The translations under genes were made by a program, and so were the position numbers. DNA of 42,792 nt from a virus. The notes under the pieces are model-generated. The model saw only the letters and a list, made by a program, of their open reading frames with translations, was not told where the DNA came from and ran no database searches. How positions within the stretch are numbered: position 1 is the first letter of the stretch; each line of letters opens with the position of its first letter. Of the stretch, positions 1 to 42,792 are shown one piece after another. The stretch is from positions 1 through 42,792 of IMG/VR virus record IMGVR_UViG_3300047335_000010; one strand, given 5' to 3'.

Positions 1-82
1 ACCCGTGCGACCTATTACGATACTCCCGCACAAATTAAACCCGGTACGCTCGTTAGTATCGAGAATGGAAACGTGAATGCCG
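1..82. repeat. Terminal direct repeat, copy 1 (identical to 42711..42792); circular-closure overlap or short DTR
   Basis: acccgtgcgacctattacgatactcccgcacaaattaaacccggtacgctcgttagtatcgagaatggaaacgtgaatgccg occurs at both ends of the window, base for base. Confidence 0.95.
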
Positions 83-2838
83 GGGCGACTTGGTATGAAA
101 CGTCGACGGTTTCCGCGGTAGGAACCGATCCGATCACGTTTAGCCCGCTTATTCAACCGGTTAATTTCATGCTTAAGGCGGACAATTTGTCCGACGTTGC
201 GAGCGTCCCGCAGGCATTGCTTAATTTGAATTTCCTCCCCTCGTGTAAAGTCATCGCGCCTGATAACCTTAATGCCACGTACGACAATGCGTCCGGCGGA
301 GTCGGGGCGACCTTGACCGATGCGGGCGGGACATTCGCGGCGCTTTCATTAGATGGCGAAACCGTGAACGTCGACGATCCCTTCCTCGTCCCGTTTCAGT
401 CGTCATTTTTCCAAAACGGTATTTATATTTTAACTACGCAAGGCGACGGCGTTTCTGTGCCGTGGCAGGCGACACGCGCGACTTATTTCAATCAAGCCTC
501 GCAAATGGTACCCGGGAAATATATTCCGATTTTCGACGGTGAGAGCTACGGCGGCAGTATTTACGTAATTCAAGCGCCGCAACCCGTTACGATCGGGACG
601 GATAGCATTATATTTAACTCAATGTTAGAGCTCGCGATTTTCCAGTTTGATTTTTTACAAGCCGCACACAACCTATCCGATCTTGCAAGCGTACCGACCG
701 CCGTTACTAATCTAGGCTTGACGATCGGTACCGACACACAAGGGTGGTCGGCCGTACTTGACGCCGTCGCCGCGGGGACTTATACCGGCGCGACTTCGAT
801 CACGACGCTAGGCACGATCGGCAGCGGTACATGGCAAGGCGGCGTGATCGCCGGGACTTATGGCGGCACAGGCGTCAATAACGGTTCGAGCACGATCACA
901 ATCGGCGGTAATGTTACTTTCTCCGGCGCGCATACTTTCGCCGCGACACTTACGGCCAACACGTCCGTGACTTTCCCGGTTTCCGGTACGCTCGCAACGA
1001 CGGCGCAAATACCAAGCCCGGCCGCAATGACCGAAGTGGACGACACGAACGTAACGTTAACACTCGGCGGCACGCCGGCGACTTCCCTCTTGCAAGCGGT
1101 ATCCTTAACGCTCGGCTGGACGGGAACGCTGGCAGGGTCGCGCGGTGGCCTTGGCGCTGCAATCACTGCAAGCGCCGGGGGGATTTATTATTCAACGGGC
1201 AGTAATGGCGCATTACTCGCAGGGACAGCAACCGCGCAGCAGTTATTAATGTCGGGCGCGAGCACGACCCCGTTATGGTCTACATTCACGATGCCAACGA
1301 CCGCGGCGATCAATACGATCTTTTACGCCTCGAGCGCGAACGTATTCGCCCCGATCACTCCGGTTAATAGCGCAGCATTGCTATCTAGCGTTGCGGGGGT
1401 GCCCGGATGGGTAGCTTATACCGGAAGCGGTTCGCCGGTGCTCGCAACGTCCCCAACGCTCGTTACTCCGATACTCGGGACGCCGCAATCAATTACATTA
1501 ACGCACGGTACCGGCTTGCCATTGACAACCGGCGTGACCGGCGTTCTACCGCTAGCAAACGGCGGAACGAATGGCAACATGACGGCAAATGCCGGGGGTA
1601 TCGTGTGGAGCGATGCGGCGCAAATGCAAATCCTTGCCGGTACTGCGACCGCGGGCTTACCGTTACTCTCAGGTAACGCGGCGACGCCAGCATGGGGCGC
1701 GTATGTGTTATCGCTCGGGGGTGCGTTAACGACCGCCGGAGCCGTCACTTTTAGTGGCGCGTACGGATTTACGGGAACCTTGACAAATACGACATCGGTG
1801 ACGTTCCCGACGTCCGGCACGCTCGCAACGACTAGCCAGATACCGACTCTCCCTGTCCCGCTTGCGTCCGGGGGAACGAATGCAAACCTGAGCGCCAACA
1901 ACGGCGGTATTTTCTATTCAACCGGTAGTGCGGGCGCTATCCTTGCGGGCACTGCGACCGCTCAACAACTCTTGTTGTCGGGTGCGAGCACGACCCCGCA
2001 ATGGTCGACCTTTACGATCCCATTAACGGCGGCGATCAATACGATCTTTTACGCGTCGAGTGCGAATGTATTCGCCCCGATCACTCCGGCCAATTCAAGC
2101 ATTATGTTGAGTTCATCCGGCGGCGTGCCGTCATGGGGAACTACCCTACCGGGCGGAGTACAGACGAACATAACCAGCCTAGGGACGATCGCGGTCGGTA
2201 CATGGCAAGCCAGCTTGATTGGTAGTACGTACGGCGGCACGGGCGTCAATAACGGTTCGAGCACGATCACGATCGGCGGTAATGTCACATTCTCGGGCGC
2301 GAATACTTTTACGGGTACATTGACGGGCAATACGTCCGTAACGTTCCCAACTTCGGGCACGCTCGCGACGACTTCCCAATTAACGATGGGAACCGTCACG
2401 TCGGTCGCAACGTCTGGGCTAGTGACGGGCGGAACGATCACAGCGTCAGGCACCGTGACAGTGACGGCCGCCGTCGAGACTGATATGGAAGCCGCGACCA
2501 GTACGACCGTTGCGGTCGTCCCAGCAGTCGTGCAGAATCATCCGGGCGTTGCGAAAGCGTGGGCATATATTACAAGCCCGTCGAGTTCGCCCCCAACGAT
2601 TTCCGCGAGTTACAACGTAACGTCTATCGTCAGAAATAGTACGGGGGTTTACACACTGACATTAACGACCGGTTTCAGTAGTTCAAACTACGCGATTTTA
2701 GTAACGATCGAGGACGGGATCGCGCTCGCGAAAGCGGTAGTCACTAACGGGACAACCTTTGTCGTAACTACAGCTAGTCGATCCTCGGGATCAGTGTCAG
2801 ACCAAGCATTTTATTTTTGTTGTTTTGGCGATCAATAG
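1..2838 (+). CDS. Tail fibre protein, 3' part (about 945 aa) of a gene that starts at 42099 and crosses the contig junction
   Basis: Frame 1 is open from base 1, so the GTG at 73 in the ORF track is an artefact of linearisation. It carries tail-fibre motifs NLSDVASVPQALLNL and NLSDLASVPTAVTNLGL, GGTG/GGTN boxes and large internal duplications. Stop at 2836-2838. Confidence 0.8.
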   Translation, partial: TRATYYDTPAQIKPGTLVSIENGNVNAGATWYETSTVSAVGTDPITFSPLIQPVNFMLKADNLSDVASVPQALLNLNFLPSCKVIAPDNLNATYDNASGGVGATLTDAGGTFAALSLDGETVNVDDPFLVPFQSSFFQNGIYILTTQGDGVSVPWQATRATYFNQASQMVPGKYIPIFDGESYGGSIYVIQAPQPVTIGTDSIIFNSMLELAIFQFDFLQAAHNLSDLASVPTAVTNLGLTIGTDTQGWSAVLDAVAAGTYTGATSITTLGTIGSGTWQGGVIAGTYGGTGVNNGSSTITIGGNVTFSGAHTFAATLTANTSVTFPVSGTLATTAQIPSPAAMTEVDDTNVTLTLGGTPATSLLQAVSLTLGWTGTLAGSRGGLGAAITASAGGIYYSTGSNGALLAGTATAQQLLMSGASTTPLWSTFTMPTTAAINTIFYASSANVFAPITPVNSAALLSSVAGVPGWVAYTGSGSPVLATSPTLVTPILGTPQSITLTHGTGLPLTTGVTGVLPLANGGTNGNMTANAGGIVWSDAAQMQILAGTATAGLPLLSGNAATPAWGAYVLSLGGALTTAGAVTFSGAYGFTGTLTNTTSVTFPTSGTLATTSQIPTLPVPLASGGTNANLSANNGGIFYSTGSAGAILAGTATAQQLLLSGASTTPQWSTFTIPLTAAINTIFYASSANVFAPITPANSSIMLSSSGGVPSWGTTLPGGVQTNITSLGTIAVGTWQASLIGSTYGGTGVNNGSSTITIGGNVTFSGANTFTGTLTGNTSVTFPTSGTLATTSQLTMGTVTSVATSGLVTGGTITASGTVTVTAAVETDMEAATSTTVAVVPAVVQNHPGVAKAWAYITSPSSSPPTISASYNVTSIVRNSTGVYTLTLTTGFSSSNYAILVTIEDGIALAKAVVTNGTTFVVTTASRSSGSVSDQAFYFCCFGDQ

Positions 2839-2874
2839 TAGAATACTTAATTTTAATAATAAGGGAACGTACCA

Positions 2875-3225
2875 ATGTCAGACGGTTTACAGAAACAAAT
2901 CGATACATTAACCGCGAACGGTTTACAAATGCAAAACGCGTTGCACGTATTGCAAACAGAAAAACAAATATTAAACCAGACACTCGGCGAAGTCATGACC
3001 GGGAACGTACAAGTACGAACCGCGCTTGCATTAATGGAAAACCAATGTAAAGCGTTAAGTGAACAAGCCGTTGCGAAAGATGCGGTAATCAAAGATTTAA
3101 CGGACAAACTTGCCGTTGCGAATACCATTGTATCGAAAACGACAAATCTTGTTCCGCCTGCAAATGATGGCACCCCACCACCAGAGATCGATATACCGGC
3201 AATTATTCCAGATAACGGCCAGTAA
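2875..3225 (+). CDS. Hypothetical acidic coiled-coil protein (possible fibre assembly or accessory protein)
   Basis: 116-aa ORF between the fibre gene and terL. It has a heptad-like Q/L/A-rich sequence and a Pro-rich tail, with no recognisable HTH. Confidence 0.5.
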   Translation: MSDGLQKQIDTLTANGLQMQNALHVLQTEKQILNQTLGEVMTGNVQVRTALALMENQCKALSEQAVAKDAVIKDLTDKLAVANTIVSKTTNLVPPANDGTPPPEIDIPAIIPDNGQ

Positions 3226-3228
3226 CGA

Positions 3229-4836
3229 TTGCCAGTTCCATTCGATTTTGATTTCAAGAATCCCGATTATATAGCCGCCTATCGATGGCGGCTAAGTCGG
3301 CTCGAATCGCTTCGTAAGAACCCCAAACAATTCGCAGCATTACGTGTTTATTATCGTGATAACCCAATACAATTTATTAACGATTGGGGCATGACGTACG
3401 ACCCGCGCAATGTCGACCGTCGACTGCCTGCCGCGATCCCGTTTCTTTTATTCCCGAAACAAGAAGAATTCCTTCAATGGCTAATCGATCGATGGAAAGG
3501 ACGCGAACCGGGACTCGCCGATAAATCGCGCGATATGGGTATGTCGTGGTTGACGGTCGCGCTCGCCTGTACGCTTTGCTTATTTCACGATGGAATGTCG
3601 GTCGGTTTCGGCTCGCGCAAGCAGGACTATGTCGATAAGCTCGGCGACCCGAAATCATTACTTTACAAAGCCCGCAAATTTACCGAAGCGCTTCCGCGGG
3701 AATTTAAGGGCTCATGGGACGTGAAAAAACACGCGCCCCACATGCGGATAATGTTTCCAGACACAGGCGCGATCATATCGGGCGAGGCAGGCGATGGGAT
3801 CGGGCGAGGCGACCGTACTAGTATTTACGTTGTGGACGAGGCGGCCTATCTCGAACGACCGGAGTTAATAGATGCGTCCCTTTCTGATACGACCAATTGT
3901 CGAATCGATATCTCGACCCCGAACGGCACCAATAACCCGTTCGCCCACAAACGATTTAGCGGAAAAATATCGACGTTTAGCCTTCACTGGCGAGACGATC
4001 CGCGCAAGGATGACGAATGGTATCAAAAGAAATGCGACTATCTCGACGATCCGGTAATCATCGCGCAGGAACTCGACCTTAATTACTCGGCGTCAGTCGA
4101 AGGCGTATTGATCCCGGCCGAATGGGTCAATGCGGCCATTGACGCGCATACCAAGCTAGGAATTAAGCCCACAGGCGCGCGACGCCTCGGCCTTGACATT
4201 GCGGACGAGGGACGGGATAAAAATGCGGCATGTGGAAGCTACGGCATTTTAATTGAATATCTCGAAGCGTGGTCAGGAAAGGGCGGCGATATTTACGGAA
4301 CGGTCGAAAAGACTTTTACGCTTTGCGATCTTTTTGAATATCCCGAAGCGTACTATGATGCAGACGGGTTAGGCGCGGGCGTCCGGGGCGATGCACGTAT
4401 CATTAATGAGAAACGAATTCATAAAATCCCGTTCCATCCGTTCCACGGGTCAGGGGCGGTCGTTGATCCCGAAGGCGATCCGTTTTTGCGTTCGAAAGAA
4501 CATAAGGACTATAAAAAAGGGCGAACGAACGAGGATTTTTTCGTTAACTTTAACGCTCAGGCGTGGTGGTCGTTGCGTCGTCGTTTCCAGCATACTTATA
4601 AAGCCGTGGTGCAAAAACTGGAATATACCCCGGAAGACATTATCTCGATATCGAGCGCCCTCCCCCAAAGTCGCCAACTTATTATTGAGCTCTCGCAACC
4701 GACGTTTTCGCAAAACAATGTGGGCAAGATTGTCGTCGATAAAACGCCAGACGGCGCTCGGTCGCCTAATTTTGCTGACGCTGTTAAGATAGCCTATGCG
4801 CCTTACAAAAAATCAAGGAGTTTCTGGGATGTTTAG
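3229..4836 (+). CDS. terL: Terminase large subunit (Terminase_6-like)
   Basis: N-terminal [13 protein letters not shown] motif, Walker-A-like KSRDMGMSW, Walker [10 protein letters not shown] and a C-terminal nuclease-like region ([17 protein letters not shown]). TTG start at 3229. The first in-frame ATG lies about 54 codons in, so the exact start is uncertain. Confidence 0.85.
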
Positions 4837-6346
4837 GAGAATATTGGATCGATTTAAGAAGCCGGTTGTCGTGCCCGTCACGATCAAGCCAGAAAAGCCC
4901 CGGCAAGTATTCAGCACGACCGAGTTCGGCGAGACTGAAATCGCCATGCGCCTTGAAGCCATGCAGGCGCACGTATTTAAGGGCGCGATCCATCCCGAGC
5001 TACAGATCACGCTCGATAAGGCGGCTACGGCACCGAAAGCATCGTTTGCAATGGACGCCAATTTTTCATTGAAAGGGTCATTTTTCGGTAACGATATCGT
5101 CCCAAACGGCCAGTTATTATGGTATGCGAACCAAACATTCATCGGATACCAGTTATGCGCGATGATGGCGCAAAATTGGTTAATCGGTAAATGTTGTTTA
5201 ATGCCCGCCGAAGATGCGACCCGAAAAGGATTCGAAATAACAGTGAACGACGGAACGGAAGTCGACCCGGAAATTTTAGACAACATGCGAAAGCTCGACG
5301 TTAGATATAACCTGACGCACGCAATGATACAGTTCGTACAGTTCGGCCGCGTATTCGGTATTCGTGTCGCTATGTTTAAAGTAGAGAGTGAAGACCCCGA
5401 ATATTATTATAAACCGTTCAACCCTGACGGCGTGACGCCCGGGAGTTACCGCGGTATTTCCCAGATTGATCCTTACTGGGTAACGCCGCAACTCGACCCG
5501 CAAGCCGCGGGCGATCCATCGTCTATCCATTTCTATGAGCCGACGTGGTGGAACATTGCGGGCAAACTCGTACACCGGACGCATTTAATCATATACCGGA
5601 TGGAAGAGCTCGCCGATATCTTGAAACCAACTTATATTTACGGCGGTATTCCTATACCGCAAAAGATTTACGAACGTGTGTATGCTGCGGAGCGTACTGC
5701 AAATGAAGCGCCGATGCTAGCGCTTACGAAACGTTGCGATACGATTTATCTCGATTTATCGCAGGCTGCCGCTAACCCAACGGGATTTGCAAAACGTATG
5801 GAAGAGTTTGCATTCATGCGCGATAACTTCGGCGTGAAAACGCTTAATATCGAAGATAAGATGGAGCGTTTCGATACGTCCCTCGCCGATCTCGATGCGG
5901 TCATTATGACGCAATACCAGCTTGTAGCGGCCGCCTCAAACGTACCCGCTACAAAGCTACTCGGCACGCAGCCGAAGGGCTTTAACGCAACGGGCGAGCA
6001 CGAAGAGGCGAGCTATCACGAGATGTTAGAAAGCATTCAGCGTCACGCCCTAACGCCGCTTATCGAACGTCATCATATGTTGATGATACGATCCGAAATT
6101 TGCCCGCAATATAAAATAAAACCCTTCGATACGACCGTCACATGGGAACCGCTCGATGCGATGACCGCGAAAGAGAAAGCCGAAGTTAATCGCATGAGCG
6201 CCGAAACCGGATCGCTATTGATTAACGCGGGCGCAATCGATGGTAACGACGAACGCGAACGAATTATAAACGATCCTGATTCCGGTTACTCGGGTATGGG
6301 GATCGAGGAACTATTGATTGATCCCGAAGAAAACGGCGAATTATGA
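4829..6346 (+). CDS. Portal protein (DUF1073-like)
   Basis: About 505 aa immediately after terL, with the characteristic HRTHLI...[25 protein letters not shown] region. I prefer the ATG at 4829 (AAGGAG 8 nt upstream) over the ORF-track start at 4796. Confidence 0.8.
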
Positions 6347-7206
6347 AATTAACGAAGCGTAAAGCGAAGTGGGCAAAGAATCGTGACGTTACGTTACGAG
6401 GAACTGACCTGCGCTATAATGTTTCGCAACAACTAAAATACGAACGCGCATTAACGAGGATGGTTCAAGAAATGACGAACGAAACGAAACGATCCGTTAA
6501 ACGATTGTTTCAGAGTAAAACAGCCCGTGTTTATCTTAGCGCGCAAGACGCAAGTATCGGATCGCAAGCACGTATCCTCATGAATTCGTTACTCGATAAA
6601 TTCACGCAGTTATTTTCGTTTCGGTCGAAAACGCTCGCTGAACGTATGCTTAATGGCGCGGCGCAGGTAAGTAAAGCGACACTACATTCGAGCTTGAAAC
6701 AATTAAGCGGCGGCCTATCGCTCAAAACGGGCGTTATCCCCGCCGGAATGGAAGAAGTATCGAAAGCCATAATCGCTGAAAACGTTTCGCTGATTAAATC
6801 AATCCCGCAAGAATATTTCAAGAACGTGACCGGCGCGGTCATGCGCTCGATTACGGTCGGGCAGGGCATGGCGGACTTATTACCGCAAATACAAAAATAC
6901 GACGGGCAAACGGAACGACGCGCGAAAAATCTCGCACTCGACCAGACCCGAAAAGCGTATAATGCGATTAATAAAGAACGGATGCAAAAGGTCGGCGTTC
7001 GTCAGTTCGAGTGGGTGCACAGCGGCGGCGGACAAAAGCCTCGCGAGTCGCATTTAAAAATAGACGGTCACATATTCGATTTTGATAAACTGGAATCGCA
7101 ACAGGCGGCGCTTGGCGTGCCGCCAGAAGACCAAGGCATTCCGGGGTATCCCGTAAATTGCCGGTGTACAATGGTACCGGTCGTACGATTCGAAGGGGAA
7201 GATTAA
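6343..7206 (+). CDS. Head morphogenesis protein (Mu F / SPP1 gp7 family)
   Basis: C-terminal [14 protein letters not shown] motif typical of Phage_Mu_F. ATGA overlap with the portal stop. Confidence 0.8.
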
Positions 7207-7350
7207 TGTTAGATTGGGTTAGATGGTTTTGGTGTCGATTGCGTCGAAGGATAATCAAAAGCAAACATATGCGATGCGCGTACCATATTGGGTATTTATC
7301 ATCCTATCAATGGTGCGGTGAATGTAAAAATGCAAATAAGGATTTCGACA

Positions 7351-7686
7351 ATGGCGAGCGCTAAGAAAATATTAGAATACGAACGCGATTTAAAAGCGGC
7401 GGGAATTACGGATAAACAAGCGGAAATTCACGCGCAAAAACTTGCAGACATTATCGAAAGCACGCTTGTTACGAAAGGACATTTCGACGCGCGAATAAAA
7501 GAAAATGAATTAAAAATTGATGCGAAATTCGTCGATTTAAATAATCGAATCGACAGGATCGATAATAAAGTCGAAATGCGTATCACGCAAATGGAAGGTT
7601 CAATATATAAATTCTTAATAACGGTCATGATGGCAATGATGGCCGTCTCAGGCGCAATGCAAACCATATTCCATTACTGGAAATAA
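7351..7686 (+). CDS. Coiled-coil protein with C-terminal transmembrane helix (DUF1640-like)
   Basis: MASAKKILEYERDLKAAGITDKQAEIHAQKLADIIES... followed by ITVMMAMMAVSGAMQTIF. ATG at 7351 is preceded by AAGGA. The ORF-track start at 7288 is less likely. Confidence 0.55.
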   Translation: MASAKKILEYERDLKAAGITDKQAEIHAQKLADIIESTLVTKGHFDARIKENELKIDAKFVDLNNRIDRIDNKVEMRITQMEGSIYKFLITVMMAMMAVSGAMQTIFHYWK

Positions 7687-7723
7687 TGAAACCATGATTT
7701 AAGGATTCCAAGGAGGCAAGGTT

Positions 7724-9109
7724 ATGCCATTAAACAAAGGGAAAAGCGACAAGGCACGATCCGCCAATATCGCAGAGCTCATTAAGGCCGGACACGACCC
7801 GAAGCAGGCCGAAGCGATCGCATACAAAACGCAGCGTGAGGCGGACTCAGAAGACGGCGACAACGGCGAGACATTTAAAATATATGACGAAACCGGAAGC
7901 GCCCGAACGTACGACCTGAACGGATGGCCAGAAATTAAGGGGAACCCGATCTCAAAGGTCGGCGTATTCGATTATCTCGGCGCGGATATCTCGCCCGATT
8001 TGCAGCCCGACCGAATTTATAAAGTCTATCGCCCGGAAGACGAACTCGCGCATCCCGAAACTATAGATTCGTTTCGTCTCCTTCCGTGGACAGACGAGCA
8101 CGAAATGCTAGGCTCCGAAGACGAGGGGCTAACGCCCGCCGAACGAAAAGGCGTTCATGGCGTGATCGGGGAGGACGTTTATTTCGAGGACGGCTATCTC
8201 AAGGGGAATATTAAAATTTTCTCAAAGAAACTCGCCGGGCTTATCGAGAACGGCAAGAAGGAACTCTCGATCGGATATCGATGCTTGTACGATTTAACGC
8301 CCGGGGTGTATGATGGTCAGAAGTATGACGCAATCCAGCGCAGCATTCGCGGGAATCATCTCGCAAGCGTTGAAGAGGGACGTTCCGGGCATGATGTCGC
8401 GGTGCTCGATCATTTTAGAATATCACTTGATAGTAAGGGACTTAAAATGCCAAAAGCAAAAGATGAAGACCAAGGACGAAAGGGGAAAATGACTGGCGAT
8501 AATTACAGTTCATTACTCGGCGAACTTGAAGCGCTGAAAGCCAAGATCGAAGCAATGTCAGGCGGGGAAGAGATAGAAGACGCAGACATTGAGGAAGAAG
8601 AAAAAGGCTACGAAAAAGAAGAAGGCAAAGAAGGCGAAGCGAAAAAAGAGCTCTCCGAAAAGACCGCCCACGAAGGTGACGAAAAGGAAGAAGAAAAGAA
8701 CGGCGAAGACGCAGAAGGCGAATATAAAAAATTCGTTAACAAGGCAGGCGTTGAAGACGACATGGAAGAAGAAAAACTCTCCCAAGATAACGACAAGCCC
8801 GGCGATATGTCAAAGCCAAAAGATAAAGGAATGGATGCAAAGGCCGTCATGCGCGAGATATCATTACGCGATGCGCTCGCAAAACGATTGTCCGATCATA
8901 TCGGTACTTTCGATCATTCATTGAAAACACACAAAGAAGTCGCACGATACGGTATCAAGAAGCTCGGCCTTCAATGCGCGTCCGGTCACGAAATATCGAT
9001 GATCGAGGGCTATTTACGAGCCGCACGGAAGCAAGAACCCGTCGCGATGGCAAGGGACGCAGCGCTCAAATCTAGCTGCATTGACGCATACATAAAAGGG
9101 AGCAATTAA
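7724..9109 (+). CDS. Head scaffold / prohead protease-like protein (DUF2213-like) with E/K-rich low-complexity segment
   Basis: Strong RBS AAGGAGG. Contains [12 protein letters not shown]...LPWTDEHEM...ELSIGYRC...IRGNHLA. An acidic/lysine-rich stretch is encoded around 8560-8800. It lies between the head morphogenesis and capsid genes. Confidence 0.6.
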
Positions 9110-9111
9110 AC

Positions 9112-9636
9112 ATGAGTTTTCAGTCAACCGTATCTATTAATCAGGGTTTCGGCGTTCCCGGCGAGCAATATACGGACTCGCCATTGATAGCGCAGTCATT
9201 TACAATTAACTCAGCGAGCGCCGCATATAATGTCATTGGCGCGACTTGTTGTTCGATCACTTCTCAAGGTTTTTGCGCGGCGGGAAATTCCGGCGGTACA
9301 ACTCCTTATGCGGGTCTCCTAGTTGACCCGAAAGACGTTGCGCTTTTCGGTACCGGCGGAATCCCGCTCGCACCGACCTTGACCGTCCCGAATTTCACAC
9401 AGGTTGAATGCGCGACAATGGGTACCTTTATTGTCACTCTCCCAGCCGCGGCCGCCATTGGCGACTATGTCGTTTATGACAATACAACCGGCGCAATTAG
9501 TACTGTAGCCTCCGGCTCGTCAACTCCCGGAAGCGGCAAATCATGGGCGAATGCTATCGTTTCTTATTATACCGTGAGCGGTGCAGGATTAGGCGTCATT
9601 ACCATGAATCCCGGCGTAGGTATCCCAACCGTATAA
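9112..9636 (+). CDS. Putative capsid decoration/cement protein
   Basis: 174-aa Gly/Ala/Thr-rich ORF directly upstream of the major capsid gene, with a good RBS (GGGAG). Function is inferred mainly from position. Confidence 0.35.
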   Translation: MSFQSTVSINQGFGVPGEQYTDSPLIAQSFTINSASAAYNVIGATCCSITSQGFCAAGNSGGTTPYAGLLVDPKDVALFGTGGIPLAPTLTVPNFTQVECATMGTFIVTLPAAAAIGDYVVYDNTTGAISTVASGSSTPGSGKSWANAIVSYYTVSGAGLGVITMNPGVGIPTV

Positions 9637-9653
9637 CATAAGGATGTGCAGAT

Positions 9654-10781
9654 ATGTTGAGAAGTAACTCACCAGCAAGAATGAATTTACTACCCCGTCA
9701 GGTGCGAGCACTTGAGGGGTTTAACGCCGCCGAATATCCAGCTTTGAACCGTATCGGGATCAATATGGATCAACGCGCGGTTAATATGCTTTATAACGGC
9801 CGAAAAGCAATGGACTCTATGTCGTATGGCATGGACGCACTGCAACCAACCGTGACAACCGGAAGTATCGGAACCCCCGTGCAATTCCTGCAAAACTGGT
9901 TGCCCGGTTTTGTATTCGTTGTGACCGCGGCGCGTAAAATTGACGACCTGATTGGTCTCATGATTACCGGTTCGTGGGAAGACGAACAGATCGTTCAGGG
10001 TATTTTAGAACGTACTAGTTCATCCCAACCTTATGGCGATTATACAAACGTGCCGTTGAGCTCTTGGAATACTAACTTTAATTTCCGTACCGTCGTGCGC
10101 TTCGAGGAAGGCATGAGAGTCGGCGTGTTAGAATCCGCTCGTGCCGCTCGTCAGTTAGTCGATGACGCGGGCATGAAACGAGAAGCCGCCGCGCTCGCGC
10201 TTGAGATCACTCGTAATGCGGTCGGTTTTTATGGTTTCAACGCAGGCGATAACCTGACTTATGGATTTTTAAATGATCCCGGGTTAGGCTCATACACTAT
10301 CGTTGCGACCGGCGCATCAACTTTCACGACATGGTCGACAAAGACTTTCCTTGAAATTACAAAGGACATTCGTACCGCAGTCGTCGCGTTGCGTAATCAA
10401 TCACAAGATACTATCGATCCTGAAAAAGTCGATTTGACTCTTGCCGTTGCGACCGCTTCCGTTGATTGGCTGACAACTACTTCCGATTTCGGTATTTCCG
10501 TTCGGGACTGGATGAAAGAAGCGTATCCTCGTATGCGCGTCGTGTCCGCTCCACAGCTTAATGCGGCATACTCAAGCGATAACGTTTTTTACTTATACGC
10601 TGATAAACTGGACGATATGAGCACCGATGGCGGCCGGGTATGGATTCAACCCGTCCCAACCAAATTCCAAGTGTTAGGCGTTCAGCAACTCGCTAAGGCT
10701 TATGAAGAAGATTATTCAAATAGCACAGCGGGCGCGATGTGTAAAAGACCATACGCGGTCGTTCGTTATTACGGTATTTAA
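9654..10781 (+). CDS. Major capsid protein (DUF2184-like)
   Basis: 375 aa, in the expected position after scaffold and decoration genes, followed by a strong hairpin. The size and sequence style fit the DUF2184-type capsid proteins that accompany DUF1073 and DUF2213 genes. Confidence 0.7.
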   Translation: MLRSNSPARMNLLPRQVRALEGFNAAEYPALNRIGINMDQRAVNMLYNGRKAMDSMSYGMDALQPTVTTGSIGTPVQFLQNWLPGFVFVVTAARKIDDLIGLMITGSWEDEQIVQGILERTSSSQPYGDYTNVPLSSWNTNFNFRTVVRFEEGMRVGVLESARAARQLVDDAGMKREAAALALEITRNAVGFYGFNAGDNLTYGFLNDPGLGSYTIVATGASTFTTWSTKTFLEITKDIRTAVVALRNQSQDTIDPEKVDLTLAVATASVDWLTTTSDFGISVRDWMKEAYPRMRVVSAPQLNAAYSSDNVFYLYADKLDDMSTDGGRVWIQPVPTKFQVLGVQQLAKAYEEDYSNSTAGAMCKRPYAVVRYYGI

Positions 10782-10788
10782 GCAATTA

Positions 10789-10827
10789 AAAGCCCGTTTT
10801 TGCAATTAACCTGCAAATTCGGGCTTT
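10789..10827 (+). terminator. Hairpin downstream of capsid gene (putative partial terminator or attenuator)
   Basis: AAAGCCCG (10789-96) pairs with CGGGCTTT (10820-27). The 23-nt loop holds a nested TTGCA/TGCAA stem. Only a weak T-tract follows (CTTTAACTT). Confidence 0.45.
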
Positions 10828-10848
10828 AACTTATCTAAAAGGTGAAAA

Positions 10849-11241
10849 ATGCCATACGTTTACAGCACAGCGACTTGTTCCGGTTCTTACGTTGAGTATA
10901 AACCCTCTCCGCCAACGGCAAATCACGCCGAGATCGCGAGAAAGGTCACGATCAACGGCGGGCACGGCGTCGCGACAAAGCACGTCGTCACCCCGAAAGG
11001 TGTCGTCACCCATGTGACCGATGACGAATTAGAATTTTTATTGCGGAACGAAGCGTTTCAGCGCCACATGAAAGCAGGCTTTATGAGCGTCGACAAGAAA
11101 AAAGTCGATCCTGAAAAGAAAGCGGCCGAAATGGCAAAAGGCGATAATTCACGCCCGTTAACTCCGACCGATTTTAAATCGAGCGACAGTGAAGCGGCAG
11201 CCGATTCTCGAATTTACAAAGGGACAAGCCCGCGAATATGA
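10849..11241 (+). CDS. Hypothetical head-module protein
   Basis: 130-aa ORF with RBS AAAGGTGA in the co-directional late operon. No recognisable motif. Confidence 0.5.
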
Positions 11242-11699
11242 ACCCAAGCTATATTACGTTTGATTATGCTTTGTTCCAATCGCAAATACCGCTGTATGCA
11301 AACACGCAGCAGTATCCGCAATCACTCGTTAATATGTTTTGGACGACCGCGACATTCTATGTTTCAGATATCGGGAATTTTGGCGTAGTACAAGGTGCGG
11401 CGCGAGCGTATGCGATCAACTTAATGACCGGCCATTTACTCTATATCGCCGGGCTCGTATCGCAAGGTACCGTTCCATATTTAATGCAAAATTCAACGAT
11501 CGATAAAGTGACCGTCGGATTGACACCCCCGCCGCTGCATAACCAGTGGCAATGGTGGCTATCGACGAGCGCATACGGCCAGCAATTACTCGCACTCTTA
11601 CAAGTGAATTCCGTTGGCGGGTTTTATATCGGCGGAAGTGCGCCCCGTGCGGCTTTCGGTTACCAAGGCGGACTAATCCCATTTATCGGTAACGGTTAA
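11238..11699 (+). CDS. Head-tail connector protein (DUF4054-like)
   Basis: ATGA overlap with the upstream gene. The N-terminus ([17 protein letters not shown]...) resembles DUF4054 adaptor proteins, and the position fits. Confidence 0.45.
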
Positions 11700-12196
11700 T
11701 GGTCAAGACCCGACGGGTCAAGACCGACGCGGGCAAGAACCTAGTCGTCGCGCTCGACAATCTCGCCGGTAAAGTCGCAAAAGTCGGATGGTTCGAAAAA
11801 TCGAAATACCCTGAGCCGCCACACCTTCCCGTCGCTTACGTTGCAACTATCCAAGAATACGGTAACTCCGCGGAACATATCCCGCCCCGACCATTTATGC
11901 GCCCAACCGTGATACAAAAGCGTGTAGAATGGAGGGGCGTTGCTGAACGTGGCGCGAAAGCGGTACTCGCTGGTAGGGCGACCGCAGCGGATGTCATGGA
12001 ACAAATTGGGCTCAAGGCGGCCGGGGACGTACGAAAGACGATCTCGCAGATATGGTCGCCCCCATTAAGCCCGCGGACGATCGCGGCAAGGCTTGCGAAG
12101 CGCAAGGACAAGAAGACAATAGGGGCGCTAGATAAACCGCTCGTCGACACAGGGCTAATGCTAGCGACGTTAACGAATACGGTTGAGGACGGATAA
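11699..12196 (+). CDS. Head-tail joining protein (HK97 gp10-like)
   Basis: IPPRPFMRPT motif typical of the HK97 gp10 family. Start overlaps the preceding stop. Confidence 0.55.
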   Translation: MVKTRRVKTDAGKNLVVALDNLAGKVAKVGWFEKSKYPEPPHLPVAYVATIQEYGNSAEHIPPRPFMRPTVIQKRVEWRGVAERGAKAVLAGRATAADVMEQIGLKAAGDVRKTISQIWSPPLSPRTIAARLAKRKDKKTIGALDKPLVDTGLMLATLTNTVEDG

Positions 12197-12198
12197 TA

Positions 12199-12648
12199 AT
12201 GCCGATACCCGGGCAAAACTTATTAAATATGTCGCTGACGGTCATAGCGAAACAAGGCGTGCGGTACTACGAATTTGCGGCGCGTACGCTTAACTCCGTG
12301 GGGCAGTACATAACGACCTATAATCCCGTGCGCGTGATTTACGGAAGCTGGCAGCCCGTCCCACGCAGGTTATACGAGCAACTCGGCCTAGACTGGCAAA
12401 AAGACTATTTTGTTTTATATACGTCGACAAATACGCTCGATGTCACCCGTAATGTATCCGGCGACCAAGTATCATTTAACGGGCAACGATACCAATGTGA
12501 AAGCAATACGGAATGGTTCCAGCTTGACGGGTGGAACGGTATTTTGTGCGTTCACCTAGGCGACGACACGGCCGATACGTCCGTATGGGGTTTCGGTTCG
12601 TTTAACAAGAATTTCGGTTACGGTAATTTTATGAGTAGGGAAACATGA
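12199..12648 (+). CDS. Hypothetical neck / tail-completion protein
   Basis: 149-aa ORF with an RBS, lying between connector and sheath genes. Confidence 0.45.
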   Translation: MPIPGQNLLNMSLTVIAKQGVRYYEFAARTLNSVGQYITTYNPVRVIYGSWQPVPRRLYEQLGLDWQKDYFVLYTSTNTLDVTRNVSGDQVSFNGQRYQCESNTEWFQLDGWNGILCVHLGDDTADTSVWGFGSFNKNFGYGNFMSRET

Positions 12649-13187
12649 CGGATAATCAATTTATACAATTGTTCCTGCCGATCATTAACGCCGGGTTAAT
12701 TGCCGACGGTTTTCCGAATACGGTCGTGCAGGCCGCGAACCAACCAACGCAACAAGGCGTCCCGTTAATACAAACCGTTTTCTTTTTTAAGCTCGCTAAC
12801 AAGCGCTATGGCTTTTTAGGACGGTACGACCTTTGGGACTCGGTGCATTCGACAATGGCGCATACCGAATCGCAATATTATGAAACGACTTTTCAAGTAT
12901 CGGCATTCGTCCCGCAGAATCCGAAGACGCCGAACCAGATCACGGCGAGCGACCTTGTGAACGAAGTCGCGAGCATTATGCAAGCCGATACCACGCTCGC
13001 AACGCTTAACGCAGCCGGGGTCGGGATATTACGAATTACGGATATAACTAACCCTTATTTTATAAGCGACAAAGATCAATTCAAGGCGTCGCCCTCATTT
13101 GATTTTACGCTAACGTCATTGGCAAATAGAATATCTAGCACGCCTAAGCTACAATTACCCATAACGCTCGACATACAAGGAGTTTGA
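12645..13187 (+). CDS. Hypothetical tail terminator/completion protein
   Basis: 180-aa ORF with ATGA overlap, immediately upstream of the sheath gene. Confidence 0.45.
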   Translation: MTDNQFIQLFLPIINAGLIADGFPNTVVQAANQPTQQGVPLIQTVFFFKLANKRYGFLGRYDLWDSVHSTMAHTESQYYETTFQVSAFVPQNPKTPNQITASDLVNEVASIMQADTTLATLNAAGVGILRITDITNPYFISDKDQFKASPSFDFTLTSLANRISSTPKLQLPITLDIQGV

Positions 13188-13190
13188 TTT

Positions 13191-14954
13191 ATGAGCATTT
13201 CCATACAGCGCTACGTCGACATAACGTCAGGCGTCGGCGCGTCCCCGCTAGTTCCCGCCCGCGATCTGATCGGCAGGGTATTTACGGCGAATAATTTATT
13301 GCCGCCACAAAGTTTTATTTCGTTTACGAATGCGGCAGATGTAGGAACCTATTTCGGTTTATCTTCCGAAGAGTATTTGCGAGCCGTATTCTATTTTTCG
13401 TGGATCTCCAAGAATTTAACACAACCGCAAAGTATCCAGTTTGCAAGATGGATGCAAGCCGCGGCCGCTCCGTCAATTATTCCTTTGAACAATAATGGAA
13501 CGACTCTTGCGGCATGGAACGCGATAAGCTCCGGTTCATTTGTGTTAACGATGGGTGGCTTTACTTTCACTCTTACCGGAATTGATACCAGCGCCGCGAG
13601 TGATCTTGCAACCGTTGCCGGCGATATACAAACGGCGATCCGCGCCCAATCGGGCGGTGGTTCGATGTGGACTTCCGCAACCGTGGTTTATTCCGCGGCA
13701 TATGGCGGGTTCATCTTAACCGGTGGCGCGAATGGCGTCGTGACTAATCCGATCAATGTCGTTGTCGGCGGAGGCGGTACAGATATTACGGGTGCAGGGC
13801 TTCTCGGATGGTTGCCTCAACAAGTATTAAGCAACGGGAATTTAATCTCGACCGGCGCGATATGGTCGACCGGATCAGCCGCCGAGACTATTACACAGAC
13901 GTTAACGAACAGTGCGGCCGGGTCAAATAATTTCGGGTCGTTTTTGTTTCTGACAAATTTAGGTATTACGCAGCAAAATATGGTCGACGCGGCAACGTGG
14001 AATTTCGCCGAAAATGTTTTATATATGTATCTACAAGCCGTTACTCCGGCGAATATTGCCACATGGCAAGCGGCAGTCGCAGCGATCGGCGGTATCGGGT
14101 TAACAGTTTCCCCCGTTATTTCGACACAAATAACCGGAACGGTAACAAGTTCCTCCAACGTCGTGACCGCGATGTCCTCGACCGCAGGCTTGACAATAGG
14201 TATGCCCGTTAGTGGAACAGATATCCCGGCCGGTACAGTCGTTACTAGCATTGTCTCAGCGACCAGCGTGACACTGTCGAACGCTGCAACCGGCGGCGTG
14301 ACTGGACTACTTACTTTCACGACATTACAATTCCCCGAACAATTCCCCATGATGATACTTGCTGCGACTAATTACGCGGCGTTTAATAGCGTACAGAATT
14401 ACGAGTTTCAGCAAGTCGCAGGCTTGACCCCCAGCGTGATGGACGATGCAACTGCGAACGCGTACGACAGTATCAATGTTAACTACTACGGCGTAACTCA
14501 ACAGGCTGGATCGCAGATCGCGTTTTATCAGCAAGGCTTATTGCAAGGCGCGAGCGTTGCGGGCGTCATTGTCGATATGACAGCGTATGCAAATGAAATA
14601 TGGTTAAAGGACGCGGCGACCGTTGCGGTCATGAATTTGTTATTGTCCGTCAACCAGATTCCCGCCAACATTTATGGCGCGAGCCAGATTTTAGGAATCT
14701 TGCAGGGCGTCATTAACGTGGCATTAAATAACGGGACGATTAGCGTCGGCAAGACCTTAACGACCGCGCAACAAATGTATATCACGTCCGCAACGGGCGA
14801 CCCGCTTGCATGGTACCAAGTGCAGAATAACGGTTATTGGGTCGATGTCGTGATTACAAGCCCGAGCCCGAATATTTTCGTCGCAACTTACGTTTTGATC
14901 TATAGCAAAGACGACGTGATTCGTAAGGTTATAGGGACGCATACGCTAATATAA
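13191..14954 (+). CDS. Tail sheath protein (DUF3383-like) carrying an inserted ~60-aa module
   Basis: 587 aa with RBS AAGGAG. The N-terminus [15 protein letters not shown]... resembles DUF3383 sheath proteins, and a small tube-like gene follows. Confidence 0.65.
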
Positions 14955-14968
14955 AAGGATATTTAATT

Positions 14969-15415
14969 ATGCAAAATATTTCAGGATATGGCTTTCGAGT
15001 CAATATTATCGCGTCGAACACTTTCCCGGTGGGCGTTGTCGTCTCGTCTTTTGCAGATGATGCCGACCCGTTCGATATCCCCTCTATCCAGATTGCAGAT
15101 AAAGCAATGGGGATTAACGGTGACTTAATCATATGGTCGAAAGCAAACCCAATTATCATTACGTTAAATATGATCCCGCAAAGTAATGACGATTTATTAT
15201 TGGCGACTTTACTCGAAGCGAATCGCGTCGGACGTGGAAAAACCGGCGCGCGTGACATCATTACAATGACCGGTATTTATCCGAACGGTACGCCGATTAT
15301 CTTGAGTAATGGCGCGATCACGGATGGTTTACCGGGGTCGGCCGTTGCAAGCTCTGGACGGTTGAAATCCAAGACTTATACTTTCGCATTCGAAAATAAG
15401 ACAGGCGGTTTATAA
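14969..15415 (+). CDS. Tail tube protein (DUF3277-like)
   Basis: 148-aa ORF directly after the sheath gene and before the chaperone/frameshift pair. Confidence 0.6.
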
Positions 15416-15831
15416 TGCAATTGTTAGAACCGAAAGAAGTTATCATCGACGATCGTGCGTTCGTTTTATCGAAATTCCCGGCCGTTGCAGGCCGTGAAAT
15501 CGTTGCGAATTATCCGACGAGCGCATTACCAAAAATCGGCGATTATAAAATTAACGAAGCGATAATGTTAAAATTAATGAATTTCGTCGGCGTTCCGAAG
15601 GGCGATACTATTTTGCGATTAAGCTCGCAGGCGCTTATTGATAATCATGTTGGTGGATGGGAAATGCTCGTCAAGGTCGAGGCGGCTATGCTTGAGTATA
15701 ATTGCAGTTTTTTTCAAGACGGGCGAATCTCGACTTTCTTTCAAGATGCCGCCCGGAACATGCCACGGTGGATTATCAAAACATTGACGGACTTTTCGGC
15801 GCAATTATCGCAGAAGGAAAAGCAACACTAA
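15415..15831 (+). CDS. Tail assembly chaperone (0-frame product)
   Basis: 138 aa, immediately upstream of the tape measure gene. It contains the T7 slippery run. Confidence 0.7.
   Translation: MQLLEPKEVIIDDRAFVLSKFPAVAGREIVANYPTSALPKIGDYKINEAIMLKLMNFVGVPKGDTILRLSSQALIDNHVGGWEMLVKVEAAMLEYNCSFFQDGRISTFFQDAARNMPRWIIKTLTDFSAQLSQKEKQH
15708..15714 (+). promoter_or_regulatory. Programmed -1 ribosomal frameshift slippery heptamer T TTT TTT
   Basis: In the 0 frame the sequence reads agT TTT TTT caa (..CSFFQ..). The -1 frame is open from here to 15953. Confidence 0.7.
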
Positions 15832-15953
15832 ACGAATTGAAGACGATCTACACGCTCGAAGAGGCGCTCGATTTATTCGAAGTTATTGCGGTCACTCGAT
15901 ACAATGAGCATTTAGCGATGGAACACGCGAAAAAGCAGGGCGCGAAAAAATGA
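15714..15953 (+). CDS. -1 frame extension of the tail assembly chaperone (fusion 15415..15714 + 15714..15953)
   Basis: The -1 ORF (ORF track 15702..15953) overlaps the 3' end of the chaperone gene. It ends in ATGA overlap with the tape measure start. Confidence 0.65.
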   Translation, partial: SRRANLDFLSRCRPEHATVDYQNIDGLFGAIIAEGKATLNELKTIYTLEEALDLFEVIAVTRYNEHLAMEHAKKQGAKK

Positions 15954-17221
15954 GCATATTAGAGACGTTTTATATTCTTTTTAAGGGCGATAATACCGAC
16001 GTCAAGAAGGCGGCAAAAGAATCGGAAAAATCCGTCGACGATCTCGGAAATAAAATCGAAAGTACTTTTAAGAAAGTCGATAAAACGACCGCACGCGTTA
16101 ATCAATCATTCTATGACCTTGCAAAATCCGCGCTCGCCTTCGTCGGTGCGACAACCGCAGCCTATACAATCCTTCATAAATCAATCGAGGCGTCGAATTT
16201 TGCGGGCGAGCTCGGGAATACCGCAAAAGCCCTCGGCGTGAATGTTAGTGCGCTCGATGCGTGGGGGCAGGCCGTGCAACGAACCGGCGGAACGGCCGAA
16301 GGTTTTCAATCGTCATTAAGAAGTCTCGCACAGCATTTCGGCGTGAGTGCAGGCGTCGCGCTTAAAACATTACCGCAACTGGCGGACGCGTTTAAACGTC
16401 TCGGCAATTATCGTTCGCAATATTATGGTAAAGCGCTCGGCCTAGACGAAGCGACAATTTTACTATTGCAGCAAGGACGGCGCGAAGTCGAAGCGATTAT
16501 CGCACGACAAAAAGAACTGGGAACCGTAACGGAAAAAGATGTCGAAATATCCAACAAATTTAAAATTGCGAATCTGGAACTATCTCTCGCGTTCCGTAGT
16601 TTATATTTAGTCGTCGCGCAAGATATCATCCCGGTATTTACGAAGGCCTACCATGCGATCTTGCCGTTTATTGATTACCTGAAATCGCATAAAGACCTTG
16701 TGATCGGTGCATTAATCGGGATTGGAATTGCCGCGGCAATTATCGCGGGCGCTTTTGTCGTTGCGAATGGCGCATTATTTGCAACGATAGCCGCAATTAC
16801 AATATTAATCGGTTTATTCGCGGGCGCGTATGAAGATATTAAAGCCTACATTCAAGGTAATAGTTCGTTAACGGGGGATTTACTTAAGCGCTGGACGAAT
16901 GTAAAAAACCTATTTAGTGACATACTTGAGATCATGAAAAAAATGTTTTCTTTTGCGAACCTTCCGGGCGCAGGCGCAGCGATAGGCTTTGCACAAAAAG
17001 CCTTAAATTGGGCGACTTCTTCCGGTTCGCAATTAACAGCGGGTTCGTCGGAATTTTTTAATCGTCAGTTCGCACAAAACTCTAATGTGAATGTATCGAG
17101 CGTCGTGATTAATACACAAGCAACGGATGCGAAAGGTATTGCTGCCGATTTTACAAAAGAATTAATCACGAAGCATACTTGGCAGGCCACGAATCAATTC
17201 AGTGACGGGATGGCATACTAA
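15950..17221 (+). CDS. Tape measure protein
   Basis: 423 aa, helical, with a hydrophobic segment (LVIGALIGIGIAAAIIAGAFVVANGALFATIAAITILIGLFAGA). It sits after the frameshifted chaperones. Confidence 0.7.
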   Translation: MSILETFYILFKGDNTDVKKAAKESEKSVDDLGNKIESTFKKVDKTTARVNQSFYDLAKSALAFVGATTAAYTILHKSIEASNFAGELGNTAKALGVNVSALDAWGQAVQRTGGTAEGFQSSLRSLAQHFGVSAGVALKTLPQLADAFKRLGNYRSQYYGKALGLDEATILLLQQGRREVEAIIARQKELGTVTEKDVEISNKFKIANLELSLAFRSLYLVVAQDIIPVFTKAYHAILPFIDYLKSHKDLVIGALIGIGIAAAIIAGAFVVANGALFATIAAITILIGLFAGAYEDIKAYIQGNSSLTGDLLKRWTNVKNLFSDILEIMKKMFSFANLPGAGAAIGFAQKALNWATSSGSQLTAGSSEFFNRQFAQNSNVNVSSVVINTQATDAKGIAADFTKELITKHTWQATNQFSDGMAY

Positions 17222-17796
17222 TGGCTTTTAATCCGATTAATGTAATCAGTACATTATTACCGTCATATGCAACGGACACGGTCGCTATTTTCGATCAAGA
17301 TTATAACCAGTTATTTCGTAACGCTCGCGCGATTAAAGCGGTCGTAAAAGAACAATCTAAAGTCATGGAACACCCCGTCGAATCCGGGGCGATCATTACC
17401 GACCATAGGATCGTGTTGCCGGTCGAGATAGATTTATCGTTGATACTCTCGTCGATTGACTATCAAGATGTTTACGCAGCAATAAAACAATTTTACCTTA
17501 ATGCAACTTTGCTAGTCGTGCAGACCCGATCCGATATTTATACGAACCAGTTAATATCCGCGTTACCGCATGAAGAAGACCCGACAATGTATGACGCGCT
17601 TACGCTCGCGCTATCGCTTAAAGAAGTGATAATGGTAACGGCGCAGTACGCAACGCCGCGACATCCGGCGAGCACGAATACAAGGAACCGGGGGACGCAA
17701 CAGACGACGCCCGCAACGCCGATGCAAATGACCTTTTTCCAGCAAGCCGCCTATGGAATCCAGAAAGGGTATAAATACTTGACGGGAGGGCGCTAG
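17221..17796 (+). CDS. Tail/baseplate assembly protein, function unknown
   Basis: 191-aa ORF whose start overlaps the tape measure stop. Assigned by position only. Confidence 0.4.
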   Translation: MAFNPINVISTLLPSYATDTVAIFDQDYNQLFRNARAIKAVVKEQSKVMEHPVESGAIITDHRIVLPVEIDLSLILSSIDYQDVYAAIKQFYLNATLLVVQTRSDIYTNQLISALPHEEDPTMYDALTLALSLKEVIMVTAQYATPRHPASTNTRNRGTQQTTPATPMQMTFFQQAAYGIQKGYKYLTGGR

Positions 17797-17798
17797 CC

Positions 17799-18131
17799 AT
17801 GCAACAAGTGCCGATCACGAATACTCCGAATCAATCACTCTCGTTTACCGCAGACGGTAACGAATACAGTATCCGCATACATACGACGGGCGACAATGAT
17901 GAAGCCGGTACGGAAGTCATGACGTTTGATATCTCGATTAATAGTGTTGTTATCGTGACTGGTATTCGCGCCGTCGCGGGCTTCCCGATCATTCCATCTC
18001 TTTATCTCGAAAACGGGAATTTCGTCGTGCTGACGGACAATGACGACCTACCCGACTGGAACCAATTCGGCATTAGCCAATATTTAGTTTACGCCTCACA
18101 AGCCGAACTTTTGGCGATAACAACGCCATGA
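17799..18131 (+). CDS. Small baseplate-module protein
   Basis: 110-aa ORF with RBS GGGAGGG in the baseplate gene run. Confidence 0.4.
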   Translation: MQQVPITNTPNQSLSFTADGNEYSIRIHTTGDNDEAGTEVMTFDISINSVVIVTGIRAVAGFPIIPSLYLENGNFVVLTDNDDLPDWNQFGISQYLVYASQAELLAITTP

Positions 18132-18967
18132 TGACCGCGAATGCAATTGACCAGCGCGTGATTAACGTTGCGATCCAAGTGAGCGGCGGGACTAAAATTT
18201 ATTCTTACCCGTTAATGATCCGCGCGACCGGTACGAAATACGCGAACGCATTACAAAACGAAGCGGAAATAATACTTACGAATTTAGACCGTGAAACGCA
18301 AGATTATATCCTTACCGAAACATCACCGTATAATTTAAATCGCACGCCCAAAACGGTCACGCTGTCCGCAGGGCGTGAAAGTTACGGCACGGCAGTTATA
18401 TATGTCGGAAATATTGTGACGTCACGCGTTACGCAACCGCCCGATATCGGCATTGTATTAAAATGTTTAACGGGTAATTTCATCAAGGGAAATATTCTCG
18501 CGCGTAGCCAGCCGGGACAAGCGACATTGAGCCAGATATCAAAACAGATTAACCAAGACCTAGGCACACTTTTAAATTTCCAAGCGACCGACCGAAACAT
18601 ATCGAATTATAATTTTACGGGAGCCGCCCCGAAGCAGGTCGATTTATTAAATTCCTTCGGCGGTATTAATGCGTTCGTTGACGATAATACTTTATTCGTT
18701 TTGAACGCGGGCAAGGCATTGCGGGGCAAGATAAAAATTGTGAACGCAACGACGGGCATGATCGGCATACCGGAATTTACCGAATGGGGCATTAAAGTTA
18801 AATTTTTACTTGATAACCAGACATCTATCGGTGGTGGATTAATGTTAACAAGCCAGCAGTACCCGGCCGCCAATGGCACGTATATTATTTATAAACTCGG
18901 CTTTGATATCGCAACGCGCGATACGCCGTTTTATTATATCGCGGAATGTCGGAGGGTATCAGCATGA
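18128..18967 (+). CDS. Baseplate hub-like protein
   Basis: 279 aa with ATGATG overlap, directly upstream of the central spike gene, as in Mu/P2-type baseplates. Confidence 0.45.
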   Translation: MMTANAIDQRVINVAIQVSGGTKIYSYPLMIRATGTKYANALQNEAEIILTNLDRETQDYILTETSPYNLNRTPKTVTLSAGRESYGTAVIYVGNIVTSRVTQPPDIGIVLKCLTGNFIKGNILARSQPGQATLSQISKQINQDLGTLLNFQATDRNISNYNFTGAAPKQVDLLNSFGGINAFVDDNTLFVLNAGKALRGKIKIVNATTGMIGIPEFTEWGIKVKFLLDNQTSIGGGLMLTSQQYPAANGTYIIYKLGFDIATRDTPFYYIAECRRVSA

Positions 18968-19635
18968 TAAGCGGCAATCCGCCCGATATTGACCCCGCGA
19001 ATAACGATACACTTGCGGGCGTTATGCAATTCGCCTTCACTAAATTACTGCAAGGCGCAAATGGCGTATTACCCGCACAAGTGATTAGCGTGAGCGATGA
19101 TCGTACCCGCGTGTGCGTGCAAATCATGATCGCGGTCGTAACGACTTCGGGCGCGCAAATCACGCGGCCTCAGATCGCAGAGATTCCAGTTTTTACGATG
19201 GGGGGCGGGAATCTTTTTCTTTCGTTTCCGATTGCTCCCGGCAACTTAGGATGGCTAGTCGCAAACGACCGGGACATATCTTTATTTTTACAAACCTATA
19301 AACAAACGGCACCTAATACCGGACGAATTAAAAATTTCGCCGACGCGTTCTTTCTCCCAGATATAATGACAGGGTATACGATCAATTCGGAAGATTCTGC
19401 GAGTGCCGTATTATCGAGCAAGGACGGATCAACCCGAATTGCGATCCATCCTAGCGGCATCAAGATTACGGCCGGGACGGTCACGATTGCCGGGAATGCC
19501 GAAGTGACCGGGACATTCAAGGCCGACACGACGAGCGAGCTCGTCGGGGTCGCAACGTTCGACGCCGGGTCAAATATGAGCGGGACGATTGTATTAACCG
19601 GGTTAGGAACGTACGCGTTCGTTATCTCGCCATAA
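18964..19635 (+). CDS. Baseplate central spike (Gp138 N-terminal / Mu gp45-like)
   Basis: LPAQVISVSDDRTRVCVQ...IAEIPVFTMGGGNLFLSFPIAPGNLGWLVANDRD matches the OB-fold spike N-domain pattern. I prefer the ATG at 18964 (GGAGGG upstream, ATGA overlap) to 18946. Confidence 0.65.
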   Translation: MISGNPPDIDPANNDTLAGVMQFAFTKLLQGANGVLPAQVISVSDDRTRVCVQIMIAVVTTSGAQITRPQIAEIPVFTMGGGNLFLSFPIAPGNLGWLVANDRDISLFLQTYKQTAPNTGRIKNFADAFFLPDIMTGYTINSEDSASAVLSSKDGSTRIAIHPSGIKITAGTVTIAGNAEVTGTFKADTTSELVGVATFDAGSNMSGTIVLTGLGTYAFVISP

Positions 19636-19642
19636 GGAGCCT

Positions 19643-20026
19643 ATGCAAACATTATCCGCAAACGTGAATGATAATATTCCAACAGTCGCTTTTAACGACA
19701 TCTACCTAGACGGCGATAATAATATTTCGGTTAGTTTCGATTTACAGGCCGTATTGCAGGCGTGTGCTCAGGCCGCGCAGACGTTACTCGGCGAGGTATT
19801 CTTAAATGTCAATGAAGGTATTCCGTATTTTCAAACGCTATGGGTCGGCACCCCCAACGTACAGCAATTTAATGCAGCACTCCGGGCGGCCTTTTTAAAC
19901 GTGCCGAACGTCGTTGAAGTAATATCTTTAATGACGTCACAAGTGAATAATAACTTAACGTATACGGCCGTTATCCAGACGACTTTCGGGTCGAGCGGCA
20001 TTCAGGGGACGATAACAAATGACTGA
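19643..20026 (+). CDS. Baseplate wedge protein (gp25/W-like)
   Basis: 127 aa with RBS AAGGAG, located between the spike and J-like genes. Confidence 0.5.
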   Translation: MQTLSANVNDNIPTVAFNDIYLDGDNNISVSFDLQAVLQACAQAAQTLLGEVFLNVNEGIPYFQTLWVGTPNVQQFNAALRAAFLNVPNVVEVISLMTSQVNNNLTYTAVIQTTFGSSGIQGTITND

Positions 20027-21452
20027 CGTTTATAATTATATCGTAGAGACCGGCGTGATTATGCCGGATACGCAAGATATCCAGACCGACGTACAAAACG
20101 AATATCTTGCCGTTTTCCCTTCTCTCAACGTGACTACGGCGGCCACGCCGCAAGGACTTTTAATATCAACAGAAGTCGCGGCACGTCAAGCCGTTGCGGA
20201 CAATAACGCAAACCTTGCGAACCAGATCAACCCGAATGTGGCGGGGGGAGTCTTTCTCGATGCGATTATGGCACTAACCGGGAGTTTCCGAACGCCCGGG
20301 ACGCCTTCAAGCGCGCTTTGTACGATTACGGGCGTTGTCGGGACGTCTATCCCGGCAGGCGCACAGATATCAGATGCGAACGGTAACTTATACCAACTCG
20401 TTAATGTGACCGTGATCCCGTCGGGCGGCACGATCACCGGTGTATTATTTACGTCTGTCTTGCTCGGCGCAGTGCCGGGCGTGGCGAACACACTAACGAC
20501 GATCGTTTCAAATATCCTCGGGTGGGAAACGGTCACTAATCCAGCGGCCGCCATGCTAGGCGCGGCGACGCAATCAGATGCGTCCGCGCGCGCGTTCCGT
20601 GCGAACACGCTCGCGCTACAGGCCAGCGGCCTTGCACAAGCTATGACGAGCGCAGTCTATGCGGTCATTGGTGGGGGTGGCGGCACGTTAAGCTTTCTTG
20701 AGAATGCGACGAGCTCGCCAGCGACACCGGGCGGGTTTACGATGGTCGCTAACTCAATTTATATGTGCGTTAACCCGGGCGGTGCGACATTAACATCCAT
20801 CGCGCAAGCCATGACGAACACTAAGGGTGGCGGGTGCGCGTATAATCAAGGATTCGGCGTTCCTCAAGGCGTACCGATCACAAATTCGTATAGCGCGCAG
20901 ACGATCACCGTTTTATTTGATACGCCGAACTTCGTAACGATCGGCATTATTGTACACGTCACAAACTTTAATAACGTGCAAGATGTACCGAGCGCGGTAC
21001 AAAACGCGATATTAACTTATGCCGGCGGCGGGATACCGAACGAGCCGGGCTTTGCGGTCGGTGCGAATGTTTCACCCTTCCAGATCGCGGGCGCTATTAA
21101 TATTCTTGTGCCCGGGTTGTTCGTCTCGGAAGTACAAGTCGCGGTAAACTCATTTACGCAAATCGGTAAACTGAATGCGTCAAGTATGGCCGTCAATGAT
21201 ATGACGTATACGAGTGATATCACGACCGGATTGATCGTTACCGATCCGCTGGGATATTTACCGAGCGGCACAACCGTCGCGAGCATAACGGACTCAAACG
21301 ATATTGCGTTAAACAATAACTCAACTACGACCGCGACAGAAATTCTAACATTCTCCCCGGCGTCGCCGTCGTTTCAAACGACCGAGATCACAATAAAAGT
21401 ATTTCAACAGGCCGTTACGAACGCGAACATAATCACGGTGATCTCGTCATGA
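20019..21452 (+). CDS. Baseplate J-like protein with C-terminal inserted module
   Basis: 477 aa, with size and position typical of Baseplate_J proteins. Confidence 0.6.
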   Translation: MTDVYNYIVETGVIMPDTQDIQTDVQNEYLAVFPSLNVTTAATPQGLLISTEVAARQAVADNNANLANQINPNVAGGVFLDAIMALTGSFRTPGTPSSALCTITGVVGTSIPAGAQISDANGNLYQLVNVTVIPSGGTITGVLFTSVLLGAVPGVANTLTTIVSNILGWETVTNPAAAMLGAATQSDASARAFRANTLALQASGLAQAMTSAVYAVIGGGGGTLSFLENATSSPATPGGFTMVANSIYMCVNPGGATLTSIAQAMTNTKGGGCAYNQGFGVPQGVPITNSYSAQTITVLFDTPNFVTIGIIVHVTNFNNVQDVPSAVQNAILTYAGGGIPNEPGFAVGANVSPFQIAGAINILVPGLFVSEVQVAVNSFTQIGKLNASSMAVNDMTYTSDITTGLIVTDPLGYLPSGTTVASITDSNDIALNNNSTTTATEILTFSPASPSFQTTEITIKVFQQAVTNANIITVISS

Positions 21453-22288
21453 ATATTCAGGAATTTAATTATTCGGTTAATTTATTACAGTCGATCCTCT
21501 GGCAATACGACGAAGCGACGAATCTTATCGGATTAATTAATAAAAAAAATAGTTGGTATAACGTTAATCAAACTCAATTTTGGGAGAATTGGTATAACAA
21601 CGTTTTTAATTTATTAACGGCGAATTCTTTCGGTTTATCCGTGTGGTCGATTATCTTAAATTTACCGTTGTTTTTATTAGCAACGCCCGAGCCGGACGAT
21701 GCACCAATATTCGGGTTTAACTCGTTCTTGCAAACCGGTACGTTAATAAGCGGCATGAATACGGTAAGTGGTTTAGCCGATACGTCAAAAATGTTTATAG
21801 GTCAAACACTATGGGACAATAATATTAATATCCCGAACGGGACGACCGTTGCAAGCATTGTAGATGCTAACAATATTACAATGTCAGCGAATGCAAACGG
21901 AAGCGCAACCGAAATTATTACGTTTTTTATCGGTAATAGTTATTTAAATTTTGGTCACTACCCTCGCGTTGGTAATCAAGGCGGCAATTTCTCAAATCGC
22001 GGATCGATTATTGTTCTTACCGCAGAAGAACAGCGTTTCGCGCTACGATTAAAATATTATAAGTTATGCAGTCGAGGCGATGTGACTGACGTTAACCAGT
22101 TTTTAAATTATCTTTGTGCGACATCTAATATCGGATACGCGGGCACGATCTATATGCTCGATAATGTAAACATGACGATCACTTATCATTTTACGACGAC
22201 AACATTCCCGAGTGCGCTTTTAGATACGATAATGCAGTATGATTTATTCCCCCGACCCGCAGGCGTCGGGATTTTATATTCAGCGTAA
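21449..22288 (+). CDS. Baseplate/tail-fibre adaptor (DUF2612-like)
   Basis: The N-terminus NYSVNLLQSILWQYDEATNLIGLI resembles DUF2612. ATGA overlap with the J-like gene. Confidence 0.5.
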   Translation: MNIQEFNYSVNLLQSILWQYDEATNLIGLINKKNSWYNVNQTQFWENWYNNVFNLLTANSFGLSVWSIILNLPLFLLATPEPDDAPIFGFNSFLQTGTLISGMNTVSGLADTSKMFIGQTLWDNNINIPNGTTVASIVDANNITMSANANGSATEIITFFIGNSYLNFGHYPRVGNQGGNFSNRGSIIVLTAEEQRFALRLKYYKLCSRGDVTDVNQFLNYLCATSNIGYAGTIYMLDNVNMTITYHFTTTTFPSALLDTIMQYDLFPRPAGVGILYSA

Positions 22289-22300
22289 GGATACGAGACT

Positions 22301-23380
22301 ATGACACGACTATATTATATCTACCCGTTCGGGACGAGCGCCGATGATTTAACATCCATCCCGAATACGCCTCCGACCGATGGGAGCGTTAACTACCAAA
22401 CCGGATGGACAGACGCGTATGAATTAGACTTATTGACTAACCCCGCCGCTCTCCCGATCCCACGCGGACAGATGAATCAATTACTTTTAGATATTACGAC
22501 GAACATACAGCAATATCAGCAATATGGCGTGCCCTTCTGGATAAGCTCGGCCGATAACGGCGGCTCGTCTTTCCCGTACGCGCAATGGGCGCTCGCGAGT
22601 TATGGCGGCATCGTGTACGAAAGTCAGGTCGCAAGTAATGTATCAACCCCCGGAACCGATCCGAACTGGTTGCAATTGTCCGCAAATTATAATGGGGTAC
22701 AACCGGGCGTTGTTATCGACTACGCAGGATATAGCGGCGTCGTGGTGCCGGGCGTTCCAATCCCGAATTTGCCCGGATATTTTCTTTGCGACGGTACGGC
22801 AATAAGCCGTTCGACTTATTTAAATTTACGCGAAGCAATCACGATCACGCAGACGGGTACAACAACCAATACGATGAGCACCATAAGCGGATTGACGGAT
22901 ACATCCGATATGTATATCGGAATGCCGATCGAAGGTACGAACATACCGTTATCAACAACGGTTGCAACTATCGTCGATGCAAATAATATTACAATCTCAA
23001 ACCCGGCGACCGGAAGCGGGTCGGGAACGCTCGTCTTTTTCCCGTGGGGCAATGGTGACAATGCAACGACCTTTAACCTGCCCGATTTACGACGCAAAAC
23101 AACGGCGGGCAAATTCGGCACAGGCAGCACGACGTTAGGGAACAAGGTCGGTCAAAGTGGCGGTGAAGAAGCGCACACAATGACGACCGATGAGCTCGTC
23201 CATCACTCGCACAATGCAACCAGCGCCCAGCAATTTTTGACGACCGGAAGCGGGTTTTTATATGGGGCGGGGACGAATGGCGGGCAATTATCGGGTACAA
23301 CGGCGAACAGTACCGGCGCGCAGAATGCTTTTAATGTCGTGCAGCCGACCGCAATCGTTAATAAAGCGATTAAGTACTAA
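22301..23380 (+). CDS. Tail fibre protein with split phage tail-collar domain
   Basis: Collar motifs GYFLCDGTAISRSTYLNLREAI and FNLPDLRRKTTAG...GEEAHTMTTDELVHHSH are separated by an insertion of about 70 aa. Confidence 0.7.
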   Translation: MTRLYYIYPFGTSADDLTSIPNTPPTDGSVNYQTGWTDAYELDLLTNPAALPIPRGQMNQLLLDITTNIQQYQQYGVPFWISSADNGGSSFPYAQWALASYGGIVYESQVASNVSTPGTDPNWLQLSANYNGVQPGVVIDYAGYSGVVVPGVPIPNLPGYFLCDGTAISRSTYLNLREAITITQTGTTTNTMSTISGLTDTSDMYIGMPIEGTNIPLSTTVATIVDANNITISNPATGSGSGTLVFFPWGNGDNATTFNLPDLRRKTTAGKFGTGSTTLGNKVGQSGGEEAHTMTTDELVHHSHNATSAQQFLTTGSGFLYGAGTNGGQLSGTTANSTGAQNAFNVVQPTAIVNKAIKY

Positions 23381-23871
23381 TGAGCGCCGTATTTGAGGAT
23401 GTGAAAGTCGAGGTCATTGAGGCCGAAGGGTCGGAGTACACGAACGACCCGGCCGATCCCGGCGGTGAGACCAAGTACGGCATAAGCAAACGGGCGTACC
23501 CGGATGAGGACATTAAAAACCTGACGGAAGCCCGGGCGCTCGAATTGTACGAACGGGACTACTGGACGAAGTACGGCCTATCGGATTTAAAGACGCAGGC
23601 CGTCGCGAATAAATTAATGCTGGCAATCGTTAATATGGGCGAATATGAGGCCGTGCTTTCGCTACAACGGGCGATTTATTATTGCGGCCTGTCAGTTACC
23701 CTTGACGGCAAACTCGGCCGCATGACGTATACAGGGGCGAATACCGCGCCTCAACTCTGGCTACTCGATAGTATGCGGGTCGAATATACTCATTATTATC
23801 TCGACCTTGTGGATCGAAATAAGACACTCTTAAAATTCTTGCATGGATGGGTCAAGAGGGCGATGAGATGA
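23380..23871 (+). CDS. Endolysin, glycoside hydrolase family 108-like
   Basis: EGSEYTNDPADPGGETKYGISKRAYP matches the GH108 signature EGGY.NDP.DPGGETKYGI. Confidence 0.8.
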   Translation: MSAVFEDVKVEVIEAEGSEYTNDPADPGGETKYGISKRAYPDEDIKNLTEARALELYERDYWTKYGLSDLKTQAVANKLMLAIVNMGEYEAVLSLQRAIYYCGLSVTLDGKLGRMTYTGANTAPQLWLLDSMRVEYTHYYLDLVDRNKTLLKFLHGWVKRAMR

Positions 23872-24092
23872 AATTATTCAAGGATATTCTAACTGGCGCA
23901 GATAACGACACGTTCGATCATGGGCGTGTGGTGGGCTTAATGAGTTTTCTCGTATATTTCGTATTGGCATTTTACGACCTGATTACCGAACATAAATGGC
24001 AGGCGATGGATTTCGCAACCGGTGTAAGCGCGATGGCGGTCGGGTTCGGGGCTAACCTTAAACTTAAAAGCGATACGGAGCCGAAAGCATGA
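23868..24092 (+). CDS. Putative holin
   Basis: 74 aa with two hydrophobic segments (VVGLMSFLVYFVLAFYDLI and FATGVSAMAVGFGANL). ATGA overlap with the endolysin stop, and it lies between the endolysin and spanin genes. Confidence 0.55.
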   Translation: MKLFKDILTGADNDTFDHGRVVGLMSFLVYFVLAFYDLITEHKWQAMDFATGVSAMAVGFGANLKLKSDTEPKA

Positions 24093-24403
24093 CGGAACGA
24101 ATCGAACGAATAATAATGGTTTTTATGGCGACCTTGATCGGGATGCTCGCGGTATGGTTTTTTTATAGTAATTTCCGCATGAATAATTATCGCGAGGAAA
24201 TTATCACGTATCAAACACAAATTGACGCGTTGGAAATGGAATCGGAGCAACAGGCGAAGCGGTTCGACGATTCGAAAAAACGTGCTACCTACGAGATGCA
24301 GCAGGTAAAAGACCAGACGGCGAAGTTACTCGCAACGAAAGTACCCAAAGATTGCAAGCTCGCGATGGATTGGGGGCGACGTGCCGCACAAGCTTTTCGT
24401 TAG
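24089..24403 (+). CDS. i-spanin (Rz-like)
   Basis: N-terminal TM helix MVFMATLIGMLAVWFFY followed by a charged coiled coil. Its 3' end overlaps a lipoprotein ORF. Confidence 0.6.
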   Translation: MTERIERIIMVFMATLIGMLAVWFFYSNFRMNNYREEIITYQTQIDALEMESEQQAKRFDDSKKRATYEMQQVKDQTAKLLATKVPKDCKLAMDWGRRAAQAFR

Positions 24404-24620
24404 CCTTATCGTGATTGCACTCGCCGGGTGCGCGACGAAACCGACGCGGCTCGCATACGATTGCCCGCGCATCGAATTGCCGCCCGATCCGATCACAACG
24501 GTCACGGCGCTTAACGATGAATCCGGCGCGGATGAGATTATCAAAGCATGGGTCGCAACGGCCTACGCTTACCGCGGCTGGAATTTAGTCGTACGAAAAC
24601 AAGTAGAAAATTCCAAGTAA
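24381..24620 (+). CDS. o-spanin (Rz1-like outer-membrane lipoprotein)
   Basis: Signal peptide with lipobox LAGC (LFVSLIVIALAGCATKPT) and a Pro-rich mature part. GTG start after GGGGG, overlapping the i-spanin 3' end by 23 nt. Confidence 0.7.
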   Translation: MPHKLFVSLIVIALAGCATKPTRLAYDCPRIELPPDPITTVTALNDESGADEIIKAWVATAYAYRGWNLVVRKQVENSK

Positions 24621-24811
24621 CCAAGATATCATTCTTTCATGGCAACCGCGGCGTTGACAGCGAAACGCACGAGTATGGGAATACGAAAGCCCATTCGATA
24701 ACCGCGAACTTTGACTGTGAAGGGGAAGCGTGTCGGAACCTTCTGCAAACGTAAGGACAGTCTAGCCGGTGCAATTCCGGCCGATTGCCAATTAATTAAT
24801 GAGAGGAAGTT

Positions 24812-25126
24812 ATGGAACTAAATATAAGCCCGCAAGATATAGATAAATACGTCAAAGACGTACTACTTCAATGTACAATCGGAAAAAATATAAAAGAAGG
24901 TATCGAAAAAAGTGTAAAGGAAATTTTCTCGGGTTATCGTAACCCAGTCGATGAATTCGTTAAGGCCGAACTTAATAATATAGTTAAAGAATATATGAAT
25001 AGAGACGAAGTTAAACCTATTATTATTGAAGCAATCGCAAAAGCTATTACTCCCGACGCCATTCAAACTATCGTTAATTATGGGGTAAGCGAAGTAGCGA
25101 GACGATACAAGGAATATAATACCTAA
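24812..25126 (+). CDS. Hypothetical protein (AT-rich accessory cassette)
   Basis: 104-aa helical K/E/I-rich ORF with RBS GAGAGGAAG. Its composition is clearly AT-richer than the structural genes. Confidence 0.55.
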   Translation: MELNISPQDIDKYVKDVLLQCTIGKNIKEGIEKSVKEIFSGYRNPVDEFVKAELNNIVKEYMNRDEVKPIIIEAIAKAITPDAIQTIVNYGVSEVARRYKEYNT

Positions 25127-25341
25127 TGACTCGCGACGAATTTAGAAAAAAGTACGAGAAACATGTCTATCTAGGGGATTCGGTATACGCTCGTTTCGAT
25201 GGCTACCATATCATACTCGAAACGATAAATGGACTCCCTGACGATCCAAGTAATTCAATAGCGCTCGAACCGGACGTTATGCTGAAGTTATTAGACTATC
25301 AAACGTGGCTATATCAAGAAGCTGAGGCTATCGAGAAATGA
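25126..25341 (+). CDS. Hypothetical protein
   Basis: 71-aa ORF whose start overlaps the upstream stop (TAATG). Confidence 0.5.
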   Translation: MTRDEFRKKYEKHVYLGDSVYARFDGYHIILETINGLPDDPSNSIALEPDVMLKLLDYQTWLYQEAEAIEK

Positions 25342-25544
25342 AAATACTTACTTTAGAGCAAACTGACGCGCGCGAAGTTAAGATCGTTGCGTCTGCAATT
25401 ACCGCCGTCGCAAAGATCGAAATCAGCGAGACACATTCCGTGCTTGACGTGCATTGCGTGGTAACGAGTTATAACGTGACCGATACACACGAGGTTATAA
25501 AAGATACGTATGACGCATTAATCGCGGAATTAAAATCGCTATGA
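25338..25544 (+). CDS. Hypothetical protein
   Basis: 68-aa ORF with ATGA overlap. Confidence 0.5.
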   Translation: MKILTLEQTDAREVKIVASAITAVAKIEISETHSVLDVHCVVTSYNVTDTHEVIKDTYDALIAELKSL

Positions 25545-25798
25545 AAATTCATATTAATATAGAACGGTGCGACAATGACCCAGATTTAAAAAAATTAAGA
25601 ATTTACGATGAATACAATAATCTTATTTATAGTTTTCATGGCAAACATAGTTGGATCGAGGATTTATCAATTCGACAAATCGACACGATTGAGCATATTA
25701 CTAATGCTATTTTAAGAGAAGTGAGGCGAAGAAATGAAGAGATATGTCAGCCAATTTGTGATCCGTCAACGGTCGCTACAATTACGCGCGAGATTTAA
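25541..25798 (+). CDS. Hypothetical protein
   Basis: 85-aa ORF with ATGA overlap. Confidence 0.5.
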   Translation: MKIHINIERCDNDPDLKKLRIYDEYNNLIYSFHGKHSWIEDLSIRQIDTIEHITNAILREVRRRNEEICQPICDPSTVATITREI

Positions 25799-25858
25799 AC
25801 CGATCCTCTGGGATTCGTTAAAGCTCGGAACTTATATCCGAAAGAAACATGGGGCGTT

Positions 25859-26146
25859 ATGAACCTATCTGATCACGTGTGCTCTCTCGAACTAGCGACA
25901 CGATTAAAAGAGCTCGGCGTCAAACAGGAAAGCATGTTTTCATGGTTTCATTGTTCCGACGGTTCGTATGAGCTTGACTACGGTTTAGACGGGATTCCGC
26001 CACTACCGGATGAATATATCTCGGCGTTCACCGTTTCGGAGCTTGATCTATTAATACCTACGATACTCCGTCGATCCGAAACGGAAGCGGACATAAGAGC
26101 GAAAAAGTTAATTAACGTATTGGAGCTTAAAAATGGTCTCAGGTGA
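25859..26146 (+). CDS. Hypothetical protein
   Basis: 95-aa ORF with N-terminal SLELATRLKELGVKQES, preceded by GGGG. Confidence 0.5.
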   Translation: MNLSDHVCSLELATRLKELGVKQESMFSWFHCSDGSYELDYGLDGIPPLPDEYISAFTVSELDLLIPTILRRSETEADIRAKKLINVLELKNGLR

Positions 26147-26438
26147 ACCGACTCTTATCGAATGTAAGCGTTGCGGCAAATGCGTCGAACTCAATACGCT
26201 GCACGGGTGTACGCCCGTTGATAACGTTAATCATCCGCCACATTATACGAGCTCAAAAGCCATGTGCTCGGGATGCGAAAAAACTATCGAATGTATAGAC
26301 GTGACGCGTCATTTAAGTTTTAACATCGGTAACGCGATAAAATATCTTTGGCGGTACAAAGACAAAAATGGCATCGAAGACCTACAGAAAGCAATCTGGT
26401 ATATCAACGACGAGATCGAGAAATTATGGAAGTTATAA
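26133..26438 (+). CDS. DUF3310-like protein with N-terminal CxxC...C zinc-ribbon-like segment
   Basis: VNHPPHYTS...IECIDV...FNIGNAIKYLWRYKDKNGIEDLQKAIWYI matches the DUF3310 (SaV-like) signature. The N-terminus carries CKRCGKC. Confidence 0.65.
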   Translation: MVSGEPTLIECKRCGKCVELNTLHGCTPVDNVNHPPHYTSSKAMCSGCEKTIECIDVTRHLSFNIGNAIKYLWRYKDKNGIEDLQKAIWYINDEIEKLWKL

Positions 26439-26524
26439 CCAACTGGCCGCAAGCGTTCGTCGGTATGGGTGTCGCATTCGCCGCGGCGGCCGTTTTAATC
26501 GTTTTAATTATATGGCAGTCGTAA
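26426..26524 (+). CDS. Possible 32-aa single-pass membrane peptide
   Basis: MEVITNWPQAFVGMGVAFAAAAVLIVLIIWQS. It is below the ORF-track size cutoff, fills the gap to parA and overlaps the DUF3310 gene end. Confidence 0.3.
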   Translation: MEVITNWPQAFVGMGVAFAAAAVLIVLIIWQS

Positions 26525-26525
26525 C

Positions 26526-27158
26526 GTGATTATATCCCTACTTCAAGAAAAGGGCGGTAGCGGCAAGACGACGATCTCGATTAATCTCGCGAAAGCGTTT
26601 CAATCACTCGGCTATACGGTATTACTCGTCGATTCCGATCCGCAGGGCTCAACGCGCGATTGGCATACGAATAATAATGGCAATACCCTCGATGTGATTG
26701 GCCTTGACCGACCAACGATCGATAAAGATATAAAACGGTTTACCCGCCAGTATGATTATATTTTTATTGATGGCGCGCCGCATTTATCCGTCATGGTCAC
26801 GAAGACTATTATTATATCTGACGTCGTGCTCGTCCCGGTTCAGCCGTCGCCGTACGATGTGTGGGCGAGCGCCTCGCTCGTCTCGCTCATTAAGCAGCGC
26901 CAAGAGATAACGGATGGCAAGCCCAAAGCCGCGTTCGTTATTAGCCGCAAGATCGTCGGGACGAATATCGGGCGAGAAGTTAATACCGCCTTGATTGAGT
27001 ACGGCTTGCCGATCGTCTCGGGCGGTACGTGCCAACGCGTGAGTTATGCGGAGACGGCCGCAAAGGGCTTGACCGTTTTATCGAGTGACGATAATTCGGC
27101 CAAGAGCGAAATGAGCATACTAGCCGCGAATGTATTGGAGTTTTCTAAAAATGATTAA
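26526..27158 (+). CDS. parA: ParA/Soj-family partition ATPase (small, type Ib-like)
   Basis: Deviant Walker A in MIISLLQEKGGSGKTTISINLA, then LLVDSDPQGS and IFIDGAP. 210 aa with no N-terminal HTH. GTG start. Confidence 0.85.
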   Translation: MIISLLQEKGGSGKTTISINLAKAFQSLGYTVLLVDSDPQGSTRDWHTNNNGNTLDVIGLDRPTIDKDIKRFTRQYDYIFIDGAPHLSVMVTKTIIISDVVLVPVQPSPYDVWASASLVSLIKQRQEITDGKPKAAFVISRKIVGTNIGREVNTALIEYGLPIVSGGTCQRVSYAETAAKGLTVLSSDDNSAKSEMSILAANVLEFSKND

Positions 27159-27336
27159 AGCTAAAAAAGATACGTCACGGGTCGCAAAGCTTCAAAAGCA
27201 AATGTTATCGCCCAAGAAAAATTTAAACGTCGAGATCGACGCGGCGCTATTCAAACGATTTAAAGCGAAGGTCGCCGCGAACGGTGAGACCATGACGGAA
27301 ATTCTCACCGGGGCGATACTGGACTATTTAGCGTGA
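27151..27336 (+). CDS. Ribbon-helix-helix partner protein (ParG/CopG-like centromere-binding candidate)
   Basis: 61 aa with a basic N-terminal tail, then NLNVEIDAALFKRFKAKVAANGETMTEILTGAILDYL (beta strand, helix, helix pattern). ATG at 27151 overlaps the parA stop. Confidence 0.55.
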   Translation: MIKAKKDTSRVAKLQKQMLSPKKNLNVEIDAALFKRFKAKVAANGETMTEILTGAILDYLA

Positions 27337-27683
27337 GCGTTTAATAGTTCGGCTTGTAGATTTCCGTCTTTACGATATACCTGACAAGAGATACGGAATT
27401 TTTCCGTTTCTTTCGTCAAATTATCTTGTCCAGATGCGATCAAATGAACGAGCCAGATATCGGGATTACTCGTATCAAGCGCATACGATTTATTTAAATC
27501 GAATTTAATTGCGTCAGTTTTATCAATCTTTTTCGCTTCAAATACACAGGTGTCGACGATCTTATCGTAAATTTTATTAGGTAATAGTGCGTAACCTATC
27601 CCGATAATAATTAAGAATGTGATAATAGCGACGACTAAGGGTACTAGTATAGAATTAAGGATATCTTTAAATATTGGTTTCAT
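27324..27683 (-). CDS. Membrane-anchored hypothetical protein (last gene of leftward operon)
   Basis: 119 aa with N-terminal TM helix ILVPLVVAIITFLIIIGIGYALL. AT-rich, and its 3' end overlaps the convergent RHH gene by 13 nt. Confidence 0.55.
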   Translation of the reverse strand: MKPIFKDILNSILVPLVVAIITFLIIIGIGYALLPNKIYDKIVDTCVFEAKKIDKTDAIKFDLNKSYALDTSNPDIWLVHLIASGQDNLTKETEKFRISCQVYRKDGNLQAELLNAHAK

Positions 27684-27698
27684 GGTTTCTTGCTTTCC

Positions 27699-29951
27699 TC
27701 ATTTTGAGTAACGTTTCGCACGCCAGCCGCCGCGAGCGACGACCGGCCAATTTTTCGCCCACATGGGCATCGTTGACATAATCCGTTCGACTTCCTCAAC
27801 ACTTCCGTAACCTTCCTGCACTTCGACGACGATTTCATCGTGTACGTGCAACACGACCGGATACCCGGCCGCTTCAAGATTAATGATTGCGTGCGCCAAG
27901 ATATCGCGCGCGGTCGCCTGTACGACATTTTCCGTTAATTTACCGCCGTACGTTTGCATACGAATCCAGCCGACCGCGCCGTATTTCGGATTACTATTCC
28001 AGCCCTCGAACGATAATTCACGCGTACCCGCGCGCCGTTCACTCGGGCATAACCTAGGCTTGTGATAGACGAGACTTCGACCGGACAGTAGTTGACAATA
28101 GAGCACGTCACGGTTGACAAAGTAGACGATGCCGTTATGGCTAAAGCGCATCCCGGGGTTAAGCACGGCCTGTATCGCCGCGCCTTCAAGGCCGAAAAAC
28201 CGATCCGATTTCCAATCCGGCTGGCCGCCCCAAAATTGCACGATCGCGGGCGATGCGTCACGCCATGCGAGGATCGCGCGTTTAATTTCTTCGTCGGTTA
28301 GAAATTCGTCCGCGCCGAACGCTTTCCAGCCGCCGATCCAAGAGCCATAGCCGGACGCGAGCGCGGCGGTTTTCCCAAGTTTTCGCTTAGGGTGGTGCGC
28401 CTTGTGCGTTGCTTTAAAAGTGTCAAATTCTTCGAACGGAATTCCCGTTAGCTTACTTGCAGTCATTTCGTAGATTTTACCGTGTGTACGAAATACTTCG
28501 ATTTGCCATTGTTCGCAGGCGAGCATGGCAAGGACAATTGCTTCAATGGATGCGTAATCGCTGCATATGAAATCGTGACCGGACGCGGGGATAAACATTC
28601 CGCGAAGGCAACCGGAGACGGTCGAGATCGCATTTCCGAAAAAATACTCGACGCAATCAAGATTACGCGTCGCAATTACTTCGAGGGCGTCTTCAACCGC
28701 TTTTGTATTCCAATCCTTATGTTGCGGGCATTTCGAACCGCACCACGGACAAAGATCGAGATTAATCGAGCTATATTTTCCACATGTGCATAGAGATACA
28801 GGGTCGCCAGAATTAGGCAAATTTTGAGGCTGGACGCCAGCGCCCGCCGCGCGGCCTGTCCGCGCTGAATGATATATGAATAGGCCATGAATACGCTCTT
28901 TGGATGTTGCCGTGTAAGTCATAGCATATAATTTTTTAACCGAGGACGATCCGATTAATTGCCGAATCTCAAGAGCTCGTCGGGGGTCAGGAGTCAAGTG
29001 CTCCCATTCCAGAATTTTAGTAACATTGTCATCGTCGAGCGTTTCGACGTGTATGCCGTGAGAACCAAGCCATTTAATTAAGCGGGCGATCTCGGACGCG
29101 GATTTGACTTCCCCGTTCGTAATATTCGTAAGTTCGTCGTTATAACGGTGATACGCTTCCTCGATCACAGCGATACAATCTGACACCGCTTTCGTATCGA
29201 TCGCGACGCCGCGAGCGTTAATGCGTTGATCGGCGAGCCAGAATTCAAGCTCGGACGGAATAAGGTCGGGCACCCGGGACGAGATTTCCGCTTCGGTTTC
29301 AATATCCTTGATGTTGTACGCGTAAAGCTTCGCGGCATCGTGGGGGTCGTCTATGGGACGAATACGCCTGCGGTCGTCTTTCTTTGTCGGGTCGCGCGGA
29401 ATACTAAACTTCGTCAACAGCCGTTTGCCGTCTTTGTCTTTCGTCGCGACCGTCTTCAATACGTCCCCGGCCGCCGCCAATGCCCCGGGCAGGCCGAACG
29501 CGCGCGCCTTGCTCATGGCACAGCGTAATTGCTCAAGCGGCAATGGCGGCCAACCATAGCGCCGCACACAAATATTATTCCATACGAGGTATTCAAACAT
29601 GGAATTCCACGCTTCCAGAAGGCCGCCGTCTTGAACGTGACACCATAAAAGCCAAGGCGGTGGATCGGACGGTATCCAAAGCTGGCGACCGAGACCGTCT
29701 TTAAGATCGTACGCGCAGCTTAATACTTCCGCGTCCGGGTGTTCGGTATATACCGCAGCGCCAACGGCCGGGAGGCCTTTAACGTTTGCACCGTGCGGCG
29801 GTTCAAAATACCGGCCGTCATTGTTCCATATGAAACCTGCGGGGGAATATGTTTCGAAATCGATATCTGCGAGTACGGTCGCATGGCTATTGCCAGCTAC
29901 GAGCTTGTGACCGGCGCGCAGGTCGGAGAGAGCGGGTGGCTTCGGTATCAT
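27699..29951 (-). CDS. Family A DNA polymerase with 3'-5' exonuclease domain
   Basis: Exo I DIDFETYS. Pol motif A ICSDYASIEAIVLA, motif B RKLGKTAALASGYGS, motif C VLHVHDEIVVEV. TGR...QPQNLP is also present. Confidence 0.9.
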   Translation of the reverse strand: MIPKPPALSDLRAGHKLVAGNSHATVLADIDFETYSPAGFIWNNDGRYFEPPHGANVKGLPAVGAAVYTEHPDAEVLSCAYDLKDGLGRQLWIPSDPPPWLLWCHVQDGGLLEAWNSMFEYLVWNNICVRRYGWPPLPLEQLRCAMSKARAFGLPGALAAAGDVLKTVATKDKDGKRLLTKFSIPRDPTKKDDRRRIRPIDDPHDAAKLYAYNIKDIETEAEISSRVPDLIPSELEFWLADQRINARGVAIDTKAVSDCIAVIEEAYHRYNDELTNITNGEVKSASEIARLIKWLGSHGIHVETLDDDNVTKILEWEHLTPDPRRALEIRQLIGSSSVKKLYAMTYTATSKERIHGLFIYHSARTGRAAGAGVQPQNLPNSGDPVSLCTCGKYSSINLDLCPWCGSKCPQHKDWNTKAVEDALEVIATRNLDCVEYFFGNAISTVSGCLRGMFIPASGHDFICSDYASIEAIVLAMLACEQWQIEVFRTHGKIYEMTASKLTGIPFEEFDTFKATHKAHHPKRKLGKTAALASGYGSWIGGWKAFGADEFLTDEEIKRAILAWRDASPAIVQFWGGQPDWKSDRFFGLEGAAIQAVLNPGMRFSHNGIVYFVNRDVLYCQLLSGRSLVYHKPRLCPSERRAGTRELSFEGWNSNPKYGAVGWIRMQTYGGKLTENVVQATARDILAHAIINLEAAGYPVVLHVHDEIVVEVQEGYGSVEEVERIMSTMPMWAKNWPVVARGGWRAKRYSK

Positions 29952-30130
29952 TCGGCCGCCTTATAAATTCGTTTTAATTCGAGCCATTCCGTTTCGCCGT
30001 CGTTAAACCGGACGAGACCGAGATTCCATTTCATGTCGATCAATTTCCCTCGGCACGAGTCGTTAGGAATAAGGACGGCGGGTTTTCCGTTACTCGCGAT
30101 CACGACACGATCGCCGATTCGCAGGGTCAT
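29948..30130 (-). CDS. Hypothetical small protein
   Basis: 60-aa ORF with SD GGGAG 7 nt upstream. Its stop overlaps the polymerase start. Confidence 0.5.
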   Translation of the reverse strand: MTLRIGDRVVIASNGKPAVLIPNDSCRGKLIDMKWNLGLVRFNDGETEWLELKRIYKAAE

Positions 30131-30142
30131 TTAATTACTCCC

Positions 30143-30166
30143 AAAAAAAACCCCGGTTGCCCGGGG
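30143..30166 (-). terminator. Rho-independent terminator (minus strand)
   Basis: The minus strand reads CCCCGG-GCAA-CCGGGG followed by TTTTTTTT. It lies between the SSB-like gene and the next gene. Confidence 0.8.
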
Positions 30167-30193
30167 TATAAAAATGTAACTATGGAAGGTTAC

Positions 30194-30224
30194 AGACTAC
30201 CGGGTATTGCTAATAACGTCAATA
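30194..30224 (-). promoter_or_regulatory. Promoter-operator element copy C (TTGACG-17-TAGTCT with dyad TATTG-N10-CAATA)
   Basis: The minus strand reads agTATTGACGTTATTAGCAATAcccggTAGTCT. It is homologous to the elements at 31766..31796 and 34451..34482. Confidence 0.5.
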
Positions 30225-31028
30225 CTAGCCTTGCATTTTCCCGTGTTGGATTAGCATTTCGTCCGTCCAGCCTTGCGCGAGCCATTGTTCATACGTGAAG
30301 CCATTCGCGGCGGGCAACATGACACGACCCGCAGGCGGCGTCAGTATGCCGGGATGTGACGGAGGGACAGGCGCGGCACCAACCGCCGGGTTGAAACCGG
30401 TCGCAGCCGGAGTTGAGCGGACGCCTGCAGGAAGCGGAGACTCGCCGAAACCGATCGTACTCGGGTCAACCCCGTGAACGATACGGTCGCCATAGCCGAC
30501 GAAATTAACGACTTGATGATTCAAGAAAACGCCCGGTTGTTGCGTCGCGCCGTTGGCCGACACGTTCCCGAACACTTGAATGTAATCGCCAAGGTTAATA
30601 AAATCCGGTTCGAGTAGTTGTTTCTTGCCGTTGTCGGTCACTGTCTGAGGTGCGAACCCCGTCGAGAAATTAAGCACCCAATGACGCGGGTATCCTTCTT
30701 TATCGCAGTTACGACGCCCAGCACGGTTCGGGACGGTCGAATCGCCGTCTTGTACCTTCCACGCAAAAAGCGGCAAGTTAGCCTGTCCGCCCGGGAAACC
30801 AGCGTGACCGGCCTTCCAGATTTTAGCGCCCCATTCGGTTTGGTTCCAATGCGATTCGGTACCCTTCTCGATCGCCAACGCGAAATAAAAATCGGTACGT
30901 TGCTGACCCGCATTGACGCCCGTGCGGATCGTGCGGGGCTTACCTTCCGCATCCGTCGTCTGGCCTTCATATAAAGACCCCGCGACCAATCGGCCGACGG
31001 GGGTTAAAATATCAGTTTTGTTTGTCAT
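30225..31028 (-). CDS. Putative ssDNA-binding protein (gp2.5 / DUF2815-like)
   Basis: N-terminus ILTPVGRLVAGSLYEGQTTDAEGKP... It sits between a DUF2800-like nuclease and PolA, as in the common DUF2800-DUF2815-PolA module, and a strong terminator follows. Confidence 0.45.
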   Translation of the reverse strand: MTNKTDILTPVGRLVAGSLYEGQTTDAEGKPRTIRTGVNAGQQRTDFYFALAIEKGTESHWNQTEWGAKIWKAGHAGFPGGQANLPLFAWKVQDGDSTVPNRAGRRNCDKEGYPRHWVLNFSTGFAPQTVTDNGKKQLLEPDFINLGDYIQVFGNVSANGATQQPGVFLNHQVVNFVGYGDRIVHGVDPSTIGFGESPLPAGVRSTPAATGFNPAVGAAPVPPSHPGILTPPAGRVMLPAANGFTYEQWLAQGWTDEMLIQHGKMQG

Positions 31029-31031
31029 GGT

Positions 31032-31283
31032 TTAAGCTCCTAAAAATTGAAATAAAGTTTCGCGGCCGTAGATAGTGAGAATCCCATCCGATACCGATTC
31101 AACGCCATGAGGTACCATGCCGGAATCGTCAGTTATCCAAAAGGGATAAGTAGTAAAATCAAATTTGCGCGCCGTGTCTTCTTCATGCCAGTATGTTTGT
31201 TCGTTAATAATTCCATCTCTCGTCCAGAGAAAAACCCCCGGACGAATCGTTACCATTCCTTCACTTGCTAATTTATGTATCAT
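31032..31283 (-). CDS. Hypothetical protein
   Basis: 83-aa ORF in the leftward operon. Confidence 0.45.
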   Translation of the reverse strand: MIHKLASEGMVTIRPGVFLWTRDGIINEQTYWHEEDTARKFDFTTYPFWITDDSGMVPHGVESVSDGILTIYGRETLFQFLGA

Positions 31284-31298
31284 TTTAAAATCCCCGAT

Positions 31299-31562
31299 TT
31301 ATTGTGCGCAGTTAACGATATGAAAATTTTGTTCTCGGCATCGACTAGACGCGTATTCGTTTTTATCCGCGAGTTTATAGTCTCCCTCTCCGCCGTCTTC
31401 TTCGAACATTTCTTGCTTTACTTTGTCGATAGCCTCTTTTGCGGTTTTGGCTTCTTCAATCCATGTATCGCCATGATCTGAACGTTCTCTTTTAACGTGA
31501 GCGCAACCGCATTTATGAACTTTTATAATGTCGTCAACCAACATAAGATTAAATCTTTGCAT
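31299..31562 (-). CDS. Hypothetical protein
   Basis: I prefer the ATG at 31562 (MQRFNLM...) to the GTG at 31577. About 87 aa, with an acidic central region. Confidence 0.45.
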   Translation of the reverse strand: MQRFNLMLVDDIIKVHKCGCAHVKRERSDHGDTWIEEAKTAKEAIDKVKQEMFEEDGGEGDYKLADKNEYASSRCREQNFHIVNCAQ

Positions 31563-31564
31563 GA

Positions 31565-31729
31565 TTAGATTACCCACGCTTGATTAAGGAAAGACCAAGA
31601 CACGGGAAGTAACGAATCAATATCGTCGTCAGTGCATTCCTTGTTCCGTAGGTCGATCAACCAGCCTTCGCCTATTTGAACTTTCCCAGTCACTTGATTT
31701 CTATAAAATTTATTTTCTTGTAATAGCAT
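31565..31729 (-). CDS. Possible 54-aa protein (not in ORF track)
   Basis: MLLQENKFYRNQVTGKVQIGEGWLIDLRNKECTDDDIDSLLPVSWSFLNQAWVI. GGGG lies 8 nt upstream, and it is the first ORF after promoter-operator copy B. Confidence 0.35.
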   Translation of the reverse strand: MLLQENKFYRNQVTGKVQIGEGWLIDLRNKECTDDDIDSLLPVSWSFLNQAWVI

Positions 31730-31765
31730 TTCTTTTTCCCCACAGTTATTTAAGTTAACGAGGCT

Positions 31766-31796
31766 AGGTTACCCCATATTGACACTAATGTCAATA
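31766..31796 (-). promoter_or_regulatory. Promoter-operator element copy B (TTGACA-17-TAACCT; palindrome TATTGACA-CTAA-TGTCAATA)
   Basis: The plus strand has atATTGACACTAATGTCAATAac at 31776-31798. The minus strand has -35 TTGACA (31794-31789) and -10 TAACCT (31771-31766). Confidence 0.55.
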
Positions 31797-31798
31797 AC

Positions 31799-31990
31799 TC
31801 ACGCACGGCCGTACGGTTCCATACTGATCAAAATTCGTACATACCTTTTAAACCAGTCGAATTGGGACGCAACGCCGGGCAGGTGGCGAACTTCTGCAAG
31901 CGTGACCGTTTGGCCGTCCCGGCGTAGGTAATAGCAACCGCCGATCAGTTCTGCCCACACGTTCTCGCCGAGATATTGCCGCGCCGTCAT
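31799..31990 (-). CDS. Hypothetical protein
   Basis: 63-aa ORF whose start overlaps the upstream nuclease gene stop. Confidence 0.45.
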   Translation of the reverse strand: MTARQYLGENVWAELIGGCYYLRRDGQTVTLAEVRHLPGVASQFDWFKRYVRILISMEPYGRA

Positions 31991-33099
31991 TTATCAAAAA
32001 CCTTCCGCGCCTGTTTTTCGTCGACGGCGGTGAGCTTTAACGCGCCGCGCTGGCGTTCGCAGTAAACTTCGACCAAGGCTTCGTCTATGCCCGCGACGAT
32101 CGCTTGCCGCGGCGTGAGTGCGACGTCCGGCTTCTTAAGGTCGTACCCGAGTAATTCCCCCATTTTTAAGACTTCCCCGACCGGTACGCCCCACGCCAAG
32201 CGGCCGGGCGCGGATTCGAGCGCGAAGAACGGCACGCGGTCGCCCCGACGGATCATGGCGGTCGCTTGTTCTTCGAGCCCCGCGATGCGGGCTTCAAGTA
32301 ACGCCCGGGCGCGTTGCAAGTAACGAAGCTCACCCCCAAGTTGAAATGAGTCGAGCTCAATCGGAATGTTATCGTAGGACGCGTCGGCGGCCACAAGGGC
32401 GGATTGCCGCAGGGTCGGGCAGGCGTGACGGGCGGCACAGTAGTTGCATTCAGGACTAACGCGGGTCGTGGCGATCTCTTGCACGGCTTCCGCTTCGACT
32501 TGCCGAAGGATATCAAAATATATTTCGAGGGTAACAAGCGACGATTTCCATGTGCGGACATTACCGGACGGATGATAAGAGCGGGGCTGGACAATGTGAA
32601 ATACGACGTCGAGGTCATTTGCCGTCAATCCCAGCGGTAACCCGTCGAGAATACCGGCCGCGTATTCGATTAATTGCCAGTTTTCGAAGACTTCGACATA
32701 ACCATGACCGAATTTATAATCGAAAATATGAAGCTCATTTTCTTTCACAAACCAGCAATCGGGCGTCCCGAAACAATCCGGGTGAATGGTCGAGATATCG
32801 ACACGTTCCTCGATGTGTAAAACTGCGCCGCCCCTCACGGCTTCAATTGAATTTTCGTATAGGATGGCACCTTCGATCATTTCGTCGGTAATCGGCTCGC
32901 CATTGGGGGCAACGTGGGGAAACGAATCCATACAATGGACTTGATTAAAACGCCACGCGGCCAGCCAATGCGCCGCCTCGCCTTCACGCGCAGCGGGCGA
33001 TTGTTCGGCAGATTTATATTTTTCCTCAAGCGCGCGGGAACCGGGACAAGCGACCCGGCGCGCAGCCGATGAGGGCGGTAATTTTGAATGTTCGGTCAT
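31987..33099 (-). CDS. PD-(D/E)XK nuclease (DUF2800 / Cas4-RecB-like) with C-terminal Cys cluster
   Basis: The N-terminus HSKLPPSSAARRVACPGS is typical of DUF2800. Core residues appear in IFDYKFGHG, and the C-terminus has a Cys cluster CNYCAARHAC. Confidence 0.7.
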   Translation of the reverse strand: MTEHSKLPPSSAARRVACPGSRALEEKYKSAEQSPAAREGEAAHWLAAWRFNQVHCMDSFPHVAPNGEPITDEMIEGAILYENSIEAVRGGAVLHIEERVDISTIHPDCFGTPDCWFVKENELHIFDYKFGHGYVEVFENWQLIEYAAGILDGLPLGLTANDLDVVFHIVQPRSYHPSGNVRTWKSSLVTLEIYFDILRQVEAEAVQEIATTRVSPECNYCAARHACPTLRQSALVAADASYDNIPIELDSFQLGGELRYLQRARALLEARIAGLEEQATAMIRRGDRVPFFALESAPGRLAWGVPVGEVLKMGELLGYDLKKPDVALTPRQAIVAGIDEALVEVYCERQRGALKLTAVDEKQARKVFDK

Positions 33100-33320
33100 T
33101 TCGGTGCCTCCGGTAATGGTTGCCAGTGAGTTATTTCCCAGTACCCGTCATCGATTAATATTTTTTCCCCGAATGCGTCTTGAAAATAATTGTCTCGCCA
33201 GTCATATACACCGACGCTATAAATTTTTCTTTGATGCGACCAAGAAGCGACTATGTAAGTTCGGAATCCTTCGGGTTGTCTATCTGGAAGTCGATCTTTT
33301 ATATTTATCCAGTCGGTCAT
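33096..33320 (-). CDS. DUF551 protein
   Basis: WINIKDRLP...ITHWQPLPEAP. Confidence 0.7.
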   Translation of the reverse strand: MTDWINIKDRLPDRQPEGFRTYIVASWSHQRKIYSVGVYDWRDNYFQDAFGEKILIDDGYWEITHWQPLPEAPK

Positions 33321-33532
33321 ATAGGAAACTCCGGTAAATATTGCCAGTGAGTTATTTCATGAGGAATATCCGAAAAATAAAAAATAATATCGTCCCATTC
33401 CGTGTATTCACCATTTAAAAAACTGAACGTGGACATAACGACCATATCTTTTTTATCTTGGCAGACAACATGTACAAGAACTTTTTCGCCTACCGGCGGA
33501 TGTTGTTTTTTAATATCGATCCAATTACTCAT
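33317..33532 (-). CDS. DUF551 protein (tandem paralogue)
   Basis: WIDIKKQHPP...ITHWQYLPEFP. Confidence 0.7.
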   Translation of the reverse strand: MSNWIDIKKQHPPVGEKVLVHVVCQDKKDMVVMSTFSFLNGEYTEWDDIIFYFSDIPHEITHWQYLPEFPI

Positions 33533-34419
33533 ACGCTCGTCCCCGCCATATACGTATCGATAAATTCCGAGACGCCCGCGAACAGATCGGGACGGCAGGG
33601 CAGTACTGCAAGGGACGGCATCCCGACGGATTCGACCGCCCGAACGACCGTTTCTTGCGTGATTTTCCCTTGCTGGACGAGCCCGGTTATTTTTTTCATA
33701 AGGGACGGCCAGTCGAGCTCAGGCGCATCGGATTTAAACCCCGCGAATTCGCCACCTTTAACTGGCGCACTTGGCGCACTTGGCGCACTTGGCGCACTTG
33801 GCGCACTTGGCGCACTTGGCGCACTTGGCGCACTTGGCGCACTTGGCGCACTTGGCGCATCGGTCGAGGCGCGTAATTGCTGCGAGATTTCGTCGACTTT
33901 TCGCAAGTCTATCCCGCGCTGGACTTTCCACGTCCCGTCCGCATTCTTACTCTTGGTGCGCGTGTGTATACGGGCGTCCCACGGTAGCCCTGCCGTATCG
34001 AGGTCAACGCCGGTTTTAATCGGACGCGGAACAAGGTCGGGATCAACTGTGAACGGATTGAACGCAGCGTCCGGTAGCCCGGGCGCAGGCGGGGGCGTCA
34101 GGTCGCGGAGCGGTTCGACCGGGGCGGGCATTTTATACGAGGGGACAGGTTTATCGCCTTCGGGTATTAACTCGTTACAACCGTCCGTACTGACGGGTTT
34201 CTCGGAATTAGCTGGGCTAGTTCCGACCGGGGCGGCCATTAACTCGTTGCGCGGAACGATCCCGAGTAGGTAATCGTCGGTATTATCTTTTTTAGCAGCC
34301 GTGAGCGGAACGGGGGCGGGACGTACTTCAGCGCCCGCAATTTTCATCAATAGCGTTGCGACATCGATCAATAGTTGCCTTGGCGCAAGGTGCGGGTCGG
34401 TGATTTCAATTTTAATCAT
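33529..34419 (-). CDS. Pro-rich hypothetical protein with (APS)10 linker; first gene of leftward operon
   Basis: SD GGAGA upstream of the ATG at 34419, and ATGA coupling to the next gene. Contains a GLPWDARIH motif and a perfect APS repeat. Confidence 0.6.
   Translation of the reverse strand: MIKIEITDPHLAPRQLLIDVATLLMKIAGAEVRPAPVPLTAAKKDNTDDYLLGIVPRNELMAAPVGTSPANSEKPVSTDGCNELIPEGDKPVPSYKMPAPVEPLRDLTPPPAPGLPDAAFNPFTVDPDLVPRPIKTGVDLDTAGLPWDARIHTRTKSKNADGTWKVQRGIDLRKVDEISQQLRASTDAPSAPSAPSAPSAPSAPSAPSAPSAPSAPSAPVKGGEFAGFKSDAPELDWPSLMKKITGLVQQGKITQETVVRAVESVGMPSLAVLPCRPDLFAGVSEFIDTYMAGTSV
33764..33860. repeat. Perfect 9-bp tandem repeat GGCGCACTT x10 plus a partial unit, in frame within a CDS
   Basis: Read directly: ten identical units at 33764-33853, then GGCGCAT. 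Confidence 0.95.
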
Positions 34420-34437
34420 TTTCGTTTCTCCAATATT

Positions 34438-34482
34438 TTGACAGTCTCCGAGAGTACCTGTATATTGCTAAAAATGTCAATA
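34438..34482. promoter_or_regulatory. Divergent face-to-face promoter pair with operator copy A
   Basis: Plus strand: TTGACA (34438-43), 17 nt, TATATT (34461-66). Minus strand: TTGACA (34480-75), 18 nt, TACTCT (34456-51). The dyad TATTG-N10-CAATA lies at 34463-34482. Confidence 0.6.
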
Positions 34483-36102
34483 CTGAGACCGTACCAACAA
34501 AAAGCTATCGACGAGCTATATGCCGCGTGGGACGCTGGCGCGCGGAATGTTTGCGTGCAACTCGCAACCGGGGCGGGCAAGACCGTCATATTCTCCCATG
34601 TGATCGCGGACGAACCGGAGATATCCGTCGCCATTGCTCACCGGGTCGAGCTCGTTAGCCAGATATCCTTAACGCTCGCACGGCACGGCGTCCGGCATAA
34701 TATTATCGCGCCGACCGCTGCGATCCGTTCGATCGTCGCCTTACACATGCAGGAGCTCGGTCGGGCGTTTTACGATGGCCATGCGCGGCGGCACGTCGCG
34801 GGCGTTGATACGCTCGTCAAGATGCGCGAGCCGTGGTTCACGCAGGTCGCGCTCGTCGTGCAAGATGAAGGGCATCACCCCCTACGTGAAAATAAATGGG
34901 GTAAAGCGGCCGCATTGTTCCCCAACGCGCGCGGGCTATATCCGACCGCAACGCCTTGCCGGGCGGACGGTAAAGGGCTCGGGCGCAACGCTGACGGCAT
35001 AATTGATAAGCTTATCGTTGGTGTAGGGATGCGGGAGTTAATCCGTGAGGGGTATTTAACGGATTATCGAATATTCGCACCCCCAAGCGATCTCGACCTA
35101 TCGGCCGTTCCAGTGACGGCTACAGGAGACTACAGCCCCCCGAAGCTACGGAACGCGATACATAAGTCACATATCACGGGGGATGTTGTCTCGCATTATA
35201 TGCGGATCGCGCCGGGCAAACTCGGCGTCACGTTCGCGGTCGATATCGAATCCGCGACCGCTATCGCAACGGAATTTAAAGCGGCGGGGGTGAGCGCGGA
35301 AGTCATTAGCAGCAAGACGCCGGACGCATTACGCGCGGCGATCATGCAACGCTTTAAGCGCCGTGAGATCATGCAGCTTGTCAACGTCGACCTGTTAGGG
35401 GAAGGGTTCGATTGTCCGGCGATTGAGGTTGTAAGCTTTGCGAGACCAACCCAGAGTTTTTCCCTGTATAGCCAGCAATTCGGAAGATCGCTCCGACCAT
35501 TAGAGGGTAAAGAACATGCTATTATCATTGACCACGTTAATAATGTTATTCGTCACGGGTTACCTGATCGGCCGCGCGTATGGTCTCTTGAGAGACGGGA
35601 GCGCAAAGCGCGTTCGGCTCCTGACGATGCTATTCCTTTGCGCGTCTGTCTTAACCCTAGCTGTATGGCAGTATATCCCCGAACCCGGCGAGGGTGCCCC
35701 GTTTGCGGTCATGTCAACATTCCTGTAGCACGGTCGACACCTGAGCAAGTGGATGGCGACCTTCTCGAACTCGACCCGGACGTGCTCGCGCAAATGCGGG
35801 GCGAGATCGAACGCGTGGATGGTGCGCCGCGTGTCCCACAGCATTTAGATGCGATAGCACAAAAAGCCGTCATCAATCGGCATAAAGCCCGACAACAAGC
35901 GCAATCCGAATTACGGCAAATCATCGCCCTATGGGCAGGCTATCGCCGTCACGCGGGGTTATCAGATAGCGAAATATATCGAGAGTTTTATTTTACGTTC
36001 GACATTGACGTCATGGGCGCGCAGGCGCTCAAGGCCAATGACGCGGATAATTTATGGGATAAAATTCAGCAAGTTATTGACGGATTTAGCAATATGAAAT
36101 AG
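34474..36102 (+). CDS. SF2 DEAD/DEAH-box DNA helicase with C-terminal zinc ribbon
   Basis: N-terminal LRPYQQKAIDEL, motif I QLATGAGKT, motif II VVQDEGHH and Zn ribbon CLNPSC...CPVCGH. I prefer the ATG at 34474 (MSILRPYQ) over the ORF-track start at 34375, which would overlap the divergent gene. Confidence 0.85.
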   Translation: MSILRPYQQKAIDELYAAWDAGARNVCVQLATGAGKTVIFSHVIADEPEISVAIAHRVELVSQISLTLARHGVRHNIIAPTAAIRSIVALHMQELGRAFYDGHARRHVAGVDTLVKMREPWFTQVALVVQDEGHHPLRENKWGKAAALFPNARGLYPTATPCRADGKGLGRNADGIIDKLIVGVGMRELIREGYLTDYRIFAPPSDLDLSAVPVTATGDYSPPKLRNAIHKSHITGDVVSHYMRIAPGKLGVTFAVDIESATAIATEFKAAGVSAEVISSKTPDALRAAIMQRFKRREIMQLVNVDLLGEGFDCPAIEVVSFARPTQSFSLYSQQFGRSLRPLEGKEHAIIIDHVNNVIRHGLPDRPRVWSLERRERKARSAPDDAIPLRVCLNPSCMAVYPRTRRGCPVCGHVNIPVARSTPEQVDGDLLELDPDVLAQMRGEIERVDGAPRVPQHLDAIAQKAVINRHKARQQAQSELRQIIALWAGYRRHAGLSDSEIYREFYFTFDIDVMGAQALKANDADNLWDKIQQVIDGFSNMK

Positions 36103-36128
36103 CCTTATGCTAACATGGAGGGCATTGC

Positions 36129-36599
36129 ATGAAGCTAAATGAGTGGGCGGCGCGTTGGAACATATCGTCGTGGGCGCTCGATGACTTGCGTACGATCTTT
36201 GGTATCGCGGGATGCGAGTCGCGCGAATCGGGACAGTCGGAATCGGCGATACAATCCGAAATCCGGCTCGAAGCTGTGACCGTCGGGGCGCGTCTTTGGC
36301 GCAATAACGTCGGCGCGACCTATGCCCGGGACGGTTCGTTTCTACGGTATGGACTTGCGAACGAATCCGGGGCGGTTAACGCCCGGGTGAAATCGGCCGA
36401 CCTTATCGGCATACGACCGGTCAAGATCGAACCCGGTCACGTCGGCTGGACGATCGGCCAGTTTGTCAGCCGGGAAGTGAAAGCGGGCGGCTGGCAATAC
36501 CGGGCGACCGATCGAGAGCAAGCCCAATTAAGATGGGCAGAGCTTATAATGAGTTTAGGGGGTGACGCGGTATTTGCGACGGGCAAGGGGACACTATGA
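36129..36599 (+). CDS. VRR-NUC domain nuclease
   Basis: SESAIQSEIRLE...WRNNVG...SADLIGIRP...FVSREVKAGG...QAQLRWAELIMSLGGDAVF fits the VRR-NUC / PD-(D/E)XK pattern. RBS GGAGGG. Confidence 0.65.
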   Translation: MKLNEWAARWNISSWALDDLRTIFGIAGCESRESGQSESAIQSEIRLEAVTVGARLWRNNVGATYARDGSFLRYGLANESGAVNARVKSADLIGIRPVKIEPGHVGWTIGQFVSREVKAGGWQYRATDREQAQLRWAELIMSLGGDAVFATGKGTL

Positions 36600-36778
36600 A
36601 CCATGTAAGAAATGATAATGCCGATGCCACATGGTGCGGTGAGTTATCTAATTATGAATTTTATTTTAAGACAATTGACCAAGCGGCCGTTAACGGGCAG
36701 CACGGCGATCGTCCGGTATGCAGGGAGTGCGTCCGTGTGATCGTCGAATGCCTTGAACGGCACGCCGTCGGGGAGTAA
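36596..36778 (+). CDS. Small Cys-containing hypothetical protein
   Basis: 60-aa ORF with ATGA overlap. Cys residues at WCGE, CRECV and ECL. Confidence 0.45.
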   Translation: MNHVRNDNADATWCGELSNYEFYFKTIDQAAVNGQHGDRPVCRECVRVIVECLERHAVGE

Positions 36779-36783
36779 GTAAT

Positions 36784-37098
36784 ATGTCAAGAGCAAAACG
36801 AACGAGGCCTGCCGTCAGGCGCGAACAGCTAATCGACGCGGCTATAAAAATAAGTAAAGAAATAGGGTACAATAAGCTTACACGCGATAAAGTCATGAAA
36901 GAAGTCGGCATAACCGTCTCTCTTTTAAGCTATTATTTTCCTCGCATGTCAGACTTAAAAAACGCTGTTATGGATGCGGCGGTCGAACGTGGAATTGTCG
37001 AAGTTATTGCACAGGGAATCACTTTAAACGATCCGCGCGCACTCACGATCAATCCGCAAACCAAACTACAGGTAATCGCATTTATGATGCAAACTTGA
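36784..37098 (+). CDS. Short TetR-family-like HTH DNA-binding protein
   Basis: REQLIDAAIKISKEIGYNKLTRDKVMKEVGITVSLLSYYFPRMSDLKNAVM matches the TetR_N pattern. At 104 aa it lacks most of the usual ligand-binding domain. Confidence 0.6.
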   Translation: MSRAKRTRPAVRREQLIDAAIKISKEIGYNKLTRDKVMKEVGITVSLLSYYFPRMSDLKNAVMDAAVERGIVEVIAQGITLNDPRALTINPQTKLQVIAFMMQT

Positions 37099-37111
37099 AG
37101 GATTATTTACT

Positions 37112-39436
37112 ATGGAAGCTTTCACGAAATATAATCAATTTATCCTCTATATGATCGTACCGTCCCGCCGTTCAGGTAAAAACGATAAGATGCCAATTAA
37201 TTGGCGAACCGGGAAAGTCGCGAACGCACACGACCCGAAAATCTGGCTATCACGGGATCAAGCTAATATCAAAGCAAAGGAATTGAACGCGCGCGTCGGT
37301 TTCGTATTCACTAAGGACGACCCGTTTTTCTTCATCGATATTGACGATTGTTATGACCCTACGACTAACCAATGGTCAACTCTCGCGTTAAAAATGCTTG
37401 CCGCCTTTCAAGGCGCAGCGGTCGAAGTCTCAAGCGGTGGTCGCGGCCTTCACATATTCGGCACCGGTACCGTTCCGCCGCATACGTGCCGCAACGCCGA
37501 AAATAAACTCGAATTTTATACCGACGGACGTTTTGTCGCGCTTACCGGGTTCCATGCAACGGGTGATGCCGGTAAGGATTGTTCGGCCGTACTCCCGTGG
37601 CTAGTCGAGACGTACTTCAAGCCGGAACCGGATAGCGGTTCGTCATTGCAACCGTGGACGACCGAAGCCGTTAAAGGCTACCGTTGCGAATCGACGGACG
37701 ACGAATTAATCGAGCGGATGCTGCAATCAAAACCGGTGTCGGCCATATTCGGCGATGGCATTACGTTCCGCGATCTTTGGGAAGCGAACGAGCCGGTACT
37801 TGCGAAAGCGTATCCGCCGAACGAAACGGATAACTATAACCGGAGCTCCGCCGATGCGGCACTCGCGCAACGACTCGCTTTCTGGACGGGCAAGAATTGC
37901 GAACGGATCGAGACGTTAATGAAGAGGTCGGCCTTAGTCCGCGAGAAATGGGAACGTAACGACTATCTCCCGAACACCATTCGAGCGGTGTGCGGGAGAC
38001 AAATAGAAGTGCTTTACGATAAGCCCCCAGAATATACGACAGCACCCGATAAGATTCAAGCGGACGATGCGCCACGGCCTAAGCTCGTCACCGGCTCGAC
38101 GTTCCTCACAGTCGATCAACAGATCGATTATTTCGCCGGGTGCGTGTACGTGCTCGACGAACACAAGGTCATGATACCGGACGGCCAGCTACTCACCCCC
38201 GAACGGTTCAAGGCGTACTATGGCGGTAATATGATGCCGCTCGATGTCGCTAATACGAAGACGACCCGGAACGCTTTCGAGGCATTTACTGAATCGCAGG
38301 CATTCCGGGCACCGCGGGCGGATTCCTGTATTTTCCGTCCAGACTGTACCCCGGGAGGCATCGTATTGGATGACGGGCGACGGATGGCGAATATCTATCA
38401 CCCAGTACACACCTTGCGGATGTCCGGCGAGATCGCCCCGTTCGTGCGCCACATTGAAAAGTTATTCCCCGACCGGCGCGACCAAGACATTATCCTCGCT
38501 TATCTTGCGGCGATCATTCAATACAAGGGCGTTAAATTCCAATGGTGCCCGCTCATACAAGGCGTGGAGGGAAACGGAAAGACTTTCCTGACCTACGCCG
38601 TTGCGTTCGCGATCGGCCAACGATATAGCCATTTCCCGAAAGCGGCCGAGATCGCCTCGAAATTCAATGATTGGCTATACGCCCGTATTTTCGTCGGGGT
38701 CGAAGATATCTTTCTCGCCGATTCGAAATTCGAGGTAATCGAAGCATTAAAGCCGATGATTACCGGGCAATACCAAGAAATCGAGGCGAAGGGCGGGACG
38801 AAAATCACGCGGAGTATTTGCGCGAATTTCATCCTGAATACCAATCACAAGGACGGGCTCAGGAAGACCCGCAACGATCGCCGGTTCGCCCCGTTCTATA
38901 CCCCGCAGCAAAACGCGCAAGACTTGATACGGGACGAAATGGACGCACGCTATTTTTCCGAATTATATAAATGGGCGAGGAAGTGTAACGGGTACGCAAT
39001 CATTCATTGGTTTCTGGCAGGTTATGCGATCCCCGATGCGCTTAATCCCGCGCATGGCGAGAAAGCGCCACAGACAAGCTCAACCGAGGCCGCTATCGAG
39101 CAGGGCATGGGACGCATCGAGCAGGAAGTACTCGAAGCCGTAGCGGAAGGTTTATCGGGCTTCCGGGGCGGCTGGGTATCCTCGATCGCACTCGATAATT
39201 TACTCGTACGCGTGAAAGCGGATCGCGCCATGCCAAGGCGCAAACGCCGCGAGATGATGGAAAGTTTGGGTTATGGGTGGCATCCGGCATTAAAAGACGG
39301 CCGCATGACCCGGAACGTCCAGCCGGATGGTAGCAAGCCGACACTATACCTTCGTTTCGATCATGTAGCGCTTAAACTGCAAACGGTTGAAGACATTGCA
39401 AAAGCCTACACGGAAGCACAGACGAAAGTTGATTAA
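37112..39436 (+). CDS. Bifunctional primase-polymerase (AEP) + SF3 helicase (P4 alpha / D5-like)
   Basis: AEP motifs FFFIDIDDC and GGRGLHIFG. C-terminal Walker A QGVEGNGKTF and Walker B IFVGVEDI. 774 aa. Confidence 0.8.
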   Translation: MEAFTKYNQFILYMIVPSRRSGKNDKMPINWRTGKVANAHDPKIWLSRDQANIKAKELNARVGFVFTKDDPFFFIDIDDCYDPTTNQWSTLALKMLAAFQGAAVEVSSGGRGLHIFGTGTVPPHTCRNAENKLEFYTDGRFVALTGFHATGDAGKDCSAVLPWLVETYFKPEPDSGSSLQPWTTEAVKGYRCESTDDELIERMLQSKPVSAIFGDGITFRDLWEANEPVLAKAYPPNETDNYNRSSADAALAQRLAFWTGKNCERIETLMKRSALVREKWERNDYLPNTIRAVCGRQIEVLYDKPPEYTTAPDKIQADDAPRPKLVTGSTFLTVDQQIDYFAGCVYVLDEHKVMIPDGQLLTPERFKAYYGGNMMPLDVANTKTTRNAFEAFTESQAFRAPRADSCIFRPDCTPGGIVLDDGRRMANIYHPVHTLRMSGEIAPFVRHIEKLFPDRRDQDIILAYLAAIIQYKGVKFQWCPLIQGVEGNGKTFLTYAVAFAIGQRYSHFPKAAEIASKFNDWLYARIFVGVEDIFLADSKFEVIEALKPMITGQYQEIEAKGGTKITRSICANFILNTNHKDGLRKTRNDRRFAPFYTPQQNAQDLIRDEMDARYFSELYKWARKCNGYAIIHWFLAGYAIPDALNPAHGEKAPQTSSTEAAIEQGMGRIEQEVLEAVAEGLSGFRGGWVSSIALDNLLVRVKADRAMPRRKRREMMESLGYGWHPALKDGRMTRNVQPDGSKPTLYLRFDHVALKLQTVEDIAKAYTEAQTKVD

Positions 39437-39452
39437 GTATAGGCGGTCGTCT

Positions 39453-39485
39453 ATAGTTGCACGTCTATATAAGGGGTGCAACTAT
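39453..39485. repeat. Perfect 10-bp inverted repeat ATAGTTGCAC-N13-GTGCAACTAT
   Basis: Read directly, 17 nt after the primase-helicase stop. No following T-tract. Confidence 0.85.
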
Positions 39486-39550
39486 GCGGCTATTTGCGAT
39501 AAGTTTCGGTACGTATTATGTTTATTTGATTATCCAGTTTTGGGGGAATT

Positions 39551-39700
39551 ATGCACACATACAAAGTTTGGTTCCGTAAATTGGTAAATGGCGCGTGGGG
39601 CGCAGAGAGCGCGCGGGTCGTTTACGCTGAAAATATCGTGACCGCCCGGGCGATGGTATTAACCAAGGACGTCATTATCGAGCGCATCCTCCGGCTATAG
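39551..39700 (+). CDS. Possible 49-aa protein (not in ORF track)
   Basis: MHTYKVWFRKLVNGAWGAESARVVYAENIVTARAMVLTKDVIIERILRL, preceded by GGGGG 5 nt upstream. Confidence 0.3.
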   Translation: MHTYKVWFRKLVNGAWGAESARVVYAENIVTARAMVLTKDVIIERILRL

Positions 39701-39709
39701 CGTCAAATT

Positions 39710-39913
39710 TCACTTAGGTTCAACGATTACCTTCTGCCTAGGCCGATACCTGCGGTCAAGCTCGATGTCGGCCGCAGGGATAAGGATAGAGCGCCCGCAG
39801 TCACAGCGCTTATGGTTAGGGAAATGGCCTTGCTTGAGTTTAGCGTCGATTCGTTGCTTACAGACGCCCAAAAGCTCGGCGGCCTCGGCGGTCGTTAGTT
39901 TCTTCTTTTTCAT
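39710..39913 (-). CDS. HTH DNA-binding protein (excisionase/AlpA/MerR-like fold)
   Basis: LTTAEAAELLGVCKQRIDAKLKQGHFP...ILIPAADIE, with SD GAGGGGAG. It is a lone minus-strand gene abutting the iteron field. Confidence 0.6.
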   Translation of the reverse strand: MKKKKLTTAEAAELLGVCKQRIDAKLKQGHFPNHKRCDCGRSILIPAADIELDRRYRPRQKVIVEPK

Positions 39914-40020
39914 GGTCTCCCCTCACAATTGCCGCGGAGTATAGCAATAACCGTAATTTGCGGTATACTAAATCCGTAACTTCCTAGTGACACAATCCTC
40001 GCGTTAATCCCTGTCAATGA

Positions 40021-40353
40021 GCCGGTATCGAAATATACCGGCCTCATACCGGCTCGCCTATACCGGCCTTAACTTAACTCATTGATTCTATTAAACTTTT
40101 TATTAACACGGCCGGTATGGCCGGTATAAAATGAAATCGCTCCAGCCGACTCCACCGGTACCCTCCGGCATACTGTAGGTCACGGCCTATACTTCCCGTT
40201 TACTCCCCATTCCACCGACTTCTATTTATACCGGCCATACCGGCCACACCCTTTATATTAATAATAAAATATTCTTATTAATTAATTATTTAATTAAATA
40301 AAAGGGGACGGCCGGTATAGCATGGCCGGTATACGGCCGGTACAGGCCGGTAT
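40021..40353. repeat. Iteron field: 12 copies of (GG)CCGGTA(T/C) in both orientations (putative replication origin)
   Basis: Plus orientation at 40022, 40112, 40121, 40312, 40326, 40337 and 40347. Minus orientation at 40035, 40046, 40060, 40228 and 40237. A 13th copy lies at 40582. There is an 18-bp perfect inverted repeat at 40110-27 / 40228-45 and a palindrome GCCGGTAT-N6-ATACCGGC at 40021-42. Confidence 0.75.
40252..40304. other. AT-only stretch (putative DNA unwinding element)
   Basis: About 53 bp containing a single C (40274), flanked on both sides by iteron clusters. Confidence 0.6.
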
Positions 40354-40460
40354 CCATGTGATTGTAAATAAAACGGGCAGATTACGAAAAATGATCCGGC
40401 TTTGTACGACGAACTAAGGGAATAGTTGGGGGATTGCGCTTCGTTTGCACAACGAAACGT

Positions 40461-40575
40461 CCGTTTTCGTCCGTTCGGCGACCGTTTTCGTCCGTTCGGC
40501 GACCGTTTTCGTCCGTTCGGCGACCGTTTTCGTCCGTTCGGCGACCGTTTTCGTCCGTTCGTCGGCCGTTCGGCG
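40461..40575. repeat. 21-bp tandem repeat CCGTTTTCGTCCGTTCGGCGA, 4 perfect + 1 degenerate units
   Basis: Units start at 40461, 40482, 40503, 40524 and 40545. CCGTT recurs every 10-11 bp. The overlapping ORFs encode only repeat peptides. Confidence 0.9.
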
Positions 40576-40648
40576 AGCCGGATACCGGCAACGTGACCGG
40601 AACGACGGAGTGTGATACCGTAATAATATTTAAGGAAGTAATACAAAC

Positions 40649-41074
40649 ATGGCAGAAAAGAAGAAAAAAAAGACAGTAAAGAAATATGTAAAAAAATACG
40701 TCACGTCTTATAAAATGATCGAAGAGTGCCGCGTTTTGGCTGGGCACGGATTGACGACGGATCAACTCGCCTATTATTTTAAGTTAAAACCGATCACGCT
40801 TCATAGAATGATCGCACGCGATCCGGTATTGAAGGAAGCGATCAAGAACGGCAAATCGGTCGTCATTGCAGAGATAGCCGGGCTACTTGTGCAAAAAGCA
40901 CGTGAAGGCAATGTATCGGCTATGGTATTTTATTTGAAGACTCAAGCACGTTGGAACGAGTTTAATAATTCAGATAATCCCCCTCCCGACAAGCCAAAAA
41001 TAAGTTATAGTATAACGACGACCGACCCGGTTGAGGCCGCGCGTATTTATCAGCAAATCATGACAGGGAGCTAG
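40649..41074 (+). CDS. terS: Terminase small subunit-like DNA-binding protein
   Basis: Lys-rich N-terminus, HTH-like LTTDQLAYYFKLKPITLHRMIARD and the motif REGNVSAMVFYLKTQARWNEF seen in small terminases. RBS AAGGAAG. Confidence 0.55.
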   Translation: MAEKKKKKTVKKYVKKYVTSYKMIEECRVLAGHGLTTDQLAYYFKLKPITLHRMIARDPVLKEAIKNGKSVVIAEIAGLLVQKAREGNVSAMVFYLKTQARWNEFNNSDNPPPDKPKISYSITTTDPVEAARIYQQIMTGS

Positions 41075-41077
41075 TGT

Positions 41078-41350
41078 ATGGGGTCAACCGTACAAGCAAG
41101 TGACGGCGCAATGCTACCGCTAGATAGTCTCGCGCAAGAATTTATTTTTAGCGGCAGTTTCATTTCAACGATTACCGTCCAATACGCTGGCCGCGCGTAC
41201 GTTCAAACCTTCGAAAATGACGGTACAAATATTATCTTTATTTCTAATTGGATTTATACGCCTATATTGCCCGGCGGCGAGATCATGACAGACGAAAGCG
41301 GCGACGTCATGACCGATGAAAGCGGCGACATTATGGTTACGGAGAGTTAA
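41078..41350 (+). CDS. Hypothetical protein with C-terminal MTDESGD(V/I) duplication
   Basis: 90-aa ORF between terS and the fibre gene. A 24-bp unit is duplicated at its 3' end. Confidence 0.45.
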   Translation: MGSTVQASDGAMLPLDSLAQEFIFSGSFISTITVQYAGRAYVQTFENDGTNIIFISNWIYTPILPGGEIMTDESGDVMTDESGDIMVTES

Positions 41351-41354
41351 TATA

Positions 41355-42086
41355 ATGACTATTGCATGGACAGGTTTTCCCGCGTCGGTAGTAGCGGGTT
41401 CAACAGATATAATCGTCGGTTTAGTTGGTGGCGTATCTAACGCCCGTTTTAACGCGAATTCTTGGCTGTTTAAGGCGAACAATTTATCAGATGTGGCGAC
41501 ACCTTTAACCGCATTTAATAATATTTCGCCACTGACTACAGCGGGCGATTTATTAGGGTTTAGCGGCGGCAATAACGTCCGTATCGCAATTGGAACAAAC
41601 GGGTATTTATTTACCGTTGTCGGCGGCGTGGCAGCGTGGGCGGCAAACCCCGGGCTATTAATCGCTAACAATTTATCCGATCTTGCGAGCGTTGCGACCG
41701 CAAGGACTAATCTCGGGCTTGCTATTGCAAGCAATGTAACATTCGCAAGCCTCACAACGACCGGACTCGATATTAAATCTCATGCGAACGCAATTACCGC
41801 ATTTTCGGGTGGCGGTCAAAGCTCGGCGACCGCGCTAACTAACGCGATCAACCGTGTGACCGTTGTTGCTGCGGGTGGCGATAGCGTCAAACTACCGGCC
41901 GCGCTTGCCGGTGAGATCGTTACCGTTATTAATGCGGCCGCCAGTAACGCGATGGATTGTTTCCCAGCCTCAGCGGATGCGATTAACGCGCTTTCAGCGA
42001 ATACCGCGCTATCGATTATCGCAAATACAACAGTGATGTTTGTTTGTGCCGTTAATGGTATCTGGAATAGTATTGTAACCGCGTAA
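41355..42086 (+). CDS. Tail fibre protein (short)
   Basis: ATG at 41355 after GGAGAG. Motifs ANNLSDVATPLTAFNN and ANNLSDLASVATARTNLGLAI are shared with the long fibre. Confidence 0.7.
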   Translation: MTIAWTGFPASVVAGSTDIIVGLVGGVSNARFNANSWLFKANNLSDVATPLTAFNNISPLTTAGDLLGFSGGNNVRIAIGTNGYLFTVVGGVAAWAANPGLLIANNLSDLASVATARTNLGLAIASNVTFASLTTTGLDIKSHANAITAFSGGGQSSATALTNAINRVTVVAAGGDSVKLPAALAGEIVTVINAAASNAMDCFPASADAINALSANTALSIIANTTVMFVCAVNGIWNSIVTA

Positions 42087-42098
42087 GGATAGCGCCGT

Positions 42099-42792
42099 AT
42101 GATTACCGCCGCAGAGTTTCTGACGTTATGTAGTGTATTTAATGTAAAAATTGGCGGCGGATCGATCTCGATTCCCGTCTCGATGGGGCAAGGCGGTACG
42201 GGCGCGGTATTAAGCCCGAGCGCAGGAAGCCTGCTTGTATCCGGGGCGAGTCATGCGTCATTACTTCCGACTAGCCCGTTCGGCTTGCTCGCAACAGATG
42301 GCAGCGGCAATCCTTCGATCACTAACTCGTTACCGTCCGGGTTATCAATTCCCGGCTATCTCGCCCTGAGCGGCGGGACGATGACCGGTAACCTTATTTT
42401 AAACGGCGATCCCACCAATCCGTTACAAGCGGCGACGATGCAATACGTTCAGAGTATTGGGACGGGCTTCACGCCGTTAGGTTCCGTCTATGCCGCGTCA
42501 ACCGCGAATCTTACCGGGTGGACATACACAAACGGGTCGAGTGGTGTGGGAGCGCAATTGACCGCGCCCGGCAATGGCGTTTATACAACTGACGGGACAA
42601 CACCCCCGCTAAATAGTTTTATTTTATATAAAGACGATACGACCTATTCGAGCGTGGCGAACGGTATTTATCAACTCACAACAAGTGACAGTGGCGACCG
42701 GGCGGTACTGACCCGTGCGACCTATTACGATACTCCCGCACAAATTAAACCCGGTACGCTCGTTAGTATCGAGAATGGAAACGTGAATGCCG
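42099..42792 (+). CDS. Tail fibre protein, 5' part (continues through the terminal repeat into 83..2838)
   Basis: ATG at 42099 after AAGGA. The frame stays open to the end of the window and is in phase with frame 1 at base 1. Contains the classic fibre motif LSGGTMTGNLILNGDPTNPLQAATMQYV. Confidence 0.8.
   Translation, partial: MITAAEFLTLCSVFNVKIGGGSISIPVSMGQGGTGAVLSPSAGSLLVSGASHASLLPTSPFGLLATDGSGNPSITNSLPSGLSIPGYLALSGGTMTGNLILNGDPTNPLQAATMQYVQSIGTGFTPLGSVYAASTANLTGWTYTNGSSGVGAQLTAPGNGVYTTDGTTPPLNSFILYKDDTTYSSVANGIYQLTTSDSGDRAVLTRATYYDTPAQIKPGTLVSIENGNVNA
42711..42792. repeat. Terminal direct repeat, copy 2 (identical to 1..82)
   Basis: Same 82-nt string as the start of the window. Confidence 0.95.

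Follow-up and report, generated by a model that had tools for sequence, protein, structure and literature searches.

Background

To our knowledge, DNA segregation is the sole documented role of ParF-type ATPases that are paired with a tailed ribbon-helix-helix (RHH) partner. The delta/omega pair of pSM19035 is a type Ib system in which omega, a global regulator of the RHH type, recognises arrays of heptads. Among phages, the Cluster A mycobacteriophages carry parABS in place of an integrase and have extrachromosomal prophages; they use type Ia ParA/ParB proteins and a defined repressor. In the field, a ParA with its cognate partner in an integrase-less phage is taken as the mark of a phage-plasmid (PMC12977533; bioRxiv 2024.12.31.630880). 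Phage-plasmids are recognised as important and under-sampled, and their ten defined types come almost all from cultured Enterobacterales and a few other groups (PMC12977533).

We analysed a viral sequence of 42,792 nucleotides, hereafter the window, for which an earlier note had proposed a ParF/ParG-like partition cassette in a phage maintained as a low-copy circular plasmid prophage. Judged by its sequence, the cassette is a real type Ib partition module, and the lineage that carries it is a probable, though unproven, new phage-plasmid-like lineage.

A ParF-like ATPase and its RHH partner

The cassette and the elements directly upstream of it are as follows.

26426-26524, plus strand: ORF for a hydrophobic 32-aa product, with a single nt between its stop and the parA GTG; also called on the identical contig L003
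26491-26508, plus strand: two tandem copies of CGTTTTAAT, 18 nt upstream of parA and inside an ORF
26526-27158, plus strand: parA, GTG start, 210 aa, ParF-like (type Ib) partition ATPase
27151-27336, plus strand: predicted ParG-like centromere-binding protein, ATG start, 61 aa, overlapping parA; its family profile leads to ParG

A small ParA with the motif KGGSGKTT, overlapped by the gene of a 61-aa basic RHH protein, had been described for this locus, and the coordinates were confirmed to the base, with an overlap of 8 nt. The same two genes were called by an independent gene caller on the identical Logan contig (L003). Run ERR9963754 contains an 8.4-kb contig that matches the window without a difference across the par region. 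The ParA ORF starts with MIISLLQEKGGSGKTT, which places the deviant Walker A motif at residues 9-16. In the Pfam search, ParA matched AAA_31 (3.8e-25) and CbiA (1.5e-14); it also matched PHROG 164, 'ParA-like partition protein' (9.7e-41), and scored 244 bits against the NCBIfam equivalog NF041546 ParA_partition ("ParA family partition ATPase"), for which the cut-off is 180. The top solved structure was ParF of TP228 (E=6e-30), residues 2-204 of ParA being aligned to residues 3-202 (of 206) of ParF. Its size (type Ib range, ~190-230 aa), the missing N-terminal HTH, which type Ia proteins have, and the deviant Walker A of the form KGGxxGK[ST] are those of a type Ib ATPase. ParA is among the most conserved proteins of the genome, with 72% identity between the window and its relative L004, against 36-73% for the other proteins. 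The closest ParA proteins of cultured phages belong to the hapunaviruses VP882, phiHAP-1, MAR, VP585 and VHML (45-47% identity). PADLOC reported no similarity to defence systems for the cassette or the neighbouring genes.

The partner contains 12 K/R against 6 D/E in its 61 aa. Its first 23 residues are a tail rich in Lys and Arg (MIKAKKDTSRVAKLQKQMLSPKK), and the RHH domain follows at residues ~24-61. As a single sequence, the partner gave only sub-threshold Pfam matches (RHH_10, 5.8e-4; ParG, 5.2e-3). Because a direct homologue search with the 61-aa protein returned only two matches, further partners were gathered from the contexts of ParA homologues. A profile of eight members of this family had ParG of TP228 (1p94) as its best match (E=2e-7, over RHH residues 33-75), followed by omega of pSM19035 (E ~4e-3). 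A small RHH-fold partner is thus encoded directly downstream of parA, although its single sequence stays below the Pfam thresholds. The two halves of the cassette point independently to ParF and ParG of TP228, as the type Ib layout proposed earlier would have it, and we consider both the identity of the two proteins and the coupling of their genes established. An AlphaFold monomer model of the partner, built from a three-sequence alignment, was of low confidence (pLDDT 61) and gave no usable fold. Neither BLASTP nor profile-profile comparison detected homology between the partner and VP882 gp52, phiHAP-1 gp32 or the partner encoded on contig L005.

The basic N-terminal tail (M-x-I/L-L-K-x-K...) occurred in 10/10 ParA-linked partners, with a basic residue conserved at the position of R10. 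By comparison, none of six ParA-less relatives with an RHH protein at the same place had a comparable tail; their RHH proteins start 2-6 residues ahead of the beta-strand, and an in-frame stop rules out a tail in four of the six. By analogy with the known systems, the Lys/Arg-rich tail is a candidate activator of the ParA ATPase.

Candidate DNA sites

The parA gene comes last in the long run of structural and lysis genes transcribed in one direction. It abuts the 32-aa ORF, which leaves no space for a promoter immediately ahead of it, and its translation is probably coupled to this ORF. Promoter scans near parA remained at chance level. A repeat scan of the same region in this genome yielded nothing above chance and no centromere-like array adjoining parA. 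The tandem CGTTTTAAT is a weak candidate for an operator or centromere box, and the motif was not enriched genome-wide (18 matches found vs 26 expected). Where relatives have an intergenic gap, three repeats of 9-10 nt occupy it directly ahead of parA (ATCTTTAAAT three times in L004, ATTAAACTA three times in L010), which is the usual place of type Ib centromere arrays that double as operators. At the equivalent place in the window ATCTTTAAAT is missing, and the window differs from its relatives in the DNA-facing residues of the RHH strand. The L004 motif upstream of parA recurs within the replication operon of that phage; in the window, no repeated motif was common to parA and other promoters.

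Two repeat regions lie far downstream of the cassette.

40020-40353, unstranded: thirteen GGCCGGTAT boxes in both orientations, flanking an AT-rich tract of ~50 bp (40254-40302)
40461-40570, plus strand: five 21-bp direct repeats (CCGTTTTCGTCCGTTCGGCGA), with CCGTT boxes every 10-11 bp; 0.01 expected

The first corresponds to the iteron origin named in the earlier note. The GGCCGGTAT motif was enriched in the genome (33 matches vs 13 expected), a count reached in 0/100 shuffles, and the region is most likely the replication origin; it is a candidate centromere as well. The L004 phage has the same architecture in its origin region, built on another motif, AAAGCCCGAA (L024:15414-15868). The second array sits directly upstream of terS (40649-41074, assigned on the basis of PHROG 309) and is a candidate for a centromere or a pac/TerS site. 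It is not conserved ahead of terS in the L004 phage, and CCGTTTT showed no significant enrichment outside the array. We rejected the 8-10-mers common to the region upstream of parA and the 40-kb repeat region (CGTTCGTCGG, CGGCCGTT) as sharing at chance level.

Genome closure, replication and lysogeny control

Three further features describe the genome as a whole.

1-82 and 42711-42792, unstranded: exact terminal overlap of 82 nt (100% identity), closing to a 42,710-bp circle
36784-37098, strand not given: TetR_N fragment, 104 aa
39710-39913, strand not given: excisionase-family HTH, 66 aa

The contig closes into a circle, so the window represents the whole genome; called ORFs cover ~97% of it. 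Integration genes were not detected in this complete genome, in agreement with the earlier claim. A Pfam scan at E<=0.01 covered every called ORF but the 32-aa one at 26426-26524 (64 of 65), the minus-strand DUF551 gene at 33096-33320 entering only as a wrong plus-strand ORF, and also the 10 largest ORFs in alternative frames; it gave no match to an integrase, resolvase, transposase or protelomerase. A tblastn search for protelomerase with the VP882 and phiHAP-1 enzymes was also negative (E>=0.55). The proteins with no family match include one of 296 aa (33529-34419), one of 256 aa (41316-42086) and those of several small ORFs.

The genome encodes its own replisome, as had been stated, comprising PolA, a DUF2800 nuclease, an SSB-like protein, a helicase and a primase-polymerase/DUF5906 protein (Pfam). 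These replication genes are of phage type (PolA, primase-polymerase), and the iteron-like origin region accompanies them. GC skew follows gene orientation and was therefore discarded as a clue to the replication mode. The virion, packaging and lysis set is complete, with TerS, TerL, portal, major capsid protein, sheath, tube, baseplate, fibres, endolysin and spanin. The 'repressor-like HTH proteins' of the earlier note came down to the TetR_N fragment and the excisionase-family HTH listed above. Scans with Pfam, PHROG, NCBIfam and PADLOC detected no CI/Cro-type repressor or immunity module, antirepressor or toxin-antitoxin genes. Of the features that characterise phage-plasmids, the genome thus has a virion set, a partition function and freedom from integration genes, and shows no recognisable lysogeny control.

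Distribution of the cassette among relatives

The syntenic ParA-positive relatives are six to seven metagenomic phage contigs of ~43-51 kb. Their gene order is tail fibre, (lysis and small genes), parA, an overlapping gene of 62-77 aa, and a convergent PolA module. This order is kept in L004, L010, L016, L017, L018, L064 and L092, with ParA identities of 58-72%. In the PolA tree, seven of the eight ParA-positive phages, the window included, formed one clade, with L010 outside; PolA divergence within the clade is ~35-40%. The conservation of the cassette is thereby established. Among the 120 closest clusters of ParA homologues, the longest contig measured 39-51 kb in 19, and in no cluster did a contig exceed 51 kb.

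In IMG/VR, at least 12 relatives share the layout from tail to PolA yet have neither ParA nor an integrase. A sister clade of the ParA-positive phages is in an RHH-only state, and a further clade has neither ParA nor the RHH protein. Among cultured phages, Scuro (Acinetobacter), SppYZU01 (Shewanella) and vB_OsaM_PD0307 (Oceanospirillum) share the replication module, with PolA proteins 45-53% identical to that of the window, and have no ParA; PD0307, which was compared by PolA only, has been reported as lytic (PMC10132091). In their annotated regions, Scuro and SppYZU01 resemble the window in the divergent helicase, the TetR-like gene and the convergence of PolA operon and tail genes, but no ParA or tailed RHH protein separates their lysis genes from the PolA module. 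The baseplates of these cultured myoviruses are Mu-like, whereas that of the window is E217-like.

The cassette had been called unexpected for a phage with the DUF1073/DUF2184/DUF3383 structural module. This is a weak argument because the module is mosaic: in IMG/VR it also occurs beside integrases (L045, L075), and in KLEP17-4 it stands beside a lambdoid early region. In two distant structural relatives, an integrase gene follows the tail and lysis genes.

The earlier note had also suggested isolate assemblies as a place to look for an extrachromosomal circle, and no isolate genome or plasmid record with the element was found. Megablast with 12 kb and 23 kb of the window gave no DNA match in PLSDB or among cultured phages. 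A PolA-alignment scan of 185,579 species genomes returned no isolate and two contigs from metagenome-assembled genomes, one with no ParA in its 1 kb and the other ending before the relevant region.

Discussion

On balance, we lean towards a functional type Ib module that is conserved in an uncultured, integrase-less myovirus clade with a PolA replisome, and whose likeliest consequence is that the genome can persist as an unintegrated low-copy episome. Such an episome could be a phage-plasmid, or it could reflect a carrier or pseudolysogenic state of a looser kind. Modelled on ParFG of TP228 and delta/omega of pSM19035, the mechanism would begin with dimers of the 61-aa RHH protein binding short repeated boxes on the phage DNA, while ATP-bound ParA dimers would coat the nucleoid. 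With its N-terminal tail, rich in Lys and Arg, the RHH protein would stimulate ATP hydrolysis by ParA, and the resulting ParA gradient would separate the copies of the circular phage genome, one per daughter cell. For the low-copy circular plasmid prophage proposed earlier, the cassette, the closed genome and the lack of integration genes speak in favour; a CI-like repressor, a centromere array adjoining parA and an isolate or plasmid record were not found. We only infer plasmid-prophage maintenance, because no immunity module was found in the genome, many backbone relatives are ParA-less, a cultured relative is reported to be lytic and no host record was found.

A strictly virulent phage, in which ParA and the RHH protein serve the lytic cycle or competition, is possible, though we regard it as doubtful. 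The pair might position or separate replicating phage genomes on the nucleoid, disturb the segregation of the host chromosome or plasmids, or act mainly as an RHH transcription factor with ParA as co-regulator. The backbone is indeed lytic-like, since it brings a PolA, a primase-helicase, a helicase and a nuclease of its own and shows no CI-like repressor, and the cultured phages that share the replication module do without ParA, one of them being the reported lytic phage. The RHH-only sister clade implies a ParA-independent role of the RHH protein, and the recurrence of the putative RHH motif within the replication operon of L004 suggests a regulatory one; the placement of parA in the late/lysis transcription direction, with no clear promoter of its own, points the same way. 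However, a segregation role is the established one for a ParF-type ATPase with a tailed RHH partner, the cassette has been retained across a clade in which PolA has diverged considerably, and the nearest homologues in cultured phages belong to plasmid prophages. Moreover, ParA was lacking in the persistent virulent phages surveyed in isolates (bioRxiv 2024.12.31.630880). Integration by an unrecognisably divergent recombinase, with the par genes as accessories of a temperate phage, seems very improbable to us. The family-less proteins (e.g. 33529-34419 and 41316-42086) and the excisionase-family HTH at 39710-39913 would leave some room for it, but the scanned ORFs contained no recombinase-type match, the contig closes on itself, and the ParA homologues keep to contigs of at most 51 kb. 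The same method readily found the integrases of structural-module relatives, which indicates that it is sensitive enough. Least credible is a linear plasmid prophage with hairpin telomeres of the hapunavirus kind. The similarity of ParA to those of VP882, phiHAP-1, MAR, VP585 and VHML, and the same pairing of parA with an overlapping small gene, suggest it, yet the partner proteins have no detectable homology and the remaining genome is unrelated to hapunaviruses; the missing protelomerase, by Pfam as by tblastn, effectively refutes it.

Within the episomal reading that we prefer, the origin of the cassette can be given a more speculative and, in our estimation, unlikely history. An RHH regulator already resident behind the last late genes would have acquired a ParA-activating N-terminal tail along with a ParF-like ATPase, and so turned into a centromere-binding protein. 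A lytic-type backbone would thereby have become a segregated episome with no canonical repressor or integrase, a phage-plasmid of a non-canonical kind. The tail-less lone RHH protein of the sister clade may then represent the earlier state; the direction may also be the reverse, with loss of ParA and decay of the tail.

The lineage has structural relatives by the hundred in IMG/VR, and its close ParA clusters number over 100. If it is maintained as a plasmid, a widespread environmental type would be added to the phage-plasmids, on a backbone otherwise held to be lytic and with no recognisable repressor. If it is strictly lytic, the cassette would be a rare ParF/ParG system with a non-segregation role. 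The contrast between ParA-positive phages with a tailed RHH protein and sister clades with neither ParA nor tail offers a natural experiment on how type Ib partners gain an ATPase-activating tail.

Comparison with known systems

The Cluster A mycobacteriophages offer the same concept as the window, a partition cassette that, within a phage group, takes the position of the lysogeny-maintenance module; unlike in Cluster A, the ParA-less backbone relatives of the window have neither integrase nor ParA. The hapunaviruses VP882, phiHAP-1 and VHML share with it a parA gene with a small gene overlapping by 8 nt and the lack of an integrase. However, they are linear and have a protelomerase, which the window does not; their partner proteins cannot be aligned with that of the window, and their structural and replication modules are unrelated to it. 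The recurrence of the L004 parA motif in the replication operon recalls omega, which governs copy number as well as partition, and points to a putative regulatory role; in the window itself, no repeated motif common to parA and other promoters was found.

The closest likeness is to TP228. The single sequence of the window partner falls below the Pfam ParG threshold, its length is 61 aa against 76 aa for ParG, and no parH-like box array lies directly upstream of the cassette. ParF is, like the ParA of the window, a protein of ~206-210 aa with no N-terminal HTH, and its Walker A motif KGGSGKTT is identical. ParG is likewise small and encoded downstream; its basic N-terminal tail is flexible, and its RHH domain is C-terminal. 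Unlike the TP228 system, the cassette of the window is carried by a complete tailed-phage genome.

Identification of the partition cassette

The parA ORF (26526-27158, plus strand) starts with GTG and encodes 210 aa with the N-terminus MIISLLQEKGGSGKTT, and the ATG of the 61-aa partner ORF (27151-27336) overlaps the parA stop codon, with an 8-nt overlap. The ORF list, the sequence itself and an independent gene caller run on an identical Logan contig all returned these two ORFs, confirming the coordinates and the description of a ParA/ribbon-helix-helix (RHH) pair in the earlier note. The gene caller also placed a 32-aa hydrophobic ORF at 26426-26524, separated from the parA GTG by 1 nt.

In Pfam, ParA matched AAA_31 (3.8e-25) and CbiA (1.5e-14); it was also assigned to PHROG 164 (ParA-like partition protein) and scored 244 bits against the NCBIfam equivalog NF041546 (ParA family partition ATPase), whose cut-off is 180. 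The top solved structure was ParF of TP228 (E=6e-30; residues 2-204 against 3-202 of 206). The single partner sequence showed a weak RHH_10/ParG likeness, under the Pfam thresholds. A profile built from an alignment of eight partners gathered from related loci matched ParG of TP228 best (1p94; E=2e-7, across the RHH domain), followed by the RHH protein 2kel and omega of pSM19035. Both halves thus independently indicate one type Ib system characterised by experiment, in agreement with the ParF/ParG-like assignment proposed earlier. Every sequence-level criterion tested places the cassette in the type Ib ParF/ParG class, with a putative activity and a putative centromere.

Genome organization and integration genes

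Positions 1-82 and 42711-42792 are exactly identical. This 82-nt terminal overlap indicates that the window is a closed 42,710-bp circle, and hence what the window lacks, the element lacks. A large fibre-like gene spans the circle junction (42099 onwards, continuing in 73-2838). Called ORFs cover about 97% of the window, and family scans gave the following map.

40649 through the junction to 27336, plus strand: TerS, fibre-like proteins, TerL, portal (Phage_portal_3), Mu-F-like protein, DUF2213, cement protein, major capsid, E217-type neck, sheath (DUF3383), tube, tape measure, baseplate, fibres, endolysin (GH108) with holin and spanin, seven small genes including DUF3310, then parA-RHH
34419 to 27324, minus strand: 296-aa (SAP)n protein, two DUF551 genes, DUF2800 nuclease, small genes, SSB-like protein, PolA, 119-aa membrane protein
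34474 to 39700, plus strand: helicase, VRR-NUC-like endonuclease, TetR_N fragment, primase-polymerase/DUF5906
39913 to 39710, minus strand: excisionase-family HTH

The earlier note had seen no recombinase, transposase or protelomerase and proposed a family search, which bore this out. No integrase, resolvase, transposase or protelomerase domain was found at E<=0.01 (Pfam) in 64 of the 65 called ORFs and the ten largest alternative-frame ORFs; the 32-aa ORF and the minus-strand DUF551 gene at 33096-33320, where a plus-strand ORF was scanned instead, fell outside the intended scan. No protelomerase was found by tblastn with the VP882 and phiHAP-1 enzymes. The negative integrase result is meaningful, since the same approach detected integrases in two distant relatives.

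Several further features were observed. The block 24000-27000, whose small genes end in parA-RHH, has a G+C of 0.44 versus 0.50 genome-wide, and its gene content differs among relatives; the related metagenomic locus L004 has a single 60-aa ORF from tail fibre to parA and its lysis genes elsewhere. The leftward replication operon begins with a gene (33529-34419, minus strand) that contains a perfect 9-nt tandem repeat at 33763-33859 (TGGCGCACT x10.8), which encodes (SAP)n; the orthologues of relatives have 234-239 aa versus 296 aa, so that the repeat is an apparent expansion. The DUF551 paralogues lie in tandem (33096-33320 and 33317-33532, minus strand), and a 46-nt repeat with 83% identity is shared by the start regions of the former and of the downstream DUF2800 gene. 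Four tail proteins share a short peptide module (about 20-35 aa; IP.GTTV.SIVDANNIT.S), which is present in the sheath, at the C-terminus of baseplate-J, in the DUF2612 wedge protein and in the tail fibre (14235-14298, 21842-21905, 22955-23018 and, for baseplate-J, near ~21270), with 61-73% identity at the DNA level. By eye, a near-consensus sigma-70 promoter (TTGACA-17-TATATT, 34441-34469), flanked by a TTGACA...TGTCAA inverted repeat, precedes the helicase/primase operon.

ParA relatives and the partner tail

No nucleotide match to the window was found in cultured phages or PLSDB, and its structural proteins reach at most about 42% identity to BcepF1, PB1-like, BcepB1A and similar phages. In a collection of 5.8 billion proteins, more than 100 clusters, all metagenomic, had 55-79% identity to the window ParA; the longest contig was 39-51 kb in 19 of the 120 listed clusters, and none was longer. 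Five loci were of the same phage type by context, namely L004 and L016 (both 72% ParA identity), L017 (65%), L018 (61%) and L010 (58%), and share the order tail fibre, (lysis and small genes), parA, overlapping 62-77-aa gene and convergent PolA module. Another locus, L013, pairs a 57% ParA homologue with a 71-aa partner; the phage, whose portal is P22-type, is unrelated. Together, these contexts define a phage-associated clade of ParF-like ATPases. As side observations, an Acb2/Tad1-like anti-defence gene immediately follows the cassette in L017 (7267-7464), and the PolA gene of L018 (11882-14998), at 1038 aa, points to a sizeable insertion, an intein for example.

For a ParA-unbiased sample, we aligned baseplate-J, obtained 413 IMG/VR relatives, kept 80 loci and mapped the window proteins onto them. 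About 20 of the 80 had the PolA-type backbone, and only four of these were ParA-positive (L039, L040, which is the same contig as L004, L064 and L092). ParA was absent from at least 12 loci (L038, L041/42/60, L056, L057, L059, L062, L081, L083, L090, L095, L109), so it is dispensable for this backbone. A neighbour-joining tree of PolA placed seven of its eight ParA-positive phages in one clade, with L010 outside and the ParA-less L038 inside; a sister clade (L057, L059, L062, L095) had an RHH homologue at the partner position and no ParA. The short contig L058, with no PolA match, likewise kept the RHH and had no ParA.

Most interesting among the new results, ParA and the N-terminal tail of the partner co-occur strictly across sister clades. 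All ten ParA-linked partners had a 22-32-residue tail starting M-x-(I/L)-L-K-x-K, with a basic residue conserved at the R10 position. Six ParA-less relatives (L057, L058, L059, L062, L081, L095) encoded, where the partner gene would lie, a tail-less RHH of about 47-57 aa, whose ORF starts 2-6 residues ahead of the beta-strand. Four of the six have an in-frame stop that rules out a tail. For L059 and L062 the reading frame could extend by 23-29 codons, but that stretch does not resemble the Lys/Arg tail. Such co-occurrence would be expected if the tail acts on ParA, as the ParG tail does on ParF, and among the comparative results it is the strongest sign that the pair works as a unit. Downstream of the tail-less RHH, both loci examined (L059 and L095) have a conserved ORF of about 70 aa (MKKYR(V/I)V(E/Q)F...).

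Repeats, candidate centromere and origin

The only repeat next to the window parA was a tandem CGTTTTAAT x2 (26491-26508) within the 32-aa ORF, and this motif was not enriched genome-wide in the window. Relatives with an intergenic gap have three direct repeats immediately upstream of parA: ATCTTTAAAT x3 in L004, a conserved TATAAAG-N4-CTTTAAAT-N6-8-CT(T/A)TAAATG in L017 and L018, and ATTAAACTA x3 with 16-bp spacing in L010. The L004 10-mer occurs twice more within the leftward replication operon of that phage and once downstream of its primase gene, which hints at an omega-like regulatory role; in L016 it lies 1.3 kb upstream, ahead of the operon ending in parA. It is absent from the window. 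The DNA-facing residues of the RHH strand are N-N-E in the window partner versus A-N-L (partner alignment), and a different site is therefore expected.

Two regions only held strongly non-random repeats in the window. Region 40020-40353 has 13 GGCCGGTAT boxes in both orientations around an AT-rich tract of about 50 bp (33 matches versus 13 expected, 0/100 shuffles). The same architecture with a different motif was found in the L004 phage (15414-15868 of its longer locus, L024), and the region would most simply be an origin. Region 40461-40570, with five 21-bp repeats immediately upstream of terS, has no counterpart in the L004 phage and could be a candidate centromere or a TerS/pac site. Between its origin-like repeats and terS, where the window has this array, the L004 phage carries a 411-aa gene (L024:15869-17104) for a putative DNA methyltransferase with a ParB-like N-terminal domain (by eye). 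Two near-identical elements, 40103-40132 (plus, GGCCGGTATGGCCGGTATAAAAT) and 40216-40252 (minus, GGCCGGTATGGCCGGTATAAATA), point towards each other at a distance of about 100 bp; the plus copy sits in a promoter-like site (TTAACA-18-TAAAAT), so the pair may serve as convergent promoters or as operators within the origin-like region.

Episomal or virulent lifestyle

We lean slightly towards a segregated episomal phase, either a true phage-plasmid or a carrier state. The partition pair is complete and conserved with a matched partner, the closed genome has no integration genes, ParA homologues were not seen on contigs above phage-genome size among the 120 listed clusters, the nearest cultured ParA homologues belong to plasmid prophages, and the operational criteria of the field for phage-plasmids point the same way. 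Against this, parA has no demonstrable promoter and lies at the end of the late/lysis transcription direction, ParA is patchy on this backbone, and the same replication module occurs without ParA in the cultured phages Scuro and SppYZU01. A virulent phage that employs the ParA/RHH pair otherwise is a less probable alternative; vB_OsaM_PD0307, with 45% PolA identity, was reported to be lytic (PMC10132091). Minor rivals share the remaining probability.

The plasmid-prophage proposal of the earlier note was therefore partly supported: the observation was confirmed and the partition pair and lack of integration genes stand, but CI/Cro-type genes, a uniform ParA distribution and a host record do not accompany them. 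Two further results count against an episomal phase. Family scans found no CI/Cro-type immunity genes, and the repressor-like HTH proteins invoked earlier reduce to the TetR_N fragment and the excisionase-family HTH. The element was not found in PLSDB, and one genome each from 185,579 species yielded only two contigs of metagenome-assembled genomes.

Comparison with known phage-plasmids

The structural module is mosaic in IMG/VR, where it occurs with PolA backbones, lambdoid early regions (KLEP17-4) and occasionally integrases, and the surprise voiced in the earlier note at this module is therefore unfounded. Judged by its genes, the element counts as a putative phage-plasmid under the operational definition (complete phage, no integrase, partition system); where a lysogeny switch is required it falls outside. 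Since 2015 at the latest, par genes have served to spot putative phage-plasmids in viral metagenomes (PMC4490671), and systematic listings have been compiled (PMC7969092; PMC12977533), so the kind is already known. The nearest cultured-phage ParA proteins (45-47% identity) are those of the plasmid-prophage hapunaviruses VP882, phiHAP-1, MAR, VP585 and VHML. Like the window, these phages have a small gene with an 8-nt overlap downstream of parA, although it has no detectable homology to the window partner. If it is a phage-plasmid, this lineage would represent a novel uncultured member or type.

Follow-up and report, generated by a model that had tools for sequence, protein, structure and literature searches.

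Predicted overlapping divergent promoters, a candidate dyad operator and a putatively leaderless helicase message between the replication operons of a dwarf myovirus

The stretch of viral DNA analyzed here (IMG/VR record IMGVR_UViG_3300047335_000010; 42,792 nucleotides in total, hereafter the window) is an essentially complete ∼43-kb "dwarf myovirus" genome. It is kin to Shewanella phage SppYZU01, Edwardsiella phage MSW-3, Pectobacterium phage PEAT2 and the Klebsiella jedunaviruses, to whose helicases its own helicase is 52–56% identical. In addition to structural genes encoding portal, capsid, sheath and baseplate proteins, the window carries two divergent DNA-replication operons. The rightward operon contains genes for a helicase, an endonuclease, a TetR-like protein and a primase-helicase, the leftward operon genes for a PD-(D/E)XK nuclease, a Gp2.5-like ssDNA-binding protein and a DNA polymerase. 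Both operons start from a common gap. On its right-hand side lies the gene for a 542-aa SF2 helicase (34474–36102, plus strand; Pfam ResIII, Helicase_C and DEAD), with its ATG at 34474–34476. On its left-hand side is the first gene of the leftward operon, encoding 296 aa (33529–34419, minus strand), the start codon of which reads CAT at 34417–34419 on the plus strand. This gene has tblastn matches in 59 loci, its N-terminal sequence is conserved in relatives, and it is preceded by a Shine-Dalgarno sequence GGAGA (34427–34431, minus strand) located 7 nt before the ATG (−6.4 kcal/mol). The gap therefore measures 54 bp (34420–34473), as a preliminary description of this DNA had claimed. An Rfam scan of 33900–35000 returned only one chance match below threshold.

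Read along the plus strand, the gap and its two flanking start codons consist of CAT, tttcgtt, TCTCC, aatatt, TTGACA, gtctccg, AGAGTA, cctg, TATATT, gctaaaa and ATG. The two perfect, inverted TTGACA boxes and the two promoters announced in the preliminary description were all found in place. The rightward promoter, PR, is composed of a −35 hexamer TTGACA (34438–34443, plus strand) and a −10 hexamer TATATT (34461–34466, plus strand) separated by 17 nt. With 11 of 12 consensus matches, it is one of three sites in the whole 42.8-kb window scoring at least 11/12, where shuffled sequences predict 0.67, and, of the three, it alone is intergenic and directed into a gene. From sigma-70 promoter geometry, its transcription start is predicted at 34473–34474 (plus strand), the seventh to eighth base after the −10 hexamer. 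PR thus has the features of a predicted sigma-70-type promoter, namely a −35 element near TTGACA, a spacer within 16–18 nt and a TAnnnT −10 element; the sigma-70 consensus was assumed for all promoter calls and may not be that of the host. An extended −10 element was also considered for PR and rejected, as the TG directly abuts the hexamer without the required one-base gap.

The leftward promoter, PL, combines a −35 hexamer TTGACA (34475–34480, minus strand; TGTCAA on the plus strand) with a −10 hexamer TACTCT (34451–34456, minus strand; AGAGTA on the plus strand) over an 18-nt spacer. TACTCT matches TATAAT at only three of six positions (T1, A2 and T6), and PL is for this reason absent from the promoter scan listing. 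Its geometry places the predicted transcription start at 34443–34445 (minus strand; around 34444), giving a leader of about 25 nt.

Evidence for both promoters comes mainly from comparison with relatives. A megablast of 33400–36200 against sequenced phages found no close DNA relative, so relatives were compared via their proteins. Protein searches revealed hundreds of metagenomic relatives with helicases 60–80% identical to that of the window, and DNA was taken for about 100 related loci. Two of these, L099 and L100, match the window here at about 97% identity, and their intergenic region is the same as that of the window; this near-identity makes them uninformative except for the stability of the region. 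An 80% relative, L101, was left out, its upstream region being different and rearranged. About 43 distinct relatives, with helicases only 54–80% identical, retain the layout TTGACA-17-TATAnT-8-nGTCAA and the leftward TAnnnT within it. Their general plan is a leftward gene, a Shine-Dalgarno sequence, TTGACA, 16–18 nt, TATAnT, about 8 nt and nGTCAAyA. The PR −35 hexamer has a conserved position in this set, the PR −10 hexamer is kept as taTA.T, and TAnnnT is found at the position of the PL −10 hexamer. When the sequences are aligned on the right-hand box, information content is high in both −35 boxes, the rightward −10 box and the leftward AnnnTA (= TAnnnT), reaches the maximum of the aligned region in the GTCAA of the PL −35 box, and is almost nil in the spacers. 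Conserved boxes combined with variable spacers indicate that both promoters are under selection. This conservation is much stronger evidence for the predicted promoters than a consensus match alone. No discussion of promoter motifs of the jedunaviruses or of the named relatives was found in the literature searched.

Both predicted promoters lie within 34438–34480 and, judged by their predicted starts, overlap and diverge. Each −35 box adjoins the predicted start of the opposite promoter (around 34473/34474 rightward and around 34444 leftward), in agreement with the preliminary description. The same description called the promoters face-to-face; the divergence stands, the term face-to-face does not, given that about 29 bp separate the predicted starts and transcription from them would run outwards in opposite directions, with non-overlapping transcripts. 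The host sigma-70 RNA polymerase would be expected to use the near-consensus PR and the weaker PL. Given that their core elements interdigitate within 43 bp, this geometry suggests that only one polymerase could be bound at a time.

ATG 34474 is, to judge from the N-termini of homologues, the real start of the helicase gene. Gene-caller N-termini of homologues, which are about 540 aa long, read M-x-LRPYQ, and the gene-caller product P0001, identical in sequence, likewise uses ATG 34474. As had been pointed out before, this ATG has no Shine-Dalgarno sequence. Pairing with the anti-Shine-Dalgarno sequence amounts to −2.2 kcal/mol, versus a window median of −5.7 kcal/mol. Genes of this phage normally do have a Shine-Dalgarno sequence: the pairing is −4 kcal/mol or stronger for 40 of 58 genes, and −5.5 kcal/mol or stronger for all well-defined replication genes other than the helicase. 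The A of the ATG is the eighth base after the −10 hexamer, in line with the 7–8 nt counted from TATATT in the preliminary description. PR would therefore start at, or one base before, this A, and the helicase message would be leaderless or nearly so, with translation taking place from a leaderless message lacking a Shine-Dalgarno sequence. The first 30 nt of the predicted message can form only a 3-bp helix (z-score 0.63 versus shuffled sequences) and are essentially unstructured. Leaderless translation is known to prefer an AUG and an accessible 5′ end with essentially no extra 5′ bases; in Caulobacter, each extra base lowers it about 2-fold, and in E. coli one additional 5′ nucleotide was reported to be inhibitory (PMC8459731). 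The main uncertainty of the leaderless reading is the run of five A's at 34470–34474, which would allow one or two extra 5′ bases, a start at 34472 or 34473 being about as likely as one at 34474.

Relatives suggest how this state may have arisen. Most have a leader of 10–25 nt after GTCAATA, containing AGGA or GGAG. The closest informative relative, L102, the helicase of which is 79% identical, has a near-identical promoter region followed by a 17-nt leader and ATG GAA: it reads TATATTgctaaaaCTGTCAATA, then gcgaccggataagacga, then ATGGAA, then TTGCGACCA. At the same place in the window, TATATTgctaaaaATGTCAATA is directly joined to CTGAGACCG. Compared with L102, the window thus differs by a 23-nt deletion, comprising the leader and ATGGAA, and by a C-to-A change that creates the ATG of the window. 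The leaderless state would accordingly be a derived one, resulting from deletion of an ancestral leader of about 17 nt. The leftward −35 box overlaps the first three helicase codons, ATG TCA ATA; its TGTCAA would provide the TG of the start codon, so that PL and the start of the helicase gene would use the same bases. Similar in-frame ATGTCAAYA sequences are located 6–8 nt after the −10 box in three further loci (L027, L045 and L083), which are scattered in a neighbour-joining tree built without bootstrap and have nearest neighbours with leaders.

Alternatively, the helicase message could have a leader, by starting further upstream and being translated either from ATG 34474 in a Shine-Dalgarno-independent manner on an A-rich leader or from TTG 34465. 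We regard this as rather unlikely. The A-run does permit PR starts at 34470–34473, and TTG 34465 is in frame, with a weak Shine-Dalgarno sequence GAGAG (34450–34454; −3.4 kcal/mol) 10 nt upstream. However, the scan found no other rightward promoter-like site of at least 9/12 between 33460 and 34438, and use of the TTG would demand a transcript that begins upstream of the PR −10 box. Moreover, TTG 34465 is not conserved, as its counterpart in L102 is out of frame and runs into a stop, and a start at this codon does not agree with the M-x-LRPYQ beginning of the homologues. Finally, four lineages place an ATG exactly 7–8 nt after the −10 box, two of them without an alternative start codon: in L045 and L083, an in-frame stop lies 18–27 nt upstream and there is no other start codon.

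The preliminary description had further noted a dyad, TATTG-N10-CAATA, within this region. It is indeed present (TATTGCTAAAAATGTCAATA, 34463–34482; TATTG at 34463–34467 and CAATA at 34478–34482) and overlaps the rightward −10/+1 region and the leftward −35 box, as described. In detail, it spans PR from −10 to about +9 and PL from about −37 to −18, the last four bases of the PR TATATT also being part of its left arm. Five-base arms alone are weak evidence for a dyad; perfect copies of TATTG-N10-CAATA occur four times in the window (30205, 31777, 34463 and 36075), where we estimate that about 0.05 would occur by chance. If three mismatches at most to TATTGAC-N6-GTCAATA are allowed, there are seven matches versus 1.72 expected, a number reached in none of 100 shuffles.

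Three further candidate promoter units are associated with these dyads. One of them (TATTGACGGATTTAGCAATA with −10 TAGCCT; 36075–36105, plus strand) lies inside the last helicase codons and is predicted to drive the gene at 36129; relatives have a dyad at the matching position at the 3′ end of their helicase gene. The other two are leftward. The first has a perfect dyad, TATTGACACTAATGTCAATA, with −35 TTGACA and −10 TAACCT (31766–31796, minus strand); the second has the dyad TATTGCTAATAACGTCAATA, with −35 TTGACG and −10 TAGTCT (30194–30224, minus strand), and is located upstream of a small open reading frame and the DNA polymerase gene. Once oriented along the genes, the four units, including that of PL, can be aligned across about 30 nt, and each is directed towards the genes downstream of it: TATTGACG TTATTAGCAATA cccgg TAGTCT; TATTGACA TTAGTGTCAATA tgggg TAACCT; TATTGACA TTTTTAGCAATA tacagg TACTCT; and TATTGACG GATTTAGCAATA tgaaa TAGCCT. 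Every unit has its −35 box in one arm of the dyad and the other arm in the spacer, and the general form can be written as TATTGACr-N4-yGyCAATA-N5/6-TAnyCT. The earlier claim of an operator shared by both promoters thus holds as far as the overlap with both is concerned, and not as regards a single special operator, the central dyad being one of four promoter/operator units in the replication module. We predict that it is one member of a small regulon.

TATTGAC-N6-GTCAATA is found again in nearly all relatives, SppYZU01, MSW-3, Geezett and PEAT2 included. Its typical locations are upstream of the helicase, the 3′ end of that gene and a position 2–3.5 kb into the left operon. The orientation of the accompanying −10 boxes follows that of the genes. 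Dyads upstream of the helicase have a correctly spaced TAnnnT on the leftward side only in 31 cases and on the rightward side only in none; for dyads downstream of the helicase these numbers are 2 and 25, respectively. Central dyads of relatives have a leftward TAnnnT at 16–18 nt in 22 of 22 cases and a rightward one only in 0. For some further dyads, both sides or neither side had a TAnnnT. In the background, a TAnnnT at the correct spacing occurs at a rate of 4%.

The dyad might nevertheless not be a repressor operator at all, either being conserved merely as promoter parts or being the signature of activator-dependent phage promoters, with an activator switching weak promoters on. In favour of the former, one arm always holds the −35 TTGAC, and this double use partly explains the conservation of the dyad; in favour of the latter, all four units in the window have a weak −10 box, TAnyCT, which could signal activator dependence. 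In the window, moreover, the central dyad has a degenerate left arm (TATTGCT versus TATTGAC). Yet the second arm lies in the spacer, where sigma-70 needs no particular sequence, and is still conserved as an inverted copy: in relatives, the left arm is conserved beyond the −10 box, the bases TGaC(g) that follow the PR −10 hexamer being kept as the mirror image of the right arm without any promoter requirement, and the six central bases vary. Twofold symmetry is a hallmark of dimeric DNA-binding proteins, and its conservation within a spacer argues for such a protein. A protein bound from −37 to −18 would cover the −35 box, which favours repression, and the spacers of 17–18 nt differ from the 19–20 nt typical of MerR-type activation from within the spacer. 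Taken together, these points make it unlikely that the dyad is something other than an operator. It is a palindrome lying over core promoter elements and recurring at promoters that are probably co-regulated, as expected of a candidate repressor operator. Comparison with the roughly 100 related loci shows, as far as sequence can, that PR, PL and the dyad are functional elements and not chance matches.

Several known sites were compared with the dyad and rejected: the FNR/FixK site (TTGA-N6-TCAA) has the wrong spacing, the CRP site (TGTGA-N6-TCACA) has the wrong arms, the LexA box does not match, and MerR-type spacer activation was discarded on account of the spacer lengths given above.

The preliminary description had named three candidate repressors, and only one of these, conserved alongside the dyads, fits well. 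It is a 104-aa protein encoded in the rightward operon (36784–37098, plus strand) that appears to consist of a TetR-type DNA-binding domain only (Pfam TetR_N, 27.2 bits versus a cut-off of 24). Sequence matches in the PDB cover the N-terminal ∼80 residues of TetR proteins of about 200 aa (best E = 4e-5) and end around residue 86 of the 104-aa query, corresponding to about residue 100 of the targets. In a fold search, the predicted structure aligned with TetR DNA-binding domains over about 58 residues at about 1 Å rmsd. The usual C-terminal TetR domain for ligand binding and dimerisation (helices 5–9, at a full length of about 200 aa) is missing, and the 27 C-terminal residues of the model (78–104) have a pLDDT below 50. 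As a word-indexed homologue search with this protein returned only two proteins, the structure was predicted from a single sequence and is of moderate quality (pLDDT 72). The second candidate (27130–27336) is ParG/RHH-like, resembling partition proteins of the ParG type, and comes after a ParA-like gene; the third, an HTH_17 gene, was found in only two related loci.

The TetR-like gene was found in 57 related loci. A dyad promoter precedes it by 30–63 nt (in one case 117 nt) in 12 of 53 distinct relatives, among them MSW-3 and PEAT2, a usual sign of autoregulation; in the window, no dyad lies directly upstream of it. Covariation of the recognition helix with the half-site across relatives gave no signal either way, as both are conserved. 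The 36784–37098 protein is the most likely candidate for binding the dyad.

These observations suggest the following model. A dimeric phage protein on the central dyad would block the PR −10/+1 region and the PL −35/spacer region together, and the same protein would also block the three other dyad promoters. If this protein is the TetR-type product of the PR operon, the circuit would constitute a negative feedback with timed shut-off of the replication genes. Overall, we favour, with moderate confidence, the joint reading in which overlapping sigma-70 promoters share a dyad operator bound by a TetR-type protein and the helicase message became leaderless through deletion of its leader. A broader generalization is more tentative and, in our opinion, doubtful though possible: that across this large group of mostly uncultured dwarf myoviruses, a TetR protein devoid of a ligand domain acts as a built-in timer on palindromes combining TTGAC-N6-GTCAA with the −35 box, shutting all promoters of the replication module, and that leaderless helicase messages arise recurrently by leader deletion. 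With the overlap of the two central promoters fixing the opposing −35 box at the helicase +1, simple leader deletions would repeatedly create functional leaderless messages, and leaderless translation of the helicase might respond to host physiology in a manner unlike that of Shine-Dalgarno-led translation.

The preliminary description considered this region the core genetic switch of the phage, in the manner of lambda. Comparison supports the promoter, operator and leaderless readings as predictions, and does not support such a switch. A bistable lysis/lysogeny decision, with a prophage repressor choosing between mutually exclusive promoters, could be seen in the overlapping promoters and their common dyad, and a plasmid-prophage lifestyle is possible in view of the ParA/ParG-like pair, consisting of a ParA-like ATPase with best phage matches in the plasmid prophages VP882 and phiHAP-1 and the ParG/RHH-like open reading frame that follows. 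A lambda-like switch is nonetheless highly improbable. Both operons carry replication functions, and neither is an arm devoted to a repressor alone. Among the open reading frames scanned in the window, none was identified as an integrase or a CI-like repressor. The gap contains a single operator and not a cooperative array, and a scan of 185,579 species genomes revealed no integrated prophage and only four phage-sized metagenome-assembled contigs. Phages described as lytic, such as the dwarf myovirus MSW-3 (PMC3587953), share the promoter/dyad layout and the TetR-like gene. The individual parts of the region are already known, and the region is a tidy combination of known regulatory parts, not a lambda-type lysis/lysogeny switch.

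The joint reading, if confirmed, would describe a compact and conserved regulatory design for a widespread and little-studied group of phages that includes Klebsiella phages used in therapy. The design would comprise a single strong early promoter, a group of promoters equipped with operators and a minimal regulator of the TetR type. Identical bases would act as the −35 box of one promoter, as the start of its counterpart and as the opening codons of a protein. The joint reading would, in addition, yield a natural series of evolutionary states, in which leaders of 10–25 nt exist beside several apparently independent leaderless derivatives of one gene, and which could be used to test the requirements of leaderless translation where the Shine-Dalgarno sequence is the norm.

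Among known systems, the arrangement resembles the control region of Tn10 tetA/tetR, in which TetR acts on overlapping divergent promoters with tet operators. In both cases, divergent promoters overlap in a short intergenic region with a palindromic operator over both, a TetR-family DNA-binding domain is the likely binder (in the phage, a predicted one), and the regulator gene lies within one of the controlled operons, which would provide autoregulation in the phage as well. In contrast to Tn10, the phage gap contains one dyad and not two operators, the regulator gene is the fourth in its operon and not the first, and the operator marks at least three further promoters. Furthermore, the 104-aa phage protein has no ligand-binding domain, and small-molecule induction is therefore not expected.

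The E. coli TetR-family regulator RutR binds TTGACCAnnTGGTCAA, a 16-bp palindrome with TTGAC arms 6 bp apart (PMC2475637). The phage dyad has the same TTGAC-N6-GTCAA geometry, whereas its inner bases are CG/CA and those of the RutR box CCA. The phage protein itself shows no specific likeness to RutR: in the fold search, RutR/YcdC (3loc) comes only 43rd, and it does not appear among the 60 best PDB sequence matches listed for the phage protein. We therefore take the resemblance as a lead on site geometry, not as evidence of membership.

With regard to the helicase start, the predicted message is comparable to that of lambda cI from PRM and to the other leaderless messages of Tn1721 tetR and P2 gene V. 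In each, the AUG is at the predicted 5′ end, 7–8 nt after the −10 box, no Shine-Dalgarno sequence is present and the promoter is part of a divergent, operator-controlled region. Unlike cI, the phage gene encodes a replication helicase under a strong near-consensus promoter and not a repressor under a weak, activator-dependent one. Compared with lambda cI and its kin, the leaderless state in the phage group would also be derived and present in only some members, and the start codon shares bases with the −35 box of the opposing promoter.

The region can finally be compared with symmetry-driven bidirectional promoters, which have common or overlapping −10 elements and divergent starts about 18 bp apart. 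Both transcribe divergently from a compact, quasi-symmetric region. In the phage, on the other hand, the −10 boxes are separate, being 4 bp apart, the distance between the predicted starts is larger, at about 29 bp, and each promoter has a consensus −35 box of its own.

In many relatives, the gene for the TetR-like protein has a dyad promoter of its own 30-63 nt upstream, that is, a promoter whose −35 box sits in one arm of the candidate operator palindrome (TATTG-N10-CAATA in the window, TATTGAC-N6-GTCAATA in its fuller form). Examples are the related phage loci L020, L033, L049, L055, L081 and L084, as well as MSW-3 (L002) and PEAT2 (L004). Unlike in these relatives, the TetR-like gene of the window (36784-37098, + strand) has no dyad promoter of its own directly upstream, and its expression appears to depend on promoters located further upstream. 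One dyad-promoter unit of the window (36075-36094) lies within the final codons of the helicase gene, which encode the residues I D G F S N. Across relatives, an "ID" near the C-terminus of the helicase is conserved, probably as the imprint of the −35 box TTGAC that these codons contain and not through a requirement of the protein.

In the related locus L051, the rightward −35 box of the central region, the gap between the leftward and rightward operons, is itself located in a TTGAC-N6-GTCAA palindrome (TTGACGGAGCCGTCAAT, at about 1537-1560), and this region may therefore contain two candidate operators.

The 220 bp at 31578-31798, downstream of the perfect, leftward-pointing dyad promoter (31766-31796), contain no listed ORF of at least 60 aa; a short ORF preceded by a GGGGA Shine-Dalgarno sequence seems to be present on the − strand, with an apparent start near 31712. 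Elsewhere in the leftward operon, two small adjacent DUF551 genes (74 and 71 aa; 33096-33532) constitute a tandem duplication. The 296-aa protein of unknown function (leftward gene 33529-34419) carries about ten tandem Ala-Pro-Ser repeats, visible in the DNA as a 9-nt tandem repeat at about 33700-33800.

A gene encoding a ParA-like ATPase is followed by a 68-aa RHH/ParG-like ORF (26526-27336). Among phages, the ATPase is best matched in the plasmid prophages VP882, phiHAP-1, MAR and VHML (45-47% identity). The named relatives of the window's phage (jedunaviruses, MSW-3, PEAT2 and SppYZU01) are absent from the matches listed. Taken together, these observations hint at a possible plasmid state of the phage.

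Finally, a non-coding stretch of ∼730 bp (39914-40648) separates the leftward HTH_17 gene from the small terminase gene (40649-41074). It could serve in partition or packaging, act as an iteron-containing origin of replication, or control late promoters. The motif GGCCGGTAT(A)/ATACCGGCC recurs densely throughout it, in both orientations, and a unit of ∼21 nt, gaccgttttcgtccgttcggc, occurs there in five tandem copies at about 40466-40560.

Follow-up and report, generated by a model that had tools for sequence, protein, structure and literature searches.

A conserved field of short repeats around an A/T-only block as a candidate replication origin in myoviruses with a prim-pol/SF3 helicase

The non-coding gap upstream of the late operon

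The window analysed here, i.e., the whole stretch of 42,792 nucleotides of the IMG/VR virus record IMGVR_UViG_3300047335_000010, begins and ends with the same sequence: a comparison of its ends showed that positions 1-82 equal positions 42711-42792. It is therefore a complete phage genome in the form of a closed circular assembly, and the break of the circle falls within a tail-fibre-like ORF. The region of interest is a non-coding gap of 735 bp (39914-40648), in which the ORF check revealed no credible ORF. To the left of the gap, there are the gene for a 774-aa prim-pol/SF3 helicase fusion (37112-39436, plus strand), recognized by its PHROG, Pfam and PDB matches and regarded below as the candidate initiator, a conserved 49-aa ORF, and a lone gene of the HTH_17 (excisionase) family (39710-39913, minus strand; Pfam HTH_17, 1.2e-8). 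To the right, the homologue of a small terminase subunit gene, terS (40649-41074, plus strand; phrog_309, 1.6e-13), opens one long plus-strand late operon. The gap accommodates a field of short repeats, hereafter R sites, which is thus located between the replication module, to which the primase-helicase and the lone HTH gene belong, and terS. The field starts 585 nt downstream of the primase-helicase gene, with the 49-aa ORF and the HTH gene in between; the latter reads away from the field, and terS begins 296 nt beyond the last R site of the field.

Within positions 40021-40353, we found 13 sites matching CCGGTAY, i.e., CCGGTA(T/C), where 0.23 would be expected per 333 bp from the rate of this motif across the rest of the genome (Poisson P ~6e-19). 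The window as a whole contains 43 copies of CCGGTAY vs. 13.3 +/- 3.8 in dinucleotide shuffles, and 9 of the 11 genome-wide copies of the full 9-mer GGCCGGTAT are situated inside the field. An earlier, sequence-only reading of this DNA had recognized the clustering but counted twelve copies; the additional one is a weak palindromic site, CACCGGTACCC, at 40155.

The field begins with an outer cluster of four R sites (40021-40067), one on the plus strand (40021-40028) and three on the minus strand (40035-40042, 40046-40053 and 40060-40067). The first two of them are inverted 8-mers, GCCGGTAT and ATACCGGC, and what had been described as a palindrome at 40021-40042 is confined to these 8-mers, the 6-bp spacer between them being non-palindromic. 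Farther to the right, a plus-strand doublet of R sites with a 9-bp period, GGCCGGTATGGCCGGTAT (40110-40127), is followed by a 100-bp spacer (40128-40227), which is C-rich on the top strand and bears the one weak R site at 40155, and then by an inverted doublet on the minus strand (40228-40245). The two doublets form a perfect 18-mer inverted repeat, exactly as had been noticed before. The inverted doublet flanks the A/T block on the left; the right flank is occupied by four direct R sites on the plus strand (40310-40353), with copies starting at 40311, 40325, 40336 and 40346, so that their spacings (14, 11 and 10 bp) agree with the 10-14 bp reported earlier. One more R site, also found by the sequence-only reading, is isolated on the minus strand at 40582-40589 and has an equivalent in the related lineage L020.

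The A/T block itself, a putative DNA unwinding element, spans 52 nt (40252-40303) and includes a single C; it had been given a length of 53 bp, and position 40304 is in fact a G. No other A/T-only run in the genome is as long, and the runner-up measures 23 nt; the block also forms the centre of a long imperfect palindrome (40227-40333) with a DNA fold z-score of -5.4. In the spacer to its left, the G-C values range from -5 to -13 per 40 nt, and the sign flips at the A/T block. This local skew switch, with the top strand C-rich to the left and G-rich to the right of the block, was seen in all the relatives described below and in both copies of the element in the Jedunavirus JD001. At the genome scale, the cumulative GC skew, proposed earlier as a check, shows no extremum at 40 kb and is uninformative because it follows the direction of transcription.

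Between the outer cluster and the first doublet lies a perfect match to the IHF consensus, AATCAATGAGTTA (40075-40087, minus strand), followed by an A/T tract that extends to 40104. The pattern WATCAANNNNTTR has just three matches genome-wide, and about 0.02 matches would be expected in the intergenic region. Beyond the field, the plus strand carries a tandem array of 5.2 copies of a 21-bp unit, CCGTTTTCGTCCGTTCGGCGA (40461-40570; TRF score 206, 97% matches), in which CCGTT recurs every 10-11 bp and four units give terminator-like matches. TTCGTC-type words related to this array are present in L015 (in the opposite orientation), L020 and L017, and the array of five 21-bp units as such is not conserved in the relatives. 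It represents a second repeat class, putatively either the sites of another protein or leaky terminator-like hairpins insulating terS. The sequence-only reading had mentioned neither this array nor the IHF consensus, the C-rich spacer, the downstream terS and the circular assembly.

Among the other signals looked for in the region, no DnaA box was better than one mismatch, in A/T context, and no tRNA was found. The Rfam search returned only sub-threshold miRNA-hairpin matches, which are spurious since the palindrome around the A/T block produces them. A perfect 9-bp repeat of 10.8 copies at 33763-33859, considered as an alternative origin, lies in a gene and merely encodes an (SAP)10 linker. 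The idea of a REP-like host repeat, raised by the sequence-only reading against its own proposal, was likewise rejected: a scan of 185,579 species genomes with the 18-mer doublet gave at least 120 single matches scattered over unrelated phyla, with no site cluster among the matches listed, and the host-genome matches inspected were coding tandem repeats. In IMG/VR viral contigs, the exact 18-mer had eight chance matches, none with a site cluster.

Conservation of the layout and switching of the motif in relatives

Neither GenBank phages nor PLSDB plasmids yielded a blastn match to the DNA of the region. Because the sequence of the field changes too rapidly for this kind of search, relatives were sought through proteins, namely terminase, primase, ParA and HTH proteins. 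The arrangement was found in at least seven related lineages (referred to by L numbers), cultured Klebsiella Jedunaviruses among them. From left to right, it comprises an outer cluster with one site in forward and three in reverse orientation, the IHF consensus with its A/T tract, a forward doublet with the 9-bp period, a C-rich spacer of ~100 bp, a reverse doublet, an A/T block of 35-54 nt and four forward sites. This full order occupies the same gap in L015, L020, L017, L004 and L314, with spacings equal or within 1-2 bp, and in L015, L020 and L017 the sites of the outer cluster are identical in number, orientation and spacing. The IHF consensus site is found at the same place in L004, L017, L020 and L104, and with one mismatch in L015. 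Reduced or A/T-shifted versions of the arrangement are present in L104, L028 and L062; in general, it is recognizable, less exactly, in L004, L104, L028, L062, L314 and Jedunavirus, and the equivalent A/T blocks of the relatives measure 32-54 nt.

While the layout is conserved, the motif is not. The window, L015, L020 and L314 bear GCCGGTAT, L004 has (A/C)CGGTAT (MCGGTAT), L017 has GCCCGTAT, L104 has GCCCGAA(C/T) (GCCCGAAY), and L028 has GGGGTA(T/A) (GGGGTAT), the GGGGTA motif occurring in Jedunaviruses as well. Between lineages, the motif is switched at nearly every homologous site, with the exception of a few variant copies. Such a concerted change argues that the sites are read by a co-evolving sequence-specific protein.

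The distance between the field and the primase-helicase gene reaches ~3 kb in L104 and ~4 kb in JD001, and the position of the field is more constant relative to the start of the late operon than relative to the candidate initiator gene. In more distant phages, lineage-specific 7-mer fields directly follow the primase-helicase genes; the contigs L191-L193, which were found by the primase C-terminus, lack the element.

In Jedunaviruses, whose primase-helicase is 46% identical to that of the window, a comparable element with the GGGGTA motif lies upstream of terS, and a second, near-identical copy of ~380 bp is located ~13.5 kb away in the same orientation, before a block of tail genes, which restarts beyond two genes on the minus strand. 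The pair undergoes concerted evolution, as both copies carry AGGGTATAAGGGTAA in KpV52 and GGGGTATAGGGGTAA in JD001. Each copy is closely followed by sigma70-like extended -10 elements. The literature searched contained no description of the element for Jedunaviruses. The starts of Jedunavirus records fall near or inside the element, the KpV52 record breaking at the edge of the A/T block; since the choice of a start may be arbitrary, we do not count this as evidence.

The window and JD001 share the replication module, including the SF2 helicase (48% identity), the primase-helicase (46%), the TetR-like protein, the nuclease, the exonuclease and SSB, whereas the TerS, TerL and portal proteins of JD001 have no detectable homology to those of the window. 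Since the two phages share replication genes and not the terminase, and both possess the element, the element travels with the replication module.

Candidate readers of the R sites

The 774-aa protein matched the PHROG DNA primase at 5e-121 and the Pfam families NrS1-1_pol-like_HBD and DUF5906. Among PDB sequences, it matched the NrS-1 primase at 1e-23, the NrS-1 C-terminal region at 3e-6 and, in the prim-pol domain, the SaPI5 PriRep5 (7OLA) at 5.5e-12; among PLSDB plasmids, the primase had no full-length match. In the AF2 model, the C-terminal 112 aa (pLDDT 93.9) show the order helix-strand-helix-helix-strand-strand, and the last ~110 residues are thus predicted to form a winged-helix-like domain. 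A Foldseek search of this domain against the PDB gave nothing below E = 0.3, and PriRep5 was not among the matches. The weak top matches were mostly winged-helix domains (ORC/Cdc6, MarR, GntR, forkhead, RTP, Cdt1), and several of them come from origin-recognition proteins.

The C-terminal domain is strongly conserved overall, and the positions that follow the motif class, in a comparison of eight sequences from five motif classes, are the residues that follow a conserved Gly-Arg pair and the one preceding Leu-Tyr. The CCGGTAT phages have GRMT[RK]...KPT, the CCCGTAT phage has MTRL...KPR plus helix changes, and the GGGGTA phages JD001, KpV52 and L028 have GRVNN...KPR. The C-terminal domains of L028 and JD001 are only 50% identical, and L028 is otherwise window-like, with a window-type terminase and the HTH_17 gene, yet it bears the GGGGTA motif. 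The covariation with the C-terminal domain, small as the sample is, may serve as the best pointer to the reader of the R sites. The sequence-only reading had named both the prim-pol/SF3 helicase and the HTH protein as the natural initiators; this covariation and the kinship with PriRep5 speak for the former, and the latter has to be abandoned as a general initiator, being absent from some of the lineages.

The HTH_17 gene adjoins the element in the window, L015, L020, L004 and L314 and is farther off in L104 and L028. It is absent from the whole genomes of JD001 and KpV52, as well as from the L017-19 loci (~10 kb sequenced around the element). Because JD001, KpV52 and the L017-type loci keep the element without the gene, the HTH_17 protein cannot be the general initiator, nor can it be the universal reader of the R sites. 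Its recognition helix, CKQRIDAKLKQG, is alike in the four GCCGGTAT lineages and L004, apart from isolated conservative substitutions: L->I is found in L020 as well as L314, and L004 has both D->N and L->V. The helix differs in L104 and L028, both of which have other motifs. In L315, a near-identical helix is encoded beside an element-like region with another motif. Most probably, the HTH_17 protein is a lineage-specific regulator or accessory factor and not a universal partner of the element. The TetR-like protein (36784-37098) was also rejected as a reader: its helix differs more between the window and L020, which have the same motif, than between the window and L017, where the motifs are different.

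The origin reading and its alternatives

Taken together, these comparisons incline us to the view that the field is a replication origin of the SaPI/P4 type, built of iterons and an unwinding element. This reading is favoured because the layout is conserved while the motif changes in concert, because the core layout matches the published SaPI origin, because the primase-helicase is related to PriRep5 and the NrS-1 polymerase, because inheritance of the element follows the replication module rather than the terminase, and because the motif class tracks the C-terminal residues of the helicase. It is further supported by the excess of R sites over expectation together with the genome's longest A/T-only run, by the conservation of the local GC-skew switch and of the IHF consensus site, and by the 7-mer fields right after the primase-helicase genes of distant phages. 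The reading is weakened by the distance of the field from the initiator gene and by its steadier position relative to the late operon, and the second Jedunavirus copy before the tail genes counts against it, as this copy fits a transcriptional role too. The absence of DnaA boxes and of a genome-scale skew extremum, the lack of a significant Foldseek match and the small number of sequences behind the covariation, in a domain that is conserved overall, speak against it as well. The comparisons show the anatomy of the field, its conservation between lineages, the concerted motif change and the co-inheritance with replication genes; the identity of the binding protein, the melting of the block and the origin activity are what we infer here.

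If the field is an origin, the R sites of 7-9 bp would serve as iterons for a phage protein, a role for which the 774-aa prim-pol/SF3 helicase, with its winged-helix-like C-terminal domain, is the best candidate. Helicase hexamers would assemble on the oppositely oriented sites flanking the 52-nt A/T block, the block would melt, and the prim-pol domain would prime on the exposed strands. The outer R cluster, the IHF-type bend and the distal doublet may fold back, such that the complex would be stabilised or regulated.

The closest resemblance is to the origins of SaPIs, which consist of 6-12 short iterons around an AT-rich centre, with at least two iterons per side in opposite orientation, and are bound by the C-terminal winged helix of the self-loading Rep/PriRep protein, primase-fused in SaPI5 (PMC9371898). 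Similarly, the A/T block of the window is flanked by two inverted sites on the left and by four direct ones on the right, a layout found in L015, L020 and L017 as well. Its iterons are also short and lineage-specific (13 sites of 7-9 bp vs. 6-12 sites of 5-8 bp in SaPIs), and in both cases the initiator can be a primase-helicase fusion, as is the PriRep5-matching protein of the window. Unlike the SaPI origin, the field does not directly follow the stop codon of the initiator gene, it includes extra parts (an outer cluster, an IHF-consensus site and, at a distance of 100 bp, the distal doublet), and the C-terminal domain of the window protein lacks a significant structural match to PriRep5. Besides, the element resides in the genome of a lytic-type myovirus, not in a satellite; the host of the window phage is probably Gram-negative.

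In P4, octamer iterons in both orientations are read by the C-terminal winged-helix domain of the primase-helicase alpha, and they are distributed between two separate regions, ori and crr. This pair recalls the two copies in Jedunaviruses, but alpha has a different primase type, and the window phage has a single copy. The lytic headful phage SPP1 also has two dispersed copies of initiator repeats with an AT-rich region (oriL and oriR), one of them in the late region, and thus provides a precedent for the duplicated Jedunavirus element, although its initiator G38P is unrelated and the format of the repeats is different. In SV40 and papillomaviruses, an SF3 helicase forms a double hexamer on origins with inverted pentamer or hexamer sites by an A/T tract. 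The helicase domain of the window protein is of the SF3 type as well (DUF5906 and the match to the NrS-1 C-terminal region); those are, however, eukaryotic viruses with a separate fold of the origin-binding domain, so that the likeness is an analogy only.

The sequence-only reading had compared the locus with theta-type plasmid and P4-type origins. As to the general kind, iterons next to an unwinding element, the comparison stands, and the theta plasmid type finds no support: the scanned proteins of the replication region include no Rep_3-type (WH1-WH2) initiator, convincing DnaA boxes are lacking, and the R sites of 7-9 bp in mixed orientation differ from the tandem direct iterons of ~17-22 bp in theta iteron plasmids. 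The window does have an AT-rich region in common with such plasmids, and the 21-bp x 5 array has the right format.

The alternative that fares best, though we hold it to be rather unlikely, is a region controlling late expression, in which a phage regulator (HTH_17 where present) would use the R sites as operators or for activation, and the divergent promoters of the HTH gene and of the terminase/late operon would be shaped by the IHF bend together with the A/T block. The field always immediately precedes the gene that opens the late operon, be it terS or a ParB_N-methylase gene followed by terS, and in most lineages the junction at the field is divergent. The second Jedunavirus copy, placed in the same orientation before the restarting tail-gene block and followed by extended -10 elements, is consistent with such a role, as is the HTH_17 helix, near-constant in the GCCGGTAT lineages and L004 and different in L104 and L028. 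However, the element is kept where HTH_17 is missing (the JD001 and KpV52 genomes and the L017-type loci), L315 combines a near-identical helix with a different motif, and the TetR-like regulator does not covary with the motif. In KpV52, just one of the four late-cluster restart junctions has a copy, and thus the element is not a general late-promoter module. The promoter scan was not above background, with no conserved -35/-10 inside the field, and the field, with its 13 sites, A/T-only block of 52 nt and skew switch, is more elaborate than known phage operators require.

A further reading would unite both roles. The NrS-1 polymerase requires an 8-nt template motif (PMC7102993, PMC8718748). 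By analogy, the R motif might be read twice, as a duplex by the C-terminal domain of the helicase and then, on the melted G-rich outgoing single strands, as a template by the helix bundle of the prim-pol, and the same complex might gate the late/packaging operon. Such a shared organiser, which we consider distinctly unlikely, would explain the skew switch, the fixed place before late operons and the Jedunavirus duplicate.

Short repeats and an IHF site are also hallmarks of lambda cosB and P1 pac, and the window resembles these packaging sites in having short repeats in both orientations, grouped in two clusters, an IHF bend and an adjacent small terminase gene. Accordingly, TerS might bind the repeats with an IHF bend and start headful packaging beside its own gene, a possibility that we assess as highly improbable. 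It is in line with the circular assembly of the genome and with a report that one Jedunavirus lacks fixed termini (PMC9007800), a finding that headful packaging would accommodate. Nevertheless, the repeats do not track TerS, and the element outlasts a change of the terminase type. The putative recognition helices of TerS are HCWYDTIQRH in L020 vs. ITLHRMIARD in the window, both with the same GCCGGTAT motif, whereas the TerS of L017 is closer to that of the window and the motif differs. L028 combines a window-type TerS with the JD001-type motif, and in JD001 the element is present even though TerS and TerL are not detectably homologous to those of the window. This lack of covariation with the motif led us to reject TerS as the reader of the R sites. 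Moreover, a methylase gene lies between the field and terS in L020 and L104, and Jedunaviruses carry two copies of the element.

RHH centromere-binding proteins typically act on arrays of short repeats, both direct and inverted, and the window does encode a type Ib ParA/RHH pair (26526-27336), with a ParA (AAA_31/CbiA, 4e-25) whose closest cultured homologues belong to the plasmid-prophages VP882, phiHAP-1 and VHML, and next to it an RHH protein of 61 aa that matches ParG/RHH_10 weakly; but a partition centromere, bound by this ParG-like protein in a plasmid-like carrier state, is hardly credible, as the parA-RHH cassette is 13 kb from the field and parA has upstream repeats of its own (CGTTTTAAT x2 in the window, ATCTTTAAAT x3 in L186), JD001 has the element and no ParA, and the field covaries with replication genes.

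Returning to the origin reading, we found no description of the origin of this clade in the literature searched. The proposed origin is of an ordinary kind; it has extra parts, i.e., the outer cluster, the IHF site and the distal doublet, and its distribution is previously undescribed. The arrangement can be searched for in metagenomic phage genomes as a mark of the boundary between the replication and packaging modules. The motif switches from CCGG to CCCG to GGGG, together with the small modelled C-terminal domain, would offer a ready-made system for studying how initiator specificity evolves. If confirmed, the origin reading would show where replication starts, and which domain probably recognizes the origin, in a widespread clade of myoviruses with a prim-pol/SF3 helicase, including the Jedunaviruses that are being developed for Klebsiella phage therapy.

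Genome closure and the surroundings of the terminase genes

The first 82 bp of the window recur at its end (1-82 = 42711-42792), which shows that the assembly closes into a circle of 42,710 bp; the circle was opened within a tail-fibre-like ORF. The large terminase gene (3229-4836) lies about 4.8 kb from terS, the small terminase subunit gene (40649-41074, plus strand), when counted across the junction (region 40649-4836). This uncommon gene order is conserved in two related phages, L022 and L190. Among the genes in between are ones encoding a protein of 90 aa, another of 256 aa and a tail-fibre-like product of more than 921 aa. The 90-aa protein is encoded next after terS, and at its C-terminus it bears a repeated (I/V)MTDESGD peptide specified by a 24-bp repeat in 2.6 copies (41274-41335).

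Between the repeat field of the putative origin and terS, the window bears a tandem array of 5.2 units of 21 bp (40461-40570; unit CCGTTTTCGTCCGTTCGGCGA), the units being 97% identical. CCGTT recurs in the array with a period of 10-11 bp, and four units score as weak hairpin-plus-T-run terminators. Words of a similar TTCGTC type were found in related contigs; those of L015 run in the reverse direction, and those of L017 are palindromic. In some lineages, the gene for a ParB_N-domain DNA methyltransferase has been inserted between the element and terS (L020, 3782-5017; L104, 4776-6011; L022, 2-457); the window carries no such gene.

Just after the primase-helicase gene lies a conserved 49-aa ORF (39551-39700; MHTYKVWFRKLVNGAW...), which was also found in the L017-type contigs (L017-19) and L020, and for which no family match was found. 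Where the two replication operons diverge, a minus-strand ORF (33529-34419) encodes a 296-aa protein; a perfect 9-bp tandem repeat, TGGCGCACT, present in 10.8 copies (33763-33859), specifies its (SAP)10 linker.

Repeat fields in Jedunaviruses and in more distant phages

In Klebsiella Jedunaviruses the element exists as two near-identical copies evolving in concert, located at 9401-9930 and 22925-23334 in JD001 and at 13985-14389 and 47225-47405 + 1-229 in KpV52. The KpV52 record has its break at the left border of the A/T block belonging to the copy upstream of terS. Which genes are transcribed away from a copy depends on the copy and on the phage; judged by eye, the predicted product of one of them (JD001 9931-10227) looks like an AP2/HNH-type homing endonuclease.

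More distant phages sharing the terminase family of the window possess a repeat field of another kind (L110, 1647-1759; L115, 4031-4138; L121, 4029-4141; L125, 795-906; L151, 3236-3347; L158, 4306-4421; L178, 1643-1817). In the loci whose upstream gene could be made out (L110, L115, L121, L125 and L151), it begins directly 3′ of the stop codon of a primase-helicase gene whose product ends in ...EHGW.... The domain scan, which covered L121 and L151, revealed a primase part made up of Prim-Pol, PriCT_1 and AAA_25 in the former and of Toprim and AAA_25 in the latter. In the field, three or four 7-mers in direct orientation precede a palindromic copy and the conserved GGGGGCAAAGGC; then come two further copies in direct orientation, a short hairpin and a pair of inverted ones. 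The 7-mer varies by phage (GGTACCT, CGTAACG, TGCCCCT, TGACCCT, ACTATAC, GGCCCCT).

A ParA/ribbon-helix-helix cassette

At 26526-27336 the window also has a gene for a type Ib ParA ATPase and, after it, one for a ParG-like protein of the ribbon-helix-helix type (61 aa); two copies of CGTTTTAAT lie just upstream. The nearest cultured homologues of this ParA (45-47%) belong to the plasmid-prophages VP882, phiHAP-1 and VHML, and the L104/L186 phage has an equivalent cassette (72%). No integrase match was obtained among the window ORFs of at least 90 aa scanned with Pfam/PHROGs, which constitute a part of all ORFs. Taken together, the cassette, its plasmid-prophage homologues and the lack of an integrase match among the scanned ORFs suggest that a plasmid-like carrier state is possible for this otherwise lytic-looking phage.

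Follow-up and report, generated by a model that had tools for sequence, protein, structure and literature searches.

The window, by which we mean the whole stretch of DNA that was analysed (42,792 nucleotides), begins and ends with the same 82 bases (1-82 and 42711-42792) and is thus a circular assembly of 42,710 bp. It carries the genome of a tailed phage with a headful-type TerL, which belongs to an uncultivated family of putative phage-plasmids. The genes and gene-associated features that matter here are the following.

3229-4836: TerL
4796-6346: portal
26491-26508: two copies of CGTTTTAAT, directly upstream of parA, inside a small hydrophobic ORF
26526-27336, plus strand: small ParA (210 aa) and an RHH, ParG-like protein (68 aa)
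27.7-33.1 kb, minus strand: PolA, a Gp2.5-like SSB and a PD-(D/E)XK exonuclease
37112-39436, plus strand: NrS-1-type primase-polymerase with SF3 helicase (774 aa), candidate origin-binding protein
39710-39913, minus strand: HTH_17 (MerR/excisionase-type) DNA-binding protein, divergent from the control region
40649-41074, plus strand: terS (141 aa), whose product has a basic tail at the N terminus, an HTH, long helices and, at the C terminus, a tail of TerL-binding type, DPVEAARIYQQIMTGS

The genome also encodes a DEAD-type helicase and, preceding the primase-helicase gene, a TetR-like protein (36784-37098). A model of the C-terminal 194 residues of the primase, in which a winged helix like that of P4 alpha was sought, had a pLDDT of 38 and was unusable. 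GC skew tracked the direction of transcription only and was uninformative for placing an origin. Homologues of ParA and PolA (55-80% identity) were found on very many metagenomic contigs of 39-47 kb, an indication of a large uncultured family of uniformly sized phages that carry a partition system. No primase homologue was detected among PLSDB plasmids at E <= 1e-20, and DNA and primase searches of phage and plasmid collections gave no informative match.

In an unusual arrangement, terS and terL are separated by four genes (40649-4836 through the junction), which encode a 90-aa protein, a 256-aa virion-protein-like protein, a 1149-aa fibre-like protein and a 116-aa coiled-coil protein. The three genes right after terS are the same in the relatives examined. 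The fibre-like gene (42099 through the junction to 2838) is cut by the ends of the window. Where the 90-aa and 256-aa genes overlap lies a 24-bp tandem repeat of 2.6 copies, GCGGCGACATCATGACAGACGAAA (41274-41335), which recurs with substitutions on two contigs encoding an identical TerS (L004 and L005; numbers beginning with L are our handles for related loci).

Between the HTH_17 gene and terS extends a non-coding control region of 735 bp. From the HTH_17 gene onward it is composed of an element of 9-mers around an AT core, a conserved spacer, a 21-bp tandem array and a promoter-like block, after which terS begins.

40021-40355, no strand assigned: origin-like element, about 13 copies of the 9-mer GGCCGGTAT in inverted sets about an AT core
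40375-40395, plus strand: conserved spacer GGGCAGATTACGAAAAATGAT, which separates the 9-mers from the array; TTGGCCATATTTCGTAA is common to L008 and L014 here
40384-40460, no strand assigned: left flank of the array, with isolated core copies in both orientations
40461-40575, no strand assigned: 21-bp tandem array, four perfect units, one unit with two mismatches and a half unit
40580-40589, minus strand: single 9-mer GGATACCGGC, after the array and before the promoter-like block, conserved in L022
40593-40621, plus strand: promoter-like block, GTGACC, a 17-bp spacer and TGaTACCGT (extended -10-like), read by eye from conservation

The AT core of the origin-like element spans 53 bp (40250-40302) and is 94% A+T, and the inner part of the element forms a large imperfect palindrome (40227-40333). 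In the left flank, ACGAA occurs at 40384, 40409 and 40452 and TTCGT at 40440. The block CTTCGTTTGCACAACGAAACG (40439-40459) within this flank is conserved in L008 and L014 and abuts the first array unit head-to-head. The promoter-like block is conserved in the window, L008 and L022; a scan for consensus promoters did not call it. It includes GTGA motifs of the type recognised by the NrS-1 primase. The recognition sequences of that enzyme are TTTGGTTA and GTG (PMC8718748), and neither is present in the array unit.

Exact copies of the array unit, CCGTTTTCGTCCGTTCGGCGA, begin at 40461, 40482, 40503 and 40524, and the mismatched unit begins at 40545. The initial annotation, made from the sequence of the window, had described four perfect 21-bp repeats and a degenerate fifth; our analysis confirmed these and added the half unit that runs to 40575. 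Tandem Repeats Finder reported the repeat at 40461-40570, with a period of 21, 5.2 copies, 97% matches and a score of 206. The pentamer CCGTT had been described as recurring every 10-11 bp in ten copies on one face of the helix. We counted 11 copies, from 40461 to 40566, in steps that alternate strictly between 10 and 11 bp, so that the 21-bp unit resolves into two sub-sites, CCGTTTTCGT and CCGTTCGGCGA, and their mean spacing of 10.5 bp does place them on one face of the helix. Each unit contains TTCGTC once, and a T4 tract recurs every 21 bp. When the whole window was searched for the unit with up to three mismatches, all five matches lay in the array, against 0.01 expected, and none of 100 shuffled sequences reached five. 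The array was also the sole helically coherent cluster of 5-mers in a scan of the whole window (11 sites, coherence 0.99). The array is genuine and far beyond chance. Judged from this layout, it is very likely a docking site for a cooperatively binding DNA-binding protein; the earlier proposal of an arrangement suited to an oligomeric protein is, as a generic reading, supported by the phased direct repeats.

Five mechanical ORFs span the array, none with a Pfam family, and the unit is translated as FSSVRRP on the plus strand and as NGRKRSP and RRTDENG on the minus strand. These ORFs were not conserved among the relatives examined, and a coding repeat was rejected on both grounds. The view that such ORFs are repeat artefacts is likewise reasonable, since the copy number or orientation of the array differs between relatives. 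A structured RNA or an array of terminators was rejected as well: although each unit scores as a weak terminator-like hairpin, folding was no better than that of shuffled sequences (z = +0.76 and +1.10 for the two strands). Rfam returned no family for the array and only spurious miRNA-type matches on the AT-rich palindrome.

No exact match to the 21-mer unit was found in a scan of IMG/VR, and a scan with a 15-mer gave single matches only, at about the number that we estimate to be expected by chance. An identical TerS is encoded on four other contigs (L004-L007). L004 begins within the array, and the other three, two of which are k=141 assemblies, begin precisely at its 3' edge, so the array exists in other samples too. 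In L005 the last unit has a 12-bp variant form. The repeat itself explains why contigs break at this point, and the copy number in the assembly of the window may be collapsed or polymorphic.

To place the array in an evolutionary setting, we compared six related genomes reached via homologues of TerS, ParA and PolA; when TerS and ParA loci in IMG/VR were cross-matched, a single contig was shared. The architecture of 9-mers was seen downstream of the primase gene in all six genomes, whereas the 9-mer sequence drifts, to GCCCGTAT in L014, CCGGTAT/CCGTAT in L010 and GCCCGAA in L194. Since origins that work with SF3-helicase initiators offer an analogy, we take this element of 9-mers and AT-rich DNA to be the probable origin of replication. 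The array had a narrower distribution. L008 (TerS 75% identical) contains two inverted 21-bp units, the reverse complement of which matches the unit of the window at 16-17 of 21 positions by our count. The L014 clade (TerS 53%) carries a period-21 array of 3.2 copies built on TTCGTC cores, and also has within its origin-like element an exact 15-mer, CCGTTTTCGTCCGTT, in common with the window, for which we estimate a chance of about 1e-3 between two regions of 0.7-0.8 kb. L022 (TerS 53%) has five GACGAA in 60 bp at irregular, unphased spacing. No TTCGTC was found in the corresponding slot of L010 (TerS 65%), which has GGGACTAYC repeats there instead, or of L194 (TerS 39%). The intergenic counts of TTCGTC/GACGAA are thus 7 in the window, 5 in L008, 4 in L014, 5 in L022 and 0 in both L010 and L194, with about 0.3 estimated by chance. 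The comparison of copy number proposed earlier therefore has a divided outcome, with homologous arrays in L008, the L014 clade and L022 and none in L010 or L194; copy number, orientation and even presence differ. Retention of the TTCGTC arrangement with 10.5- or 21-bp periodicity in several lineages argues for a function.

In 2.6 Mb of fetched loci, this slot was the sole site of TTCGTC-type clusters, apart from a single one within a primase gene. In L190 (primase 53% identical to that of the window), four TTCGTC/GACGAA lie in a stretch of 160 bp (1258-1417) inside the primase gene itself. This cluster recalls N15 repA, an example of an origin inside the initiator gene.

Presence of the motif followed relatedness in the primase and early module, not in TerS. 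The primases of the motif-positive L014 and L022 are 72% and 65% identical to that of the window, and those of the motif-negative L010 and L194 are 61% and 60%; over the last 120 residues the values are 73 and 73 against 61 and 60. For TerS the corresponding identities are 53 and 53 for the motif-positive pair and 65 and 39 for the motif-negative pair. The L014 ParA is 80% identical to that of the window. Position gave a similar picture: the last right-arm 9-mer and the array are separated by 108 bp in the window, 111 in L008, 87 in L014 and 38 in L022, whereas the array and terS are separated by 74 bp in the window, about 88 in L008, 206 in L014 and 1303 in L022. The AT core of the window lies 159 bp from the array, with four 9-mers intervening, and the distance to the origin-like element is roughly conserved in the relatives. 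Several relatives have a gene for a ParB_N and N6/N4 DNA-methylase protein (411 aa) between the control region and terS, overlapping the start of terS (L022 1782-3017, 1.2 kb; L023; L194 from about 9870 onward; L213); the window lacks this gene. Taken together, the comparisons of motif, position and the wider TerS family assign the array to the origin-like element and early module and not to terS, in a small sample of five relatives in which this association is confounded with overall relatedness.

Based on this, our preferred reading, which we hold tentatively, makes the array an auxiliary set of iteron-like sites beside the putative origin, serving replication or maintenance control and read by a protein of the early module. 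Iterons, as in P1, F, R6K, RK2 and the lambda origin, are direct repeats of 17-22 bp, spaced at 21-22 bp in sets of four to seven near an AT-rich segment and the replication genes; their copy number varies and extra iteron sets serve copy control. With a period of 21, 5.5 units and 97% matches, the array has the form of such a set. The proposed binder would occupy the 11 sub-sites cooperatively and head-to-tail, along the one face of the helix to which a mean of 10.5 bp (10 + 11 = 21 bp, two helical turns) would assign them, and would bend or wrap about 115 bp of DNA. The primase-helicase would be the leading candidate. Lying about 100 bp to the right of the origin-like element and directly upstream of the promoter-like block of the late operon, the array would most likely titrate or handcuff the initiator and in this way adjust copy number or the firing of the origin, and the adjacent late promoter might be occluded or stimulated as a side effect. 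What the sequences show is the array with its phasing, homologous arrays in relatives and a tie to the early module and the origin-like element, whereas the role of that element as an origin, the identity of the binder and the effect of binding are what we infer.

Several observations limit this reading. The AT core is flanked by 9-mers and not by the array, so the 9-mers are the better candidates for primary initiator sites and the array would be at most auxiliary. L010 and L194 have the origin-like architecture without an array, which makes the array dispensable. The irregular cluster of L022 also counts against an iteron-like element. Among the proteins scanned there was no initiator family of the winged-helix RepA/Rep_3 type, the replication protein here being the NrS-1-type primase-helicase.

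The initial annotation had proposed recognition by TerS, that is, a pac site, and had placed the array about 75 bp before a terS-like gene; we measured 73 bp to the terS ATG (40649). The gene does encode a genuine small terminase. It matches a TerS profile (phrog_309, 1.6e-13), its C-terminal tail, invariant in the family as DPVEAARIYQQIM, matches the tail of the Magia TerS (this Burkholderia phage has a TerL with 62% identity to that of the window), and the best, though weak, fold matches of its model (pLDDT 77) were Sf6 gp1 and the 2ao9 nonamer. Under this alternative, a TerS ring whose HTH domains lie about one helical turn apart would dock on the 11 phased sub-sites, wrap about 115 bp and bring TerL into position to make its first headful cut close to where the late operon begins. 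Proximity to terS speaks for it, as does the TerL, which falls in a clade that takes in 9NA-like phages; PMC8954984, citing Zeng 2019, describes those phages as packaging by a pac-directed headful mechanism. In SPP1, direct repeats of pac span the terS promoters, and TerS rings carry HTH motifs about one turn of DNA apart with a proposed wrap of about 100 bp (PMC4737164). From a ring of Cn symmetry one expects direct repeats spaced by about 10.5 bp, as observed, and the circular assembly breaks at an arbitrary point, as permuted DNA would give.

However, motif and TerS do not go together: L022 retains the motif with a TerS recognition-helix region of only 14% identity, and L010 lacks it despite a TerS of 65% identity. 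The distance from array to terS varies from 74 to 1303 bp, with the ParB-methylase gene intervening in L022, and the array of L008 is inverted relative to terS. About 160 further members of the TerS family had no tandem or phased arrays before terS; scans of these loci for tandem repeats and phasing found nothing comparable, and we rejected the array as a general feature of the family. The HTH of SF6/SPP1 TerS can bind DNA with little sequence specificity (PMC4737164), so the missing covariation weakens TerS as the binder rather than removing it. Overall, the pac proposal stands as far as the neighbouring gene is concerned and is weakened by the relatives, and we regard both the docking of a TerS ring and a first cut at this position as unlikely.

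A broader version would have the array act as a near-ideal wrapping track for a ring-shaped DNA-binding protein, either TerS alone or TerS together with the replication initiator. Eleven sub-sites in the same orientation at a mean of 10.5 bp are about what one turn around a TerS ring of 9 to 11 subunits needs, and the array stands where the origin-like element, the late promoter-like block and terS meet. We consider this a long shot. Were TerS, or TerS with the initiator, to bind here, the array would be the first pac site to have the wrap-around model written into its sequence, and it would physically couple origin activity to the initiation of packaging. With TerS as the binder it would also be a useful substrate for structural work on DNA recognition by small terminases.

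The position of the array would also suit regulation of the late operon, in which an early-encoded regulator bound to sites from about -53 to -167 of the promoter-like block would activate late transcription or silence it in a carrier state. The array ends 17 bp upstream of the conserved, -35-like GTGACC hexamer, and the HTH_17 gene diverges from the same region. If the regulator is encoded early, the link between motif and early module would be accounted for, and OmpR/PhoB-type activators, which use phased arrays of direct repeats just upstream of -35, offer a precedent. Against this, the promoter itself was inferred, the consensus scan having made no call, and its spacing to the array varies, from 17 bp in the window through about 30 bp in L008 to more than 150 bp in L014. 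The array of L008 is inverted, and 11 sites are far more than activators normally use. HTH_17 as the binder was judged unlikely because its recognition helix does not differ between motif-positive and motif-negative genomes and its gene is missing from the L014 locus, which also tells against late regulation as a whole. We therefore rate this explanation as rather improbable.

A partition centromere had been suggested as well, the genome encoding a ParA that matches AAA_31 (3.8e-25) and CbiA and a 68-aa protein with weak matches, under the Pfam cut-offs, to RHH_10 and ParG. Here, RHH dimers would coat the phased repeats in the manner of a type Ib system and ParA would segregate the plasmid prophage. 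RHH centromere-binding proteins do use arrays of short direct repeats; ParR of pSK41 binds four 20-bp repeats, and R1 parC has ten 11-bp repeats. In pCXC100, an RHH protein binds nine 9-bp direct repeats (PMC3074162). No convincing repeat array lies beside parA and the RHH gene of the window, and the 100 bp upstream of parA echo the array with CGTTCGTCGG, an exact 10-mer of the array end, and CGGCGgCCGTTTT, a 12/13 match to the unit. Only 0.86% of the 100-bp windows of the genome echo the array as well (empirical p about 0.009), whereas 12-mers matching the parA-upstream region with one mismatch are common noise across the genome. The RHH beta-strand NLNV and the TTCGTC arrays are both common to the window and L014.

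The array nevertheless lies 13.3 kb from the par operon, whereas a centromere of type Ib is found upstream of its operon, for which it also acts as operator (PMC3074162). The par genes and the array motif occur together in L014 and L022, but the genome of L194 has ParA (72% identical) and the RHH protein without an array. In L208, three copies of ATCTTTAAAT and one inverted copy, unrelated to TTCGTC, lie upstream of parA; in the genome of L194, parA is preceded by unrelated ATCTTTAAAT repeats. Nothing array-like was found upstream of parA in the L014 clade. The centromere proposal thus retains the ParA/RHH pair and the weak echo, is weakened by distance and by L194, and in our view is a doubtful account of the array.

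Other repeats lie nearer to the par genes. Two triplets of an 8-bp repeat (consensus ATGGTTTC, with the 12-mer TTTCATGGTTTC in common) occur at 25935-25957, about 590 bp upstream of parA, and at 27675-27697, about 340 bp downstream of the RHH gene; these triplets and the two copies of CGTTTTAAT are possible pieces of a par operator or centromere. A perfect 9-bp tandem repeat of 10.8 copies, TGGCGCACT (33763-33859), encodes (SAP)x11 in a conserved 296-aa early protein to which no function was assigned, and at this position the homologues of L194 and L369 show a gap or a P/A/S-rich linker that is not repetitive. We rejected it as an alternative centromere because it codes for a linker in a conserved protein.

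Finally, a neutral minisatellite, arisen by recent slippage expansion or assembly collapse of a short motif in a non-coding spacer, is very unlikely: its four identical units do indicate recent amplification, relatives differ in copy number and orientation with two lacking the array, and other assemblies of the same phage break there, yet the same core recurs with 21/10.5-bp periods in lineages whose flanks can hardly be aligned, a unit that measures exactly two helical turns and divides into 10 + 11 is unlike a product of slippage, and the exact 15-mer is common to the window and L014.

The phage family concerned is abundant, with hundreds of soil and peat contigs of 40-46 kb carrying close homologues of PolA and ParA, and has neither a cultured member nor a mapped cis-acting site. 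The 735-bp control region, with its two distinct repeat families, offers concrete targets for locating the origin, copy control and the start of packaging, and the array is short, perfectly regular and easily synthesised. If the binder is not TerS, the array would be one more iteron-like array; the best-supported view is accordingly of a known sort of element that is new in an uncultured phage family.

Comparison with known systems sets these readings in context. Known pac and cos sites consist of two or three dispersed boxes. Like the array, pacL of SPP1/SF6 and cosB of lambda place repeated sites at or upstream of the terS promoter, and the TerS of SPP1/SF6 is a ring of HTH motifs about one helical turn apart with a proposed wrap of about 100 bp (PMC4737164). 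Unlike these sites, the array has 11 contiguous phased sub-sites, and its motif goes with the early module and is not kept beside terS in relatives. The RHH-bound centromeres (pSK41 and R1 parC, TP228 parH, pCXC100 parS) are likewise contiguous short direct repeats, on which RHH dimers bind cooperatively; they lie just upstream of the par operon, unlike the array, which is 13.3 kb away and missing in one par-positive relative. Phage P4 resembles the window in combining a primase/SF3-helicase initiator with clusters of short repeats in two separate cis elements, ori and crr. Its alpha primase-helicase binds one type of octamer in both elements, unlike the two unrelated motif families of the window. 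A further comparison is with the iterons of P1 oriR/incA, F ori2, R6K gamma, RK2 oriV and lambda ori. Unlike in those replicons, there is no Rep_3/RepA gene, the AT core is flanked by another repeat (the 9-mers), and each array unit, known here at the level of the sequence, is visibly composed of two sub-sites of 10/11 bp; in repeat length, spacing and helix face, the array and the iterons are the same.
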